Made by a program: the position numbers and the translations under genes. From Deferribacterales bacterium (lineage in GTDB: Bacteria > Chrysiogenota > Deferribacteres > Deferribacterales > Geovibrionaceae): 64,000 nt of DNA. The stretch covers positions 224,001 to 288,000 of the forward strand of contig JBFWLW010000003.1 of assembly GCA_050251945.1 (NCBI GenBank), given 5' to 3'. Shown in pieces: positions 1 through 64,000 of this stretch (position 1 is the first letter of the stretch; the number at the start of each line of letters is the position of its first letter). The notes below the pieces were generated by a model, which made no database searches, was not told where the DNA came from, and saw only the letters and a program-made list of their open reading frames with translations.

Positions 1-280
1 CGGTTATCGGAAATCCGCCGCCGGATGTAACATTCTGCGGAACGTATCCGATCCTTTTCACTGTTCCGGGCTTCTGCCCAAGAACTTTTATATCGCCGGA
101 CTGCGGTTTGAGTATCCCCAGAAGTATTTTCAGAAGCGTGCTTTTCCCGCCGCCGTTGGGACCTATCACAGCAAGGAATTCGCCTTTCTTTATGTCGAAT
201 GTGATATCGCGCAGAACTTCATTGGAACCGTAGGAAAAATTCAGATTTTTAACGCTGACAGCGTTCTCGGTTTCCGACAT
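1..280 (-). CDS. Metal (Zn/Mn-type) ABC transporter ATP-binding protein, 3' end outside window
   Basis: Manual translation from ATG 280: MSETENAVSVKNLNFSYG...GPNGGGKST (Walker A)...RIGYVPQ...FPIT, typical of ZnuC-like ATPases. Confidence 0.85.
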   Translation of the reverse strand, partial: MSETENAVSVKNLNFSYGSNEVLRDITFDIKKGEFLAVIGPNGGGKSTLLKILLGILKPQSGDIKVLGQKPGTVKRIGYVPQNVTSGGGFPIT

Positions 281-296
281 TGTGCCGCCTGAATGA

Positions 297-321
297 AAAG
301 AGGGCATCAAAGATGCCCCCT
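297..321 (-). terminator. Intrinsic terminator after fabI
   Basis: GGGCATC-aaa-GATGCCC stem (302-318) followed by a T-tract on the minus strand. Confidence 0.6.
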
Positions 322-345
322 TAAAATCTTATATTAAAGCTAAAT

Positions 346-1113
346 TTAAAGACCCATTATGTTATAGCCGTTGTCGACGTATATGACCTCACCCGTTACA
401 GCGGATGAAAGGTTGCTGGCAAGATAAACGGCTGTTCTGCCCACGTCCTCCTGTGTACAGTTGTCATGCAGGGGTGCGTGTTCCGCTATGTGGTTGAATA
501 TCTTTTTGAAATCGGATATTCCGGCAGCAGCGAGGGTTTTTATAGGTCCCGCAGAGATAGCGTTAACGCGTATCTTGTTGATGCCGAGGTCTGCCGCAAG
601 ATAGCGTGTTGACGCTTCAAGCGCCGCCTTGGCAACACCCATAACGTTATAGTTCTGAATGACTCTTTCCGCACCGAGGTACGACATACAGATAATGCTT
701 CCGCCCTCGTTCATAAGGGGTTCCGCATATTTTGCAATTGCGGGCAGTGAATAAACGCTGATGTCCATTGCCATTGCAAAGTCGGCTCTTTTTGTGTCAA
801 CGTAGCGGTCTTTCAGAGCGTCGCCGGGTGCATACGCAACCGAGTGAACGAGTATATCAAACTTGCCCCATTTTTCCTTAACAATGTTGAAGCAAGTTTC
901 TATCTCTTCATCCTTCGTAACATCGCAGGGTACAAGAAACTTCCCTCCGAGTTCTTCGGAAACTTTTGCCACTCTGCTTTCCAGTTTTTCTCCGGCGTAG
1001 CTGAAAGCTACTTCCGCGCCCTGTTCAATGAAATTTCTGGCGATGGCATAAGCGATGCTTTTGTTATTCGCTACACCGAAGACCAATGCCTTTTTACCGT
1101 CGAGAAGTCCCAT
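346..1113 (-). CDS. fabI: Enoyl-ACP reductase FabI
   Basis: GVANNKSIAY, YNVMGVAKAALE and NAISAGPIKTLAA motifs. Confidence 0.95.
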   Translation of the reverse strand: MGLLDGKKALVFGVANNKSIAYAIARNFIEQGAEVAFSYAGEKLESRVAKVSEELGGKFLVPCDVTKDEEIETCFNIVKEKWGKFDILVHSVAYAPGDALKDRYVDTKRADFAMAMDISVYSLPAIAKYAEPLMNEGGSIICMSYLGAERVIQNYNVMGVAKAALEASTRYLAADLGINKIRVNAISAGPIKTLAAAGISDFKKIFNHIAEHAPLHDNCTQEDVGRTAVYLASNLSSAVTGEVIYVDNGYNIMGL

Positions 1114-1135
1114 ACAATCTCCTTGTTAAAACATT

Positions 1136-1261
1136 CTTAAAAACAGCGTCCTGCTGTTTTTAAGCTAACGCCGCCACATGCAGAGCCTGTTCCGGCTCAC
1201 ACTTTGCAGACCGTCCGCGGAAAAACCGCAGCACCCTGCACCGTGAGCCACATCCTGTATC
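1136..1261. repeat. Palindromic intergenic element (TCC-loop type)
   Basis: 12-bp perfect stem CTTAAAAACAGC-gtcct-GCTGTTTTTAAG (1136-1164), nested GGCTCAC/GTGAGCC arms and a distal CACATCCTGT. Confidence 0.5.
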
Positions 1262-1262
1262 A

Positions 1263-2600
1263 TCAAAACATATCAAGAAAGCCTGATATGTCCCTAGTTA
1301 AAACGATTTCTATTTTTTTGTCAAACTCGACTTTTTCAGGGAGATAAAATTTCCTCACTCCCATTTTATAACACTCGGCGATACGGCTCTTCATATTGGA
1401 TACCGGACGCACTGTTCCGGTAAGCCCGACCTCGCCTATGAATGTGGTTTCAGGCGATATCGCCTGCTCCCTGTATGAAGAAACTATCGCGGCGCACAAT
1501 GCAAGGTCTGCGCTGGTCTCAGTTATTTTCATACCGCCGGCGACATTTATATATACGTCACTCCCGGCAAGATTAAGTCCGCCTTTCTTGTCCAGCACCG
1601 CCAGCAGCATGTTCATACGGTTAACGTCTATCCCCATGGCATTACGCTTGGGAAACTGATAAAAAGTCGGCGCAACAAGCGCCTGTACCTCAACCAGAAA
1701 AGCCCTTGTACCCTCTATCACGGGAACGTTCACCCTGCCGGAAACACTTCTGTCCGCATCGTCCGCAAAACTGTAATTTTTAAGCTCTATCAGCCCCTTG
1801 TCGCTCATTTCAAATATGCCGACTTCATCCGTGGGACCGAAACGGTTCTTCACCGAGCGCAGGATGCGAAGCCCGCGGCTGTAGTCCCCTTCAAAGTAAA
1901 GCACTGTGTCAACAAGGTGTTCCAGAAGCTTCGGACCGGCGATATAGCCGTCCTTTGTAACCTGACCAACGATAAGAACCGTTATGGCACGGCTCTTCGC
2001 CACTTCCACAAGTCTATACGTAACGTGCCGCACCTGACCCACAGTTCCAGCCGCCGAATTAAGCTCGGCGGATGCCACCGTCTGGATGGAGTCCAGTACA
2101 ACATAATCAAATTTTTCTGAATCCAGTGCCGAAAGCACGTCCTCAAGGCTGTTGGTCGGCAGTATGCTTATATCCGCAGCGCCGATGCCCAGTCTTTCCG
2201 CCCTCAGCTTTATCTGCGCCGCTGATTCCTCTCCGGAAACATACAGCACTTTTCTGCTTTCAACAGACAGGATACCCGCTGTTTGAAGCATTATTGTCGA
2301 TTTTCCTATGCCCGGCTCGCCGCCCACAAGTATAACGGAACCTTTTACAAGTCCTCCGCCCAATACCTGATCAAGCTCGCCGATACCGGTTTTTGTGCGC
2401 TCTGTCTCAAGTCCGCGCACGTCTCTGAGATTGACCGCGGAAACATAAGGTTCATGGTTTTTTTTGCCCGCCGGGGATGACGGTTCTTCAATCTCTTCAA
2501 CGAAGCTGCTCCAGCTTGAACATTCGGGGCATTTGCCTATCCAGCCCGGCGAAACGTATCCGCAGCTCTGGCAGACAAAGCGGCTCTTCTTTTTTGCCAT
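1263..2600 (-). CDS. radA: DNA repair protein RadA/Sms
   Basis: N-terminal C4 zinc finger, GEPGIGKST, KNRFG motif, Lon-like C-terminus. Confidence 0.96.
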   Translation of the reverse strand: MAKKKSRFVCQSCGYVSPGWIGKCPECSSWSSFVEEIEEPSSPAGKKNHEPYVSAVNLRDVRGLETERTKTGIGELDQVLGGGLVKGSVILVGGEPGIGKSTIMLQTAGILSVESRKVLYVSGEESAAQIKLRAERLGIGAADISILPTNSLEDVLSALDSEKFDYVVLDSIQTVASAELNSAAGTVGQVRHVTYRLVEVAKSRAITVLIVGQVTKDGYIAGPKLLEHLVDTVLYFEGDYSRGLRILRSVKNRFGPTDEVGIFEMSDKGLIELKNYSFADDADRSVSGRVNVPVIEGTRAFLVEVQALVAPTFYQFPKRNAMGIDVNRMNMLLAVLDKKGGLNLAGSDVYINVAGGMKITETSADLALCAAIVSSYREQAISPETTFIGEVGLTGTVRPVSNMKSRIAECYKMGVRKFYLPEKVEFDKKIEIVLTRDISGFLDMF

Positions 2601-3629
2601 CTATCCGTTCTCGTCCAGAAAATCAGCTACCGACACCCGGTTGGGAGCAGTGAGCCTCAGATGCTCATAAGCCATGGCTGTCGCCATGCGACCTCTGGGT
2701 GTTTTTTTGATGAATCCTCTGTATATCAGATAAGGTTCGATAACGTCCTCGATAGTGTCCCGTTCCTCACTCAGAGTTGCGGCGAGAGTATCCACGCCGA
2801 CGGGACCGCCCTCGTATTTCTCAATTATTGAAAGCAGAAGCGAACGGTCGGAATTATCCAGTCCTTCACGGTCTATCTCAAGCCTTGAAAGCCCCTCGCG
2901 GGCAATTTCAATAGACACGAACCCGTTGTTAAGCACGTCCGCAAAGTCTCTGATACGTCTCAGTATCCTATGGGCTATACGGGGAGTGCCGCGGCTTCTG
3001 GAAGCTATCTCTTTCGCGGCGGCATCCTCTATTTTTGTTTCAAGTATGCCGGCTCCGCGCAGTATTATACTGGTGAGTTCATCTATACCGTAGAATTCGA
3101 GTTTAAGAATCATCCCGAACCTGTCACGAAGAGGGGAGGTGAGAAGTCCTGCGCGGGTTGTCGCACCCACAAGGGTGAAAGGCGGCAGGTCTATCTTTAC
3201 TGTTCTTGCCGCAGGTCCCTGACCTATCAGGATATCGAGTTTATAGTCCTCCATCGCCGGATACAAAATCTCCTCAACATTTGAGTGAAGCCTGTGTATC
3301 TCGTCGATGAACAGTACGTCACCTTCCTGAAGGTTGGTGAGCAGAGCCGCAAGGTCTCCCGCACGCTCTATGACGGGACCGCTGGTGGCGTTTATATTTA
3401 CACCCATTTCGTGGGCTATGATATTTGCGAGGGTAGTCTTCCCGAGTCCGGGAGGACCGTGAAAAAGGCAGTGGTCAAGACTCTGTCCGCGCTGTTTTGC
3501 CGCCTGAACAAAGACCTTCAGATTCTCCTTAACCTTTGACTGACCGACATAATCGTCAAACCCTCCGGGTCTGATGTTCTGCGTCTGAAAGTCTTCCGGC
3601 TGCTTCTCTTTGGAAAAGATGTCTTCCAT
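2601..3629 (-). CDS. ruvB: Holliday junction branch migration helicase RuvB (start moved to MEDIF)
   Basis: [35 protein letters not shown] and TPRGR motifs. Confidence 0.96.
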
Positions 3630-3701
3630 CCGTCCGCCTGTGGATTGATTTAATAGATATACTACAATAGCAGTTTTGCAGATAATTGCAAGGTTTGGGA
3701 A

Positions 3702-3815
3702 TAAAATGACGGTGCGGGGGGCTGCCCGCACCGTCCCAAGAGGTGGCATTCATGTTATGCCTTTTTAACGGGTGGTTTTGAGGATTAAAAGGGTGTCACC
3801 TTTTATCTAGCAGCT
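3702..3815 (-). ncRNA. Candidate small RNA (~115 nt) upstream of ruvB
   Basis: Minus-strand TATAAT at 3822-3827, two short hairpins, CU-rich linkers, 11-bp stem GACGGTGCGGG/CCCGCACCGTC plus ATTTT; no credible ORF. Confidence 0.35.
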
Positions 3816-3921
3816 CTGAAAATTATAATAGGACTGTTTTTGTATTTTTAAAGGGGAAATTTCAATAATTGCAGATTTTTTTAGAGCATTTTTCATAAGT
3901 TATGCCGCATATCGGAATACC

Positions 3922-4282
3922 GGACTGCTTCACCCCGGACGGGGTTCGCAGAGACAAGATTTTTATTCCGTCTTCGCGAGGAATAACATGACGACGCGAT
4001 CTGCCACCTTTAGAAATCATATCTTGTTGAAGTACCTACGGTTCAGATTGCTTCGGGCTTTGCCCTCGCAAAGACGGGAAGGAGGCGCTCAAAAACTTTC
4101 TGCTTAAATGTTCGTCATTCAATTTTACGCATGTTTTCCGTCTTCGCGAGGAATAACATGACGACGCGATCTGCCATCTTCAGTGTTCATATGACGTTCG
4201 GGTACCATTGATTCAGATTGCTTCGGGCTTTGCCCTCGCAAAGACGAAAGGAAGTAGAGTATTAATACTTTCTGCTTAAATG
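3922..4282. repeat. Cluster of CGTC-type REP-like palindromes, including a ~145-bp direct repeat at ~170-bp offset
   Basis: CGTCTTCGCGAGGAATAACATGACGACGCGATCT at 3969 and 4139; AGATTGCTTCGGGCTTTGCCCTCGCAAAGACG at 4045 and 4215; related unit at 3922-3955. Confidence 0.85.
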
Positions 4283-4390
4283 CGAGCAGAACAAGGAAGG
4301 CTTTGCCGAGAGGGCTGCGAGCATACAGATTTGTATGTGAGCAGTTCCGAGGAAAAACTGACGCAGTTATGCGAAGCAGATAAGCGGAAA
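4268..4390. repeat. ERIC/RPE-like ~120-bp palindromic element
   Basis: Imperfect terminal IR (TTTCTGCTTA...TAAGCGGAAA) around a central CATACA-gatt-TGTATG hairpin (4322-4337). Confidence 0.5.
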
Positions 4391-4396
4391 TAAAGC

Positions 4397-4432
4397 AAAT
4401 CCACCCCGACCCTCCTTTACTAAAGGAGGGAG
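4397..4432. repeat. CCCTCCTTT/AAAGGAGGG palindrome module, also found in the long MITEs; may terminate ackA
   Basis: AAATCCACCCCGACCCTCCTTTACTAAAGGAGGGAG matches the internal module at ~19994-20030 (reverse complement) and ~24459-24494. Confidence 0.7.
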
Positions 4433-4447
4433 GGTGGAAAAGTAATA

Positions 4448-5698
4448 TTATTTAAGAAATGAGTAGGGGTATTCCGTATGATCCTTATAAGTACCTTCAA
4501 GTATAGCAACCACGTCTTCCACAAACACTAGTTCTTCGTTTGTGGGGATAACAAAGACCCTGACCTTCGATTCAGGAGTGGATATCTCCGTTTCACCGTG
4601 TTTTGCAAAAGTTTTAAGATTTTTCTCTTTGTCCACAATGATGCCCATCGGCTCAAGATTTTCAATAGCCATCTGGCGGATAACACCTGCATTCTCACCG
4701 ACGCCCGCAGTGAACACTATCGCGTCCACTCTGCCGAGCACGGCATAATATGCGCCTATATATTTGCGCAGTCGGTATGCCTCAACCTCAAGTGAGAGAG
4801 CACAGCGGTGCTTATAGTCGTCGTCTTCACAACCGATAACATCGCGTCTGTCGGTAAATCTGCCTGTCATGCCAAGAACGCCGGATTTTTTATTAAGCAG
4901 GTTGTCCATAGCCTTTGCGTCTATGTTCAGCTTCTGCATCATGAAAAGCGGAACGGCAGGGTCAACGTCGCCGCACCTTGTACCCATAACGGCGCCTTCC
5001 AGAGGCGTCATACCCATAGATGTGTCAACACTGATGCCGTTTTTGATAGCAGTGTGGGAAACACCGTTGCCTATGTGCATAGTTATGATGTTACACTCTT
5101 TCGCCGGTTTACGAAGGAGCGACGCCGCACGTTTTGAAACGTAAAGGTGGCTGGTTCCGTGGAAACCGTATCTGCGCACTCCGTATTTTTCGTACCATTC
5201 GTACGGAACGGGGTATGTGTATGCATAGTCCGGCATTGTCTGATGGAATGCCGTGTCGAATATCGCAACGTGAGGAACGTTGGGCATAACCTTCTGCGCG
5301 GCTCTGATACCCGCAAGGTTGGGCGGGTTGTGCAGCGGCGCAAGGTGCGCAACGTCTTCTATTGTTTTAAGCACTTCTTCATTTATAAGCACGCTTCTGG
5401 CAAAAACTTCACCTCCGTGGACAACCCTGTGTCCCACGGCGGATATCTGCTCCATACTGTCGATAACGGCAGTGCTGCCTCTGGAGAGTGTTTTAATGAT
5501 AAGACCGATTGCCGCGGAGTGGTCGTGGCACTCATATTCCTCGCGTACGGTATCCTTTCCCGGAACTTCATGCACAATGAACGAGTCACCGATACCGATC
5601 CTTTCAACCAGACCCTTTGCGACAACCTGTTTGTTGGTCCAGTCGTAAAGCTGATATTTAACCGATGAACTGCCGCAGTTAAGAGCGAGAATATCCAT
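4448..5698 (-). CDS. ackA: Acetate kinase
   Basis: LNCGSSSVKY, GHRVVHGG, FDTAFHQT, RRYGFHGTSH, FTAGVGEN and PTNEEL motifs. Confidence 0.97.
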   Translation of the reverse strand: MDILALNCGSSSVKYQLYDWTNKQVVAKGLVERIGIGDSFIVHEVPGKDTVREEYECHDHSAAIGLIIKTLSRGSTAVIDSMEQISAVGHRVVHGGEVFARSVLINEEVLKTIEDVAHLAPLHNPPNLAGIRAAQKVMPNVPHVAIFDTAFHQTMPDYAYTYPVPYEWYEKYGVRRYGFHGTSHLYVSKRAASLLRKPAKECNIITMHIGNGVSHTAIKNGISVDTSMGMTPLEGAVMGTRCGDVDPAVPLFMMQKLNIDAKAMDNLLNKKSGVLGMTGRFTDRRDVIGCEDDDYKHRCALSLEVEAYRLRKYIGAYYAVLGRVDAIVFTAGVGENAGVIRQMAIENLEPMGIIVDKEKNLKTFAKHGETEISTPESKVRVFVIPTNEELVFVEDVVAILEGTYKDHTEYPYSFLK

Positions 5699-5711
5699 CT
5701 AAATAAACCCC

Positions 5712-6701
5712 CTAGTCAGCCTGAACGGCGGTTATTGCCGCCACATTGACAATGTCCATGTATTTACATCCTCTGGAGAGGTCGTTGACCGGTTTTGCAA
5801 GCCCCTGTATAACGGGTCCGATAGCCTCTGCGCCGGCTATTCTTTCTACAAGTTTATACCCTATATTTCCTGCGTCAAGCGTCGGGAACACAAGAACATT
5901 CGCAGATCCTGCCACGTCGCTTCCGGGAGCTTTCTTCGCGCCCACCGCAGCAAGCAGCGCAGCATCCGCCTGAAGTTCGCCGTCAATCTTAAGCTCCGGA
6001 GCAATTGACCTGGCTATTTTTGTCGCCTCGATAACCTTTTCAGTTTCGGGACTTTGTGCGCTTCCTTTAGTGGAGAAGGAGAGCATCGCCACTTTTGGCT
6101 CAACCTCAAGAAAAGCTTTGCAGCTGTCCGCAGTCGCCACGGCTATCTCTGCCAGCGTCTGCGCATCAGGATTCGGAATGACCGCACAGTCGGCAAAAAG
6201 AACAGCTCCGTCCTTACCGAACTCAGTTTTGGATGTCACCATAATAAAACAGCTTGATACTGTTTTCATTCCTTTTTTTGTACCTATCACACGGATGGCG
6301 GCGCGAAGTACGTCTCCGGTGGTGTGGCAGGCGCCTGTAACAGCTCCGTGGGCAATACCTTTCTGAACCAGCATGGAACCGAAATAGTTCACATCTTTCA
6401 TGCTGACCTTGGCTTCCTCAAGGGACATGCCTTTTGCCTTTCTGCTTTCATAGTATGTGTTTACAAAATCTTCCAGATATTCGCTGGTCTCAGGGTCTAT
6501 TATTTTGCAGCGGACCTCATAGCCTTTTGATTTGAAAAGCTCTCTGACAGCGTCCTCTTTGCCGAGAACGATGACGTTTGCCAAACCGTTATCCGCTATG
6601 GCGTTTGCCGCATCTATGGTACGTTCATCCCAGCCTTCGGGCAGGACGATGGTTTTGTTCCTCGCCTTTGCTATATCCCAGAACTTCTGCATCAACGACA
6701 T
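5712..6701 (-). CDS. pta: Phosphate acetyltransferase
   Basis: [30 protein letters not shown] and NDLSRGC motifs; adjacent to ackA. Confidence 0.96.
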
Positions 6702-7062
6702 AAAGACCTCCGAATAGACCAAAATGATACTACGTTTTACATTACATTATAAAAAACATCAATGCAAAATTTTGAATAGGCTATAACGCCCACACAACTG
6801 TTTTTCCTGATAGATTTTTGCATATAAGAATGTAAAATCAATAGTTAAATTCCGGAAATATTTACTGAAATTGGTTTCAACCTAAATATCTTACATATGT
6901 TCGGCGGCATGCAAAAACATAATAAGTACATTTTGACGAAAAATATAAATGCCGTTTGTCTTTTCCCTCCTCGTTCTAAACATATTCTCGGAATCAACCT
7001 TACTGCTTAAAAAAATAGCAACACACCATTGCATATCTAAAATTTTCGTTTTACACTGGGAA

Positions 7063-8448
7063 ATGGTTAAAAATTATGCACCAAATATTTTTGAACACGA
7101 AACTTTAGTGTGTGCAGATATTTCCACTGTTTTTGAATGGCACGAAAGGGAGGGGGCGCTGTTCAGACTTAGCCCGCCGTGGGAGAACATCTCCCTTATA
7201 AGGCGTGACGAAGGCATTCAAACAGGCGCTAAGTGCGACATAAGACTTAAGACAGGACCTATTCCCATGGTCTGGAAAGCTGAACATATTGGGTACGAAA
7301 AAGACTCATTCTTCAAAGACAGACAGAACAAAGGACCTTTTGCAAAGTGGGAACACTCGCATTATTTCGCGGAAGAGGACGGCATAACAACAATAAAAGA
7401 CTATGTTGAATATAAGCTTCCTCTGCATCCGCTTTCAACCGCCGCTGCCGGAAACTTTGTAAGGAACAAACTGGAAAAAATGTTCCGGTACAGAGAGAAC
7501 GTGTGTAAAAACGATATAGAATTTTATAAGGAATACAGCCCCGCACCCAAAACAATAGTGGTCTCCGGCTCATCCGGGGTTGTGGGTTCGGCGCTGATAC
7601 CCTTTTTACAGACGCAGGGACACAAAATAATCCGTCTTCTGCGCGACAGATCAAAGCTCTGTATAGGCGACGTATGCTGGAACCCGAACGCAGGAATAAT
7701 TGAAGACAAGTTTGAAAATGCGGATGCTGTCATACATCTTACAGGGGAACCAATCGGCGACGGCAAATGGACGGACGAGAAAAAACGCGAGATAATCGAC
7801 AGTCGCGTGCGCAGTACGGCTCTGCTGGCAGAAACTCTGGCAAAGATGAAAAACCCGCCGAAAACTCTTATCTGCGCATCCGCAATAGGCTATTACGGTG
7901 CGCATGGCGACGAAGTGATCACAGAGGCGGAAAAGGCAGGCAGTCACGATTTCATTGCCAAAGTATGTAAAAAATGGGAAGAAGCGGCAAAACCCGCCAT
8001 TGATAAAGGCATCCGTGTCGTTTTTCTGCGAATCGGTGTTGTGCTTACACCTGCGGGCGGTGCCTTGCAAAGGATGCTTACGCCTTTCTCCATGGGGCTT
8101 GGTCCTGTGTTTGGAAGCGGAAAACAATACCTTAGCTGGGTGGCAATGGACGACGTTCTGTATGCCGTGGGGCATCTTCTGGAACATAAAGAGATCGCCG
8201 GAGCGGTGAACCTTACATCGCCCAACGCCATGACCTCCGGAGAATTTTCCGACACACTGGCGCATTATCTCAAAAAACCCAGATTTATAAATATTCCTCC
8301 GTATGTTATTATGCAATTATACGGACAGATGGGCAGGGAAGTTCTGCTTTCGGGAGCAAACGTTTTCCCAGAAAAACTTATAAAAAGCGGATTCCGGTTC
8401 CGGTACCCCGATCTGACCGGGGCTTTCAGGCATCTTATGGGAGGTTAG
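7063..8448 (+). CDS. SRPBCC-domain/TIGR01777-family NAD-dependent epimerase-like oxidoreductase fusion (start uncertain)
   Basis: N-terminal RLSPPW...GPFAKWEHSH; then SGSSGVVG, SRVRST, ASAIGYYG, GSGKQYLSW, GFRFRYP. Confidence 0.85.
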   Translation: MVKNYAPNIFEHETLVCADISTVFEWHEREGALFRLSPPWENISLIRRDEGIQTGAKCDIRLKTGPIPMVWKAEHIGYEKDSFFKDRQNKGPFAKWEHSHYFAEEDGITTIKDYVEYKLPLHPLSTAAAGNFVRNKLEKMFRYRENVCKNDIEFYKEYSPAPKTIVVSGSSGVVGSALIPFLQTQGHKIIRLLRDRSKLCIGDVCWNPNAGIIEDKFENADAVIHLTGEPIGDGKWTDEKKREIIDSRVRSTALLAETLAKMKNPPKTLICASAIGYYGAHGDEVITEAEKAGSHDFIAKVCKKWEEAAKPAIDKGIRVVFLRIGVVLTPAGGALQRMLTPFSMGLGPVFGSGKQYLSWVAMDDVLYAVGHLLEHKEIAGAVNLTSPNAMTSGEFSDTLAHYLKKPRFINIPPYVIMQLYGQMGREVLLSGANVFPEKLIKSGFRFRYPDLTGAFRHLMGG

Positions 8449-8453
8449 GAACA

Positions 8454-9554
8454 ATGAGCGTCTCTCTTAAACTGCTTTTCCTCATAACAATGACCGCAGC
8501 GCTCAGCTTCGGGTTCATGCATCATGTTGTCGGCGGATATGACTTTGAGAGACTGCACATCTTCCTTTTCAACCTCTGCTCCGGCGGAACCATAATCCTT
8601 TATTTCACCATGCAGAAGGACAAAATGCCGAAACGGCTCATGCTGTTCTATATTCTGGCTTTCGCTTTCGCATTCTTCGCTTTTTTCAGGATGTATGTGC
8701 CGTGCATCATCATTGCGCTGGTGCTTTGTTTCATAACAGAATCGGTGCGCATAAAAAAATTCGGATTTTTTCCGCGTCAGTTCTTCACAACAAAGGACTC
8801 TGTGTCGGTAAAATTCCACAACGCAGCTCTGCTGTGTCTGTCCATAGGGCTGCTGATATCCGTTCTGGCGATACTAAACCACGAATATTATCACTGGCTG
8901 GACTTTGAAAAGCTGTCGCTGAACACCTTTTTTCTGGGATTTTCATTTCCCAGCTCACTCATAACGCTCAGCGTGCTTTTCGCAGCCATGCGCAAATACG
9001 GCACGGCTCGCATTATATTTTTCAAGACGGCACTGTTCTGGACTATCACCGTCGGCGTTATCGTCTTTTTCCTGTTCATACTTTTCGAGGCGGTCTGGCT
9101 TGAGCTTTCTATATCGCTCACCCTGTTCGTTGCAGTCTCGGCAGTTCTGCTCCTATATATTAAAACGGGATACATGGAACAGCAGAAGGCTTTTCTTACA
9201 TCGGGAATAGTGTTTCTGGTGATGACGGCAGTGTCAGGCGTTTTCTATATCCTTATATATGCGGTGGGCGAACCTTCGGAACAGATGCGCCAGCTCACTA
9301 TTCTTTACCACAGAACGCTCTCGCTTTACGGATGGAACATAAGCGGTCTCGCTGTCATATGCAGGCACAGAGATTTCCCTATAATGCTCCACTCAGGGAA
9401 AGTCATTGCGCTTCACTGGCTCATCGTCGCAGTGCTTGCGCCGATAGGTTTCTATATCCCATGGGTGGCACTGGCTGCAATCGCCGCGTATGCGCTCTTC
9501 CTTTATGAAATGTTCTTTTCAAAACCCACGGGAGCCAATCCGGCGGGAATATAA
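8454..9554 (+). CDS. Multi-pass membrane protein of unknown function
   Basis: 366-aa ORF, about 11-12 hydrophobic segments, SD upstream, 5 bp after the previous gene. Confidence 0.8.
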   Translation: MSVSLKLLFLITMTAALSFGFMHHVVGGYDFERLHIFLFNLCSGGTIILYFTMQKDKMPKRLMLFYILAFAFAFFAFFRMYVPCIIIALVLCFITESVRIKKFGFFPRQFFTTKDSVSVKFHNAALLCLSIGLLISVLAILNHEYYHWLDFEKLSLNTFFLGFSFPSSLITLSVLFAAMRKYGTARIIFFKTALFWTITVGVIVFFLFILFEAVWLELSISLTLFVAVSAVLLLYIKTGYMEQQKAFLTSGIVFLVMTAVSGVFYILIYAVGEPSEQMRQLTILYHRTLSLYGWNISGLAVICRHRDFPIMLHSGKVIALHWLIVAVLAPIGFYIPWVALAAIAAYALFLYEMFFSKPTGANPAGI

Positions 9555-9615
9555 AATTCTTGCCAATTTTTTCCGACAGTAATATTATCCTGTCTTGTCT
9601 GAAAAGGAGAAAACA

Positions 9616-10380
9616 GTGTCTATAGGAATCTTTGACTCAGGTGTGGGCGGACTTACGGTTTACAAAACAATCAGCGAATATTTTCCGAAACTGGATATGT
9701 ATTATCTGGGCGACACAGCCCGCGTTCCCTACGGAAACAAATCTCAGGAAACCGTCATAAACTACAGCCTTGAGTGTGCCGGATTCCTCGTTAAAAACTT
9801 CAAAATAGATACCATTGTCGTGGCATGCAATACGGCGTCGTCATATGCAATAGACTCAATTAAAAAACGTTTCGGCGTTAACGTGATAGGCGTGGTTGAA
9901 CCCGGCGCAAAAAGCGCAGTGGCTGTCACGCATAACAACAAAATCGGCGTTATAGGCACACGCGCCACAGTGCGCAGCGAATCTTATGTCAAAGCGCTGA
10001 AAGCTCTTAAACCGGAAGTTCAGGTATACCAGACAGCATGTCCTCTCTTTGTCCCAATTGTCGAGGAGATGCTCATAGAAACCGACGTTGCCAAACAGGT
10101 TGTCCAGATGTATCTTTCAGAGCTTGCAGGTTCAGGCATAGACACACTTATCCTCGGGTGCACCCACTATCCCCTTCTGAAAGGGCGCATACTGGAAAAA
10201 TTCCCTCATTTCAACATAGTCGATTCCTCACAGGCGGTGCTTGAATGTATAAGAGAACTCAAGATACCGACAGAACAGTCGGGAGTCCGCGAAATATACC
10301 TCACAGATGAATCACCCGCCTTTGAAACATTGAAAAATGTGCTGGCAGGCGGTCTGCAGTCAAAAAAAGTCGTACTTTAA
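9616..10380 (+). CDS. murI: Glutamate racemase (GTG start after AAGGAG)
   Basis: IFDSGVGGLTV, VPYG, ACNTAS and LGCTHYP motifs. Confidence 0.96.
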   Translation: MSIGIFDSGVGGLTVYKTISEYFPKLDMYYLGDTARVPYGNKSQETVINYSLECAGFLVKNFKIDTIVVACNTASSYAIDSIKKRFGVNVIGVVEPGAKSAVAVTHNNKIGVIGTRATVRSESYVKALKALKPEVQVYQTACPLFVPIVEEMLIETDVAKQVVQMYLSELAGSGIDTLILGCTHYPLLKGRILEKFPHFNIVDSSQAVLECIRELKIPTEQSGVREIYLTDESPAFETLKNVLAGGLQSKKVVL

Positions 10381-10510
10381 AATGTTGATAGCTTTTCGCA
10401 TTTCATACAGGATAGATTTTTCCTGTCTCTTTTGGAAAAAAATTATTGACTAATTATCTTTTTCCATTTATATATGCTTTATCGAATATATAAATTCAAA
10501 GGAGAATAAC

Positions 10511-11215
10511 ATGGAAAACACTGTAGTATCAATACCCAGAATAGGCGAGCAGGCACCTGAATTTAAAGCTGTAACAACACAGGGCGAGATAAATTTTCCC
10601 GCAGACTATAAAGGAAGCTGGGTCATCTTTTTCAGCCACCCCGCAGATTTCACACCTGTATGCACATCCGAGTTTATGACATTTGCGAAGATGGAAAACG
10701 ACTTCGCGGCATACAACTGTAAACTGGTGGGTCTCTCTGTTGACGGACTTTACAGCCACATAGCATGGCTGCGCAATATCAAGGAAAAGATAGACTTCAA
10801 AGGCATGAAAGGCATGGAAGTCAAATTCCCCCTCATTGAAGATATCACAATGGAAGTGGCGAAGAAATACGGAATGATTCAGGAGGGCGAAAGCAACACA
10901 AAAGCTGTCAGAGCGGTTTTCGTTATCGACCCCAAAGGCGTGATACGCACTGTGCTTTACTATCCGCTGAGCACCGGACGCAACTTTGACGAACTTCTGA
11001 GAATCGTCGTTGCTCTTCAGACAGCGGACGCTTTCACATGTGCGACACCGGCAGACTGGAGACCCGGCGACGAAGTTATCGTTCCGCCCGCAGGTTCATG
11101 CGGCGTTGCAAAAGACAGGGTTGAAGGCAAAGAAGAAAACGTGAAGTGCTATGACTGGTACTTCTGTACAAAACCTGTCAGCGCACAGGAAATAGATTCC
11201 AAACTTAAAAAGTAA
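10511..11215 (+). CDS. Peroxiredoxin (AhpC/TSA family, Prx6-like)
   Basis: FSHPADFTPVCTSE, GRNFDE, TPADW motifs and C-terminal cysteines. Confidence 0.93.
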   Translation: MENTVVSIPRIGEQAPEFKAVTTQGEINFPADYKGSWVIFFSHPADFTPVCTSEFMTFAKMENDFAAYNCKLVGLSVDGLYSHIAWLRNIKEKIDFKGMKGMEVKFPLIEDITMEVAKKYGMIQEGESNTKAVRAVFVIDPKGVIRTVLYYPLSTGRNFDELLRIVVALQTADAFTCATPADWRPGDEVIVPPAGSCGVAKDRVEGKEENVKCYDWYFCTKPVSAQEIDSKLKK

Positions 11216-11247
11216 CTTAACAGGGGGGCTGAAACGCCCCCCCCCCC

Positions 11248-11387
11248 CACGTTGTTGACAAACTAAATTTGCACATACTCACATTAGACTGCTTCGGGTT
11301 AAAACCCTCGCAGAGACGTTTTTTGTCTTCGCGAGGAGCGCATGCGACGACGCGATCCTCCATTTTCCTGACTTTGTCATCAGCCTG
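11248..11387 (+). mobile_element. MITE copy A, short form (140 bp), between two terminator-like hairpins
   Basis: Ends CACGTTGTTGACAAAC...ACTTTGTCATCAGCCTG, internal REP pair, highly similar to 26178-26318. Confidence 0.85.
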
Positions 11388-11412
11388 AGGGGGCTTTTCA
11401 ACCCCCACAATT

Positions 11413-12843
11413 TTATAAATAACTCTTGGCTATCCCGCCCAGCTTGATTATTGATTTCTCAAATTTCGCATCCCACGGAAATCCGCAGTTTATCCGCATG
11501 AAGTTATTGTATTTCTGCTGGGATGAAAATATCCCGCCCGGCGAAAACGATATCTTTTCTTTCAGAGCTCTGGGGTACATGTCCAGAGTGTCCACCTTTT
11601 CGGGCATCTCCACCCACAGCACGAAACCGCCCTGCGGACGGGTGACACGCGTACCCTCGGGGAAATGACGCATTATCTGATATGTATACGTTTCCACCTG
11701 CGCCTTGAAACTGTTATTCATTTTGCGCAGATGTCTTGGGAATTTTCCTGATGCGAGGAAATGTGCAACCGTGAGCTGCGGAACTGTATTGGTCGCCATG
11801 CTGGAAGCTATCTTCTGGCGGAGTATTTCGTCGAAATATTTGCCCGGCTCTACCCAGCCCACACGGTAACCAGGCGCCAGACTTTTTGAAAAGGATGAAA
11901 CGTGTATCACGTTGCCGTTCCTGTCGTACTTTTTCAGGTTGCCGAGCCGTCTCCCGCCGAAATTGAAATCGCCGTTTATATCGTCCTCAATGATGGGAAT
12001 ATCCTTTTTATTGCAAAGCTCAACCATCTCTTTCCGTGCATCCTCCGGATAGGTGTGTCCCATAGGGTTGCCATAGTTCGGCTGAACCAGAACGGCTTTC
12101 ACATCGAAACGGCTTAGAGCTTCTTTGAAGTCTTTCATAAGAATACCGTTTTGAGGGCTGGTTGGCAGTTCCAGTGCATAGACCTTCGCCGTTTCAAGCA
12201 GATGCATGAATCCGAAATAGCTGGGCGATTCCATAAGCACAAGATCGCCGGGGCGCGTTACTGCCCGCATCGCCATTGTGATCCCTTCGGAAGCGCCGTT
12301 TGTTATTATTATATTGTCGCTGGTGACAGAATTGCCGTTCATGTTCATGTAATAGGCAAGTTGCTGACGGAAAAATTTATGTCCCTGAACGTCGCCGTAT
12401 TCCACACGCGCTTCGCTGTCGGTGGATAACAGTTTTTTCATTATGCTGTTCAGTTCTCTGTGAGGTAACAGTTCAGTTGCAGGCATCGCACAGCCAAGGG
12501 GAACGATATCCGGATTGGTGATGGCATACAGTATTTCCTGTATCAGACTGCTGTTCTTAACCTGCATCGGCTGGTCGCTGGGTTTTGTGACACGAACCGC
12601 CTCGCGGGGAACAATTGTTCCGCCGGACACATAAAACCCTGACTGGGGGCGGGCTTCAAGCATGCCCACACTTTCAAGTTCCATATACGCCTGCATCACC
12701 GTGGAGAGACTGACGCTCTGCTCCTCGCTCATTTTTCTCAGCGAGGGAACCTTGTCACCCGGGCGTAGAACTTCATTTTCCATCATGGTGACTATAACAT
12801 CCATAACCTGTCTGTACCGGAATTCCTGCTTAACTTTTGCCAT
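11413..12843 (-). CDS. MocR/GabR-family regulator (GntR wHTH plus PLP aminotransferase domain)
   Basis: GDKVPSLR...STVMQAY...ARPQSGFYV; IIEDD; SSFSKSLAPGYRVGW. Confidence 0.93.
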   Translation of the reverse strand: MAKVKQEFRYRQVMDVIVTMMENEVLRPGDKVPSLRKMSEEQSVSLSTVMQAYMELESVGMLEARPQSGFYVSGGTIVPREAVRVTKPSDQPMQVKNSSLIQEILYAITNPDIVPLGCAMPATELLPHRELNSIMKKLLSTDSEARVEYGDVQGHKFFRQQLAYYMNMNGNSVTSDNIIITNGASEGITMAMRAVTRPGDLVLMESPSYFGFMHLLETAKVYALELPTSPQNGILMKDFKEALSRFDVKAVLVQPNYGNPMGHTYPEDARKEMVELCNKKDIPIIEDDINGDFNFGGRRLGNLKKYDRNGNVIHVSSFSKSLAPGYRVGWVEPGKYFDEILRQKIASSMATNTVPQLTVAHFLASGKFPRHLRKMNNSFKAQVETYTYQIMRHFPEGTRVTRPQGGFVLWVEMPEKVDTLDMYPRALKEKISFSPGGIFSSQQKYNNFMRINCGFPWDAKFEKSIIKLGGIAKSYL

Positions 12844-12912
12844 ACAGTCCTCAACTGTTATGTAAACATTTCTATTTTTCTGTATCTGTTATGGTAACTG
12901 TTATTGCTGTAT
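12842..12912. promoter_or_regulatory. Probable MocR operator repeats
   Basis: CTGTTATG at 12855 and 12886, CTGTTATT at 12898, CTGTAT at 12880 and 12907, inverted ATACAG at 12842, all in the divergent promoter region. Confidence 0.55.
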
Positions 12913-13056
12913 TTTACAATCAGAAAGTGGGCAGGAGACAAGCCTTTTGAAATTCAGAAGGCTGGCTTCCGAAAAGACCGATGGTAAATAAAGATTTTTT
13001 GTAATATAAGAATCACCATAGAGCGAACACTTAATTCCGAAACATGAGGTGGCATC

Positions 13057-13323
13057 ATGACGACTAAACAGGAGCTAAAACTAAAACGGTTTCAGACCAA
13101 AGGTTTTGAAAACGCAAAGTCACTCAGCATCTATTGCAGCGAAGGTTCATTATGGATAACAGCAGGCAACGCACTGGGCGACCGTGTGCTTTATGCAGGC
13201 AAAGAACTCCACATAATCGCATCAGACAAGGTTGTTGTTGAGGCTCTTGCAGACAGCGTTTCTTTTGTTACAGTCATGGCGGATATGCCACATCCCCATA
13301 CAATGACAGCAAATAACGACTAA
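13057..13323 (+). CDS. Small DUF2917-like protein
   Basis: CSEGSLWIT...GDRVLYAG...VVVEAL pattern, GAGGT SD, divergent from MocR. Confidence 0.75.
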   Translation: MTTKQELKLKRFQTKGFENAKSLSIYCSEGSLWITAGNALGDRVLYAGKELHIIASDKVVVEALADSVSFVTVMADMPHPHTMTANND

Positions 13324-13388
13324 GTTTAATATATGGCACGCATATGTGCCTTCTGAGGAATATATCCTCCTATCTCTTCAAGCGTAGA

Positions 13389-13416
13389 AAAAGGGCGGCT
13401 TCGTGCCGCCTTTTTT
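13389..13416 (+). terminator. Intrinsic terminator
   Basis: GGCGGC-ttcgt-GCCGCC followed by TTTTTT and preceded by an A-tract. Confidence 0.8.
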
Positions 13417-13426
13417 CAATTATATA

Positions 13427-13916
13427 CACTCTCAAACGACTTCCATGTCGTTTGTTCGCAACGCTTCGTGCGGAATGAATCCGCACTGCGCTCACGCTCC
13501 TCTCGACTCGACACCAAAGGCGCCTCGTCTCAATCCGCGAAGCACATCCATGTGCTTTTGACGCCTTTTTTCAATTAAGCACTCTTAAACGACTTCCGTG
13601 TCGTTTGTTCGCAACGCTTCGTGCGGAATGAATCCGCACTGCGCTCACGCTCCTCTCGACTCGACACCAAAGGCGCCTCGTCTCAATCCGCGAAGCACAT
13701 CCATGTGCTTTTTACGCCTTTTTTCAATTAAGCACTCTCAAACGACTTCCGTGTCGTTTGTTCGCAACGCTTCGTGCGGAATGAATCCGCACTGCGCTCA
13801 CGCTCCTCTCGACTCGACACCAAAGGCGCCTCGTCTCAATCCGCGAAGCACATCCATGTGCTTTTGACGCCTTTTTTCAATTAAGCACTCTCAAACGACT
13901 TCCATATGCTTTTGAC
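13427..13916. repeat. Tandem array of three near-identical 153-bp palindromic units plus a collapsed fourth
   Basis: Unit starts at 13427, 13580, 13733 and 13886; only a few substitutions between units. Confidence 0.95.
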
Positions 13917-13937
13917 ATTTCCATGCTAAAATCTGTA

Positions 13938-14762
13938 ATGCATGATGAACTGAAATACCTGATTAAAAATTCAAAGACCTGCCTGTTTCTGACCGGAGCG
14001 GGAATGAGCGCGGACAGCGGTATTCCTACGTTCAGAGACCGCGACGGCTATTGGCGGAACTTTCCCATTTTCAAAGAAAAGGGACTCCTGCCGCAGGAGC
14101 TTGCATCTCCGGCTTCGTTCCGCAGACAGCCGCATCACAGCTGGGCGTTTTACGAATGGCGCAGGCGCAACGCACGTATGAATACCCCTCACAAAGGTTA
14201 CGAGGTCATAAACCGCATGGTTTCGGATATTTTTGAAGACAGTTTCGTCCACACCACAAACACGGACGGATATCATATAATTTCAGGTCTGCCCGCAGAC
14301 CGTGTGACAGAAATACACGGCAGTATGTGGCGGCTTCAATGCATGAGCGGCTCATCGTGCCGCTACGGTGTCCGGCACAATACCGACGTCCCGCTTCTGG
14401 AGATGGACGAAAACACAATGTCCGCACTTACGATGCCGAAATGTCCGGTTTGCGGAAACCTTCTGCGTCCCAATATATTAATGTTCAACGACCGGGAATA
14501 CATAGACAACGATGTTCAGCTAAACCATTTTGAAAATTTTCTGGAAAAGCACGACCGGATCGACCTCATTTTACTGGTAGGCTCCAGCAGTCAGATACCA
14601 ACCAACGACTATATTGCGAAACGTCTGAAACAATACGGAAGCAGAGTTGTCACCATAAATCCTGATCCATCATCGGCAAGGGTATGCAGTCCCGACATAT
14701 TTATAAAAGAACGTTCGCTCCCGGCTTTTGAAGCCATTGAAAAAATCCTTAACTCCTTCTGA
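13938..14762 (+). CDS. Sir2/CobB-family NAD-dependent deacylase (alternative start 13923)
   Basis: TGAGMSADSGIPTFR, TTNTDG, EIHGS, C...C...CPVC zinc site, RPNILMF, VGSS, INP motifs. Confidence 0.9.
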   Translation: MHDELKYLIKNSKTCLFLTGAGMSADSGIPTFRDRDGYWRNFPIFKEKGLLPQELASPASFRRQPHHSWAFYEWRRRNARMNTPHKGYEVINRMVSDIFEDSFVHTTNTDGYHIISGLPADRVTEIHGSMWRLQCMSGSSCRYGVRHNTDVPLLEMDENTMSALTMPKCPVCGNLLRPNILMFNDREYIDNDVQLNHFENFLEKHDRIDLILLVGSSSQIPTNDYIAKRLKQYGSRVVTINPDPSSARVCSPDIFIKERSLPAFEAIEKILNSF

Positions 14763-14782
14763 CAAAACATACTAAAAAAGGC

Positions 14783-14811
14783 TTGACACAGGCAGGCTCA
14801 ACTCATATTGT
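14783..14811 (+). promoter_or_regulatory. Sigma70 promoter of the hrcA operon
   Basis: TTGACA-17 bp-TATTGT directly before CIRCE. Confidence 0.8.
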
Positions 14812-14816
14812 AGGCA

Positions 14817-14843
14817 TTAGCACTCATGACATGTGAGTGCTAA
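14817..14843. promoter_or_regulatory. CIRCE element (HrcA operator)
   Basis: Perfect TTAGCACTC-N9-GAGTGCTAA. Confidence 0.98.
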
Positions 14844-14859
14844 CAAAACGGTGTGAGCG

Positions 14860-15897
14860 ATGAATTTCCTTAACGACAGAGAAGAAGCCGTTCTTAAAAC
14901 TATCATTGAAGAGTTTGTGCAGAGCAACGAACCCGTCGGCTCAAGGCACATTTCAAAAACAGGTCCGCTGAAACTCGGTCCCGCCTCCATCCGCAACATA
15001 ATGAGCGATCTGGAGGAAAAGGGATATATACTTCAGCCCCATACTTCTGCGGGCAGAGTACCCTCCGACGAGGGATACAGGTATTACATCGACAGACTGG
15101 TGACCTTCGGACTTTCCGACAAGGCTATTCTTGAACAGTTGAAAAGCGACTGCAGTGCAGAAAACATAAACGGCATGTTCAAAAAAGTAAGCGACAACCT
15201 GGGTCGTCTGACACGTTCAGTAGGTTTTGTTATATCACCGAAACTCAACACCATGCTTCTGAAACATATTGAATTCATAAGGCTGAACAGCTCAACCGTT
15301 CTGGCGGTCATCGTCGCCAAAACAGGCATAGTGCATAACGTTATGATCGATATTCCGCCTTCTGTGACAGACAGCGAACTGACACAGATAAGCAATTATC
15401 TGAACACCCACTTTACAGACAAAAGCCTTATGGAGGTCAAAACCTCAATTCTGGACGAAATGCGCCGCGACAAAAACCATATGGACGCACTGCTGCAGAA
15501 TGTTATGAACGTAACTGAAAGAGTTTTTCATAATACAGATTTCGGACAGGACATAATCGTAAGCGGAACCACAGGGATACTCGACCTGCCGGAATTCAGC
15601 GACGTATCACGTCTCAAAGGGCTTTTTCAGACGTTTGAGGAGAAGAAATTCATCTTTGACATTCTGGACAAATGCCAGAACGCAACTGGGGTAAACATCT
15701 TCATAGGCTCCGAAATAGGGCGCTCCGAAGTCAGCGAGCTTGGGCTTGTTACAAAAACCTATTCCAGAGGCGGAAACGTTATAGGGATGCTCGGCATCAT
15801 TGGTCCCAAAAGAATGCGCTACTCCGACGTCGTATCCGTTGTGGACTGCTCCGCCGAACTTGTTTCGGGCATCATGGGCAAGTTTTTAGAGAAGTAA
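14860..15897 (+). CDS. hrcA: Heat-inducible transcription repressor HrcA
   Basis: EPVGS, ASIRNIMSDLE, QPHTSAGRVP, GYRYY, IIGPKRMRY motifs; CIRCE upstream. Confidence 0.97.
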   Translation: MNFLNDREEAVLKTIIEEFVQSNEPVGSRHISKTGPLKLGPASIRNIMSDLEEKGYILQPHTSAGRVPSDEGYRYYIDRLVTFGLSDKAILEQLKSDCSAENINGMFKKVSDNLGRLTRSVGFVISPKLNTMLLKHIEFIRLNSSTVLAVIVAKTGIVHNVMIDIPPSVTDSELTQISNYLNTHFTDKSLMEVKTSILDEMRRDKNHMDALLQNVMNVTERVFHNTDFGQDIIVSGTTGILDLPEFSDVSRLKGLFQTFEEKKFIFDILDKCQNATGVNIFIGSEIGRSEVSELGLVTKTYSRGGNVIGMLGIIGPKRMRYSDVVSVVDCSAELVSGIMGKFLEK

Positions 15898-15941
15898 ACA
15901 GGATGGCTGGCTTAAAACCCATGCCAGCGTCATATAAGACG

Positions 15942-16019
15942 GGATCGCCGCGTCGCTTCACTCCTCGCGAAGACGTACTTCTGTCTCTGCGAAGAAGCAA
16001 CAGGCTGACGAAGCAGTCT
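15942..16019. repeat. CGTC-type REP pair between hrcA and grpE
   Basis: GGATCGC...CTCGCGAAGACG followed by GTCTCTGCGA...GAAGCAGTCT, the same modules as the MITE core. Confidence 0.7.
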
Positions 16020-16056
16020 CATTTGTTTAAAAGGAAATAAGTAAAAGAGGACATAC

Positions 16057-16581
16057 ATGGAAGAAATGGAAAACAAAGAGCAGCAGGAAGAGACGCCGAA
16101 AGACGAACTTACTCTTCTGCGCGAACAGAACGAACGCCTCGCCGAGGCGCTCGCCGCCGCAAAAGACAGCGAACTGCGCTCTCTGGCGGAGATGGACAAC
16201 GTGCGCAAAAGGCTCACAAAGGAGTTTGACGACAAGCTGAAATACTCCAACCTGAACCTGATATCCGCACTGTTCCCCGTTATGGATAATTTTGAAATGG
16301 CGCTTAGCCACATCTCCGGCGAGAATCCGGTGGAAGGTCTTAAAGAGGGCGTTCATCTCACACTGAAGCAGATGAGTGAAACCCTTGAGAAATACGGACT
16401 GAAAGAGATAGAGCTTAACATCGGCGATGAATTCAACCCCCAGTTCCACGAGGCGCTGATGGTTGACTGTGACGAAAACTATGAAGACAACAAGATCCTC
16501 ATGGTGCTGCAAAAAGGATACACCCTCCACGGCAGAGTGGTTCGCCCCTCGAAAGTGAAGGTCAACAAAAGGAATAATTGA
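16057..16581 (+). CDS. grpE: Nucleotide exchange factor GrpE
   Basis: AEMDNVRKR, FNPQFHEA, QKGYTLHGRVVRP motifs; operon context. Confidence 0.96.
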   Translation: MEEMENKEQQEETPKDELTLLREQNERLAEALAAAKDSELRSLAEMDNVRKRLTKEFDDKLKYSNLNLISALFPVMDNFEMALSHISGENPVEGLKEGVHLTLKQMSETLEKYGLKEIELNIGDEFNPQFHEALMVDCDENYEDNKILMVLQKGYTLHGRVVRPSKVKVNKRNN

Positions 16582-16608
16582 AAAGATATACAATCTCAGG
16601 AGGAAACA

Positions 16609-18534
16609 ATGGCAACATCCAAAAAGGTCATCGGTATTGACCTCGGAACCACAAACTCATGCGTAAGCATTATGGAGGGCGGTCAGCCCAAAGTTATCGC
16701 TAACTCTGAAGGCGCGCTTACAACGCCTTCGGTTGTGGCTTTTACAGATTCTGACAGACTGGTCGGTATGCTGGCGAAAAGACAGGCGATAACCAACCCG
16801 GAAAACACAATATTCTCTATTAAACGTCTGATAGGACGTAAATCTGATGCCCCAGAAGTGGCAAAAGCAAAAAAAGTGCTTCCCTATCAGATAGTCGGTT
16901 CAGACAACAACGATGCATGGGTTGAAGTTAAAGGTAAAAAATACGCTCCTCAGGAAGTTTCAGCTATGATACTTCAGAAGCTGAAATCCACTGCGGAAGA
17001 TTATCTTGGCGAAACCGTCACAGATGCTGTAATCACAGTTCCCGCTTACTTCAACGACGCTCAGCGTCAGGCAACAAAAGATGCGGGCAAGATCGCAGGT
17101 CTTAACGTGCTTCGTATCATCAACGAACCCACAGCCGCAGCGCTTGCATACGGTCTGGACAAAAAGCACGACGAGAAAATCGCAGTGTACGACCTTGGCG
17201 GCGGTACGTTCGATATCTCCATCCTTGAACTGGGTGACGGCGTATTTGAAGTTAAGTCAACCAACGGCGATACTTTCCTCGGCGGTGACGACTTTGACAT
17301 GCGCGTAGTTGAGTGGCTTGTGGATGAGTTCAAAAAATCCAACGCTCTCGACCTTCGCAACGACAAAATGGCTCTTCAGCGTCTGAAAGAGGCCGCTGAA
17401 AAAGCTAAACACGAACTTTCAACAGCAGGCGAAACAGAGATAAACCTTCCGTTCATCACTGCTGATGCAACCGGTCCCAAACACCTTGTTGTTAAACTCT
17501 CCAGAGCAAAATTCGAGTCTCTGGTTATGGATCTGGTCGTAAACTCACTGGAGCCTTGCAAAAAAGCTCTTCAGGATGCAGGTCTTTCCGCAAGCCAGAT
17601 AGACGAAGTCATCCTTGTCGGCGGTATGACCCGTATGCCGCTGGTTCAGCAGAAAGTTAAAGAATTCTTCGGCAAAGAACCCCATAAAGGCATCAACCCC
17701 GATGAAGTTGTTGCAGTGGGTGCGGCAATTCAGGGTGCGGTTCTTTCAGGCGACGTAAAAGACGTTCTCCTGCTGGACGTTACTCCTCTGTCACTGGGTA
17801 TCGAAACTCTGGGCGGCGTTATGACAAAAATCATCCCCAGAAACACAACAATACCCGCACGCCAGAGCCAGACTTTCACGACCGCAGCAGACAGCCAGAC
17901 CTCTGTTACCATCAGCGTAATTCAGGGCGAACGTGAAATGGCAAACGACAACAAACATATCGGACGCTTCGACCTCGTTGGTATCCCTGCGGCTCCCCGC
18001 GGCGTTCCGCAGATCGAAGTTACATTCGATATAGATGCGAACGGTATCCTGCACGTTTCCGCCAAAGATCAGGGAACAGGCAAAGAACAATCCATCCGCA
18101 TCACTCCTTCAAGCGGTCTGTCCGATGACGAAATAAACAAAATGGTCAAGGATGCCGAACTCAACGCCGACGCGGACAAAAAGAAAAAAGAACTCGTTGA
18201 GGCAAGAAATCAGGCGGATACGCTTGTTTACTCAACTGAAAAATCACTGTCCGAACACGGCGACAAAGTCGATGGACAGACAAAAGAAGCCATCGAAAAA
18301 GCTCTTGCCGACCTGAAAGCAAAATCAGCAGGTGAAGACCCCGCAGCCATCAACGCGGCTATCGAAGAGCTTACAAAAGCTGCTCATAAACTTGCCGAAG
18401 AAATATACAAAGCGGCACAGGCACAGCAGCAGGAAGCACAGTCACCCGACGGCACAGAGCAGACACAGCAGGGTAAACCCGCTGACGACGTTGTTGACGC
18501 CGAGTTTGAAGAAGTTAAAGACGAAAAGAAATAA
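16609..18534 (+). CDS. dnaK: Chaperone DnaK
   Basis: [35 protein letters not shown] and DAEFEEV motifs. Confidence 0.99.
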
Positions 18535-18546
18535 TAATTTTCTATC

Positions 18547-18580
18547 AAAGGGGGCTGACGGACATCGGCTCCCTTTTTTT
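18547..18580 (+). terminator. Intrinsic terminator after dnaK
   Basis: AAAGGGGGCTGA...TCGGCTCCC followed by T7. Confidence 0.7.
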
Positions 18581-18604
18581 GTTTTATTCTCTCTTTAAAG
18601 AGGT

Positions 18605-18709
18605 CAGGCAGTTGACAAACAGGTCAATTTATAATTAGACTGCCGCGTCAGCCTGCGGCTTCCTCGCAGAGACATTCATTCGTCTTTGAGAACGAAGTGA
18701 AGCAAACTG
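18605..18709 (+). mobile_element. Degenerate partial MITE copy E upstream of dnaJ
   Basis: CAGGCAGTTGACAAAC left end, then ATTAGACTGC...CCTCGCAGAGAC and a decayed second palindrome; right TIR not seen. Confidence 0.55.
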
Positions 18710-18727
18710 ATTTTACGGAGCTTAACA

Positions 18728-19849
18728 TTGGCTAAAGATTACTATGAAACTCTGGGCGTTAATAAAAACGCCACAGAAACCGAACTGAAAAAAGCATACA
18801 GAAAACTCGCCATGCAGTATCACCCAGACAGAAATCAGGGCAACAAAGAGGCGGAAGAGAAATTCAGGGAAATTAACGAGGCATATTCCATTCTGTCAGA
18901 CGGCACAAAACGTGCGCAGTATGACCAGTACGGAAGGGTCTTTGACGATAAAAACGGCGGATTCGGCGGAGGCGGAGGATTCGGAAACGGAGATACCATC
19001 TTTGAAGAATTCTTCGGAGACGTTTTCGGCGATTTCTTCGGCACAGCCGGAAGCACCAGACGCAAACGCAGACCCCAGAAGGGCACAAATATACAGATGG
19101 GGCTTGAAATCTCCTTTGAAGAAGCGGCGTTCGGCTGCGAAAAGGAACTCAACGTACCCAAAACCGAAAACTGTTCGCGATGTGACGGAACGGGAGCCGA
19201 ACCGGGCGCTATGGAAACATGCCCCACATGTCACGGTTCCGGCACTATCCAGCGCAGGCAGGGTCTTTTCGCCATCAGCACCCCTTGCGGTACATGCGGC
19301 GGAACTGGACAGATAATCAAAGAACTCTGCAAAGAGTGCCGCGGTGAAGGCACAAAACGCGTCACAACCAAGCTGAGCGTCAAAGTTCCCGCAGGCATAG
19401 AGGACGGCATGACGATGCGTCTCTCAGGAAAGGGCAATTCAGGCAGCAACGGCGGTCCCGCAGGCGACCTTTTCATAGAGGTTTCGGTGTCCCCTCACAA
19501 GCTTTTCAAAAGAGACGGACGGGAAATATACATGGAACTCCCGATATCATTCGTTGACGCGATACTCGGCAAATCCATAGATATTCCGACACTGAACGGT
19601 GCAGAAAAAATAACCATCAAAGCCGGCTCACAGCCAGGTGACAAGATAGTTCTGAAAGGCAAGGGACTTCCCGACGTTCAGGGCATCGGCATCGGAAATA
19701 TGAACATTGAACTCAAAGTTCTGCTCCCCACACAGCTTACTAAGGAGCAGAAGGATCTTCTGGAACAGTTCGATCTTACGGTTACGGAAGAAACATATCA
19801 CTCCCAGAAAACCCTTTGGGACAGAATGAAAGAATTTTTTAAAGCGTAG
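18728..19849 (+). CDS. dnaJ: Chaperone DnaJ (TTG start)
   Basis: J domain with HPD, G/F-rich region, four CxxCxGxG repeats. Confidence 0.98.
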
Positions 19850-19877
19850 AAAACAGCGGGCGGCTTTTATGCCGCGT

Positions 19878-20115
19878 CAGACTTATGATAAAGTCAGGAA
19901 AATGCAGGATCGCGTCGTCGCGTGCGCTTCTCGCGAAGACAAAACAACGTCTCTGCGAGGGTTTCAACCCGAAGCAGTCTAATTTCCATATTTCTCCCTC
20001 CTTTAGCAAAAGGAGGGTTGGGGTGGATTTGATTGATGTTTAATCAAAATCCCCCTTATTCCCCCTTTTCTAAAGGGGGAGATAGGAACGTAAAATCCAG
20101 TTTGTCAACAACCTG
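19878..20115 (-). mobile_element. MITE copy B, long form (~238 bp), with 18-bp target duplication
   Basis: GGGCGGCTTTTATGCCGC at 19858-19875 and 20117-20134; near-identical reverse complement of 24374-24610. Confidence 0.9.
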
Positions 20116-20125
20116 AGGGCGGCTT

Positions 20126-20623
20126 TTATGCCGCCTTTTTTAATGCCTTCATGGCAGGGCATTTATTATCCACAAAGCTGACCAGAAGCGCCGCACAGAT
20201 ACCCAGCGAAACTTCCACGAACCTGTCGAACCCGATACGCCATGCAACCTCGCTGTGGTGCATCAGCAGGATGATTGCAAAAGTCACGCCGCCGAGCCTG
20301 TATGCGCTCACTGTCAGTTTCATCGCGTAGCAGATCATCCCCATTATGAATATCCCAAGACCGAAATTCAGAGTGTTCACTTCCGGAAAGACGTAGTTGA
20401 AGGCGCCGGCGAAAAGCGCGCCCGTTACCGTTCCGATAAGTCTTTGTTTGGAAGTGTCCCATGACTGACCAAGTGTAGACTGCATCACGATTATAGCTGA
20501 TATTGGCGCCCAGTAATATTCTGCAAGACCCAGCAGTTTTGCCGACGAAAGCGACAGCATCGCAGCAGCCGCAGTCCAGAAGGAGTGTCTCACCCACATG
20601 TTATTCAATAAATTCCTAAGCAT
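20126..20623 (-). CDS. FUSC/aromatic acid exporter-family membrane protein
   Basis: YWAPISAIIVMQ...QRLIGTVTGA...DRFVEVSLGI pattern. Confidence 0.8.
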   Translation of the reverse strand: MLRNLLNNMWVRHSFWTAAAAMLSLSSAKLLGLAEYYWAPISAIIVMQSTLGQSWDTSKQRLIGTVTGALFAGAFNYVFPEVNTLNFGLGIFIMGMICYAMKLTVSAYRLGGVTFAIILLMHHSEVAWRIGFDRFVEVSLGICAALLVSFVDNKCPAMKALKKAA

Positions 20624-20761
20624 TGTCTGTCACCTTTTATGTAATAATAATCATAACCTATACAAAAAATTATTCAATGACCGATGCTTTTTAAGTTTTA
20701 TCTGGATTAATTCATGCAAATTACCTATATATGAAGCTGTATGTAAAAGGAGAGCGGTATT

Positions 20762-22147
20762 ATGTCTGAAAAGATGTGGTCAGGGCGCTTTACACTGCCC
20801 ACCGACAAGTTTGTGGAAGAATTCAACGCATCAATCCACTTTGACAAAAGATTTTATAAATACGATATCAAAGGAAGCCTTGCCCACGCGCGTATGCTGG
20901 GCAGACAGGCCATCATCTCCGAAGCCGACGTTAAGGACATCGAAAGGGGACTGGCGCAGGTTCTGGACGAAATAGAAACAGGCAGGTTTCAATTCCGCAC
21001 GGAAGATGAAGATATCCACATGGCTGTGGAAAAACGTCTCACCGAGATAATCGGTGACGCGGGCAAACGGCTGCACACGGGAAGAAGCAGAAACGATCAG
21101 GTGGCTGTTGACTTCCGAATGTATCTGAAAGCGGAGATTGAAGAGACCATGGCGCTGGTGAAGCACCTGCTTGGCACCATTATAGCCAAGGCAGAGAAAA
21201 ACATTGATGTTTACATGCCCGGATTCACCCACCTTCAGACGGCACAGCCAATACTTTTCTCACAGTACATAATGGCTTATTTCCAAATGCTTAAAAGAGA
21301 CTACGGCAGGTTTGCAGACTGTCTGGAACGTATGGACTACAGCCCTTTGGGTTCCGGCGCTCTGGCAGGGACAACTTTTCCCATAGACAGACATTTCACA
21401 GCGAACGAACTGGGCTTTAAGGCGCCCACAGAAAACACTCTGGATTCAGTCAGTGACAGGGATTTCGCAATCGAATTTCTCTCCGCCTGCGCGATATGCC
21501 AGATGCACCTTTCCAGATTCTCCGAGGAACTGATAATTTATTCCACATCTGAATTCGCTTTTATAGAGCTTTCTGACGACTTCTGCACCGGTTCCAGCAT
21601 CATGCCGCAGAAGAAGAATCCAGACATGCCGGAGCTTATCCGCGGTAAAACAGGAAGAGTTTACGGAAGTCTGATAAGCATGCTTACAACCATGAAAGGT
21701 CTGCCCCTTGCATATAACAAGGACATGCAGGAGGACAAGGAGCCTGTTTTCGACGCTGTGGACACCATAAAAGCATCGCTTAAGATATTCGCACCCATGG
21801 TGGAAAAGATGAAACTGCGCACTCCGAAAATGGAACAGGCGGCAACAGCCGGATATTCCACCGCCACAGACTATGCAGACTACCTTGTGCGCAAAGGCGT
21901 GCCGTTCAGGCAGTCTCACCACATCGTCGGCTCAACTGTGGCATACGCCATACAGAAGGGCGTGGACATAAGCGAACTGACACTTGACGAGTTCAAAAAG
22001 TTTTCGGATGTGATAGAATCAGATATCTATGACGCTATCACCCTGCAGGCGTCAGTTAACGCAAGAAAAGCATATGGCGGCACTGCAAAAACCGCTGTTG
22101 AAACACAGATAAATAACGGGAAAAACTTTTTAAATGAAATACGCTAG
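20762..22147 (+). CDS. argH: Argininosuccinate lyase
   Basis: [31 protein letters not shown] and [10 protein letters not shown] motifs. Confidence 0.98.
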
Positions 22148-23009
22148 TCTTATTTTAGCTCTTTTTCTGATACTCGCCGGATGCGGAAAGAAAACCAATC
22201 CGGTTCCGAAATCCGCTCTTGCAGACATGACGCCGCCTACGGCTGTATTTGTTTCCGTTGATGATGCGGGTATCCGTATCGACAATCAGGAATCCGATCA
22301 GCTCTTTATCGAAAAAGGCGTTTCAGCGGACGACGAATGTTCTGTTTTCAACTTTTTAAAAGTGATAGATCCGAAATCAGTCTTCATAGACGAAGACGTT
22401 CAGTCCGGATTTAAATACTTTTACAGGCTGCGCAAAAGGTCTGTAAAATACGGCGTACTCTCAGAACCTTACATGGCGAAAGTAGTCTATGCGAAACCTA
22501 TGAAGGTTCAGAGCGCAAAATATACGAAAGAGGGCGGGATTTACCGCGTCTCCATTGAGACCGATGACAAATTCACCCGTTTCGACGTTTATTCCGGCGG
22601 AAAGACCATCGCGCAGACCGGCGGGAAAACGATAACTTTTCCGGAATCTTCTGTCGTTGATAATAAATTCTATCTGATACTGTCCGACTACGACGGTAAC
22701 AGAGGAACACCGTACACAATTGAGATACCTGTGCAGAAGGTGCTTAATCCGCCTCTGCCCGTTACAACTATTTCCGTGCTGAACATCGGAGCCGACACTC
22801 GCATCGTCTGGAGCGATTCCGAAGGCGCGGAAACATATAATGTTAAAGCGTGTGAAAATGTTTCATGTGAAACGTTTTCCACACAAAACACATCCGTGGC
22901 ATACCAAAAGACGATCAAAAGCTGTCTGGACATAACAGTTACCGCCGTGAATGCAGACGGCGAGTCCGCACCGACAAAGATACGCTACTGCAAACCGGAA
23001 GAGGAATAA
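22134..23009 (+). CDS. Lipoprotein with fibronectin-III-like beta domains
   Basis: Lipobox [19 protein letters not shown]3-like end; overlaps argH and der. Confidence 0.75.
22859..22874. promoter_or_regulatory. parS-like site (2 mismatches) inside the lipoprotein gene
   Basis: TGTTTCATGTGAAACG versus consensus TGTTTCACGTGAAACA. Confidence 0.55.
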
Positions 23010-24349
23010 TGTTTACCATAGGAATCATAGGACGCCCGAACGTGGGCAAATCCACACTGTTTAACAGACTGGCGGGAAAAAAAATTGCAATCGTTGACGA
23101 TATGCCCGGCGTTACCCGCGACAGAATAGAATTCGTTGCAGAATGGGACGGATACAGGTTCACCATAGTGGACACAGCCGGATTTGACCTTAAAGAAGAA
23201 TTGCTTAAAAAAGAAATGCAGGCTCAGTTCATGATCAACCTGAGCGAAGCCGACTACTTTATCCTTATGACAGACGGCGTTGAAGGAGTACATCCCCTTG
23301 ACGAAATAGTCATCGACCTGCTCCGCCAGACAGGCAAACCATATCAGGTTGTTGTCAACAAAGTAGACAGCGATGCAAAAGAAATTCTCACATACGACTT
23401 TTTCCGTCTCGGCGTGGACGAGATAATCGGTATCAGCGCCACTCACGGGCGGAATGTTGATGTGCTGCTTGATAAAATAGTTGAGCAGATACCTGAAGAC
23501 CATGACAAAACAGACCCCTACGAAGGCAGAATAAAGCTTATCGTGACAGGAAGACCTAACGTCGGCAAATCCAGCATGATCAACAAGTGGCTGGGACAGA
23601 ACAGACTTATCGTCACCCCCGTCCCCGGCACAACAAGGGACGCTGTTGACACCTTCTTTGAATATAATGATCAGAAATACGTCCTCATCGACACGGCGGG
23701 GATCCGTAAAAAGAAGATAATGTTCAAGGACAAGATAGAGAAATACGGCTATCACCGCTGGGAAGATGCCGTTGAGCGCGCGGATATCGCCGTGTGTATC
23801 ATAGACGCAAACGAAGGACTGACTGACAGAGACGTTAAGGTAATAGCGGACAACTGGGAAGCGGGTAGACCCGTTATCCTTGTTGCGAACAAATGGGATC
23901 TTATAGAAAGCAAGGACGAACGTGCCAAGGAATTCCTTAAGGATATTGACCATCACCTTCAGTTTCTGAATAAACCTTCGCTGATTTACACTTCAACTCT
24001 GACAAGTAAGAACATCTTTAAGGTGTTCGACGCTGCGAAAGAGCTTTATAAGGAATACAGCAAACGTATCTCCACCCACAAGCTTCAGGAGGTATTGCAG
24101 GAAGCCGTACAGCGCCACCAGCCGCCTGTGACACGCAACAGAAGGGTGAAGTTCTACTTCATCACTCAGGTTTCCACCTGTCCTCCGGAATTCGTGGTAT
24201 TCGTTAACTATCCTGACGCGGTGCATTTCTCTTACCAGCGATTCATAGTGAATATCATCCGCGCACACCACAGCTTTGACGGTGTACCTATCAAGATACA
24301 CTTCCGCCAGCGCGGCGAATCCAAAAACACTCCAATACCTGAATATTAG
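23009..24349 (+). CDS. der: Ribosome biogenesis GTPase Der (EngA)
   Basis: Two GRPNVGKS/DTAG/NKxD G domains and a KH-like C-terminus. Confidence 0.97.
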   Translation: MFTIGIIGRPNVGKSTLFNRLAGKKIAIVDDMPGVTRDRIEFVAEWDGYRFTIVDTAGFDLKEELLKKEMQAQFMINLSEADYFILMTDGVEGVHPLDEIVIDLLRQTGKPYQVVVNKVDSDAKEILTYDFFRLGVDEIIGISATHGRNVDVLLDKIVEQIPEDHDKTDPYEGRIKLIVTGRPNVGKSSMINKWLGQNRLIVTPVPGTTRDAVDTFFEYNDQKYVLIDTAGIRKKKIMFKDKIEKYGYHRWEDAVERADIAVCIIDANEGLTDRDVKVIADNWEAGRPVILVANKWDLIESKDERAKEFLKDIDHHLQFLNKPSLIYTSTLTSKNIFKVFDAAKELYKEYSKRISTHKLQEVLQEAVQRHQPPVTRNRRVKFYFITQVSTCPPEFVVFVNYPDAVHFSYQRFIVNIIRAHHSFDGVPIKIHFRQRGESKNTPIPEY

Positions 24350-24373
24350 TAAAAGGACAGCTTCGGCTGCCAT

Positions 24374-24610
24374 CAGGTTGTTGACAAACTGGATTTTACG
24401 GTCCTATCTCCCCCTTTAGAAAAGGGGGAATAAGGAGGATTTTGATTAAACATCAATCAAATCCACCCCAACCCTCCTTTTGCTAAAGAGGGAGAAATAT
24501 GGAAATTAGACTGCTTCGGGTTAAAACCCTCGCAGAAACTTTTTTTTGTCTTCGCGAGGAACACATGCGACGACGCGATCCAGCATTTTCCTGACTTTGT
24601 CATCAGTCTG
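24374..24610 (+). mobile_element. MITE copy C, long form (~237 bp), with 17-bp target duplication
   Basis: GGACAGCTTCGGCTGCC at 24355-24371 and GGGCAGCTTCGGCTGCC at 24611-24627; ends CAGGTTGTTGACAAAC/ACTTTGTCATCAGTCTG. Confidence 0.9.
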
Positions 24611-24839
24611 GGGCAGCTTCGGCTGCCTTTTATTTTTACTCATTATTTCAATTCTGTCGTCTGAAAATAATATTCAGCCATGAGCAAATGCTGATTTTTC
24701 ACTGAGAAAAGCCACATTTTGCAGATTATTCTGGAAATATTGCGCCAGTTGTAATATAAGTCAAAACCTATACCCTCGTTTTTGCGTCGCAACAAAAAAG
24801 AGGCAGGCGTAAGCCAAATACTTATTTAGAAGGTGTTAT

Positions 24840-26150
24840 ATGCGTTATGACCTGGCCAAAAGCGGAAACGGCCTGACCTATGAGATCCGCAATATTGTCA
24901 ATGTTGCTAAGATCCTTGAGCAGCACGGCGTCGAAATCTGTTACGAGAATATCGGCGACCCGGTTGCAAAAGGCGAGATCATCCCCGACTGGATGAAAGA
25001 TACCATCGCTGATCTTGTCAGAAACAACAACATGACCTTTGCCTACTGCCCCACAAAAGGCGATTACGACGTCCGCGAATTTCTCGCGGAACGCACAAAC
25101 GCCAGAGGCGGAGTGCAGATTACAAAAGACGACATCATTTTTTTCAACGGACTTGGCGACGCAATAGCACGAGCGTATAGCTCAATCAGAGTGGATGCAA
25201 GGGTGATGCTGCCTGAGCCGACCTACTCAACACACCTTCTGGCGGAAGTTCTCCACGCATCATTTCCGCCCAACACGTACAGAATGAACCCTTATAACAA
25301 CTGGGCTCCCGATCTCAACGAGCTTGAGAAAAAAGTGGAAAGCCACAAATCTATAGTGGGTATTCTGGTCATAAACCCCGACAACCCCACAGGGTATGTC
25401 CACACTGAGGACGACCTGCGCAGGATCGTCAATATGGCAAAAGAACACGACCTGATGCTTATCTTTGACGAAATATACCTTAACATGGTCTATAACGGTA
25501 AGAAGACCATAGCCCTTTCCGACATAATCGGAGACGTTCCGGGCATCGCCATGAAGGGAATATCAAAAGAGTTCCCCTGGCCGGGCGCACGCTGCGGCTG
25601 GATGGAAATTTACAATGCAGACAAGGACGAAGCCTTCAAACGCTTCACAAACGCTATACTGAACCAGAAAATGGCTGAGGTCTGCTCAACGACTCTGCCC
25701 CAGATGTCCATTCCCCACATAATGACACATCCGATGTACACAACGTATCTGAACGAAAGGCTCAAACACTATGAAAAGCTGTCCAACATCGCATACAACA
25801 TGCTGAAAGACTGCCCATATGTGGTCGTTAACCGCTCAAACGGCGCTTTCTACATGTCTGTTGTGTTTAATGAAGCTGTTCTGAACAAAAACCAGAAGCT
25901 GAACATCGAAATTAAAGAGGTGCGCGACATCGTTGATAAGATGTGCGAGGACAAAATGAGCCACGACAAGCGCTTCGTATATTATCTGCTTGGTGCAACA
26001 GGCATTTGTGTGGTTCCGCTTACTTCGTTCTTTACATCTATCCCCGGATTCCGTATGACTCTGCTTGAAAAGAACGTTGAAAAATTTGAGCAAACCGTAA
26101 CCACCATCAAAGAAAAAATAGCGGAATACGTCGAATCAGGAAGCTGTTAA
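24840..26150 (+). CDS. Class I/II PLP-dependent aminotransferase (AlaA-like)
   Basis: ENIGDP, INPDNPTG, FDEIY and GISKEFPWPGARCGW motifs. Confidence 0.9.
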   Translation: MRYDLAKSGNGLTYEIRNIVNVAKILEQHGVEICYENIGDPVAKGEIIPDWMKDTIADLVRNNNMTFAYCPTKGDYDVREFLAERTNARGGVQITKDDIIFFNGLGDAIARAYSSIRVDARVMLPEPTYSTHLLAEVLHASFPPNTYRMNPYNNWAPDLNELEKKVESHKSIVGILVINPDNPTGYVHTEDDLRRIVNMAKEHDLMLIFDEIYLNMVYNGKKTIALSDIIGDVPGIAMKGISKEFPWPGARCGWMEIYNADKDEAFKRFTNAILNQKMAEVCSTTLPQMSIPHIMTHPMYTTYLNERLKHYEKLSNIAYNMLKDCPYVVVNRSNGAFYMSVVFNEAVLNKNQKLNIEIKEVRDIVDKMCEDKMSHDKRFVYYLLGATGICVVPLTSFFTSIPGFRMTLLEKNVEKFEQTVTTIKEKIAEYVESGSC

Positions 26151-26177
26151 ACAATTAAGGGAGCCTTTCGGCTCCCT

Positions 26178-26318
26178 CAGGTTGTTGACAAACTAAATTT
26201 ACACAGACTCGCATTAGACTGCTTCGGGTTAAAAACCCTCGCAGAGACGTTTTTTTGTCTTCGCGAGGAACGCATGCGACGACGCGATCTCGCATTTTAC
26301 TGGCTTTTCATCAGTTTA
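26178..26318 (+). mobile_element. MITE copy D, short form (~141 bp); its right-hand target duplicate is split by IS3
   Basis: AGGGAGCCTTTCGGCTCCCT at 26158-26177; second copy is 26319-26330 plus 27749-27756. Confidence 0.88.
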
Positions 26319-26425
26319 AGGGAGCCTTTCTGAACTGTCCCCCAAAAATTGGACACAAATAAAAAGAGCCCTTTAGCGCAAGCTAAGGGGCTTTTTTCGT
26401 GTAAACTAATTTAAAGGAGCAGCCA

Positions 26426-26812
26426 ATGAGACAAAGAGAATTTACACCAGACGAACGTCAGTCTTTGGAAAGTAACCCGAATGTACTCAAGGTAGGCAAC
26501 AGCAACATCACCTACACAGCAGATTTCCGTCAACATGCCTTAAATTGTTATTATGACGGAGAACCACCCAGAAAAATCTTCAAACAGGCAGGGATAGATA
26601 TATCCATCTTCCCCGAAGGTTACCCTGAATCCACCATAAGCCGATGGCACAACGCCGAGAAGAAACCACATAAAAGCTCTCGTAAATCAGGTAGTGGACG
26701 CCCCAAGAAGACCAGTAACATGACTACAGAGGAGATGGAGGCAAGAATAGCCTATCTTGAAGCGGAGAACGATTTCCTAAAAAAGCTACGTGCCTTGGAG
26801 AGAGGCGAATAA
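26426..26812 (+). CDS. IS3 OrfA
   Basis: HTH-like region, SGRPKK, RIAYLEAENDFLKKL zipper; A6G slippery site at 26779-26785. Confidence 0.92.
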   Translation: MRQREFTPDERQSLESNPNVLKVGNSNITYTADFRQHALNCYYDGEPPRKIFKQAGIDISIFPEGYPESTISRWHNAEKKPHKSSRKSGSGRPKKTSNMTTEEMEARIAYLEAENDFLKKLRALERGE

Positions 26813-26886
26813 GACCACAATCTAAATATGGACTGATATCCGAGGCATTAAATAAGAGTAATAACCTGTCAGTATCGCTTCTTTGT

Positions 26887-27699
26887 ATGTGTGCCGCAGT
26901 CAGTCGCAGCGGATATTACTACTGGCAGAAGCACGAAGGGGAAGCTGCTCTTCGTGATTTGGAAGCATTGAGATTAGTTCGGTCTGTCCATAAGAGATTT
27001 CATGGCAAAGCAGGTATCCGGACAATCCGTATGTATCTTGAGTTTAAGTACGGAGTGGTGATGAATCTAAAAAAGATATCCTGCATAAAAAAGACTTACG
27101 GGATAGATACTAAGATACGACGTAAAAACAAGTATAATACCTTTAATCATGCTGTGCATGAGAACGAGACCTCTCCCAATCTTGTGGACAGAATATTTAA
27201 TGTTGTAGAACCGGACAGAGTGTACTCAACAGATATAACATACCTTCCCTATTATGGCGGTAAGCAGGCATATTTATCAGCAACTAAAGATTTATGCAGC
27301 AGGGAGATAGTGCATTACAATGTCAGCCGTAATATCAGAACAGACCTTGCGTGTGAAGGTCTTTGCGATGTATTTAAGAAATTACCTGATGCTGTCAGAA
27401 GTAACCTGATTATCCATTCGGATCAGGGAGGTCATTACAGGAGCAAAGAGTTCAGGAGTCTTTTAAATGAGTACGGCATAAAGCAGTCGATGTCCAGAAG
27501 AGGTAATTGTCTGGATAACGCACCGATCGAAAGTTTCTTCGGTCACATGAAAGACGAGATAGAGCTTGGAAAATGCATCAGCTTCGATGATGTAAAAGAG
27601 ATGGTAAGTAAATATATCCGTTTCTATAATGAAGAGAGATACCAATGGACATTAAAAAAGATGACGCCGATTGAATACCGACGTCATCTTGATACTTGA
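26887..27699 (+). CDS. IS3 OrfB DDE transposase, expressed as OrfAB by -1 frameshift
   Basis: TDITY, HSDQGGHY, SRRGNCLDNAPIESFF motifs; the -1 frame is open from the A6G site. Confidence 0.95.
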   Translation: MCAAVSRSGYYYWQKHEGEAALRDLEALRLVRSVHKRFHGKAGIRTIRMYLEFKYGVVMNLKKISCIKKTYGIDTKIRRKNKYNTFNHAVHENETSPNLVDRIFNVVEPDRVYSTDITYLPYYGGKQAYLSATKDLCSREIVHYNVSRNIRTDLACEGLCDVFKKLPDAVRSNLIIHSDQGGHYRSKEFRSLLNEYGIKQSMSRRGNCLDNAPIESFFGHMKDEIELGKCISFDDVKEMVSKYIRFYNEERYQWTLKKMTPIEYRRHLDT

Positions 27700-27760
27700 A
27701 AACTTAAAGGGCTTTTTTACTGTCCGAAAAACAGGGGACAGTTCATTCGGCTCCCTTTTT

Positions 27761-29026
27761 TTATTCAGATACTGTATTTCTGCCCTTTGCTTTCGCGCGG
27801 AACAATGCGCTGTCAGCCGCCTTTAAGAACGCTTCCGCATCCTCGCCGTTGAACTGCACAACACCGAAACTGCACGTCGCCTCGCCGATATTCGCAAACT
27901 CATGACCTGATATACCGAGCCTGAGTTTCTCAGCAAGCTTCATTGCACCCTCCAGACCGACCTCAGGCGTGAGTATCAGAAACTCCTCTCCGCCGTATCT
28001 GGCAAATACGTCAGTCGTTCTGACATTTGCACCCACGAGCGAGGCAAGTTCCTTTAAAAGCCCGTCGCATGCCTGCTGACCGAACCTCTCGTTCATATCG
28101 CAGAATTTATCTATGTCAAACATGATGAGCGCCAGGCTGCCTTCATAGCGGCGGCTTCTGATTATTTCCCTGTTAAGTTCATCTAAAAATTTCTGTCTGT
28201 TGTATATATCCGTAAGGGGATCCTTCATCGCAAGGTTATGGAAGAACCGTTTCTGGGACTCCATCACCGTTACGTCTATGAATGAGATAGCGAACCCGTC
28301 CTCTTCCTCTATCCTTGTGACCCTTGCGATATAGGTCTTAGCATCACTTTTCATCATATCGCTGCGGATAAGGCTTACGATGGTTTCATATCCGTCCAGC
28401 CAGCGAACTCTTTTAAGCCAGACAGAAAAAGGCACCGTAGTGTCGTTCCTGCGATTTTCCACAACTTCAACATTCGCCATGCCCTCTGTGCAGACAACTG
28501 AACTGACGCCGAAAAAGTCGAGCAGTGATGAGTTCATATATGTTACAGTTTCGCCGTAACCCGCCATATACATTTCTCTGGAAGTGTCCAATATCCGTGT
28601 CAGAAGATTTCTGTTGCGCTCCACAGCCTTCTGCCTGTTTATCTTTTCCGCAGCGAGAGCTATATTTCGCTTCATTGTGCGCAAGTTGACAGGTTTCAGG
28701 AGATAACACTCAACATTGGCATCCAATGACCCCAGAAGAGTCTTTTCATCCTTGTTTCCGCTTATCATCATTACAGGTGTATCGTGGTTTATCTCTTTGA
28801 TTCGTCTGGTGAGCTCAACACCATCGGAGAAGGGGAGGACTGCCTCGGTTATCACAAGATCGGGGCGATGTGTTTTGAAATAATCAAGCGCATCTTCCGC
28901 CGTAGACATAACCGTCAGGCTTTTAAGAGAATTTTCAAACGTGAACCTCATCGCTTCCGCAGTTTCGGAGTTATCGTCGACATAAAGGACTGTTAATTCA
29001 CGAAAAAGATGTGTTTTGAGATGCAT
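27761..29026 (-). CDS. Receiver-domain diguanylate cyclase
   Basis: N-terminal REC; DPLTDIYNR, DIDKF, RTTD I-site and RYGGEEF motifs. Confidence 0.92.
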   Translation of the reverse strand: MHLKTHLFRELTVLYVDDNSETAEAMRFTFENSLKSLTVMSTAEDALDYFKTHRPDLVITEAVLPFSDGVELTRRIKEINHDTPVMMISGNKDEKTLLGSLDANVECYLLKPVNLRTMKRNIALAAEKINRQKAVERNRNLLTRILDTSREMYMAGYGETVTYMNSSLLDFFGVSSVVCTEGMANVEVVENRRNDTTVPFSVWLKRVRWLDGYETIVSLIRSDMMKSDAKTYIARVTRIEEEDGFAISFIDVTVMESQKRFFHNLAMKDPLTDIYNRQKFLDELNREIIRSRRYEGSLALIMFDIDKFCDMNERFGQQACDGLLKELASLVGANVRTTDVFARYGGEEFLILTPEVGLEGAMKLAEKLRLGISGHEFANIGEATCSFGVVQFNGEDAEAFLKAADSALFRAKAKGRNTVSE

Positions 29027-29094
29027 TGCCGGACCTCTGGAGGCTCTTTAAAAACAAAGTATACCACTAATTACACAGTTGGCAAATTTATTTG

Positions 29095-31344
29095 CTATTT
29101 TTTTGCAATGAGCTGTTCGATTCGTTTGATGAGTTCTTTGACAAGCAGAGGCTTAAGCAGAACCACGTGTTCGCTCTCGTCGAAGTTGTCCCTTTTATGT
29201 GTTTCGCCGACATAGCCGGTGGTGAATATCATCTTCACATCCGGATTGATGGCGCTCATTTGAGAATATGCCTCTATGCCGTCCATAACCGGCATCACGA
29301 TATCACTTATGACAAGGTCTATGCCGCTGTGCTGCTTTTTATATATATCGAGCGCCTCTTTACCGTTTGCAGCCTCAATGACCTTATATCCGTAGGCATC
29401 AAGTGCGTTCACGAGGCTTTCGCGCACCATCTTTTCATCTTCGATAAGGAGGATAACTGCGCTCTTTGTTGATTTGACGTCAATCTCCTCTTTAACTTCT
29501 TCAGGCTTCTGCTCTGTCACAGGCAGCTTTATGATGAATTCCGTACCGACCCCTATCTCACTCTGGCACTCTATCATGCCGTGGTGGCGGTTTATAATAT
29601 CGCTAACGATGTAAAGCCCAAGCCCGGTTCCTTTGCCTTCCTCTTTTGTGGTATAGAACGGCTCGAATATCTTTCTGAGCTTTTTCTCTTCTATGCCGCT
29701 TCCGTTGTCTTTAACACTTATGACCGCGTACTCTTTAAAGCCGCCGCCGGCTTCTTTGCTGCTAATCATAAGCCTGTCGGTGGATATGGTAAGTATCCCG
29801 TCTTTTGTCACGGCGTCCCTTGCGTTTGTGGCAAGGTTGATTATCACCTGTTCCAACTGTACGGGATCGCCGATTACATTTATCTCTTCCGGACTCAGTT
29901 CTTTCCGTATTTCCAGTTTATTACCTATCACCATGGAAAGAAATCCGCTGACGGTTTCAACAAGATCGTTCAGGTTAAGAACTCTTTCAGACTGCATCTG
30001 TTTGCGGGAGAAGGTAAGCAGGTTCTGCGTCAGGCTTTTCGCTCTTATTGTAAGCTCGACTATCTTATCGACGTATATATAAAAACTGCTTTCAGGTTCC
30101 ATTTTGCGTTTCATGATGGAAGCAAAACCACCTATCGCTGTGAGCATGTTGGTGAAATCGTGAGCGATACCGCTTGTAAGTTCGCCCACCGTCTCCATCT
30201 TCTGCGCATGCATAAGCTGGCTTTTGATACGCAGTCTCTCTGTGATATCCTCTTCAACGATTACAATATTCTGAAGTTCGCTTTTCTCGTTCAGAACAGG
30301 GGAAACGGAACCGAGAACAACGTATTCCTCGCCGTCTCTGCCAAGTCTGTTGTATTCACCGACCCAGCTCTGTCCGCCGACGCAGTTTTTCAATGCGTTT
30401 CTGAAATCGTCTTTTTTCTCATTGCTGACTATGTTGCCAAGGATTTCCGCGCCTATAGAGTCACTTCTTGATCTTCCTGTCATTGTGCAGTATGCCTTAT
30501 TCACATAGAAGATCTTGTAATCGTTGTCAGTTATGATTACAGACGAAGCGCTGGCGTCTATCGCTTTGTTAAGTATCATCGCCTGCTGTTTTGCAGATTC
30601 TTTTTCTGTTATATCGTGAATAATGCCGAGAATTGCGGTCTTTCCCTCTGTCTTAACGGACTGGAACACTGCTTCCGCAGGATATACTGTTCCGTCGCTC
30701 CTTTTCATGCGCGTGTAAAACGTTTTTCTTGATTTGAACTTGTCCCATCCGCTCATAAAGCCAACGGGCATTACGTCGGTCATTATATCGTTCATACACA
30801 TGCTCTTAAGCTGTTCTTCGGAATATTTAAGGTTACGCGCTGCCTTGCGGTTTGCAAATGTAACGCGGAAATCGGAACCGTTAAGCACATATATCTCATC
30901 CTCTGCGGAATTGATTATGTTTTGCAGTTCCTTTATCTCCTGTTTTGCTTTTTTCCCTTCGACTATCTCTCTGTATCCCTTGACCTCTCTTTTTATGACA
31001 GGGCAGAGACGTATGAGGTTGTCAGTTGTTACATAGTCAGAGGCTCCGGAACTTATGAATCCCGCTGCCTTTTCCTGTTTGTCTTTGTTTGTGATCAAAA
31101 TGAGAGGTAGATCCTGATCTATAGATTTCAGTATGGCAAGCGCCTGAGTGACGTAAACATCACCCAGGGCTGTATCTGCAAGAGCGATAAGCACATTTCC
31201 GGAAAGAAGTTTCTCCGAAAAAAAGCTCAGATCGCTGGTCATTTCAAAGATATGGTCACTGCATACAGTTTTAAGGTACTCCTGCACAGCGGTGCAGAGC
31301 TGTTTATCAGCAGTAAGAAAGATGATACCAGTGCGGTTTTTCAT
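29095..31344 (-). CDS. Hybrid sensor histidine kinase (degenerate REC-PAS-PAS-HisKA-HATPase-REC)
   Basis: GIAHDFTN, NARDA, DNGSG, FEPFYTTK, GTGLGL motifs; C-terminal ISDIVMP. Confidence 0.93.
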   Translation of the reverse strand: MKNRTGIIFLTADKQLCTAVQEYLKTVCSDHIFEMTSDLSFFSEKLLSGNVLIALADTALGDVYVTQALAILKSIDQDLPLILITNKDKQEKAAGFISSGASDYVTTDNLIRLCPVIKREVKGYREIVEGKKAKQEIKELQNIINSAEDEIYVLNGSDFRVTFANRKAARNLKYSEEQLKSMCMNDIMTDVMPVGFMSGWDKFKSRKTFYTRMKRSDGTVYPAEAVFQSVKTEGKTAILGIIHDITEKESAKQQAMILNKAIDASASSVIITDNDYKIFYVNKAYCTMTGRSRSDSIGAEILGNIVSNEKKDDFRNALKNCVGGQSWVGEYNRLGRDGEEYVVLGSVSPVLNEKSELQNIVIVEEDITERLRIKSQLMHAQKMETVGELTSGIAHDFTNMLTAIGGFASIMKRKMEPESSFYIYVDKIVELTIRAKSLTQNLLTFSRKQMQSERVLNLNDLVETVSGFLSMVIGNKLEIRKELSPEEINVIGDPVQLEQVIINLATNARDAVTKDGILTISTDRLMISSKEAGGGFKEYAVISVKDNGSGIEEKKLRKIFEPFYTTKEEGKGTGLGLYIVSDIINRHHGMIECQSEIGVGTEFIIKLPVTEQKPEEVKEEIDVKSTKSAVILLIEDEKMVRESLVNALDAYGYKVIEAANGKEALDIYKKQHSGIDLVISDIVMPVMDGIEAYSQMSAINPDVKMIFTTGYVGETHKRDNFDESEHVVLLKPLLVKELIKRIEQLIAKK

Positions 31345-31395
31345 TTTGATAATCTAACCAGCTCCGGCAATACACCGGACGACAGCATCTGTTCG

Positions 31396-32187
31396 CTACT
31401 CTTCGTCTGTAAGCTCTCTATATCCGAATTTTTTCGAGAGAACTTTCGCAGCCTCAAGCACCATAGGGGCAACACTGTCCCTGATGGAATCCATAGGCAT
31501 CCTTTCCGCAGGGGCGGAAACGCTTATGCCTGCAATTATATTGCCCATGAAGTCTTTGATAGGTGCGCCGACACAGCGGACACCCAGTTCATATTCTTCA
31601 TTATCTACAGCATACCCGTTTCTTTTTATCTCGTCCAGCTCGTCTTTAAGCTGGTCAAAATTCTTTATACTGTTTGCGGTTATCTTTTTGAACTCGCCTG
31701 AGTAAAGCTTTTCAAGCTCCATCGGATCATAATAGGCAAGCTGAGCTTTGCCGGTTGCGGTTGCGTATGCCGGTCCGACATTTCCTATCCGCGGCAGAAC
31801 TCGCACAGCCTGTTCCGTTTCAATAACGTTCAGATACACAACGTTGCCTTCACGCAGTACGCTGATGTATGCAGATTCGTTTGTATCGTTTTTCAGTTGC
31901 TGAAGAACCTGTATGGATATTTCTATCAGGTTCAGCTTGTTTATGTACGCCTGCGATATCTGGAAAGTTTTAACACCCAGACGGAAGTTTCCGGTATATC
32001 TGTTGTGTTCGACATACCCGAGCATTTCCAGTGTCGCGAGGAGCTTGTTGACATTGCTTCTGGTGAGGTTCAGCGTAGACACCACGTCTGTTATACTGAG
32101 TTCATTGTCGCTGTCGCCAAGAAGTTCCAGTATATCAATGGCATTGCTCACCGCCTGCACAGCATATTCAGATTTTTCCCTTTTCAT
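31396..32187 (-). CDS. IclR-family transcriptional regulator
   Basis: VQAVSNAIDILE HTH; ATATGKAQLA; GYAVDNEEYELGVRCVGAPI. Confidence 0.93.
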   Translation of the reverse strand: MKREKSEYAVQAVSNAIDILELLGDSDNELSITDVVSTLNLTRSNVNKLLATLEMLGYVEHNRYTGNFRLGVKTFQISQAYINKLNLIEISIQVLQQLKNDTNESAYISVLREGNVVYLNVIETEQAVRVLPRIGNVGPAYATATGKAQLAYYDPMELEKLYSGEFKKITANSIKNFDQLKDELDEIKRNGYAVDNEEYELGVRCVGAPIKDFMGNIIAGISVSAPAERMPMDSIRDSVAPMVLEAAKVLSKKFGYRELTDEE

Positions 32188-32297
32188 CCCTGTCTCCGTA
32201 TGCTTTCTGCATAACATTGTACTATTTTACGACTATATTTATCTTTGCAAATAAATACAGCTTCGTCAACACAATCTTTTACTATATATATGTATGA

Positions 32298-33524
32298 CTA
32301 CAGGGCAAACTTCTCAGTATAGTCATAGCTTTCCAACATCACTTTGTTGAACTCCTCAAAACTTATCTGCAGCAAACCGAAACAGTCCGCTATCTCGCAT
32401 ACATCGTCGCTTTCATAGCATTTAACGGTTTTGAGCAGCAATCCCAGATCTCCCTCCTGTTTTGTAACGGCAATCTTAACCTCCTCGTCTACGTTAAACT
32501 CCTTTACGACATCATTTATCTCTCTGTTGAATATAACGTCCAGCAGAGACATAAGCCCGACCAGATAAGCGCTGTCCGCTTTTTTCTTGATCCTTGGGCT
32601 GACCTGACATAAGCGCTCCATTGTCTTTGCACGAACCTGCGCCGTTATAAGCACCGGATTGCTCTGACTGTCGTTGTTGGGACCCGCATAGAGTATAAGA
32701 TACAGCCACTTCGTCAGATTCACCCGCCCAAGCATTGCCATTGCATGTTTTATTGAAGTTATAACACCCCGGGTGAAAAACGCAGAGGAATTCATAAATT
32801 TGAGCAAATTGAGATAGAGATCGGGATAGCTTTTTATCACCTTCTCAAGCTCGTTGGGTTCCGCATCACCTCTGAGCATGTTGATAAGCTGTATTGTAGC
32901 GGCTCTCGAAGGATCCACTGATTTTTGAGAGATCACCACAGGCTTTGCGAAGTAGTAGCCCTGAAACAGGTTGAAGCCCATTTTTTGACAGCTTTCGTAC
33001 TCTTCGCGTGTTTCGACTTTTTCCGCCAGCTTTTTAGCCTTCGTACCAGAAAGCGCTCTAAGGTTTTGTTCCAGACTGGTCTTGTCTGAAAGCATGTAGT
33101 CGACTTTTATATAATCGACAATGGGAAAAAGCTCTTCAAACGTACTCATATAATTCTGCGTGAAATCCACGTCATCAAGGGCGAACTTATATCCTTTGCC
33201 GATATAGTAGCGTATCTTATCCAAAAGCTTGCGGCTCACCACTGTCGATTCAAGTATCTCAATGACAAAACTCTCTTTTGGCAAAAGGTCTATCGCACCG
33301 TCAAGAATTGTGCTTTCTTCGGCGTTTATGAATCCCTTTTTTCCTCCGAGCAGTTTTTCAAGCCCGAAGTTCTGCATCGCGTTTATGAGAACTCTTGCGG
33401 TTGCAGCCGCATTGTCCGTTACAGAAGCCCCTGTATGCCCCTGACTTCTGTAAAGGATCTCATACGCGAAGATAAGCCCTTTTTCATCAAGGATGGGCTG
33501 TCTTCCTATATAAAAATCACTCAT
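32298..33524 (-). CDS. EAL plus HDOD domain protein
   Basis: GRQPI, YEILYR, ALDD, LAEKVET, FQGYYF motifs; LLKFMNS...GLMSLLD HDOD-like C-terminus. Confidence 0.9.
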   Translation of the reverse strand: MSDFYIGRQPILDEKGLIFAYEILYRSQGHTGASVTDNAAATARVLINAMQNFGLEKLLGGKKGFINAEESTILDGAIDLLPKESFVIEILESTVVSRKLLDKIRYYIGKGYKFALDDVDFTQNYMSTFEELFPIVDYIKVDYMLSDKTSLEQNLRALSGTKAKKLAEKVETREEYESCQKMGFNLFQGYYFAKPVVISQKSVDPSRAATIQLINMLRGDAEPNELEKVIKSYPDLYLNLLKFMNSSAFFTRGVITSIKHAMAMLGRVNLTKWLYLILYAGPNNDSQSNPVLITAQVRAKTMERLCQVSPRIKKKADSAYLVGLMSLLDVIFNREINDVVKEFNVDEEVKIAVTKQEGDLGLLLKTVKCYESDDVCEIADCFGLLQISFEEFNKVMLESYDYTEKFAL

Positions 33525-33643
33525 CTCGTCTCCTTTCTTGTGTATATGTTATAAAAGACGGATTTACCACATTTAAGTTAAAATCTTAGTTGTGCGTTTT
33601 CACACTAATATTGTACTATATTACCACTTTTGGGAGGTATTTT

Positions 33644-34711
33644 ATGTCATCAGATGTATTTTTTTCATCAATTGATAGTAAAAAGCACAAAAGCCCGCTT
33701 ATGAAAATTTCTAAGCTATTAAGCAAATGCGACCCAAACAACTATTTTACAAAAGGCGATCTTATTGCTGTCAAAACACATTTCGGGGAATATGGAAACA
33801 CAGCATTTATACGTCCCGTATTCCTTCGCCCTGTGCTGGATATTTTAAACCATCTCGGAACAAAGCCGTTCCTTACGGACACTAACACACTTTACGTCGG
33901 TATGCGCACGAATTCCATAGACCATCTGCACAATGCCACCATGAACGGTTTTAATTATTCTACTCTCCAAACCCCTGTAATAATTGCGGACGGATTGAGG
34001 GGCGATAACTCTGTGGAAGTGCCTGTAAAAGGGGAGCTTCTTTCAGAGGTGATGCTTGCCGCTGAAATAGCCTCCGCAGACGGCATGATGGTTGTATCAC
34101 ACTTCAAAGGGCATGAGGTTTCAGGATTCGGCGGAGCAATAAAGAATATCTCAATGGGATGCGCCTGCCGAAAAGGGAAACTTGATATGCATTCCGATTC
34201 ACACCCTTCGGTTGATCAGGAAACATGCACGTCCTGCGGACGCTGCCTGACCTTCTGTGCTTCAAATGCCATAACTATGAGCCCCAAAGCATTCATCACA
34301 GAAAAATGCACCGGATGCGCCATGTGTATAAGCGTGTGTCCCCATACTGCTATAAAGATAAACTGGAACGCTTCTTCAGCGACCACGCAGAAAAAGATGG
34401 CAGAATACGCCGCCGGAGTTTTCAATGCGCTTGACAGAAAACTTATTTTCCTCAGCATCATCCTGTCGGTTTCACCAGCATGCGACTGTTACCCCGGCAA
34501 CGACAGACCAGTGGTCGCGGATATCGGTTTTGCTGCCTCTGCAGACCCAGTGGCTCTGGATAAAGCGTGTCATGATCTCGTTATTAAGGCTTACGGCGGG
34601 AAAGACCCGTTTAAGGAGAAATATCCGGATGTTGATTCTGCAGTGCAGCTTGCCCATGCCGAAAAACTTGGCATAGGCACAGCCGACTACAGACTTATAG
34701 AAGTGGATTAA
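33644..34711 (+). CDS. DUF362-domain Fe-S protein
   Basis: KTHFGEYGN, IADGLRG, SHFKGH...GGAIKN, two CxxCxxCxxxC motifs, CDC, DPVALD. Confidence 0.88.
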   Translation: MSSDVFFSSIDSKKHKSPLMKISKLLSKCDPNNYFTKGDLIAVKTHFGEYGNTAFIRPVFLRPVLDILNHLGTKPFLTDTNTLYVGMRTNSIDHLHNATMNGFNYSTLQTPVIIADGLRGDNSVEVPVKGELLSEVMLAAEIASADGMMVVSHFKGHEVSGFGGAIKNISMGCACRKGKLDMHSDSHPSVDQETCTSCGRCLTFCASNAITMSPKAFITEKCTGCAMCISVCPHTAIKINWNASSATTQKKMAEYAAGVFNALDRKLIFLSIILSVSPACDCYPGNDRPVVADIGFAASADPVALDKACHDLVIKAYGGKDPFKEKYPDVDSAVQLAHAEKLGIGTADYRLIEVD

Positions 34712-36258
34712 TTTTCAATCTTAGTGAGCTTACCGCCTCCTATGATGCGGTAGGCTCTGCTTTCTCTTTTAATTCCGTCAGCGGTCTCTCTTATGTTTAA
34801 AAGATATGTTCCGCTGCCGCCGACTTTTCTTTTTTCTATGAATTGTATAAAGTCGTGTCCGATGAAATCGCTCATTGACGCAGGCTTGTTGAAATCTTTT
34901 GCAAATACTGATGCAAACTCTTCTGCCTCCGGCTGGTCTGTCAGTATCATATCACTGACAACGTATGTATTTTTTGAAAACTCACCGTACTCACCCGTAA
35001 GATATCTCTTGCTTACTGTGTCAACGGCGTTCACTATAATTGACTTGTCCGGTCTGGGCGAATAGTATCTCATAAAAGGAAGTATCTTAAGCACTTGCTC
35101 CTGAGTACCGCCTATGACATAAGAAAGGGGCTGTCCGCCTGTCTTCCCTTTAAACTCTTTAAGTCTGCCCTGATAATCCTTTTCCTGAACGTTGAAAAGC
35201 ATAAACTGTGCTCTGTCTTTGTATCTGTCTGCGATATCGGATGCTGTGTCTCTGTATCCCTCGCTGTAACCCAGAGCAATCACCTTTGCGCCCATGCTGA
35301 CTGCAATGTCGGCAGCTTTTGTCATATTTTCTTTTCTGTTGGACGAAAAGTCATATGTGCTGTTTCCTGCAGTTATAGTTGCCGCTCCTGCATCTATGAC
35401 ATAATCATAAAAGCCTCTGTCGCCTTTGAAATCAAGCTCAACGTTTATCTTCTGTTTGCTTATGGTATAAAGCATCGCTTCAACTATCTCCGGATTCTGG
35501 AAACTGTTCACAACGTTCACCACAACTTTTCCCTTGGTAAGAACAGGCTTAGACTGCTCTTTCACAGGTTCGGGTTTAGTTATCTCCGGTTCTGCCGCCG
35601 GCTCCGGTATTTTTTCCTCTCTGACTCTGGGAGCCATTGAAACTTCCGGCACCTCAGGTACTGCCGCAACAACAGGGGAGGGGACATGATTTTCCAATTT
35701 AGAAGTGGTCTTTACCACAGGCTGAAGATCAAAAACGCTTTCCGGTTTTTTCACTGTCTTTCTTTCAATACATTCTCTGACGTTTTCACTGTCAACAGGC
35801 AGTTTTTCCTGTGAGCAGTACAGGCGGTAAGCCTTCACAGCTTTATCATCCATCTCCTGTCCGCTAAGGTATTCTTTCTGAACAGCAGCAACTTCTTCAT
35901 CTTTGCTCTTCTTTGCAGCATCAAGCGTCCACAGGTGTGCGTTTATCTTCATAAACCTGTCAAAATAGCTGTCGTCCAGATTGTCCTGAAGCAGTTTATA
36001 CCCTTTTTCAAGCTCACCCTGTCTGACATAATACCGGCCGAGGATTACTCCGGCATTCTTTGCCGCTCCTGTGTCCTCACTGATAGTGAGTTCTTTAAGC
36101 TTCCAGACATCGGTTGCGTTCAGGTCTTTGATGGCGTAATACTCGCGATTGAAGATTATAAGTTCTCCTGCTGCGTATGCGCTAATAGAGCCTGCTGTCA
36201 TTATCAGCATTGTGAATAAGAGTATATGTCCTCTGAATCGGCGTGTCATATCTGACAT
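34708..36258 (-). CDS. Exported hypothetical protein, possibly degenerate LpoA/periplasmic-binding fold
   Basis: 516-aa ORF with signal peptide (SAYA), Pro/Glu-rich linker, C-terminal F..DF.KP....GHD. Confidence 0.65.
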   Translation of the reverse strand: MSDMTRRFRGHILLFTMLIMTAGSISAYAAGELIIFNREYYAIKDLNATDVWKLKELTISEDTGAAKNAGVILGRYYVRQGELEKGYKLLQDNLDDSYFDRFMKINAHLWTLDAAKKSKDEEVAAVQKEYLSGQEMDDKAVKAYRLYCSQEKLPVDSENVRECIERKTVKKPESVFDLQPVVKTTSKLENHVPSPVVAAVPEVPEVSMAPRVREEKIPEPAAEPEITKPEPVKEQSKPVLTKGKVVVNVVNSFQNPEIVEAMLYTISKQKINVELDFKGDRGFYDYVIDAGAATITAGNSTYDFSSNRKENMTKAADIAVSMGAKVIALGYSEGYRDTASDIADRYKDRAQFMLFNVQEKDYQGRLKEFKGKTGGQPLSYVIGGTQEQVLKILPFMRYYSPRPDKSIIVNAVDTVSKRYLTGEYGEFSKNTYVVSDMILTDQPEAEEFASVFAKDFNKPASMSDFIGHDFIQFIEKRKVGGSGTYLLNIRETADGIKRESRAYRIIGGGKLTKIEN

Positions 36259-36799
36259 TTTCCCACTCCAAATGTTTTTTCACTATGGTTATCTTTGATG
36301 CAAACAGTTCCGCCTCTGCATTCTCACCTTTGTAAAGAACCCAGACGCTGCGCTTGTCCGCAAGATTTTCTGTGAATTTAAGTATTTCAGCAGTCTTCGC
36401 CACTCCCCGCGAGAGGATTGTAGCAAATTTTCTGTTCTTTATATTTTCGGCACGAGAGGTAATAACTTCAACATTATCAAGTTCAAGTTCCTTTGCCGCT
36501 TCTTCTACGAATTTACATTTCTTTGCTATGCTGTCCACAAGAGTGAATTTTATGTCTGGGAACATTATAGCTAGAATAATTCCCGGAAAACCTCCGCCTG
36601 TTCCGATATCGCAGACCGGTGATTTCAGAAGTTTCTTTCTTTCAGTGAAAAGCAGAAAACTGTCAAGGACATGCTTTCTGTAAAAATCATCTTTATCCTT
36701 TATTGCTGTGACGTTCAGTACGGCATTGGCATGTATCTCATAGAATTGTTCTATCTTCTTAAGTTGTTCATGGGTGAACGGAAAATACTGTTCTATCAT
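36182..36799 (-). CDS. rsmG: 16S rRNA m7G527 methyltransferase RsmG (GidB)
   Basis: KHVLDS, DIGTGGGFPG, DSIAKK, RAE motifs; follows mnmG. Confidence 0.93.
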   Translation of the reverse strand: MIEQYFPFTHEQLKKIEQFYEIHANAVLNVTAIKDKDDFYRKHVLDSFLLFTERKKLLKSPVCDIGTGGGFPGIILAIMFPDIKFTLVDSIAKKCKFVEEAAKELELDNVEVITSRAENIKNRKFATILSRGVAKTAEILKFTENLADKRSVWVLYKGENAEAELFASKITIVKKHLEWENVRYDTPIQRTYTLIHNADNDSRLY

Positions 36800-38655
36800 T
36801 TTTTCCCCATAATATAAATGTGCAGAAGAGAAACCGCAGCAGGGGTCATCCCCTGTATCCGTCCAGCCTGCCCAAGAGTTTCGGGACGAATAGCTTTCAG
36901 CTTGTCCTTATATTCTTTCCGCAAACCCTGTATGCTGTCGAAATCCATATCATCCGGTATGCGTATCTTCTCTATCCTGTCAAACTTGTCAATCTCTTCC
37001 TGCTGTTTATCCAGATAACCCTCATATTTAACGGCTATTTCAACCTGTTCCGCAACCCGTGCGTTGTCAGTTCCGCCGTAAAGGACTTTCAGCTTTTCAT
37101 AATCCATTTCGGGGCGGCGCAGGAGTTCTTTAGCTGTTACACCTGTTCTCACCTGAAATCCAAACTGTTCGAGTATACTGTTTGTCTCTTTATTGGGGTT
37201 AACATTTATCTTGCTTATGCGGTCAAAATCCTGCTCAAACTCGGCTTTCTCCGCATGAAACCTGTCATATCTCGTTTTACTGATAAGCCCTAGGGCGTAT
37301 CCCTTCTCAATGAGCCTGAATTCTGCATTGTCTTCTCTAAGCCACAGTCTGTATTCCGCTCTGGAACTGAACATTCTGTAGGGTTCGTCAACTCCCTTAT
37401 TCACAAGGTCGTCACACATAACCCCTATATAGCTTTCATTTCTTTGCAAAATCATCGGCTCTTTGCTGTCAAGCGCCAGTACAGCGTTTATCCCCGCCAC
37501 AAGCCCCTGAGCCGCCGCTTCCTCATATCCGCTGGTTCCGTTAATCTGACCTGCAAAATACAAACCGCTTATAAGTTTCGTTTCCAGTGTGGGTTTAAGC
37601 GCAGTGGGTTGTACAAAATCATATTCAATCGCGTACGCAGGGCGGACGAACTCAACGTTCTCAAGACCCTCAACACTCCTGTACATTGCGATCTGAACAT
37701 CAATGGGGAGTGATGATGAAAAACCGTTTGCATACCATTCTTTTGAACGAAGACCTTCCGGCTCAAGAAAGATCTGATGCCTTGTCTTTTCGGGGAATTT
37801 TTTAACCTTATCCTCTATTGAAGGGCAGTATCTGGGACCGACACCCTGAATAATACCTGCATACAGAGGCGAGCGGTGCATATTGTTACGGATAATTTCG
37901 TGTGTTCTCTCATTAGTATATGTTATGTAGCAGGGAACCTGCGGAAGCTTTATCTTTTTTGTCTCAAAAGAGAAGGGAAGGGGAGGATTATCGCCGCCCT
38001 GTGCCTCAAGTTTTGAGAAATCTATCGTCGAAAAATCCAGTCTGGCAGGTGTTCCCGTTTTAAGTCTTTTCGTTTCAAAACCAAGTCTGTGCAGTGAATA
38101 TACCAACTCAACCGAGGCAAATTCATTCATTCTTCCGGCTTCATAGTGCTTGTCGCCGATATGTATGAGACCTTTCAGAAAAGTTCCTGTGGTAAGAACA
38201 ACTTTTTCAGACCGGTATAGCATCCCGGTATCACTGATAACACCAATTACCTTACCGTTTTCGGCGGAAACCTCATGAACAAGCCCTTGTTTCAAGTCAA
38301 GCATTGGCTCCTGCATTATAACTTCCAGCATACGCTGGCGATAAAGTTCTTTATCTGCCTGCGCTCGGCTGCTGCGAACAGCGGGACCCTTTTTCATATT
38401 AAGAACACGAAACTGAATACCGGTTTCATCCGTATTCTTTGCCATCTCTCCGCCGAGAGCGTCGATATCTTTAACGATATTGCCTTTAGCCAAACCGCCA
38501 ATGGCAGGATTACAGCTCATCTGCGCCAAAGATTCCACAGAAATTGTAAACAGCAGTGTTTTCGCACCCATTCTGGCAGATGCTAAAGCTGCTTCACATC
38601 CTGCATGCCCTGCGCCTACAACTATCACGTCGTATTTTTTGTCATAAACCAACAT
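36796..38655 (-). CDS. mnmG: tRNA modification enzyme MnmG (GidA)
   Basis: GAGHAGCEA, MSCNPAIGG, GPRYCPSIEDK and AGQINGTSGYEEAAAQG motifs. Confidence 0.98.
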   Translation of the reverse strand: MLVYDKKYDVIVVGAGHAGCEAALASARMGAKTLLFTISVESLAQMSCNPAIGGLAKGNIVKDIDALGGEMAKNTDETGIQFRVLNMKKGPAVRSSRAQADKELYRQRMLEVIMQEPMLDLKQGLVHEVSAENGKVIGVISDTGMLYRSEKVVLTTGTFLKGLIHIGDKHYEAGRMNEFASVELVYSLHRLGFETKRLKTGTPARLDFSTIDFSKLEAQGGDNPPLPFSFETKKIKLPQVPCYITYTNERTHEIIRNNMHRSPLYAGIIQGVGPRYCPSIEDKVKKFPEKTRHQIFLEPEGLRSKEWYANGFSSSLPIDVQIAMYRSVEGLENVEFVRPAYAIEYDFVQPTALKPTLETKLISGLYFAGQINGTSGYEEAAAQGLVAGINAVLALDSKEPMILQRNESYIGVMCDDLVNKGVDEPYRMFSSRAEYRLWLREDNAEFRLIEKGYALGLISKTRYDRFHAEKAEFEQDFDRISKINVNPNKETNSILEQFGFQVRTGVTAKELLRRPEMDYEKLKVLYGGTDNARVAEQVEIAVKYEGYLDKQQEEIDKFDRIEKIRIPDDMDFDSIQGLRKEYKDKLKAIRPETLGQAGRIQGMTPAAVSLLHIYIMGKK

Positions 38656-38675
38656 TATCCACCACAAGAAGCCGA

Positions 38676-38691
38676 TGTTTCACGTGAAACA
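38676..38691. promoter_or_regulatory. parS centromere site (perfect)
   Basis: TGTTTCACGTGAAACA in the mnmE-mnmG spacer. Confidence 0.93.
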
Positions 38692-38697
38692 TTCAAC

Positions 38698-38706
38698 TTA
38701 TCCACA
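38698..38706 (+). promoter_or_regulatory. DnaA box (perfect)
   Basis: TTATCCACA 6 bp from parS; a 1-mismatch TTATCCACC lies at 38655-38663. Confidence 0.6.
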
Positions 38707-40029
38707 TTATTTTCCAATGCAAAAGTTATTGAAGATATTGGTAAGAATATCTTCCGTGTATGAAAGCCCCGTGATCTCCGACAGGAGACGCATGGAGCTG
38801 TTAAGTTCATATTCAAAGATGTCAAAATCTATTTCAGGCTCGTCAGACAGCTTTTCAACAGTGTCCAGAATCTTTAAAAAATATCCGCGCTGTCTTGCTG
38901 TAACCATCACAGCCTTGCCAAATCTGTCCGCATCTGCGATACTGACGGCATACCCACACATTTTCATAAGTTCTGTCATGCCGGAACCGTCTTTTACAGA
39001 TACCAGACAATCATACTTAACATCATTAACAAGGAGAGGGCAGTCCGACTTATTAACAACAACCAGCCTCTTAAGCCCTTTCGTGCTTTCAAGGACGCGT
39101 TTATCTTCATCATCAAGAGGGGACGACCCGTCCAAAAGGACAAGAACAAGGTCTGCATCCTTAATAACCTCGCCTGTCCGCTCAATGCCTGCCTTTTCAA
39201 CAGCATCGGAAGTCACGCGAAGCCCGGCAGTGTCTACAAGGCTGACCGGAACACCGTTCAGCACAAAGCTTGATTCAATATAATCCCTCGTAGTACCCGC
39301 AACATCTGAAACTATCGCCCGTTCCTCTTTCAACAGGAAATTCATCAGAGACGATTTCCCTGTATTAGGCTTCCCAGCGATAGCAATACGGTATCCGTCG
39401 CGCATTATCCTGTGACTGTCGTATGATTCCAGTATAGCTGACAATTCCGCTTTCAAAAGCTCAAGGTTTTCAAAGACGATCCTTGCATGGGCATCTTCGA
39501 TGTCCTCTTCAGGAAAGTCTATATGAGCCTCAATGATGGTCAATGCATTAATAAACAGGTCTTTTATATACTCTATCTCTTTACGCATCGACCCTTTAAG
39601 CTGTTCATAGGAATAGTTTATTCCCTGTAAAGTCTTTGAGGAGATCAGTTCTGCAACGGATTCTGCCTGTGTCAGATCCATTTTACCGTTCAGGAAAGCT
39701 CTTTTGGTAAACTCTCCGGGTTCGGCTGTCACAAAACCAAGCTTTTCAAAATCCTTAAAAGCTGATGAGACTATTATAGGATTACCGTGAAAGGATATTT
39801 CTACAACATCCTCTCCTGTGTAAGAATTAGGAGCTTTGAAATATACAGCGAGGACATCGTCGGACACGCCGCCGTTATATTTGAGGTTATAAACATTACG
39901 GGGCTGGATGTTCTTCACATCCGCCCCGTGTAAAAGCTCAAAGACCTCTACGGCTTTATCCCCCGAGATCCGCACGACTATTATCGCTGAAGATATCAGC
40001 GGACTTATCGCCGCATAAATGGTGTCCAT
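38707..40029 (-). CDS. mnmE: tRNA modification GTPase MnmE (TrmE)
   Basis: SYTGEDVVE, GEFTKRAFLNGK, GKPNTGKSS, DTAG motifs; terminal FCIGK. Confidence 0.97.
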   Translation of the reverse strand: MDTIYAAISPLISSAIIVVRISGDKAVEVFELLHGADVKNIQPRNVYNLKYNGGVSDDVLAVYFKAPNSYTGEDVVEISFHGNPIIVSSAFKDFEKLGFVTAEPGEFTKRAFLNGKMDLTQAESVAELISSKTLQGINYSYEQLKGSMRKEIEYIKDLFINALTIIEAHIDFPEEDIEDAHARIVFENLELLKAELSAILESYDSHRIMRDGYRIAIAGKPNTGKSSLMNFLLKEERAIVSDVAGTTRDYIESSFVLNGVPVSLVDTAGLRVTSDAVEKAGIERTGEVIKDADLVLVLLDGSSPLDDEDKRVLESTKGLKRLVVVNKSDCPLLVNDVKYDCLVSVKDGSGMTELMKMCGYAVSIADADRFGKAVMVTARQRGYFLKILDTVEKLSDEPEIDFDIFEYELNSSMRLLSEITGLSYTEDILTNIFNNFCIGK

Positions 40030-40033
40030 ATAA

Positions 40034-40879
40034 TTAGAGTGTAGCCTCAAATGATTTCATAGTGTTCGCAAGGAGCATCGCAATTGTCATGGGACCGACG
40101 CCGCCGGGAACAGGAGTGATGTAGCTTGCTTTTTTAGCCACTTCTTCGTATGCAACGTCACCTACAAGTTTATCATTCACTCTGTTAATGCCCACGTCGA
40201 TAACAACTGCGCCTTCTTTAACGAAATCAGCGGTAACAAACTCAGGTTTGCCGATGGCAGCGACAACGATGTCCGCCTGACGGCAGATTCCTGCGATATC
40301 TTTTGTTTTAGAGTGACAAATGGTCACAGTGCAGTTCGCTTTAATAAGCAGTGACGCCATGGGTTTACCCACGATGTTGCTTCTGCCGATAACAACTGCA
40401 TTTTTGCCGCTTGTCTCAATACCGTATTCCTCGAAGAACTTCATGCAACCGTAAGGAGTACAGGGATAAAGAGTCTCCTCGCCGATATTCATAAGTCCAA
40501 CGTTAAAAGGGTGGAAGCCGTCCACATCCTTTTCAGGTTTTATGGCATAGAGAACTTTGTGTTCGTCTATCTGTTTCGGCAGCGGAAGCTGAACAAGGAT
40601 ACCGTTGATTGTATCGTCGTTGTTATACCCGTTCACCACAGCCAAAAGTTCTTCTGTCGTGGTTTCAGCGGGCATCCTGTTAACAATTGACTTATAGCCT
40701 GCCTCATCACACGCTTTATCCTTCATTCTGACATAGACCTGACTCGCAGGGTCTTCACCCACGAGAACGACGGCAAGTCCGGGAACTCTGCCCGTTTTTG
40801 CCTTATGAGCGTCAACCTTCTGTTTCAGCTCCGCTCTCACCTTCGCTGCCAGTATCTTCCCGTCCATCGATATTGCCAT
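40034..40879 (-). CDS. folD: Methylenetetrahydrofolate dehydrogenase/cyclohydrolase
   Basis: [23 protein letters not shown] and [11 protein letters not shown] motifs. Confidence 0.97.
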
Positions 40880-43301
40880 TGTCCTGTCCCTCCTTAACAA
40901 CCGCAAAAGATATTATCTCGTTATCATCTTCGATATCCATCAGTTTAACGCCCATTGTGTCGCGTCCCATAGTGGATATGCCGGATACGTCTATTCTTAT
41001 AGTTTTGCCGGATTTTGTTATCAGCATGACCTCATCACCGGGGCAAACCTGTTTCGCACCGCAGACAAAGCCTGTTTTGGAACTTACTCTGCAAAGTTTA
41101 ATGCCTTTGCCGCCTCTTGTCTGAACTCTGTATTCCTCGCGTTCAGTAAGCTTTCCGTATCCTCCGGCTGTTACAGACAGAATATAGGGATCTCCGGTCA
41201 TAATTTCCATAGAAACAACGTAATCTCTAAGATCAAGTGTCATCCCTCTGACTCCGGTTGCGCTTCTGCCCATAGGACGGACGTCTTTTGATGAGAACTG
41301 AATGTTTTTACCGTCTCTGCTGGTAAAGATAACGTGATCTTCATCTGTTGTAATATCCGCGGATATTATTTCGTCGCCGTCACGCATTTTAATAGCTACT
41401 ATGCCGCTTCTTCCGCTTGAAAACTCTGCAAGGCTTGTCTTTTTCGCAACACCGTCTTTGGTAGCGAAGAAGAGGAACTTGCCTTCAACTTCGGTGGGCA
41501 GAGCAAGAACGCTTGCGATTTTCTCATCCGCTTCAAGAGTAAGCAGGTTGGATATGTGTCTTCCTTTCGCCTCTTTAAGAGCTTCGGGAAGGTTATATAC
41601 TTTCAGATAATGCACTTTGCCTGTGTTAGTAAAAAACATAAGGCGGGTGTGGTTACTTGTGACAATTATTCTTTCGATAAAGTCTTCGTCCTTGCTTCCG
41701 GCACCTGTTTTGCCTTTCCCGCCGCGTCTCTGGGAAGTAAAGGAGCTGAGGAGTGTCGACTTTATATAACCCTGATGGGTCATAGTGACAACTTTTTCAG
41801 TGTTGGGGATAAGGTCTTCATCTTCAAAGTCCTGAGCGTCGGCAGTTATTTCAGTGCGTCTTTCATCGCCGTACTTTGTTTTAACCTCGTCCAGTTCTTC
41901 TTTAATAAGCGACATCATAACGTGTCTGTTGCCAAGGATGCTTCTGAAATATTCAATATCTTTCAGTGTGTTGTGATATTCTTCCTGAAGCTTTTCAATT
42001 TCAAGACCCGTCAGTTTCTGCAGTCTCATCTCAAGGATTGACTGAGCCTGAATCTCGGAGAAATCGAATTTTTCACACAGGTTGCGTTTAGCGTCAGGTG
42101 TGTCTTTAGATGACTTGATGGTCTTGATAACTTCGTCGATATTCTCAACAGCTTTTATCAGACCTTCCAATATATGCAGTCTGTCTTCCGCCTTTTTGAG
42201 CAGGAATTTTGTTCTGCGGGTAACAACAGTGACCCTGTGAGCAATGAATTCCTGAAGGATGCGCATAAGAGAAAGCGTATGGGGCTTGCCGTCAACCAGC
42301 GCAACCATGTTGAAACCGAAAGAGGTCTGCATCTGAGTGAATTTATAAAGTCTGTTAAGAACCACGTCAGCGTTTTCACCTTTACGCAGTTCGATAACAA
42401 CCCTGATACCGTCTTTATCGGATTCATCACGCAGGTCTGTGATACCTGTTATTTTTTTATCATGAACAAGTTCCGCTATTTTTTCAATCATAGCAGCTTT
42501 GTTTACCTGATAGGGAATCTCACGAACGATGATAACAGGTTTACCCGTTTTAGTTTCTTCAATGAAAACCCTTGAACGGATGGTTATTGATCCGCGACCT
42601 GTTCTGTATGCGTTGAGGATGTCTTTCTTCCCCATAATGAGACCATAGGTCGGGAAGTCAGGTCCCTTAACGATATTAAGGATATCTTCTTCAGTATAGC
42701 CTTCATTATCAATCATATAATCAAGAGCTGTGATAACTTCCGTTATGTTGTGCGGAGGGATGTTCGTAGCCATACCAACCGCGATCCCGCTTGTACCGTT
42801 AATAAGCAAAGTAGGAACACGAGTGGGCAGAACAGTGGGTTCGTCAAGTGAGCCGTCGTAGTTCGGGGAAAAATCCACCGTGTCTTTATCAAGGTCTGAG
42901 AGCAGTTCATCAGATATTTTTGAAAGCCTGACCTCGGTATACCTCATAGCCGCCGCGCTGTCGCCGTCAACTGATCCGAAGTTACCCTGACCGTCGACAA
43001 GAGGATATCTCAGAGAGAAGTCCTGAGCCATACGAACCAGAGTGTCGTATACTGCGCTGTCGCCGTGCGGGTGATACTTACCGATAACGTCACCGACGAT
43101 ACGCGCTGACTTCTTATATGATTTATTGTATTCAACGCCCATTTCGCTCATAGAATAAAGCACACGGCGGTGAACAGGTTTCAGACCGTCGCGCACGTCC
43201 GGAAGCGCACGTCCGACGATAACGCTCATGGCGTAATCGAGGTAGCTGTTCTTTACGGATTCTTCAACGGTTATTCCGACAATTCTTTTTTTATCTTCCA
43301 T
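40812..43301 (-). CDS. gyrA: DNA gyrase subunit A
   Basis: [17 protein letters not shown] and GyrA-box QRRGGKG. Confidence 0.98.
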
Positions 43302-43309
43302 TAATACAC

Positions 43310-46699
<3,390 letters not shown>

Positions 46700-46700
<1 letters not shown>

Positions 46701-47812
46701 CAGAACCTGTTGATTGAGATCGGAACCACAAGATATTTATATTCACCGCTGTCGGGCAGTATAATCGCCGGGTTTCTGTCCGCGATCATCTTAAGCACAA
46801 AATAGTCAGTGTCAATGTTGTTTATCATTTCCACCATGTGTTTTGAGTTGAAGATGATATCTATCGGATTGCCTGTGTATTCGTAATCTTCGATTGTTTC
46901 GTTACCGGCACCGTATTCAGTTTCAAGGCTGTAAAGCGTGAGGCTTTCATCTTTGAAGGAGAGAACGACGCCGTGTGTCACTTCGCTGGTAATGGCTGAA
47001 ACGCGCTTGATTACATCGAGAAATTCAGAGCGTTTAAGTCTTGCCACAAGAGGAAAATCGTTTGAGAACAGTTTGGTGATACTCTTGATATATTTCTCTA
47101 TAAGTTTTGAATATATCTGAATGGTACCTATTTTAAATATTATCTGCTTTCTGTCTGTATCAATTTCAACGTATTCGTCGTGTTCGAGAATTTTGATGAG
47201 TTCAACAACGGTCTTTCTGGGAATATTTATTATAAATTCATTAGCGTATTCATCGTCAAAAGTTATGCTGCTCGTAGCTATACGCTGAAAGTCTGCTGCG
47301 GAAACTTCGAGCTTGTTGCCGTATACTGCAAGATGCGCTCCTGTGTATTCTATTTTAGAGGCATCAGTTGAGATACAGAAGCTTGTCTTCTTTATGAGAT
47401 CAAGAAGCAGGCTGCTTTTAATTTTGAGGCTGTATTCCGGTGTTATCTCCGCCATTGTCGGGAAGATTTCATGGCTTATGGTTGAGAGTTTGAAATTTGA
47501 TCTTCCGGCGCTGATATTTATCTTTGATCCGTCAAAAAAGAAATCTATGACAGATCCGTCGGGGATTTCCTTTACGATGTCCAGAAGCTTTTTTCCGGAT
47601 ACTGTGGCTATGCCTGTGGTTTCGACGCTTACGTCGAGTTTGCCGGAGAATCCTACCTGCATATCCGTTGCCCGCAGTGTAACTCCGTCCGCTTCTGCTT
47701 CTATGTATATGTTTTGCAGAATAGTATTGAGGTTTTTAGGGCTCGTAAAGTTATTCGCATATTGGATGAAAGGGTATATTTCATCTTTAACCGCCTTAAA
47801 ACGCATACTCAT
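46700..47812 (-). CDS. dnaN: DNA polymerase III beta clamp
   Basis: ATD, 370-aa length, IIFNSKH, YLVVPI end; upstream of recF-gyrB. Confidence 0.92.
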
Positions 47813-48073
47813 TCCTCTTATTCTTATATTTTTTAATAATAGTCGTAGTAATAATAAGCTATTTGGAAATTGTTGACAAGCGATTTACGCTAAATTTGTC
47901 AAGGATTTTTGCTTGTACAGAAATGTTGAAAACATGACAGTGACTTTCAACCGGATCAACACAAAGAAATGTAATACAATTTTCATAAATAAACAATGTG
48001 GATTAAATTAAAACTTGTAAACACAGATAAACAATTTATAATCTGCTAAGATACAACAAAGGGGAGAGTTTTC
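47813..48073. other. Candidate replication origin oriC
   Basis: AT-rich; trio array TAA TAA TAG TCG TAG TAA TAA TAA at 47834-47857 next to tandem box-like 9-mers (47862-47879); further boxes at 47924 and 47997. Confidence 0.65.
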
Positions 48074-48598
48074 ATGGATAATTCCGCTTCGGGCGCGTCG
48101 TTTCATGCGCAGATAGAGTTTGTGTTCATGCACAACGCCAGAACGCGCAAAATACCGCTCATGTTTATAATGAAAAATAAGGAACGATTCAGAGGAAGAG
48201 TTATGGATTTTGACCCATACCATATCCTTCTGGATGACGCCGAGATCAAAATTTTGCTTTCAAAAAACGATATAGCAACTGTTGCCGCTGCAAAGACGGT
48301 TGTGGATATTGATTTCATCTCAAAGATATATTACAGCGCGCATCAGGGCAAACACCCGAAACATACACGTCCGCCCATGCAGGATATATTTCTGAACGAA
48401 GTCCGTAAGTCGCGCTCTCCTATCGTGAGCTTTCTCATAAACGGAGTTAAGATACGCGGCAGCCTCATCGGTTTTGATAACTACACTCTGCTGACCTCTT
48501 TCGAGGGACGCCAGCAGCTTGTCTATAAAAACACTATTTCCACTATATACCCCATCTATCAGACAGGGGAAATTATTAAATATGACGGCGAGAGATAA
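48074..48598 (+). CDS. hfq: Hfq-family RNA chaperone with two tandem Sm domains
   Basis: C-terminal QDIFLNEVRK...FLINGVKIRG...FDNY...QQLVYKNTISTI; a degenerate N-terminal copy has the same spacing. Confidence 0.85.
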   Translation: MDNSASGASFHAQIEFVFMHNARTRKIPLMFIMKNKERFRGRVMDFDPYHILLDDAEIKILLSKNDIATVAAAKTVVDIDFISKIYYSAHQGKHPKHTRPPMQDIFLNEVRKSRSPIVSFLINGVKIRGSLIGFDNYTLLTSFEGRQQLVYKNTISTIYPIYQTGEIIKYDGER

Positions 48599-48963
48599 TG
48601 GATAATCTGAAGATTCTTGTTGTTGACGACGAAGAACACACACGGCTCGGTTATGCCGAGATACTGAAAATGGGCGGCTATGAAGTTGATATGGCTGTTG
48701 ACGGTCTGGACGGGCTTTTTAAGGCTGAAAAAGGATCCTATGACCTGATAGTCACCGACCTGCGTATGCCTAAGCTTAACGGACTTGAATTTATGGAAAA
48801 GATGCAGGAAAGGAATATAGTTGCGAAAGTGATAGTGATCACCGCATTCGGATCATACAAATCTTTCAAAGACTCCGAAAACCTCGGAGCCTGCATATAT
48901 CTGAACAAACCTGTACGCGCCGCCGATCTGGACGCCGCCATAAGCGAGCTTTTCAGGAAATAA
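48598..48963 (+). CDS. Single-domain response regulator
   Basis: VVDDE, VTDLRMP, ITAFG, NKP motifs; TAATG-coupled to hfq. Confidence 0.92.
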   Translation: MDNLKILVVDDEEHTRLGYAEILKMGGYEVDMAVDGLDGLFKAEKGSYDLIVTDLRMPKLNGLEFMEKMQERNIVAKVIVITAFGSYKSFKDSENLGACIYLNKPVRAADLDAAISELFRK

Positions 48964-50689
48964 TCTTCTGCTCACATTCTTTTTGCATATCAATGAACTC
49001 GGCATCCTCGTCAAGGTTTATAACCTCGTGGGTGCCGAATCTTTTTGAAAAATACACCTCAACATCTTTCTCCTGAAAGAACTGAACCGCGTATATCGCC
49101 GGATCGCCGGAAAATGTTTTAAGCCGCTTTTCATACTTCTTCGGCACAGCGGACAGAGCCAGCAGGTCTTCTGCGAGGGTCATGCTGTCCGTAAGAGTGT
49201 AGAATACTATGTTGTCTATGGTGTTGAACCGTTTCTCCGCATAACCTATCACAGACCTTATAAACAGGCGGAATCTGTTAAGGCTGTTCAGTGCGTTCTG
49301 GTCAATGTAAAGGTCGCATCCCTGTTTGCGGTATATGTTGAATCGTTTAAGTCCGTCATGCTTACCGAGCTTAACGGTTATCTCAAGAGGCATGAGATCC
49401 ATAACGTCGGAACGCTCGCGAAGCTGGAGTCTTTTGTCTGTCAGTCCGGTTTTCATAAATATTACAGCAGTGTGGAAAAATACTGTAAAAGATATCGAAT
49501 CCGGCTGATGGAAGTTATCTTTGATCGAAGTTTCAAGCAGATCGTCGCTAAGACCTATCACAGGATTTTTACCGTTGAACTCACTTAAAGTGAGCAGACC
49601 GTCATAACCGGTGTTAGATGATTCAAGCTCGAACAGGTTCCCTTCGTCAAGGAAGTATGCCTTCTCCATGGAATCAAGCGGAATAAGCAGACGTTTACCG
49701 GGTGTCTGGTTTACAAAGCGCATGAACCGCACCATATCTCTATGGTTCTGCATAGGCTGTAAAACTTCTATAAGGAAGGAGCCTATGTGGATGGATGTGT
49801 ATATCACCAGATTGAACATCTCTTTGCCCTCGAAATAGCAGTCGTCAAGCATGATGATAACGCGTTCTATGTCTTTGATGTTTATGTTGTTATAGATGAA
49901 ATCCGAAACAAACTGCTTCTCAAGCAGAGTCTCAAGACGTTCCGAGGTCTTTATCGTACCTTTGGAAGCAATATTCCCTATACCTGCGCTGTAGTGATAG
50001 TATTGAATTCCGTCTGGAAGCTGGATGAGCAGTAGCCCGTCGTTGGAGTATGAGTCGTCCTGAACCATATTCCCGTTTATATGCGAAACTATTTTAATGG
50101 TCTCTTCCTGATGTTTTGCGGATTCTCCCTGAATCTCTTCCTCAATAGGAGGGGTGAAAGCAAATGTTTCATGTGAAACACGTTCTTCAGGGACATCATC
50201 AAGGACAGTTTCATCGACAATAAGCTCAGGCTCATAGTTTTCAGGCACTTTTACGGGTTCCTTAACGGAGGCTTCCGATTGGCTTATGAACATGTCGGAG
50301 TGGAGGAAGGGTTTAAATTCATTCTCTTCCACCTCACCGGATTTTTTAACGATCTTCATGCTGATGATGCCGGGGTTAACGTTTTCGCGTTTAGTAGGTT
50401 CCTGTGTGTCCACCTTAATGTCAGACTTGACTGAATACTGGCATGCCAGGCGAATACCTGAATCGAGGCTTGTTTCGGCGAGAACAAGACGTTCTTTTTT
50501 TGTGGGTTTATTGACGTCGGGACCTGTGATCTTCACCTTGCATTTTCCGCACTGGCTGCTGCCGTCGCAGAGCATTTTATCAATAAGGTCGTGTTCGCGC
50601 AGAACCTTATAAAGATTTGAACCGTGTTTGACCTCAAGAACTATGTTTTTATTTACTATTGTTATTTTATACTTGCTGGTAAAAAACAT
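48953..50689 (-). CDS. 2Fe-2S-domain protein with degenerate ASKHA/RACo-like remainder
   Basis: CDGSSQCGKC...RLACQ N-terminus, acidic linker, weak C-terminal similarity. Confidence 0.7.
   Translation of the reverse strand: MFFTSKYKITIVNKNIVLEVKHGSNLYKVLREHDLIDKMLCDGSSQCGKCKVKITGPDVNKPTKKERLVLAETSLDSGIRLACQYSVKSDIKVDTQEPTKRENVNPGIISMKIVKKSGEVEENEFKPFLHSDMFISQSEASVKEPVKVPENYEPELIVDETVLDDVPEERVSHETFAFTPPIEEEIQGESAKHQEETIKIVSHINGNMVQDDSYSNDGLLLIQLPDGIQYYHYSAGIGNIASKGTIKTSERLETLLEKQFVSDFIYNNINIKDIERVIIMLDDCYFEGKEMFNLVIYTSIHIGSFLIEVLQPMQNHRDMVRFMRFVNQTPGKRLLIPLDSMEKAYFLDEGNLFELESSNTGYDGLLTLSEFNGKNPVIGLSDDLLETSIKDNFHQPDSISFTVFFHTAVIFMKTGLTDKRLQLRERSDVMDLMPLEITVKLGKHDGLKRFNIYRKQGCDLYIDQNALNSLNRFRLFIRSVIGYAEKRFNTIDNIVFYTLTDSMTLAEDLLALSAVPKKYEKRLKTFSGDPAIYAVQFFQEKDVEVYFSKRFGTHEVINLDEDAEFIDMQKECEQKIIS
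50165..50180. promoter_or_regulatory. parS site (1 mismatch) inside a CDS
   Basis: TGTTTCATGTGAAACA, encoding VSHET in the linker. Confidence 0.7.
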
Positions 50690-50742
50690 ATAAACCCCCG
50701 GATTTATAGACTAAATCGGAAAAAAAGCGAAGTCCTGAACAG

Positions 50743-51909
50743 CTACAGCTGAATTTTATCAGAAATATGCTGATATATTCTCAGGTCAAACTCAGGAGTG
50801 ATCGCGGTTAAGTGGTCAAAAATATCAGCCTGAACATCTTCATAGAAACCCCAGTCAGTATCACACACGAAAGCGTAAATTTCAATGGGGAGTCCGTCGG
50901 GCGTTGGCGGCATCTGCCGGACAAGGAGCGTCATCCCTTTATGTATACTTTTATTATGCTGGAGATAGCTTTTTATGTATACTCTGAAAGTGCCTATATT
51001 GGTGAGTCTGCGTTTATTGATATCTGTTCCGGTAGGGTCGATGTCTTCATTAAGCTTTGAATCGAGATAGTTTTTAATAAGAGTGAAGTTCTTAAGCTTT
51101 TCTATGTCTTCAGGCGTGAGGAATTTGATGCTGGACTGGTCTATTGTGATAGTTCTCTTTATCCTTCTTCCGCCGGATTCCTGCATCCCGCGCCAGTTTT
51201 TAAAAGAGCCTTCAATAAGTTTGCTGGTGGGGACGGTCACAGTTGTTTTGTCAAAGTTTTCAACCTTTATTGTATAAAGGGCGATATCCTGAACAACGCC
51301 GTCGACACCGTATGCGGGAATTTCTATCCAGTCGCCTTTGTGTACAAGATCGTTGAACATTATCTGCACACCTGCTATGAAGGACATTATGGTGTCTTTG
51401 AATATCAACATTAGCAAGGCGGTCATAGCACCCAATCCGCTGAGTATGCCCAGCGGTGATTTGCCTATTACCATGCATACGGAGATTATCACCCCGAGGA
51501 ATCCCGCCGCCACCTGAATCATCTGGATATAGCCTTTAATTGGTCTGCGGACGGAAACCTCAAAAGTGTTGTATATGTTTATTATAACAGTCAGCAGTCT
51601 GACTATGAATATAGTTATGTTTACGGCTATGTACGCGGAAATTATCTGCGTAATGTGCTTCGGCAGGCTGATAATGTCCGATGAGTAGATGAACACCAGC
51701 GCAGGAGCAATGAAGGCAAGCTGTGAGAAGATATTAGACTCAATGAGCATATCGTCATAGTTGTTCTCGGTTTTTTCAAAATACTTGTGGATATATCTTA
51801 CAATAACTTTTTTGACGATAAAGTAACTTAAGATCGCGACAAGTATTACCGCAAGATACTCAGAGGATTCCAGAAAGAAATCCAGCACTCGTTTTAAAAA
51901 CGGATTCAT
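50743..51909 (-). CDS. MscS-family mechanosensitive channel (YbdG-like)
   Basis: GLGAMTA, GDWIEIP, NFDKT, FKNWRGMQESGGRRIKR and TNIGTFR motifs. Confidence 0.93.
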   Translation of the reverse strand: MNPFLKRVLDFFLESSEYLAVILVAILSYFIVKKVIVRYIHKYFEKTENNYDDMLIESNIFSQLAFIAPALVFIYSSDIISLPKHITQIISAYIAVNITIFIVRLLTVIINIYNTFEVSVRRPIKGYIQMIQVAAGFLGVIISVCMVIGKSPLGILSGLGAMTALLMLIFKDTIMSFIAGVQIMFNDLVHKGDWIEIPAYGVDGVVQDIALYTIKVENFDKTTVTVPTSKLIEGSFKNWRGMQESGGRRIKRTITIDQSSIKFLTPEDIEKLKNFTLIKNYLDSKLNEDIDPTGTDINKRRLTNIGTFRVYIKSYLQHNKSIHKGMTLLVRQMPPTPDGLPIEIYAFVCDTDWGFYEDVQADIFDHLTAITPEFDLRIYQHISDKIQL

Positions 51910-53363
51910 TAAATTATCACCTCAAAATTTCCCAGATCCGCCGTCATTTCCTTTGCCGGATTCATGACCTGAAGATCCTGTTTATTGAATTTAAACCAGC
52001 GCACGGTTCCGTTATCGACTTGGATATCATTCATGTATTCAGAGATATCCTTTTCAGTTTTTATGGACACGGTATAGCTGTTTTGTACCTGTTTGATCAC
52101 TATGAGCGTTTCGCCCAGTTCGGTAAAACTAGTTGAAACGTAGACAGTATTGGAACCGTCGGCTCCTCTTTTGAGCTTGAACAGGGTATCGCCGACGTTT
52201 TCATCTTTTGTTTTGAGGAATGACATAACGCCGTCGGCTATCACAAGGTTGGTTATCTGCATCTTTGTGATGCCGTCTTTTGCCTGATTATCGCCTGTAA
52301 GCAGAGCTCGGAATTTTTCATCTCCGCCTAAATCGTGGTCGTTAAGCAGTTTGTTTTCAAAGGTGAGACCACTGTTTTTCAACGCATCTTTAAGTGTCTG
52401 ATGTGTCATATCCTCCATGCTGACACGGGTGAATTTGCCGAACGCCTGCATGAATTTTTCAATATCAAAGCCTGTAACCTGCTGTTTAACATACTGGGGA
52501 TTCAGATTTTCCACAGGGAGCTTTGCAAAAGTCAGGAGGATGGAATCAGGCTGTATCTTTGCTTCTGCTATGAGAGTTTTAAAAAGCTGAGGGTCAAGCT
52601 TGACCTCGAACAGAGTGTCCCTGACGCTGATGAGGGTTTTGCCGTTGTCCAGCATTTTTACGACATGAACCTCCATCGGCTCGCCGTCTGCAACGGGAAT
52701 GGAGTTCGGAGGGAGTTTTATTGCTGTCGTTGTATTGTTATCTATAACTGCAAGGGCAGTGCGGATGGCAGGTAACGGCAATGTTTGCTGAGCCTGCTTC
52801 TGACCGTCTGCCTGCGGGATGATGGTTTCGGCTTTTTGAGGCAGAACGCGCACGTCCTTAACGATCGCTGTTCCTACCTGCTGTCTTGTTTCCTGCCGGA
52901 GCTGTGCTGACTGGGGTGCAGGCTGCTGCGACGCATTTTGCTGAGGCAGAGTCTTTGTTTGCGGCAGAACCTGAAGTTCTGGTTTTAGCACAGTCTGCTG
53001 CTGAGGAGCCGGATTGTTTTGCTGCGGCTGGCTTTGGGTTTGTAGCGGCTGCTTGGAGAAGGTATCCTGCTGTTGGGCAGACGGCTGGGTAAAAGTTGTA
53101 GCGGCTTTTTCTAAAAGCGGGGGAAAGAATTTGAACTGTGCCGTGCCGTTGGCACCTTTTGTGACCACAGCCTGAAAGTTTTTGGAAGATGGCTCAAAGT
53201 CAAGCTCTGCTGACACGGTCTTACCTTTCACCGACAGAAGGAATCCGCCTGCGCGAAGACGTTTCAGCACCTCAACTTTTGTTTCCTCGCCCTCTTTAAG
53301 GGTTACCTCCTGCTCTTGTCCATCCTGCGTGGAGACCGGAACAGTTTGTTTTGTTATTTCCAT
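51909..53363 (-). CDS. Gln/Pro-rich protein, possibly FliK-like hook-length control
   Basis: Long Q/P-rich linker, KNSGLTFENKL motif, compact beta-rich C-terminus. Confidence 0.5.
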   Translation of the reverse strand: MEITKQTVPVSTQDGQEQEVTLKEGEETKVEVLKRLRAGGFLLSVKGKTVSAELDFEPSSKNFQAVVTKGANGTAQFKFFPPLLEKAATTFTQPSAQQQDTFSKQPLQTQSQPQQNNPAPQQQTVLKPELQVLPQTKTLPQQNASQQPAPQSAQLRQETRQQVGTAIVKDVRVLPQKAETIIPQADGQKQAQQTLPLPAIRTALAVIDNNTTTAIKLPPNSIPVADGEPMEVHVVKMLDNGKTLISVRDTLFEVKLDPQLFKTLIAEAKIQPDSILLTFAKLPVENLNPQYVKQQVTGFDIEKFMQAFGKFTRVSMEDMTHQTLKDALKNSGLTFENKLLNDHDLGGDEKFRALLTGDNQAKDGITKMQITNLVIADGVMSFLKTKDENVGDTLFKLKRGADGSNTVYVSTSFTELGETLIVIKQVQNSYTVSIKTEKDISEYMNDIQVDNGTVRWFKFNKQDLQVMNPAKEMTADLGNFEVII

Positions 53364-53364
53364 A

Positions 53365-53856
53365 TCAGCTTATATCCAGTTTTCGGACGATCTGTACTTC
53401 TGTTGTGGATATGCCGAGTCTTGATGCGATCTCGGTATCCTGCAGACCGGAGCGGATAAGCTCTGCGATCTTGTCCCGCATTGTAAGCGGTTCATGGGAG
53501 AATTGCGGTTCCGACAATGCCGCCTGTCTCTGCTGCATTGCGAAATACTGCTTCAGGACAGCTTTTTCCTCCGGAGCCTTTATAGACTCAAGCCGCTTTA
53601 ATTTATCTTCGGCAAGAGTTGAAATATCTTCAAGAAGTTCTTCTTTCTTTGCTATGGCGTCTTCAAGTTTGTCTGCAACGCGTTCTGATTCGATAACGAG
53701 TTCCCGCAGTTCCTCCATGAAAGGGTAGAGGTCTTTGGGACTGACGTCCGCCAGACGTTTCTGGATGTTATGTATTTTTGTGAAAGCTATAAGGAGCATG
53801 ATGAACATAACGCATATAAGGAAAAATGCGAGGCTGATAAGCGTTGTTTCAGACAT
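53365..53856 (-). CDS. Membrane-anchored coiled-coil protein with C-terminal HTH-like motif
   Basis: N-terminal TM, coiled coil, EIASRLGISTTEVQIV. Confidence 0.7.
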   Translation of the reverse strand: MSETTLISLAFFLICVMFIMLLIAFTKIHNIQKRLADVSPKDLYPFMEELRELVIESERVADKLEDAIAKKEELLEDISTLAEDKLKRLESIKAPEEKAVLKQYFAMQQRQAALSEPQFSHEPLTMRDKIAELIRSGLQDTEIASRLGISTTEVQIVRKLDIS

Positions 53857-54634
53857 TTGCCCTGATCCTTTTAAGTTTTTCCCTCTCTTTCTCAAAGACG
53901 AAATGTACCATTCCGTCTCTTGATATCTCGTCCAGATGCACAAATTCCGATATCACTATCACGCCTTGGGGGGCTTTGATAACCTCTTTCGCTTTGCAAA
54001 GGGCGGCAAAAATAAAGTTGGATGTGTATTTCGGAGTGGACTGAATGAAAAAATGGTCACCCGCGGATGCGCTGCCGGAAGTGAAATAAAGTCCTCCGCC
54101 GCTCATGGCGAGAAGTTTACATTCCTCAAGCCCGTCAATGTTTCCGTCCATCTTGTGTGCCAGCAGCTCGTCGAGCTTTCCGTCTATCTGAAGCAGAAGC
54201 CTGAAGAGGAACTGATTTGTAAGAGTCTCATCGGAAAGAACGTTTTTTATCTGTGTGGTGAGGCTGTTTCTGAATCGCCTGTTAATATTGTCAGTTTTCT
54301 GTTTGAAATCAGCTATCTCCGATTCCTGCACACGGCGAAACTCCACTGTTTCATAGGTATCTATGATGTGGAACTGTTCAGCTTCATCCGTCTGCACGCC
54401 GGAAACAGGAGAAAGAGCCAGTCTGCCGTTCTGAAAGTTTTTAAACGAACATACCGCAGAATGCAGTATATTGGTTTCATACCATTCAAAGCGCATATAG
54501 AGCGCATTTTGTGCATCCTCTTCGCTCAGCCCTGTCGGGATCACCACGAAAGATGCCGGATTTTCACTCCGGCATTGAATAACCTGAACTTTGTCAGAAC
54601 AAATAACAATCAATTTACATATCTGCATTATCAC
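53849..54634 (-). CDS. PilZ-like domain protein
   Basis: IDGKLDELL, AMSGGGLYF and C-terminal F...RD...FVFEKERE pattern. Confidence 0.6.
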   Translation of the reverse strand: MIMQICKLIVICSDKVQVIQCRSENPASFVVIPTGLSEEDAQNALYMRFEWYETNILHSAVCSFKNFQNGRLALSPVSGVQTDEAEQFHIIDTYETVEFRRVQESEIADFKQKTDNINRRFRNSLTTQIKNVLSDETLTNQFLFRLLLQIDGKLDELLAHKMDGNIDGLEECKLLAMSGGGLYFTSGSASAGDHFFIQSTPKYTSNFIFAALCKAKEVIKAPQGVIVISEFVHLDEISRDGMVHFVFEKEREKLKRIRANV

Positions 54635-54920
54635 GCTTCCAGATCAATTATGTGCCCCGTGTCCTTCACAAGTCTTCTTGCGACCTGTTTCTGGCGCTCA
54701 CGGTTCTTTTTTTGCTCCTGTTCCTGTTTTTTTCTCTCTTCATCGCCGATGGTCTTGCCTTCGGGTTTATCCGCCTGATTAACAGATTCAGCCTTGTGCT
54801 TAAATTCGTTCTGCTGTTCATGGGTCACAGCCATAGCCTTGTTGTCAGCGTTTCTCTGCTGCACGTCCTGAATCTTTTCGGCAACCAGTGTGTGTTGAAC
54901 CTCAATGGGACCTATCCCAT
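54631..54920 (-). CDS. Small charged hypothetical protein; apparent 1-nt frameshift just after the ATG
   Basis: Frame open to ~54924, ends GHIIDLEA; the SD-preceded ATG at 54920 is out of frame. Confidence 0.55.
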
Positions 54921-54930
54921 GGCATTACCC

Positions 54931-55764
54931 TCAGATTTTTCTATAAATTATACCACCGCCGAAGTTTTCCATCCTGAACGCTTCCGATATTTTGTTAAGG
55001 GTTTCGGAGTGTCCGAGATAAAGCGCTCCGGGCATACCCAGAGATTTATGGAACAGGTCGATAACCTTCTGCTTTGCAGGGATATCGAAGTAAATAAGCA
55101 CGTTTCTGCAAAATATGATGTCGAGCCTTCCGACTTTTGCACTCATCATGGGGTTGAGCAGGTTGCCCTGAAAGAACTTTACCTTGTTCATGATGTTTGC
55201 GTCCAGCTTGAAAGCGAAACCGTCCTTCGTAAAATATTTATCCTGTATCATCGGCGGAACGCCTCTGAAGGATATCGTTCTGTAAAGACCTTTCTGGGCG
55301 ATATCAAGAACCTCGGTGTTTATATCCGTCGCCAGTATCTCAATATTCGCCTTTGCAAAAAGCCCTGCCTCGTTCAGAAGAATGGCGAGAGAATAGGGCT
55401 CCTCTCCGGATGAACATGCGGCGGACCATATGCGTATTGATCTTTTGCCGGCACTCAGCAGCTCCGGTATAGCGGTTTTGATCATGTGATCCATCTGCGC
55501 TCTTTCCCGCAGGAAATAGGTTTCGTTGATGGTCACCTGATTAAGCAGAATCTCCATCTCCTCCCGCTTCTTGGCATCGTATTTAAGGTAATAGATGTAA
55601 TCCTTAAAGCTGTTGAAGTTGAGTTCCTGTAGCCTTTTGGACAGTCTGTTCTCAAGAAGATACTTCTTGCTGTCCGCAAACGAGATAGCGGCATTCTTAT
55701 AGATTATGTCTTTAAGTTCCACAAACTCGTCGTCTTTAATTTTTATGGTTGCAGCAGTTATCAT
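54931..55764 (-). CDS. cheR: Chemotaxis methyltransferase CheR
   Basis: TINETYFLRE, WSAACSSGEEPYS, FCRNVLIYF and LGHSE motifs. Confidence 0.96.
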   Translation of the reverse strand: MITAATIKIKDDEFVELKDIIYKNAAISFADSKKYLLENRLSKRLQELNFNSFKDYIYYLKYDAKKREEMEILLNQVTINETYFLRERAQMDHMIKTAIPELLSAGKRSIRIWSAACSSGEEPYSLAILLNEAGLFAKANIEILATDINTEVLDIAQKGLYRTISFRGVPPMIQDKYFTKDGFAFKLDANIMNKVKFFQGNLLNPMMSAKVGRLDIIFCRNVLIYFDIPAKQKVIDLFHKSLGMPGALYLGHSETLNKISEAFRMENFGGGIIYRKI

Positions 55765-57179
55765 ATTTCTTCCAGTACAGCCTGTATCTTTTCTTTAACA
55801 TACTTGCTGTCGTCAGCAGCCAGTCTGGACATAAGCATGTCCCTGAAGCCGTCGGGTCTGATTTGCTCCAGAATCTCAAGAGCTTTGTAGCGCACAAGCC
55901 AGCTTGAATCGTTTTCAAAAAGGTTCAAAGCCGCTGCCTTCGCGTTCTCTTTGTTATCGTGGAACAGTGACGCAAGCACTTCTTTCCGGATATCCTCGTT
56001 ACCGTTGTCGAGGATTCCCATATAAAAATCGCTGAAATCACCGGGTATTTTGCCCAGCGCCTCTACGATGGCGAGTTTGACGTTCTCATCCACTTTGTCG
56101 TAGCTGTCGGTGAGCCTGTCCGCTTCGGATGCAGAGCATATCTCGCCGCAAGCTTTAACAGCGAAATAGCCTACCCAAGCGTCGTTGTCGGTGATGCGCG
56201 ACATGATATCCTCAAGCTTGTCCTTAGCTTTAATTTTTGCAAGCCCGCTTGCCGAAGCCTCGCGTATTTTGATGGACTTGCTGTCGAGCCCTTTGATAAG
56301 GATGTCGGATACCCCGCTCTTGTTGAAAGATGAGACCGCGCGTATCAGCACAGCTTTAACGTCGTCCTCATTTTCGTTATCCAGAGCGCCTTTAAGCAGT
56401 TCAAAACAGTTGTTGTCGTTTATGAGTGTCAGCGCCTGAATGGCGGCGGTGCGGATTATTTTGCTTGTGCTTGTGAGGAGTCTTCCGAGCCTTGCCGCAT
56501 CGGAATCGTCACTGAGCAGGGCTATGGACGCGGCGGCGGCTTCCGCCACCTCTTCATGTCCTGTTTCAAGCACGTCGTAAATTCTTTCTTTGCTGCTGGA
56601 ATCGCCGAACCAGCCGAGAACAAGAACGGACGCCTGAACTATGAGCGGAATTTCGCTGTCAAGTTCCTGTTTGATGCGTTCTTCGGCACTGTAATCGTGC
56701 GCCTTTCCCATGGTGAGGATGGCATAAAATTTAAGTTCGGGTTCGGGCATCTCCAATATTTTAAGGAGTTTCGCGCGGAATTCGTCTGAATATGATGCCG
56801 CTATAAAGTCTGAAACTCTGTCTGCATAATCAGGCTGAAAGAATTTTTCCACCAGCTCGTCGGATGTGTATGATGAGAAGTCCTCTTCGATATTAAAGTA
56901 GGAGGTAAGGTTCGCCATTTCCATGACCTGATAAACGTTGTCACAAACGTTTGTAACGGCAAACTCGGCACCTATTTTGGCGGAGTTCTTTTTCATGGCT
57001 ATGAGAGCGGCGAGAGCCTTGCTCTGTATGTAGTAGCAGTTTTTCAGGTCGAGACTGATGCGCTTGATGTCTTTAAGGTTGACTATCTCGCGCGCTGCAT
57101 TTTCAAGATCGCTGTAGGGTGCGTCCTGTTCCACCAATATCTTGAGGAAATCACCGTAACGGGTGAATTTATAAGACAT
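55761..57179 (-). CDS. STAS plus HEAT-repeat protein
   Basis: LDLKNCYYIQSKAL STAS N-terminus followed by PBS-lyase-like HEAT repeats. Confidence 0.8.
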   Translation of the reverse strand: MSYKFTRYGDFLKILVEQDAPYSDLENAAREIVNLKDIKRISLDLKNCYYIQSKALAALIAMKKNSAKIGAEFAVTNVCDNVYQVMEMANLTSYFNIEEDFSSYTSDELVEKFFQPDYADRVSDFIAASYSDEFRAKLLKILEMPEPELKFYAILTMGKAHDYSAEERIKQELDSEIPLIVQASVLVLGWFGDSSSKERIYDVLETGHEEVAEAAAASIALLSDDSDAARLGRLLTSTSKIIRTAAIQALTLINDNNCFELLKGALDNENEDDVKAVLIRAVSSFNKSGVSDILIKGLDSKSIKIREASASGLAKIKAKDKLEDIMSRITDNDAWVGYFAVKACGEICSASEADRLTDSYDKVDENVKLAIVEALGKIPGDFSDFYMGILDNGNEDIRKEVLASLFHDNKENAKAAALNLFENDSSWLVRYKALEILEQIRPDGFRDMLMSRLAADDSKYVKEKIQAVLEEI

Positions 57180-57182
57180 ATG

Positions 57183-57503
57183 TTACCCCAGTGCTTGAGA
57201 TTGCGTATCGTAAATCTTAAATACTTTGTCCAGTCCTGTGAAGGTGAACATTTCGCGGATGTCTGCAGACATTTCGCACAGTTTCAGTTCTTTTTTAAGT
57301 TTATTAACACTTTTGAGCAGGTCGATGATCTCTCTGAGACCGGAGCTGTTCATATAAACAACGCCTTTAAAGGAGATCACAACAGAAGATGCAGAGTTAT
57401 AAAGGTCAAGAATACCCTTTTTAAGCTCGCTTCCTGTCTGTGCGTTCACTTCGCCTTTAACAAAAACAACTTTTTTCCCGCCGTTATCCTGTACGTCAAA
57501 CAT
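57183..57503 (-). CDS. STAS anti-sigma-factor antagonist
   Basis: VKGEVN, VYMNSSGL phospho-Ser motif, FTGLDKVF. Confidence 0.9.
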   Translation of the reverse strand: MFDVQDNGGKKVVFVKGEVNAQTGSELKKGILDLYNSASSVVISFKGVVYMNSSGLREIIDLLKSVNKLKKELKLCEMSADIREMFTFTGLDKVFKIYDTQSQALG

Positions 57504-57513
57504 CTGGATCCTC

Positions 57514-59088
57514 CTAAAGTTTTTTAAATGCCAATATGGTGATATCATCTTCAAAGGGGTGTCCCTGTGTAAATGCTCTGACATCCTCCATGATATTCTC
57601 TATCAGCTCGCTTACAGGCAGAGACGAGAACATCATGATCTTCGATATAAGCTGGTCGTACCCGTATTGCTCACGGCTGCGGTTCATAGCTTCGTTCAGA
57701 CCGTCTGTGTACATGAACACTATGTCGCCGCTGTCAAGAGTGAGCGTACCCTCTTCATATTCTACCATATCAAATGCTCCTAGGAACATTCCGTGGGCAG
57801 AAACTTTTTTAACCAGCATTTCGGACTTGTCATACAGCAGTAGGGGGTTGTGTCCCGCGCTTGCAAAATTGCAGACTCCCTTTGCAGAATCAAGAACAAG
57901 ATAGAACATTGTGACAAAGTCGTTGGTGTGGATATTGTCGCAGAGTATCTCGTTCACCATGGCAACAGCCTCGGAGGAAGATATGATGTCGTATGTGTAG
58001 GAACGCATTATGGCGCGGGTTATCGCCATGATAACGGATGCCGGTATGCCGTGGCCGGAAACGTCCGCCACGCCGAGACCCCAGTAGCCGTTACTCATTT
58101 CGATACAGTCGTAATAATCGCCGCCTGCATGTTCCGCAGGAGTGTAAAAGGCGCCGAAGTCGTATCCGGGTATCTCCGGCAGCTTTTCGGGAAGCAGACT
58201 CGCCTGAATCTGTCCCACCTGCATAAGTTCTTCATCTATTATCTTATGGGCCGTTTTCAGCTTATCGTTCATGCGCAGAAGGTCTTCGTTCAAAAGTGCC
58301 ATCTGGCGCTGTTTCTCCTGAAGTACACTCTGCTGGGTCTTTATCTCGTCTATAAGCTTCAGTTCTTTTGTTGTGTCCCTTAAAGATTCGACAATATACT
58401 TGTCAAAGTGGTTCATGGTGACCGTGAGCTTTTTTCCGTTTGCCTCTCGGAATGAGCGTACGTTTTTCGGGTCGAGAAGGGGACAGTCTTTGCATTGTTC
58501 CGTATAGCCGTATATCTCAAAGCATTTGATAGAAGTCATGCTTACGCCGTACAGCCCGCATGTCTCCTGCAGACTGGTGTTTGACATGTTGATGGTCAGA
58601 TCGGGGTTCACCACCATAACGCCGTCGTTGAGCGAGTTTATGGTCTTGAGGATAAAGCGGTGTTCCTTTTCCGTCTCTTTGCGTTTGAGGTTAAGGATAA
58701 TGTTGGACGCTTTAAGCTCTTTCGAGTGCCGGGTCAGCTTGTCTATGAGCTTTTTTGTGCTGGTGATGTCCGTAAGTATCTCCGCATATGTGCCTTCCTG
58801 CAGAGTTATGAATTTTGCAGAGAGCAGTTTGCGGAAACCCCTATGCGTGATGGTATCGTGTTCGATATCAATCGGGATCCTGTTTTCACGCAGTTTCTGG
58901 AGCTGACATTCTTTGCAGGGTTCCATTTTGTTGAAAATAACCATATGGCATTTCTTGCCGATCATTTTCTCCGGCGGCTTCCCCGTGATGTTTTTCACCT
59001 GAGGGCTGCAATACTGTATCTGGTATTTGTCGTTAATGACAAACACCACTTCGCTGATATAATTTAGTATCTCTTTTATGTATTCCAT
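57514..59088 (-). CDS. PAS-PAS-coiled-coil SpoIIE/RsbU-type PP2C phosphatase
   Basis: GGDYYD, ADVSGHG, SAGHNP, YTDGLNE and DDIT motifs. Confidence 0.92.
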   Translation of the reverse strand: MEYIKEILNYISEVVFVINDKYQIQYCSPQVKNITGKPPEKMIGKKCHMVIFNKMEPCKECQLQKLRENRIPIDIEHDTITHRGFRKLLSAKFITLQEGTYAEILTDITSTKKLIDKLTRHSKELKASNIILNLKRKETEKEHRFILKTINSLNDGVMVVNPDLTINMSNTSLQETCGLYGVSMTSIKCFEIYGYTEQCKDCPLLDPKNVRSFREANGKKLTVTMNHFDKYIVESLRDTTKELKLIDEIKTQQSVLQEKQRQMALLNEDLLRMNDKLKTAHKIIDEELMQVGQIQASLLPEKLPEIPGYDFGAFYTPAEHAGGDYYDCIEMSNGYWGLGVADVSGHGIPASVIMAITRAIMRSYTYDIISSSEAVAMVNEILCDNIHTNDFVTMFYLVLDSAKGVCNFASAGHNPLLLYDKSEMLVKKVSAHGMFLGAFDMVEYEEGTLTLDSGDIVFMYTDGLNEAMNRSREQYGYDQLISKIMMFSSLPVSELIENIMEDVRAFTQGHPFEDDITILAFKKL

Positions 59089-59204
59089 TTTGCCCTACGG
59101 TGCGTCCTTTATGAGCTAAGTAATTTAAAATTATGTAATTTTAAATTATAATCGTTAAAAAATCAAACAAATTGCATGTATACGAATATACCGGATCGGT
59201 ATTT

Positions 59205-60188
59205 TTACTTTTTTAACATCATTATACCGAAGAAAACCGCCATGAATACGATGATACCGATGGAGGTGTAAAGCAGCCTGTAGCTGAGGCTTTCCGCTTT
59301 ATCCATCTGTTCTTTATAGAATTCTTCCAGCTTAGCATCAATTTCTTTAAGGACATTGAGCTCTTTCTCTATCTTTTCACGGCAGTTGTTAAGTTCGTCT
59401 TCAGATTCCATCTCGACCAGAGCGCCTATATAGATAATCAGGCTCTCCTGAATATTATATATGGACTGTGCGAGATAGTCGAATCTTTCCGTGAACTTAT
59501 AGAATAAGGTTTTGCGCAGTTCCGGCAGAAGCTTAATCTGAACCCGCTTAAATCTGTCTTTGAGTTCCGGACTCATGTTGTTAATATCGTCAACACGATC
59601 CACATCGTTAAGTATCTGGCGGGTCATGACAAGGTAATGGTCGCACATATCAGAAAGGGTGCTTGTGTTCACGAACACCTTTTTACCTTTTGGGGGATTC
59701 TGTTTCAGATAGTTTCGTATCTGGAAAAAACCGGAAGCTATTTTAACCGTTTTCCGTTTTTTAACGGGTTTGACGGTCATCCGTTTCATGTCAAGTGCTT
59801 CCAGCGTTTCGATTATGTCGGCAGGCGTGAATATGTAGTGGTTTTTTCCGTCGAGAATATCGCGTGTGTCCGCATCAAGATTTGAGTTTGTGAAGAAAAA
59901 GAGTTTTGTCAGTCCTTCTTCGTTCATGGTGCGAAGAACGTCTGACGAAACGTATCTGTCAATATCTTCGCCGTTTCTGCCGATCTCTATCCAGACCATG
60001 GCGGATTCTTCGCTTTTTGATGAACGCCACAGTTCTATCCTGCGTTTTCCTTCATCGTCTTTAATGCTTCTGTGGACAGTGAAGGTGAAGTCATGCATGA
60101 CTTCGGTTACGTATTCATAAAACTTGTTGAGTTTTATGTTATAGAAATCCTGATAGGTTATTTTCTGTTCGCCGTTATCTTCGCTCAT
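59205..60188 (-). CDS. Hypothetical protein with degenerate Mrr-like domain, helical region and C-terminal TM
   Basis: 327-aa ORF with FFFTNSNL...IFTPADIIETL pattern and a hydrophobic C-terminus. Confidence 0.6.
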   Translation of the reverse strand: MSEDNGEQKITYQDFYNIKLNKFYEYVTEVMHDFTFTVHRSIKDDEGKRRIELWRSSKSEESAMVWIEIGRNGEDIDRYVSSDVLRTMNEEGLTKLFFFTNSNLDADTRDILDGKNHYIFTPADIIETLEALDMKRMTVKPVKKRKTVKIASGFFQIRNYLKQNPPKGKKVFVNTSTLSDMCDHYLVMTRQILNDVDRVDDINNMSPELKDRFKRVQIKLLPELRKTLFYKFTERFDYLAQSIYNIQESLIIYIGALVEMESEDELNNCREKIEKELNVLKEIDAKLEEFYKEQMDKAESLSYRLLYTSIGIIVFMAVFFGIMMLKK

Positions 60189-61074
60189 ATACCACTGCGC
60201 GTCTGTTTAGCGGCTGTCCCTGCGGTTTGTTAGGTGCGACAGGATATGCAGGTCCCATGCCCATCATTTTTATGGACGAGCCTGCCAGCCCGTTTGTAAG
60301 CATTTTTGATTTAATGAATGCTGCACGTTTATTTGAAAGCTCAATGTTGTCCTTATATTCGACATTGGGGATAACGCGGACGTCGTCCGTGTGTCCGACT
60401 ATCATATACTTTTTGTTTTTGCTGAGAGATTTAAGCATATTGATACTGTCCTGCGTGAGGTTTGTATTGAATTTGCCAAGATCAAAATACACAATGCCTA
60501 TTTCTTTAAGATCTTTGTCTCTTATGCCGTTGGAATCACATTCCTTTCCGTTCTTTTCAAAAACAGCCACGACGTATGTATCTTTTTTTACGTTTTTCAG
60601 TGAATAGCTATCGGAAACGTCAACCTGCTCGCCATTAACCACAAGTTTAACAAGTGTCTGGCATGGTGCCGGTTTAAGCTTAAAATCTACGTCGGCTCCG
60701 TCTTTAACGGAAAGTTTGCCTATGGGCTGAATGTCGCCTTCGCCGAGTTTCGTAACGCTGACCTCATGGTCGGAAGGCGCTGTTGTCTGTGCATCGGTGC
60801 CTCTGGAAGTATTTACGTTAGGAGTGTAGGGCGCTCCCGGTGCCGACTGTTCAATAGAGAGTATCTGCCAGCCATTCAGCGCGACGTTTTCACGGGCTTC
60901 CTCTTCATTCTCCGCCCAGACACGCATCTGAGTAGTCACGTTGGAATCTGGACGTGCAACTATGACCCGAAAGAATTTGCGATCATTAGCTGAGCTATCT
61001 CCACCATATAAAACGGCGGAAATTAGTATTAGGCTTAGAAAGCTTCGGAGAAAGGTCACGGTAATTATTTTCAT
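60175..61074 (-). CDS. OmpA-C/MotB-like peptidoglycan-binding exported protein
   Basis: VYFDLGK, VGHTD, NIELSNKRA and LNRRAVV motifs; N-terminal signal peptide. Confidence 0.88.
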   Translation of the reverse strand: MKIITVTFLRSFLSLILISAVLYGGDSSANDRKFFRVIVARPDSNVTTQMRVWAENEEEARENVALNGWQILSIEQSAPGAPYTPNVNTSRGTDAQTTAPSDHEVSVTKLGEGDIQPIGKLSVKDGADVDFKLKPAPCQTLVKLVVNGEQVDVSDSYSLKNVKKDTYVVAVFEKNGKECDSNGIRDKDLKEIGIVYFDLGKFNTNLTQDSINMLKSLSKNKKYMIVGHTDDVRVIPNVEYKDNIELSNKRAAFIKSKMLTNGLAGSSIKMMGMGPAYPVAPNKPQGQPLNRRAVVYERR

Positions 61075-61315
61075 TAAGTTTGTACTGTTTTGCTGCTGCT
61101 TCAAAGTCGTCACCTTTCACGACGTCAACGATAGTTAATTCGTAAATAATATCTTTTCCGCCGTAGTAGTGCAAGAATGCGGATGGTTGGAGTTTCGAGG
61201 CGGTCTGGAAACGTCTGGTTTCCGTGACCACCTCGTATATGTAAATCTTAGCCGTAGCGGTACGGCAAAATATTAATACTAAACTAAGAGTTAGAAGAGT
61301 TCGCCATAAGCTCAT
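60995..61315 (-). CDS. Small exported hypothetical protein
   Basis: Signal-peptide-like N-terminus; fills the cheA-ompA gap and overlaps both genes. Confidence 0.5.
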   Translation of the reverse strand: MSLWRTLLTLSLVLIFCRTATAKIYIYEVVTETRRFQTASKLQPSAFLHYYGGKDIIYELTIVDVVKGDDFEAAAKQYKLNENNYRDLSPKLSKPNTNFRRFIWWR

Positions 61316-63365
61316 CTATCTTGTCCATCAGCATCTGCATGTTCAGAGGCTTAAGGAGGAAAGCGTCGATGCCTGCCGCTGATATTTTTTTGCGTTCGGA
61401 TATTTCCGATCTGCCTGATGCTGCGATGATGGGCTTGTCATAGCCTTTTTCTCTGAGGTTTCTTGCGACCTCATAGCCGTCCATATCGGGCATCATGATG
61501 TCAGTTATGACGATGTCAGGATTAAGTTTATCTATCATCTTGACAGCGTCCTTGCCGCTTGTTACCTCTTTAGTTTCCATCCAGCCTGTGGATGTGAGCA
61601 GTCTGCTGATTATCTTGCGATCGGTTGCCGAATCGTCGATTATCAGAACTGTTATCTTGTTGTTATTTCTTTTGCCGGATTCAACTTTTTTCTTCTGTCT
61701 GAATCTTCTGGGCATTTTGGATGCTATATCCATTACGCCGGCAACGTCGATGATAAGACGCACGCGTCCGTCGCCCATGATGGTCGCGCCGGCGATGCCT
61801 TCATTTCCGCTGAGGTATTCGCCGAGTGATTTGATAACGATCTCTTCCTGACCGACGAGCTTATTCACTATGAAGCCGAGGCGTTTTTCAGCTATACCGA
61901 CGACAACGACATAAATATCCTCATCGTAGGATTCCTGAAATTCGTATATTTCGTTAAGGCGGATAAGGCTGAGAACTGAATCGCGCAGTTTGAGCACTTC
62001 GCGTCCTTCAAAGCTGTGTATCTGTTTTTCGTTTATGCGCACTGTCTCTATAACTGAAACGAGCGGGATTGCGAGTACCTCGCCCGATACTTCAACAAGA
62101 AGAGCCTGAATGATGGCAAGAGTGAGAGGCAGTTTCATTTTGAAACGCGTCCCGTGACCGATTTCAGATTCTATGTTGATGATACCGTTCAGTTTTTCAA
62201 TGTTTGTCTTAACAACGTCCATACCCACGCCGCGACCTGAAACGTCGGTTATCTGAGCCGCAGTGGAGAAACCGGGGCGGAAAATGAGACTATATGCGGT
62301 CTCGTTATCCATATTTTTGGCCTCTTCGGGGCTGATAACGTTCTTTTCGACAGCTTTCTTTCTCAGCATGTCGGGGTCGAGACCTTTACCGTCATCTTTA
62401 ATTTCAACAACGATGTGGTTGCCTTCGTGATAAGCAGAGAGGTTTACGATACCTTTATCAGGTTTGCCTTTTTTGCGTCTTTCAGAGGGAACCTCGACAC
62501 CGTGGTCAACTGCGTTTCTGATCATGTGCATCAGGGGGTCGCCTATTTCTTCCACGACGGATTTATCAAGCTCTGTCTCTTCGCCTGCGATCACAAGGTC
62601 TATATCCTTCTGCATGTCGCGGCAGAGGTCGCGCACCATGCGGGGGAATTTGTTGAAAACTTTGCCGATGGGAACCATTCTGGTCTTCATAACGGCAAGC
62701 TGAAGTTCGGTGGAGATGAGACCTATCTGTGATGTGGTCTCCATAAGCTGTTCTACAAGGTATTCTCCCTCGAATTTCTTTTCCAGTTCGCCTGATATCT
62801 GTCCGATACGGTTACGCGACAGAACAAGCTCACCCACAAGGTTCATGAGTGAATCCAGACGGGAAACGTCAACGCGTATGGTTTGTTCAACAGCAACAGC
62901 GGCTTTTTTAACCTGCTCAACGCTCTCTCTTTTTGCGCCTGCGCTTGCGGATGCTTCGCTTGCGCCGCCCATTCTGAGTTTTCCTTCGTTTGCAAGTTTA
63001 AGCTTGGGCACGATTTCGTCGATTGACGCAGTGTTGGTACCGTTTTTTATGTCTGCAATGATTGTTTTTGTAACGTCAACGAACTCAAGCAGGACGTCCA
63101 TTATCTCAGGAGTAACCTGCATTTCGTTTTTTCTCAGTTTGTTGAGGATCTCTTCAGCGTGGTGGGTAACGCTGCTCATCTTGTCAAACCCGAGGAAGGA
63201 CGAAGCACCTTTCATGGTGTGAGCCGCCCTGAATATTTTATTCAGAAGTTCAAAGTCGTTCTTTCTGTTTTCCAGTTCAATAAGATCCTGATCGAGACTC
63301 TCGACAATTTCATCGGTCTCAAGAATAAAGTCCTGTACAAGGTCCTGCATTTCATTATTGCTCAT
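61284..63365 (-). CDS. cheA: CheA-CheY hybrid chemotaxis kinase
   Basis: FRAAHTMKG, IRVDVSRLD, HMIRNAVDHG, SGRGVGMDVV motifs; CheW domain and C-terminal REC. Confidence 0.96.
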   Translation of the reverse strand: MSNNEMQDLVQDFILETDEIVESLDQDLIELENRKNDFELLNKIFRAAHTMKGASSFLGFDKMSSVTHHAEEILNKLRKNEMQVTPEIMDVLLEFVDVTKTIIADIKNGTNTASIDEIVPKLKLANEGKLRMGGASEASASAGAKRESVEQVKKAAVAVEQTIRVDVSRLDSLMNLVGELVLSRNRIGQISGELEKKFEGEYLVEQLMETTSQIGLISTELQLAVMKTRMVPIGKVFNKFPRMVRDLCRDMQKDIDLVIAGEETELDKSVVEEIGDPLMHMIRNAVDHGVEVPSERRKKGKPDKGIVNLSAYHEGNHIVVEIKDDGKGLDPDMLRKKAVEKNVISPEEAKNMDNETAYSLIFRPGFSTAAQITDVSGRGVGMDVVKTNIEKLNGIINIESEIGHGTRFKMKLPLTLAIIQALLVEVSGEVLAIPLVSVIETVRINEKQIHSFEGREVLKLRDSVLSLIRLNEIYEFQESYDEDIYVVVVGIAEKRLGFIVNKLVGQEEIVIKSLGEYLSGNEGIAGATIMGDGRVRLIIDVAGVMDIASKMPRRFRQKKKVESGKRNNNKITVLIIDDSATDRKIISRLLTSTGWMETKEVTSGKDAVKMIDKLNPDIVITDIMMPDMDGYEVARNLREKGYDKPIIAASGRSEISERKKISAAGIDAFLLKPLNMQMLMDKIDELMANSSNS

Positions 63366-63380
63366 GATTTCCTCCGGACC

Positions 63381-64000
63381 TTACTGACCGAACTCTTTAA
63401 GAAGTTCGTCAACAAGATTCTGGTCTTTTAAAAGGTCTTTTTTATCTTTGATCATATCAAGCATCTGTACGTCGATCTTATTCTCTTTAACTCCGAACAT
63501 GAGAACAAGATGCGCCAGCCTTTCCTGAAGGTCATAAATTATTTTAACAAGCTTATCTATTTTTTGCTTGGTAATGTCCTGAAATTCCAGTGAAGCAATT
63601 ATATCGAAACAGGTGTCCTGACCGCCGAGGGCCTTGTCGCGCAGTCTGTCGATTATGCCGCCCGCAAGTCCGTATTGTCCGGCAGCGACCTGATCCTTTA
63701 TGGTTTGTATGTTTTCTCTGATATCATCGGTTATGAAATTGATTTTGTCAACACAGGCAAGAACGTTTTCCGATGCGGTTTTAGAGTCTGCAATGATGGC
63801 TTTCAGGGTGTCTTCAAAACCCGGAAGGTCTTCATAGCTGTCTTCCACTGTATCGTACACAGCTTTCAGCTTGTTTATGGCATCGCTGAAATATTGTGCG
63901 ATATGATAAAGTTCGTTTTCGGCGTTAACTTCAACGCCTGCAACGTCATAGTTTCCTTCATTGATGCTTCTGGCGATATCCAGAAGTTCGTTTATGTCTT
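63381..64000 (-). CDS. CheZ-like phosphatase, 5' end outside window
   Basis: LEFQDITKQKI (DxxxQ) and terminal DQNLVDELLKEFG; frame open to the window edge. Confidence 0.8.
   Translation of the reverse strand, partial: DINELLDIARSINEGNYDVAGVEVNAENELYHIAQYFSDAINKLKAVYDTVEDSYEDLPGFEDTLKAIIADSKTASENVLACVDKINFITDDIRENIQTIKDQVAAGQYGLAGGIIDRLRDKALGGQDTCFDIIASLEFQDITKQKIDKLVKIIYDLQERLAHLVLMFGVKENKIDVQMLDMIKDKKDLLKDQNLVDELLKEFGQ

What the first reader, a model, noticed from the sequence alone, without database searches (positions are those of the whole stretch)
11222..27756. MITE family that inserts into intrinsic terminators and duplicates the whole hairpin
Seen: four complete copies (11248-11387, 19878-20115, 24374-24610, 26178-26318) and one relic (18605-18709) share imperfect TIRs CAGGTTGTTGACAAAC...ACTTTGTCATCAG(T/C)CTG. 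Each complete copy sits just after a stop codon. Copies B, C and D are flanked by 17-20 bp direct repeats that are themselves different terminator hairpins (GGGCGGCTTTTATGCCGC, GG(A/G)CAGCTTCGGCTGCC, AGGGAGCCTTTCGGCTCCCT). Inference: the target is chosen by structure rather than sequence, and insertion regenerates a terminator on both sides, so it is nearly harmless. Long variable DRs at palindromic targets are reported for some DDE IS families such as IS1182; that family assignment is my inference. No cognate transposase is in this window.
Basis: partly seen in the sequence, partly recalled or inferred. Interest (0 to 1): 0.8.

Follow-up and report, generated by a model that had tools for sequence, protein, structure and literature searches.

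The report
Terminator-duplicating mini-transposon carrying REP repeats
About a hundred copies of a small gene-less mobile element sit at the foot of terminator-like DNA hairpins, mostly with the whole hairpin copied to both sides; its tips match IS1182-type transposons, which likely move it, so this is a well-supported new example of a known habit, with the twist that its interior is made of unrelated palindromic repeats.

Summary
Real, and larger than reported: 88 paired copies (115 loci). 65 of 88 have 16-33 bp direct repeats (control 3 of 1050), 78 of 88 abut a hairpin, and 47 of 86 lie between convergent genes. Orthologous sites in two congeners are mostly empty and none showed a doubled hairpin (30 of 31 and 26 of 33 empty). 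The partner is an IS1182-family IS: not found in this genome, but present with the same 15-16 bp tips in congeners, once in the same dnaJ terminator. Full-length relatives duplicate 13-52 bp palindromes (40 of 50), so the target sets the duplication length, likely through a cruciform. Two corrections: (1) only the far hairpin copy keeps its U-tract (72 of 88 against 3 of 88), so termination is likely shifted past the element, not regenerated on both sides; (2) the interior is not IS-derived but consists of REP-like doublets that also occur free. IS1182 hairpin targeting is in print, and this scan has noted such MITEs before (36 findings, 33 or more genomes). Verdict: a variant of a known kind; the REP cargo is the fresh part.

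The parts
11248..11387 (+). MITE copy A (140 bp, IS1182-type tips, one REP-alpha doublet), between convergent peroxiredoxin and GntR-aminotransferase genes
   Evidence: the same element (97% identical) is at this site in G002, absent in G004 and G005
11223..11247 (+). left hairpin copy of site A (C-run expanded)
11388..11407 (+). right hairpin copy of site A, loop flipped relative to the left copy
18605..18709 (+). relic: one left tip plus a REP-alpha doublet, no right tip, no DR, between dnaK and dnaJ
19858..19877 (+). target duplication at the dnaJ terminator, copy nearest dnaJ (no U-tract after it)
19878..20115 (-). MITE copy B (238 bp, REP-beta plus REP-alpha modules)
   Evidence: G002 has a full IS1182 here in the opposite orientation, G004 and G005 are empty
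20116..20135 (+). target duplication, far copy with the T-tract; holds the stop codon (20126-20128) of the convergent FUSC-domain gene
24355..24373 (+). target duplication after der/engA, near copy
24374..24610 (+). MITE copy C (237 bp, beta plus alpha)
   Evidence: G002 has a different MITE subtype here in the opposite orientation
24611..24629 (+). target duplication, far copy followed by the T-tract
26158..26177 (+). target duplication after the aminotransferase gene, near copy
26178..26318 (+). MITE copy D (141 bp, degenerate right tip)
   Evidence: a single hairpin in G004 and G005, a different MITE subtype in G002
26319..26330 (+). first part of D's far hairpin copy
26331..27745 (+). IS3-family element (TG...CA ends, orfA/orfB) inserted in the loop of D's far hairpin copy, 3-bp TSD; not the cognate transposase
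27746..27756 (+). rest of D's far hairpin copy, followed by the T-tract
15941..16021 (.). free REP-alpha doublet without tips (hrcA-grpE); the same repeat as the MITE cargo
   Evidence: present in G005, absent in G002, G004 and G006

Best explanation
This is a gene-less passenger element whose 15-16 bp tips match an IS1182-family IS found in sister species, and that IS's DDE transposase likely moves it in trans by joining the two ends at the opposite feet of a palindrome, likely extruded as a cruciform, so that gap repair would copy the whole hairpin to both sides. Shown: the tips, the duplications, the empty sites, the partner IS at the same kind of site, and a duplication length that follows palindrome length. 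Inferred: trans-mobilisation, the cruciform, gap repair. Terminators are hit because they are the commonest short GC-rich palindromes. In each direction of transcription only the far copy keeps its U-tract, so transcripts are predicted to run through the element and end about 140-260 nt later, giving an antisense overlap between convergent genes; coding sequence stays intact. The interior is filler of independent REP-like doublets that appears to be swapped between copies by recombination at the shared tip core. No partner IS was found in this genome, so its copies are probably dormant now.
For: Tips: MITE ends match the G002 IS for 16 nt on the left (one position differs) and 15 nt on the right, and identity then falls to background. 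The G004 IS copy L037 carries the exact MITE left tip. Family: NF033551 above its cut-off for three related full-length or near-full-length transposases (467-506 bits, cut-off 270); the G002 N-terminal fragment is 67% identical to one of them and has DUF772. Behaviour: four left/right contig-end pairs of the congener IS carry the same 20-bp hairpin on both sides; 40 of 50 complete relatives from 10 genomes have 13-52 bp DRs, all 40 with self-complementary edges, and the length varies within one IS (21-33 bp; 18-52 bp). Empty sites: G004 30 of 31 without an element and 0 of 31 with a doubled hairpin; G002 26 of 33 empty. No orientation bias (20 against 17, p=0.74), as expected for a symmetric target. 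Palindromes that are not terminators are also used (14-bp palindromes in L056-L067; a REP remnant at G000 C5:76234).
Against: No IS1182 transposase or IS interior in this assembly, so the link rests on congeners. The congener IS is seen only as contig-end fragments; its own fragment scores below the NF033551 cut-off (144 bits). 23 of 88 copies lack a good DR, and 10 of 50 complete ISs lack one. The cut is not always at the outermost foot: 21 of 42 well-defined sites have 1-4 further pairs beyond the DR. Edges favour GG (61% against 44% in unoccupied terminators; p=0.012 with both ends pooled, which are not independent; p=0.10 for one end). No transposition assay, no cruciform evidence and no transcript ends (one search gave contigs only).
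Confidence: 0.86

Rival explanations
1. Same IS1182 MITE, but the transposase reads two short sequence half-sites (A-G-G-like) or single-stranded hairpins at replication forks or terminating RNA polymerase, rather than a cruciform in duplex DNA.
For: Outward edges read A,G,G at 63-67, 57-62 and 58-59 of 88 copies; weak GG excess over unoccupied terminators; strong tie to gene ends (median 26 nt from a stop codon).
Against: Spacing between the edges varies from 13 to 52 bp, AT-rich hairpins are used in Clostridium, palindromes without T-tracts are used, and there is no orientation bias to transcription. Orientation to replication was not tested (draft assembly).
Confidence: 0.09
2. The element is a REP doublet (REPIN-like) moved by a REP-associated HUH transposase, and the tips and DRs are incidental.
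For: The interior is a head-to-head REP-like doublet that also occurs free at 154 loci and in genomes without the tips.
Against: No Y1 transposase (PF01797) found in this genome. The duplication junctions fall at the IS1182-type tips, as for the full IS. Elements with the same tips carry different cargo (alpha only, beta only, both).
Confidence: 0.02
3. The double hairpins pre-existed, or arose later by recombination, and the element was merely retained between them as a host-selected 3' UTR regulatory module.
For: Flank pairs can differ in the loop (28 of 277 loop positions against 42 of 880 stem positions), and some are inverted copies (3 of 88, plus site A).
Against: 0 of 31 G004 sites has a doubled hairpin, and where both flanks align closely the length difference equals element plus one DR within 6 bp at 12 sites (read). 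Loop flips also occur between empty alleles (G004 against G005 at site D). Occupancy is species-specific.
Confidence: 0.03

Closest known systems
IS1182-family insertion sequences that target palindromes (NCBIfam NF033551; Siguier et al. 2015 as cited in PMC5678879 and PMC4923244, passages read; the review itself was not read)
   Same: Same tips as the congener IS, hairpin targets without primary-sequence consensus, both orientations, repeated use of one target. [quoted passage not shown]
   Different: Non-autonomous, 107-267 bp, no IS-derived interior. From recall, Siguier 2015 also lists members that duplicate the entire stem-loop; I could not check this.
IS1272 and TnSha1 of staphylococci (IS1182 family; PMC5678879, PMC4923244, passages read)
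   Same: Insert at terminator hairpins (five confirmed by RNA-seq in PMC4923244); target taken as structure; independent insertions into one hairpin in both orientations.
   Different: They delete part or all of the hairpin and leave no duplication; this element duplicates it.
YPAL elements of Yersinia (De Gregorio et al. 2006; seen only as a table row and reference in PMC3184786 and PMC2267715; content recalled) and IS1630 of Mycoplasma fermentans (IS30 family; lead from scan notes, paper not held)
   Same: Recalled: YPAL is a MITE inserted just after stop codons, often at terminators, and co-transcribed; IS1630 makes long variable duplications at terminator-like hairpins.
   Different: Different ends or family; neither statement was checked against the paper.
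CGTC-tagged REPs (PMC3733652, passages read)
   Same: The alpha cargo units start with CGTC or TGTC (226 and 200 of 463), form head-to-head doublets, and no Y1 transposase was found here, as the paper reports for this class.
   Different: Here 194 of 455 non-shuffled alpha cores lie inside or beside IS1182 tips. The paper found no regular link to a transposase and did not list this phylum in the passages read.

Membership tests
MITE (non-autonomous IS derivative) | short, multi-copy, bounded by TIRs, no transposase | tested here: met
   88 paired copies of 107-267 bp; too short for a transposase; no ORF of 100 aa or more spans the window copies
MITE (non-autonomous IS derivative) | target-site duplication with single-copy empty sites in relatives | tested here: met
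MITE (non-autonomous IS derivative) | interior derived from the parent IS by internal deletion | tested here: not met
   No blastn similarity between the IS end regions held (about 200 nt left, about 310 nt right) and MITE interiors, best E=3. The middle of the congener IS was not available. Not required of all MITEs.
MITE (non-autonomous IS derivative) | mobilised in trans by the cognate transposase | not testable with these tools
   inferred from shared tips and shared target behaviour
IS1182 family (partner IS) | transposase matches NF033551 above cut-off, with DUF772 and DDE_Tnp_1_6 | tested here: met
   L013, L044, L099 at 487, 467 and 506 bits, cut-off 270; Pfam for L044 and L099. The congener's 129-aa fragment hits NF033551 best but below cut-off (144 bits) and has DUF772.
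IS1182 family (partner IS) | MITE tips match the ends of that IS | tested here: met
   15 of 16 left positions and 15 right positions; exact left tip in G004 L037
IS1182 family (partner IS) | an autonomous copy in the same genome | tested here: not met
   none found in G000, 99.97% complete, 26 contigs; a draft assembly cannot prove absence
CGTC-type REP (cargo alpha) | CGTC/TGTC tag at one end; head-to-head doublets | tested here: met
   the search pattern fixed GTC, so only the first tag base was free
CGTC-type REP (cargo alpha) | stem of 8-9 bp, loop of 4-5 nt and CCA tail matching one of families 1-4 | tested here: inconclusive
   the paper's consensus figure is not held; units here end in TCTC/TCTA-like tails and often have longer stems
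REPIN / RAYT system | REP-flanked Y1 transposase in the genome | tested here: not met
   PF01797: 0 matches in G000; relatives were not searched

The most novel reading that the evidence does not exclude
IS1182 tips act as an interchangeable shuttle for otherwise orphan CGTC-type REP doublets: the REP supplies a self-folding filler of about 100 bp that lets two bare tips pair, and the tips carry the REP into more than a quarter of the convergent terminators, moving transcript ends genome-wide and creating antisense overlaps of 140-260 nt. This would be a concrete route of spread for a REP class with no known transposase, assembled more than once (different fillers in G000, G006 and probably another genus, G014).
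Probability: 0.3. Interest if true: 0.62.

Novelty: new variant of a known kind. Interest (0 to 1): 0.38.

Why it matters
It gives a clean, well-controlled data set for a habit that the papers I could read describe thinly: a DDE transposase whose duplication length is set by the target palindrome (13-52 bp). The congener IS and its 140-bp passenger make this directly testable. It also predicts a genome-wide shift of transcript 3' ends, since 52 of 179 convergent junctions are occupied, and it bears on how CGTC-type REPs spread. The targeting principle itself is not new.

Tried and rejected
No cognate transposase in G000: PF05598, PF13751, protein search, blastn of the IS end regions. The IS3 element in the window is not the partner: different ends and a 3-bp TSD. 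No Y1 transposase. No Rfam match in window 9500-29500. Expression and transcript ends could not be tested: only assembled contigs were served, and the 'RNA' label of X3 is a guess; X4 contigs skip site D, in what looks like related organisms, which adds little. Counting G004 hairpins by sequence similarity was insensitive, so it was redone by structure: 19 single, 9 none under a strict perfect-stem rule, 3 with two unrelated hairpins. Of the 26 empty G002 sites, 3 gave segments too short to judge and 2 have a different local sequence. The idea that MITEs shuffle hairpins between loci got no clear support: 28 of 176 flanks have a 17-18 of 20 match elsewhere, in line with a few common stem types; only C2:30491/C2:37861 is suggestive. 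The idea that free REPs are decayed MITEs was rejected for most: tip scores equal control, with 7 of 269 at 10 bits or more against 1 of 1500. Of 20 tip-like hits fetched from other genomes, most of those outside the genus are chance matches in genes; only two in G014 look like elements. Papers not held: Siguier review, De Gregorio 2006, Calcutt 1999. Searches for a published IS1182 MITE with REP cargo returned nothing on point in their listings; most subscription journals and ISfinder are not covered. Supplements of PMC3733652 were listed but not read; those of bioRxiv 10.1101/2025.07.22.666184 (terminators by IS family) are closed and may bear on IS1182. Genes were called with my own crude hexamer model, so context counts are approximate.
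Full report
OBSERVATION. A lies between convergent peroxiredoxin and GntR-aminotransferase genes, B after dnaJ, C after der/engA, D after an aminotransferase gene. D's right-hand duplication is split by a 1415-bp IS3-family element with a 3-bp TSD. A has a hairpin on both sides too, with the loop flipped on the right. The window is G000:C3:224001-288000. The genus is most likely Seleniivibrio: the congener's transposase fragment matched a record of that genus at 100%.

GENOME-WIDE. Position-weight scans for both tips gave 88 paired elements of 107-267 bp, mostly 139-142 bp, and 115 loci with at least one strong tip. 65 of 88 have a direct repeat scoring 10 or more (16-33 bp, mode 20; 25 are perfect over 15 bp or more), against 3 of 1050 cross-paired flanks. 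78 of 88 abut a stem of 6 bp or more, against 219 of 3000 random intergenic positions. Of 86 with genes on both sides, 47 are between convergent genes, 37 co-directional and 2 divergent (background 176 of 1362 convergent; odds ratio 8). The median distance from stop codon to tip is 26 nt, and 77 of 86 are within 60 nt. 52 of 179 convergent junctions hold a strong tip. 34 of 65 modelled empty sites pass a strict terminator test that 85 unoccupied gene ends also pass. Gene calls are from my own crude model.

EMPTY SITES. In the window, sites B and D have a single hairpin in G004 and G005, and site A in G005 and G004; at C, G004, G005 and G006 have neither element nor that hairpin. With 1.19 Mb of G004, 31 of the 88 sites could be compared: 30 lack tips and none has a doubled hairpin. 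With 1.21 Mb of G002, 33 sites: 26 empty, 1 with the same element, 2 with the full IS, 4 with another or partial MITE. B, C and D are each occupied in G002 by a different element in the opposite orientation, which most simply means independent reuse of the same hairpins. For D, an inversion followed by conversion cannot be excluded, as both share an unusual right tip.

PARTNER. None was found in G000. In G002 a DUF772 gene starts 60 nt inside a near-identical left tip that follows a terminator hairpin. G002 and G004 carry many such ends at contig edges; four left/right pairs have the same 20-bp hairpin on both sides. Related transposases pass the IS1182 model NF033551; aspartate and glutamate residues at the places I recall as the DDE triad are conserved in the three long sequences. 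Of 80 related loci, 50 from 10 genomes had both ends and flanks; 40 have DRs of 13-52 bp, all with self-complementary edges, and the length varies among copies of one IS; 10 have no DR. These 50 are not independent: 41 come from three genomes.

MECHANISM. Shown: the duplication is the palindrome, centred on it, of variable length; there is no orientation bias (20 against 17); non-terminator palindromes are used. [quoted passage not shown] The cut often falls inside the flanking A:T pairs (21 of 42 sites have 1-4 more pairs beyond it), and a weak GG preference remains possible.

CONSEQUENCE. For 88 transcription units at 65 sites, the near hairpin copy has 5 or more T in the next 8 nt in 3 cases and the far copy in 72. 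Transcripts are therefore predicted to include the element, which folds strongly as RNA (z = -4.9 and -7.9 for two copies with flanks), and convergent genes would overlap in antisense. At B the stop codon of the convergent gene lies in the hairpin loop and is kept by the duplication. No transcript-end data were available.

CARGO. Similarity to the IS stops at the tips. Interiors fall into 16 clusters built from a few modules: alpha (a CGTC/TGTC-tagged REP-like doublet), beta (a doublet of C-run/G-run hairpins) and nested gamma inserts, alone or combined. Alpha cores: 146 inside paired elements, 48 near a single tip, 261 free at 154 loci, 8 in a shuffled genome. Most free units show no trace of tips. 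The alpha pattern occurs in 15 of 31 genomes searched, including congeners with no tip match, so it is more widespread than the MITE. G006 has elements with the same tips, the same lengths (142, 154 bp) and whole-hairpin DRs but different filler; G014, of another genus, has two tip-bounded elements with beta or beta plus alpha cargo. At C5:33672 G000 has alpha plus beta where G002 has alpha only, with the junction in the tip core, which points to recombination between copies. How the first REP got between two tips is unexplained.

KNOWN CONTEXT. IS1272 and TnSha1 (IS1182 family) target terminator hairpins by structure but delete them; both papers cite Siguier 2015 for palindrome-targeting IS1182 members (passages read). 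A preprint reports terminator-like sequences enriched next to ISs in general (passages read). PMC3733652 states that CGTC REPs lack a dedicated transposase and may be moved by several (passages read). PMC10969869, PMC3184786, PMC3049150 and PMC2267715 were read as passages and describe no hairpin-duplicating MITE in those passages; passages of four further papers added nothing. YPAL and IS1630 precedents are recalled or come from scan notes and were not checked. The scan's index holds 36 findings with these words in at least 33 genomes; I had reached the IS1182 reading before that look-up and do not count them as support.

VERDICT. A real and abundant IS1182-type MITE family that duplicates whole hairpins (confidence 0.86). 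Known principle, new family; the REP cargo and the shifted termination are the additions. Interest 0.38.

Noticed in passing
window 26331-27745; G000 C3:337721, C4:323224, C6:29903, 31313, 159913, C7:126, C14:126, C16:125, C18:127, C20:21732, C21:126, C22:13648; G004 L140, L191: IS3-family ends in this genome follow the GC arm of a terminator-like hairpin, usually after an A-tract (often AAAAGCCCCG or AAACCCGC), so they appear to insert in terminator loops. Twice the hairpin is a MITE duplication. Their own subterminal sequence also holds AAAAAGCCCC. Two DDE families seem to share one target: IS1182 at the foot, IS3 in the loop.
   Followed up: partly
window 26158-26177 against L125 and L126; G000 C3:14542, C3:49724, C5:47878; window site A: Terminator loops flip orientation: between empty alleles of congeners and between the two copies of one duplication. 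Loops also differ about twice as often as stems.
   Followed up: partly
window 3920-4435: Cluster of free REP-alpha units plus a beta hairpin between ruvB and acetate kinase, without tips.
   Followed up: no
window 13404-13912: Tandem array of about 153-bp units, 97-98% identical, unrelated to the MITE.
   Followed up: no
G000 C6:50982-51281: Two MITEs in tandem separated by one hairpin copy (three copies in all): a second insertion into a duplicated hairpin, or a local duplication.
   Followed up: no
L041, L038, L037 (congener IS ends): The autonomous IS has a palindrome just inside each tip, which the MITE lacks; it may insulate the transposase gene from read-through.
   Followed up: no
G000 C5:41061-41710 and C10:67132-67764: Arrays of about 650 bp made of repeated REP-alpha units.
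   Followed up: no
G024 (same order): 46 DUF772 transposase matches in one complete 2.5-Mb genome, of at least two types; their targets were not examined.
   Followed up: no
L072:2364-3975: This Clostridium carboxidivorans IS copy has no ORF of 300 aa or more although it has a perfect long DR; a frameshift, perhaps programmed.
   Followed up: no
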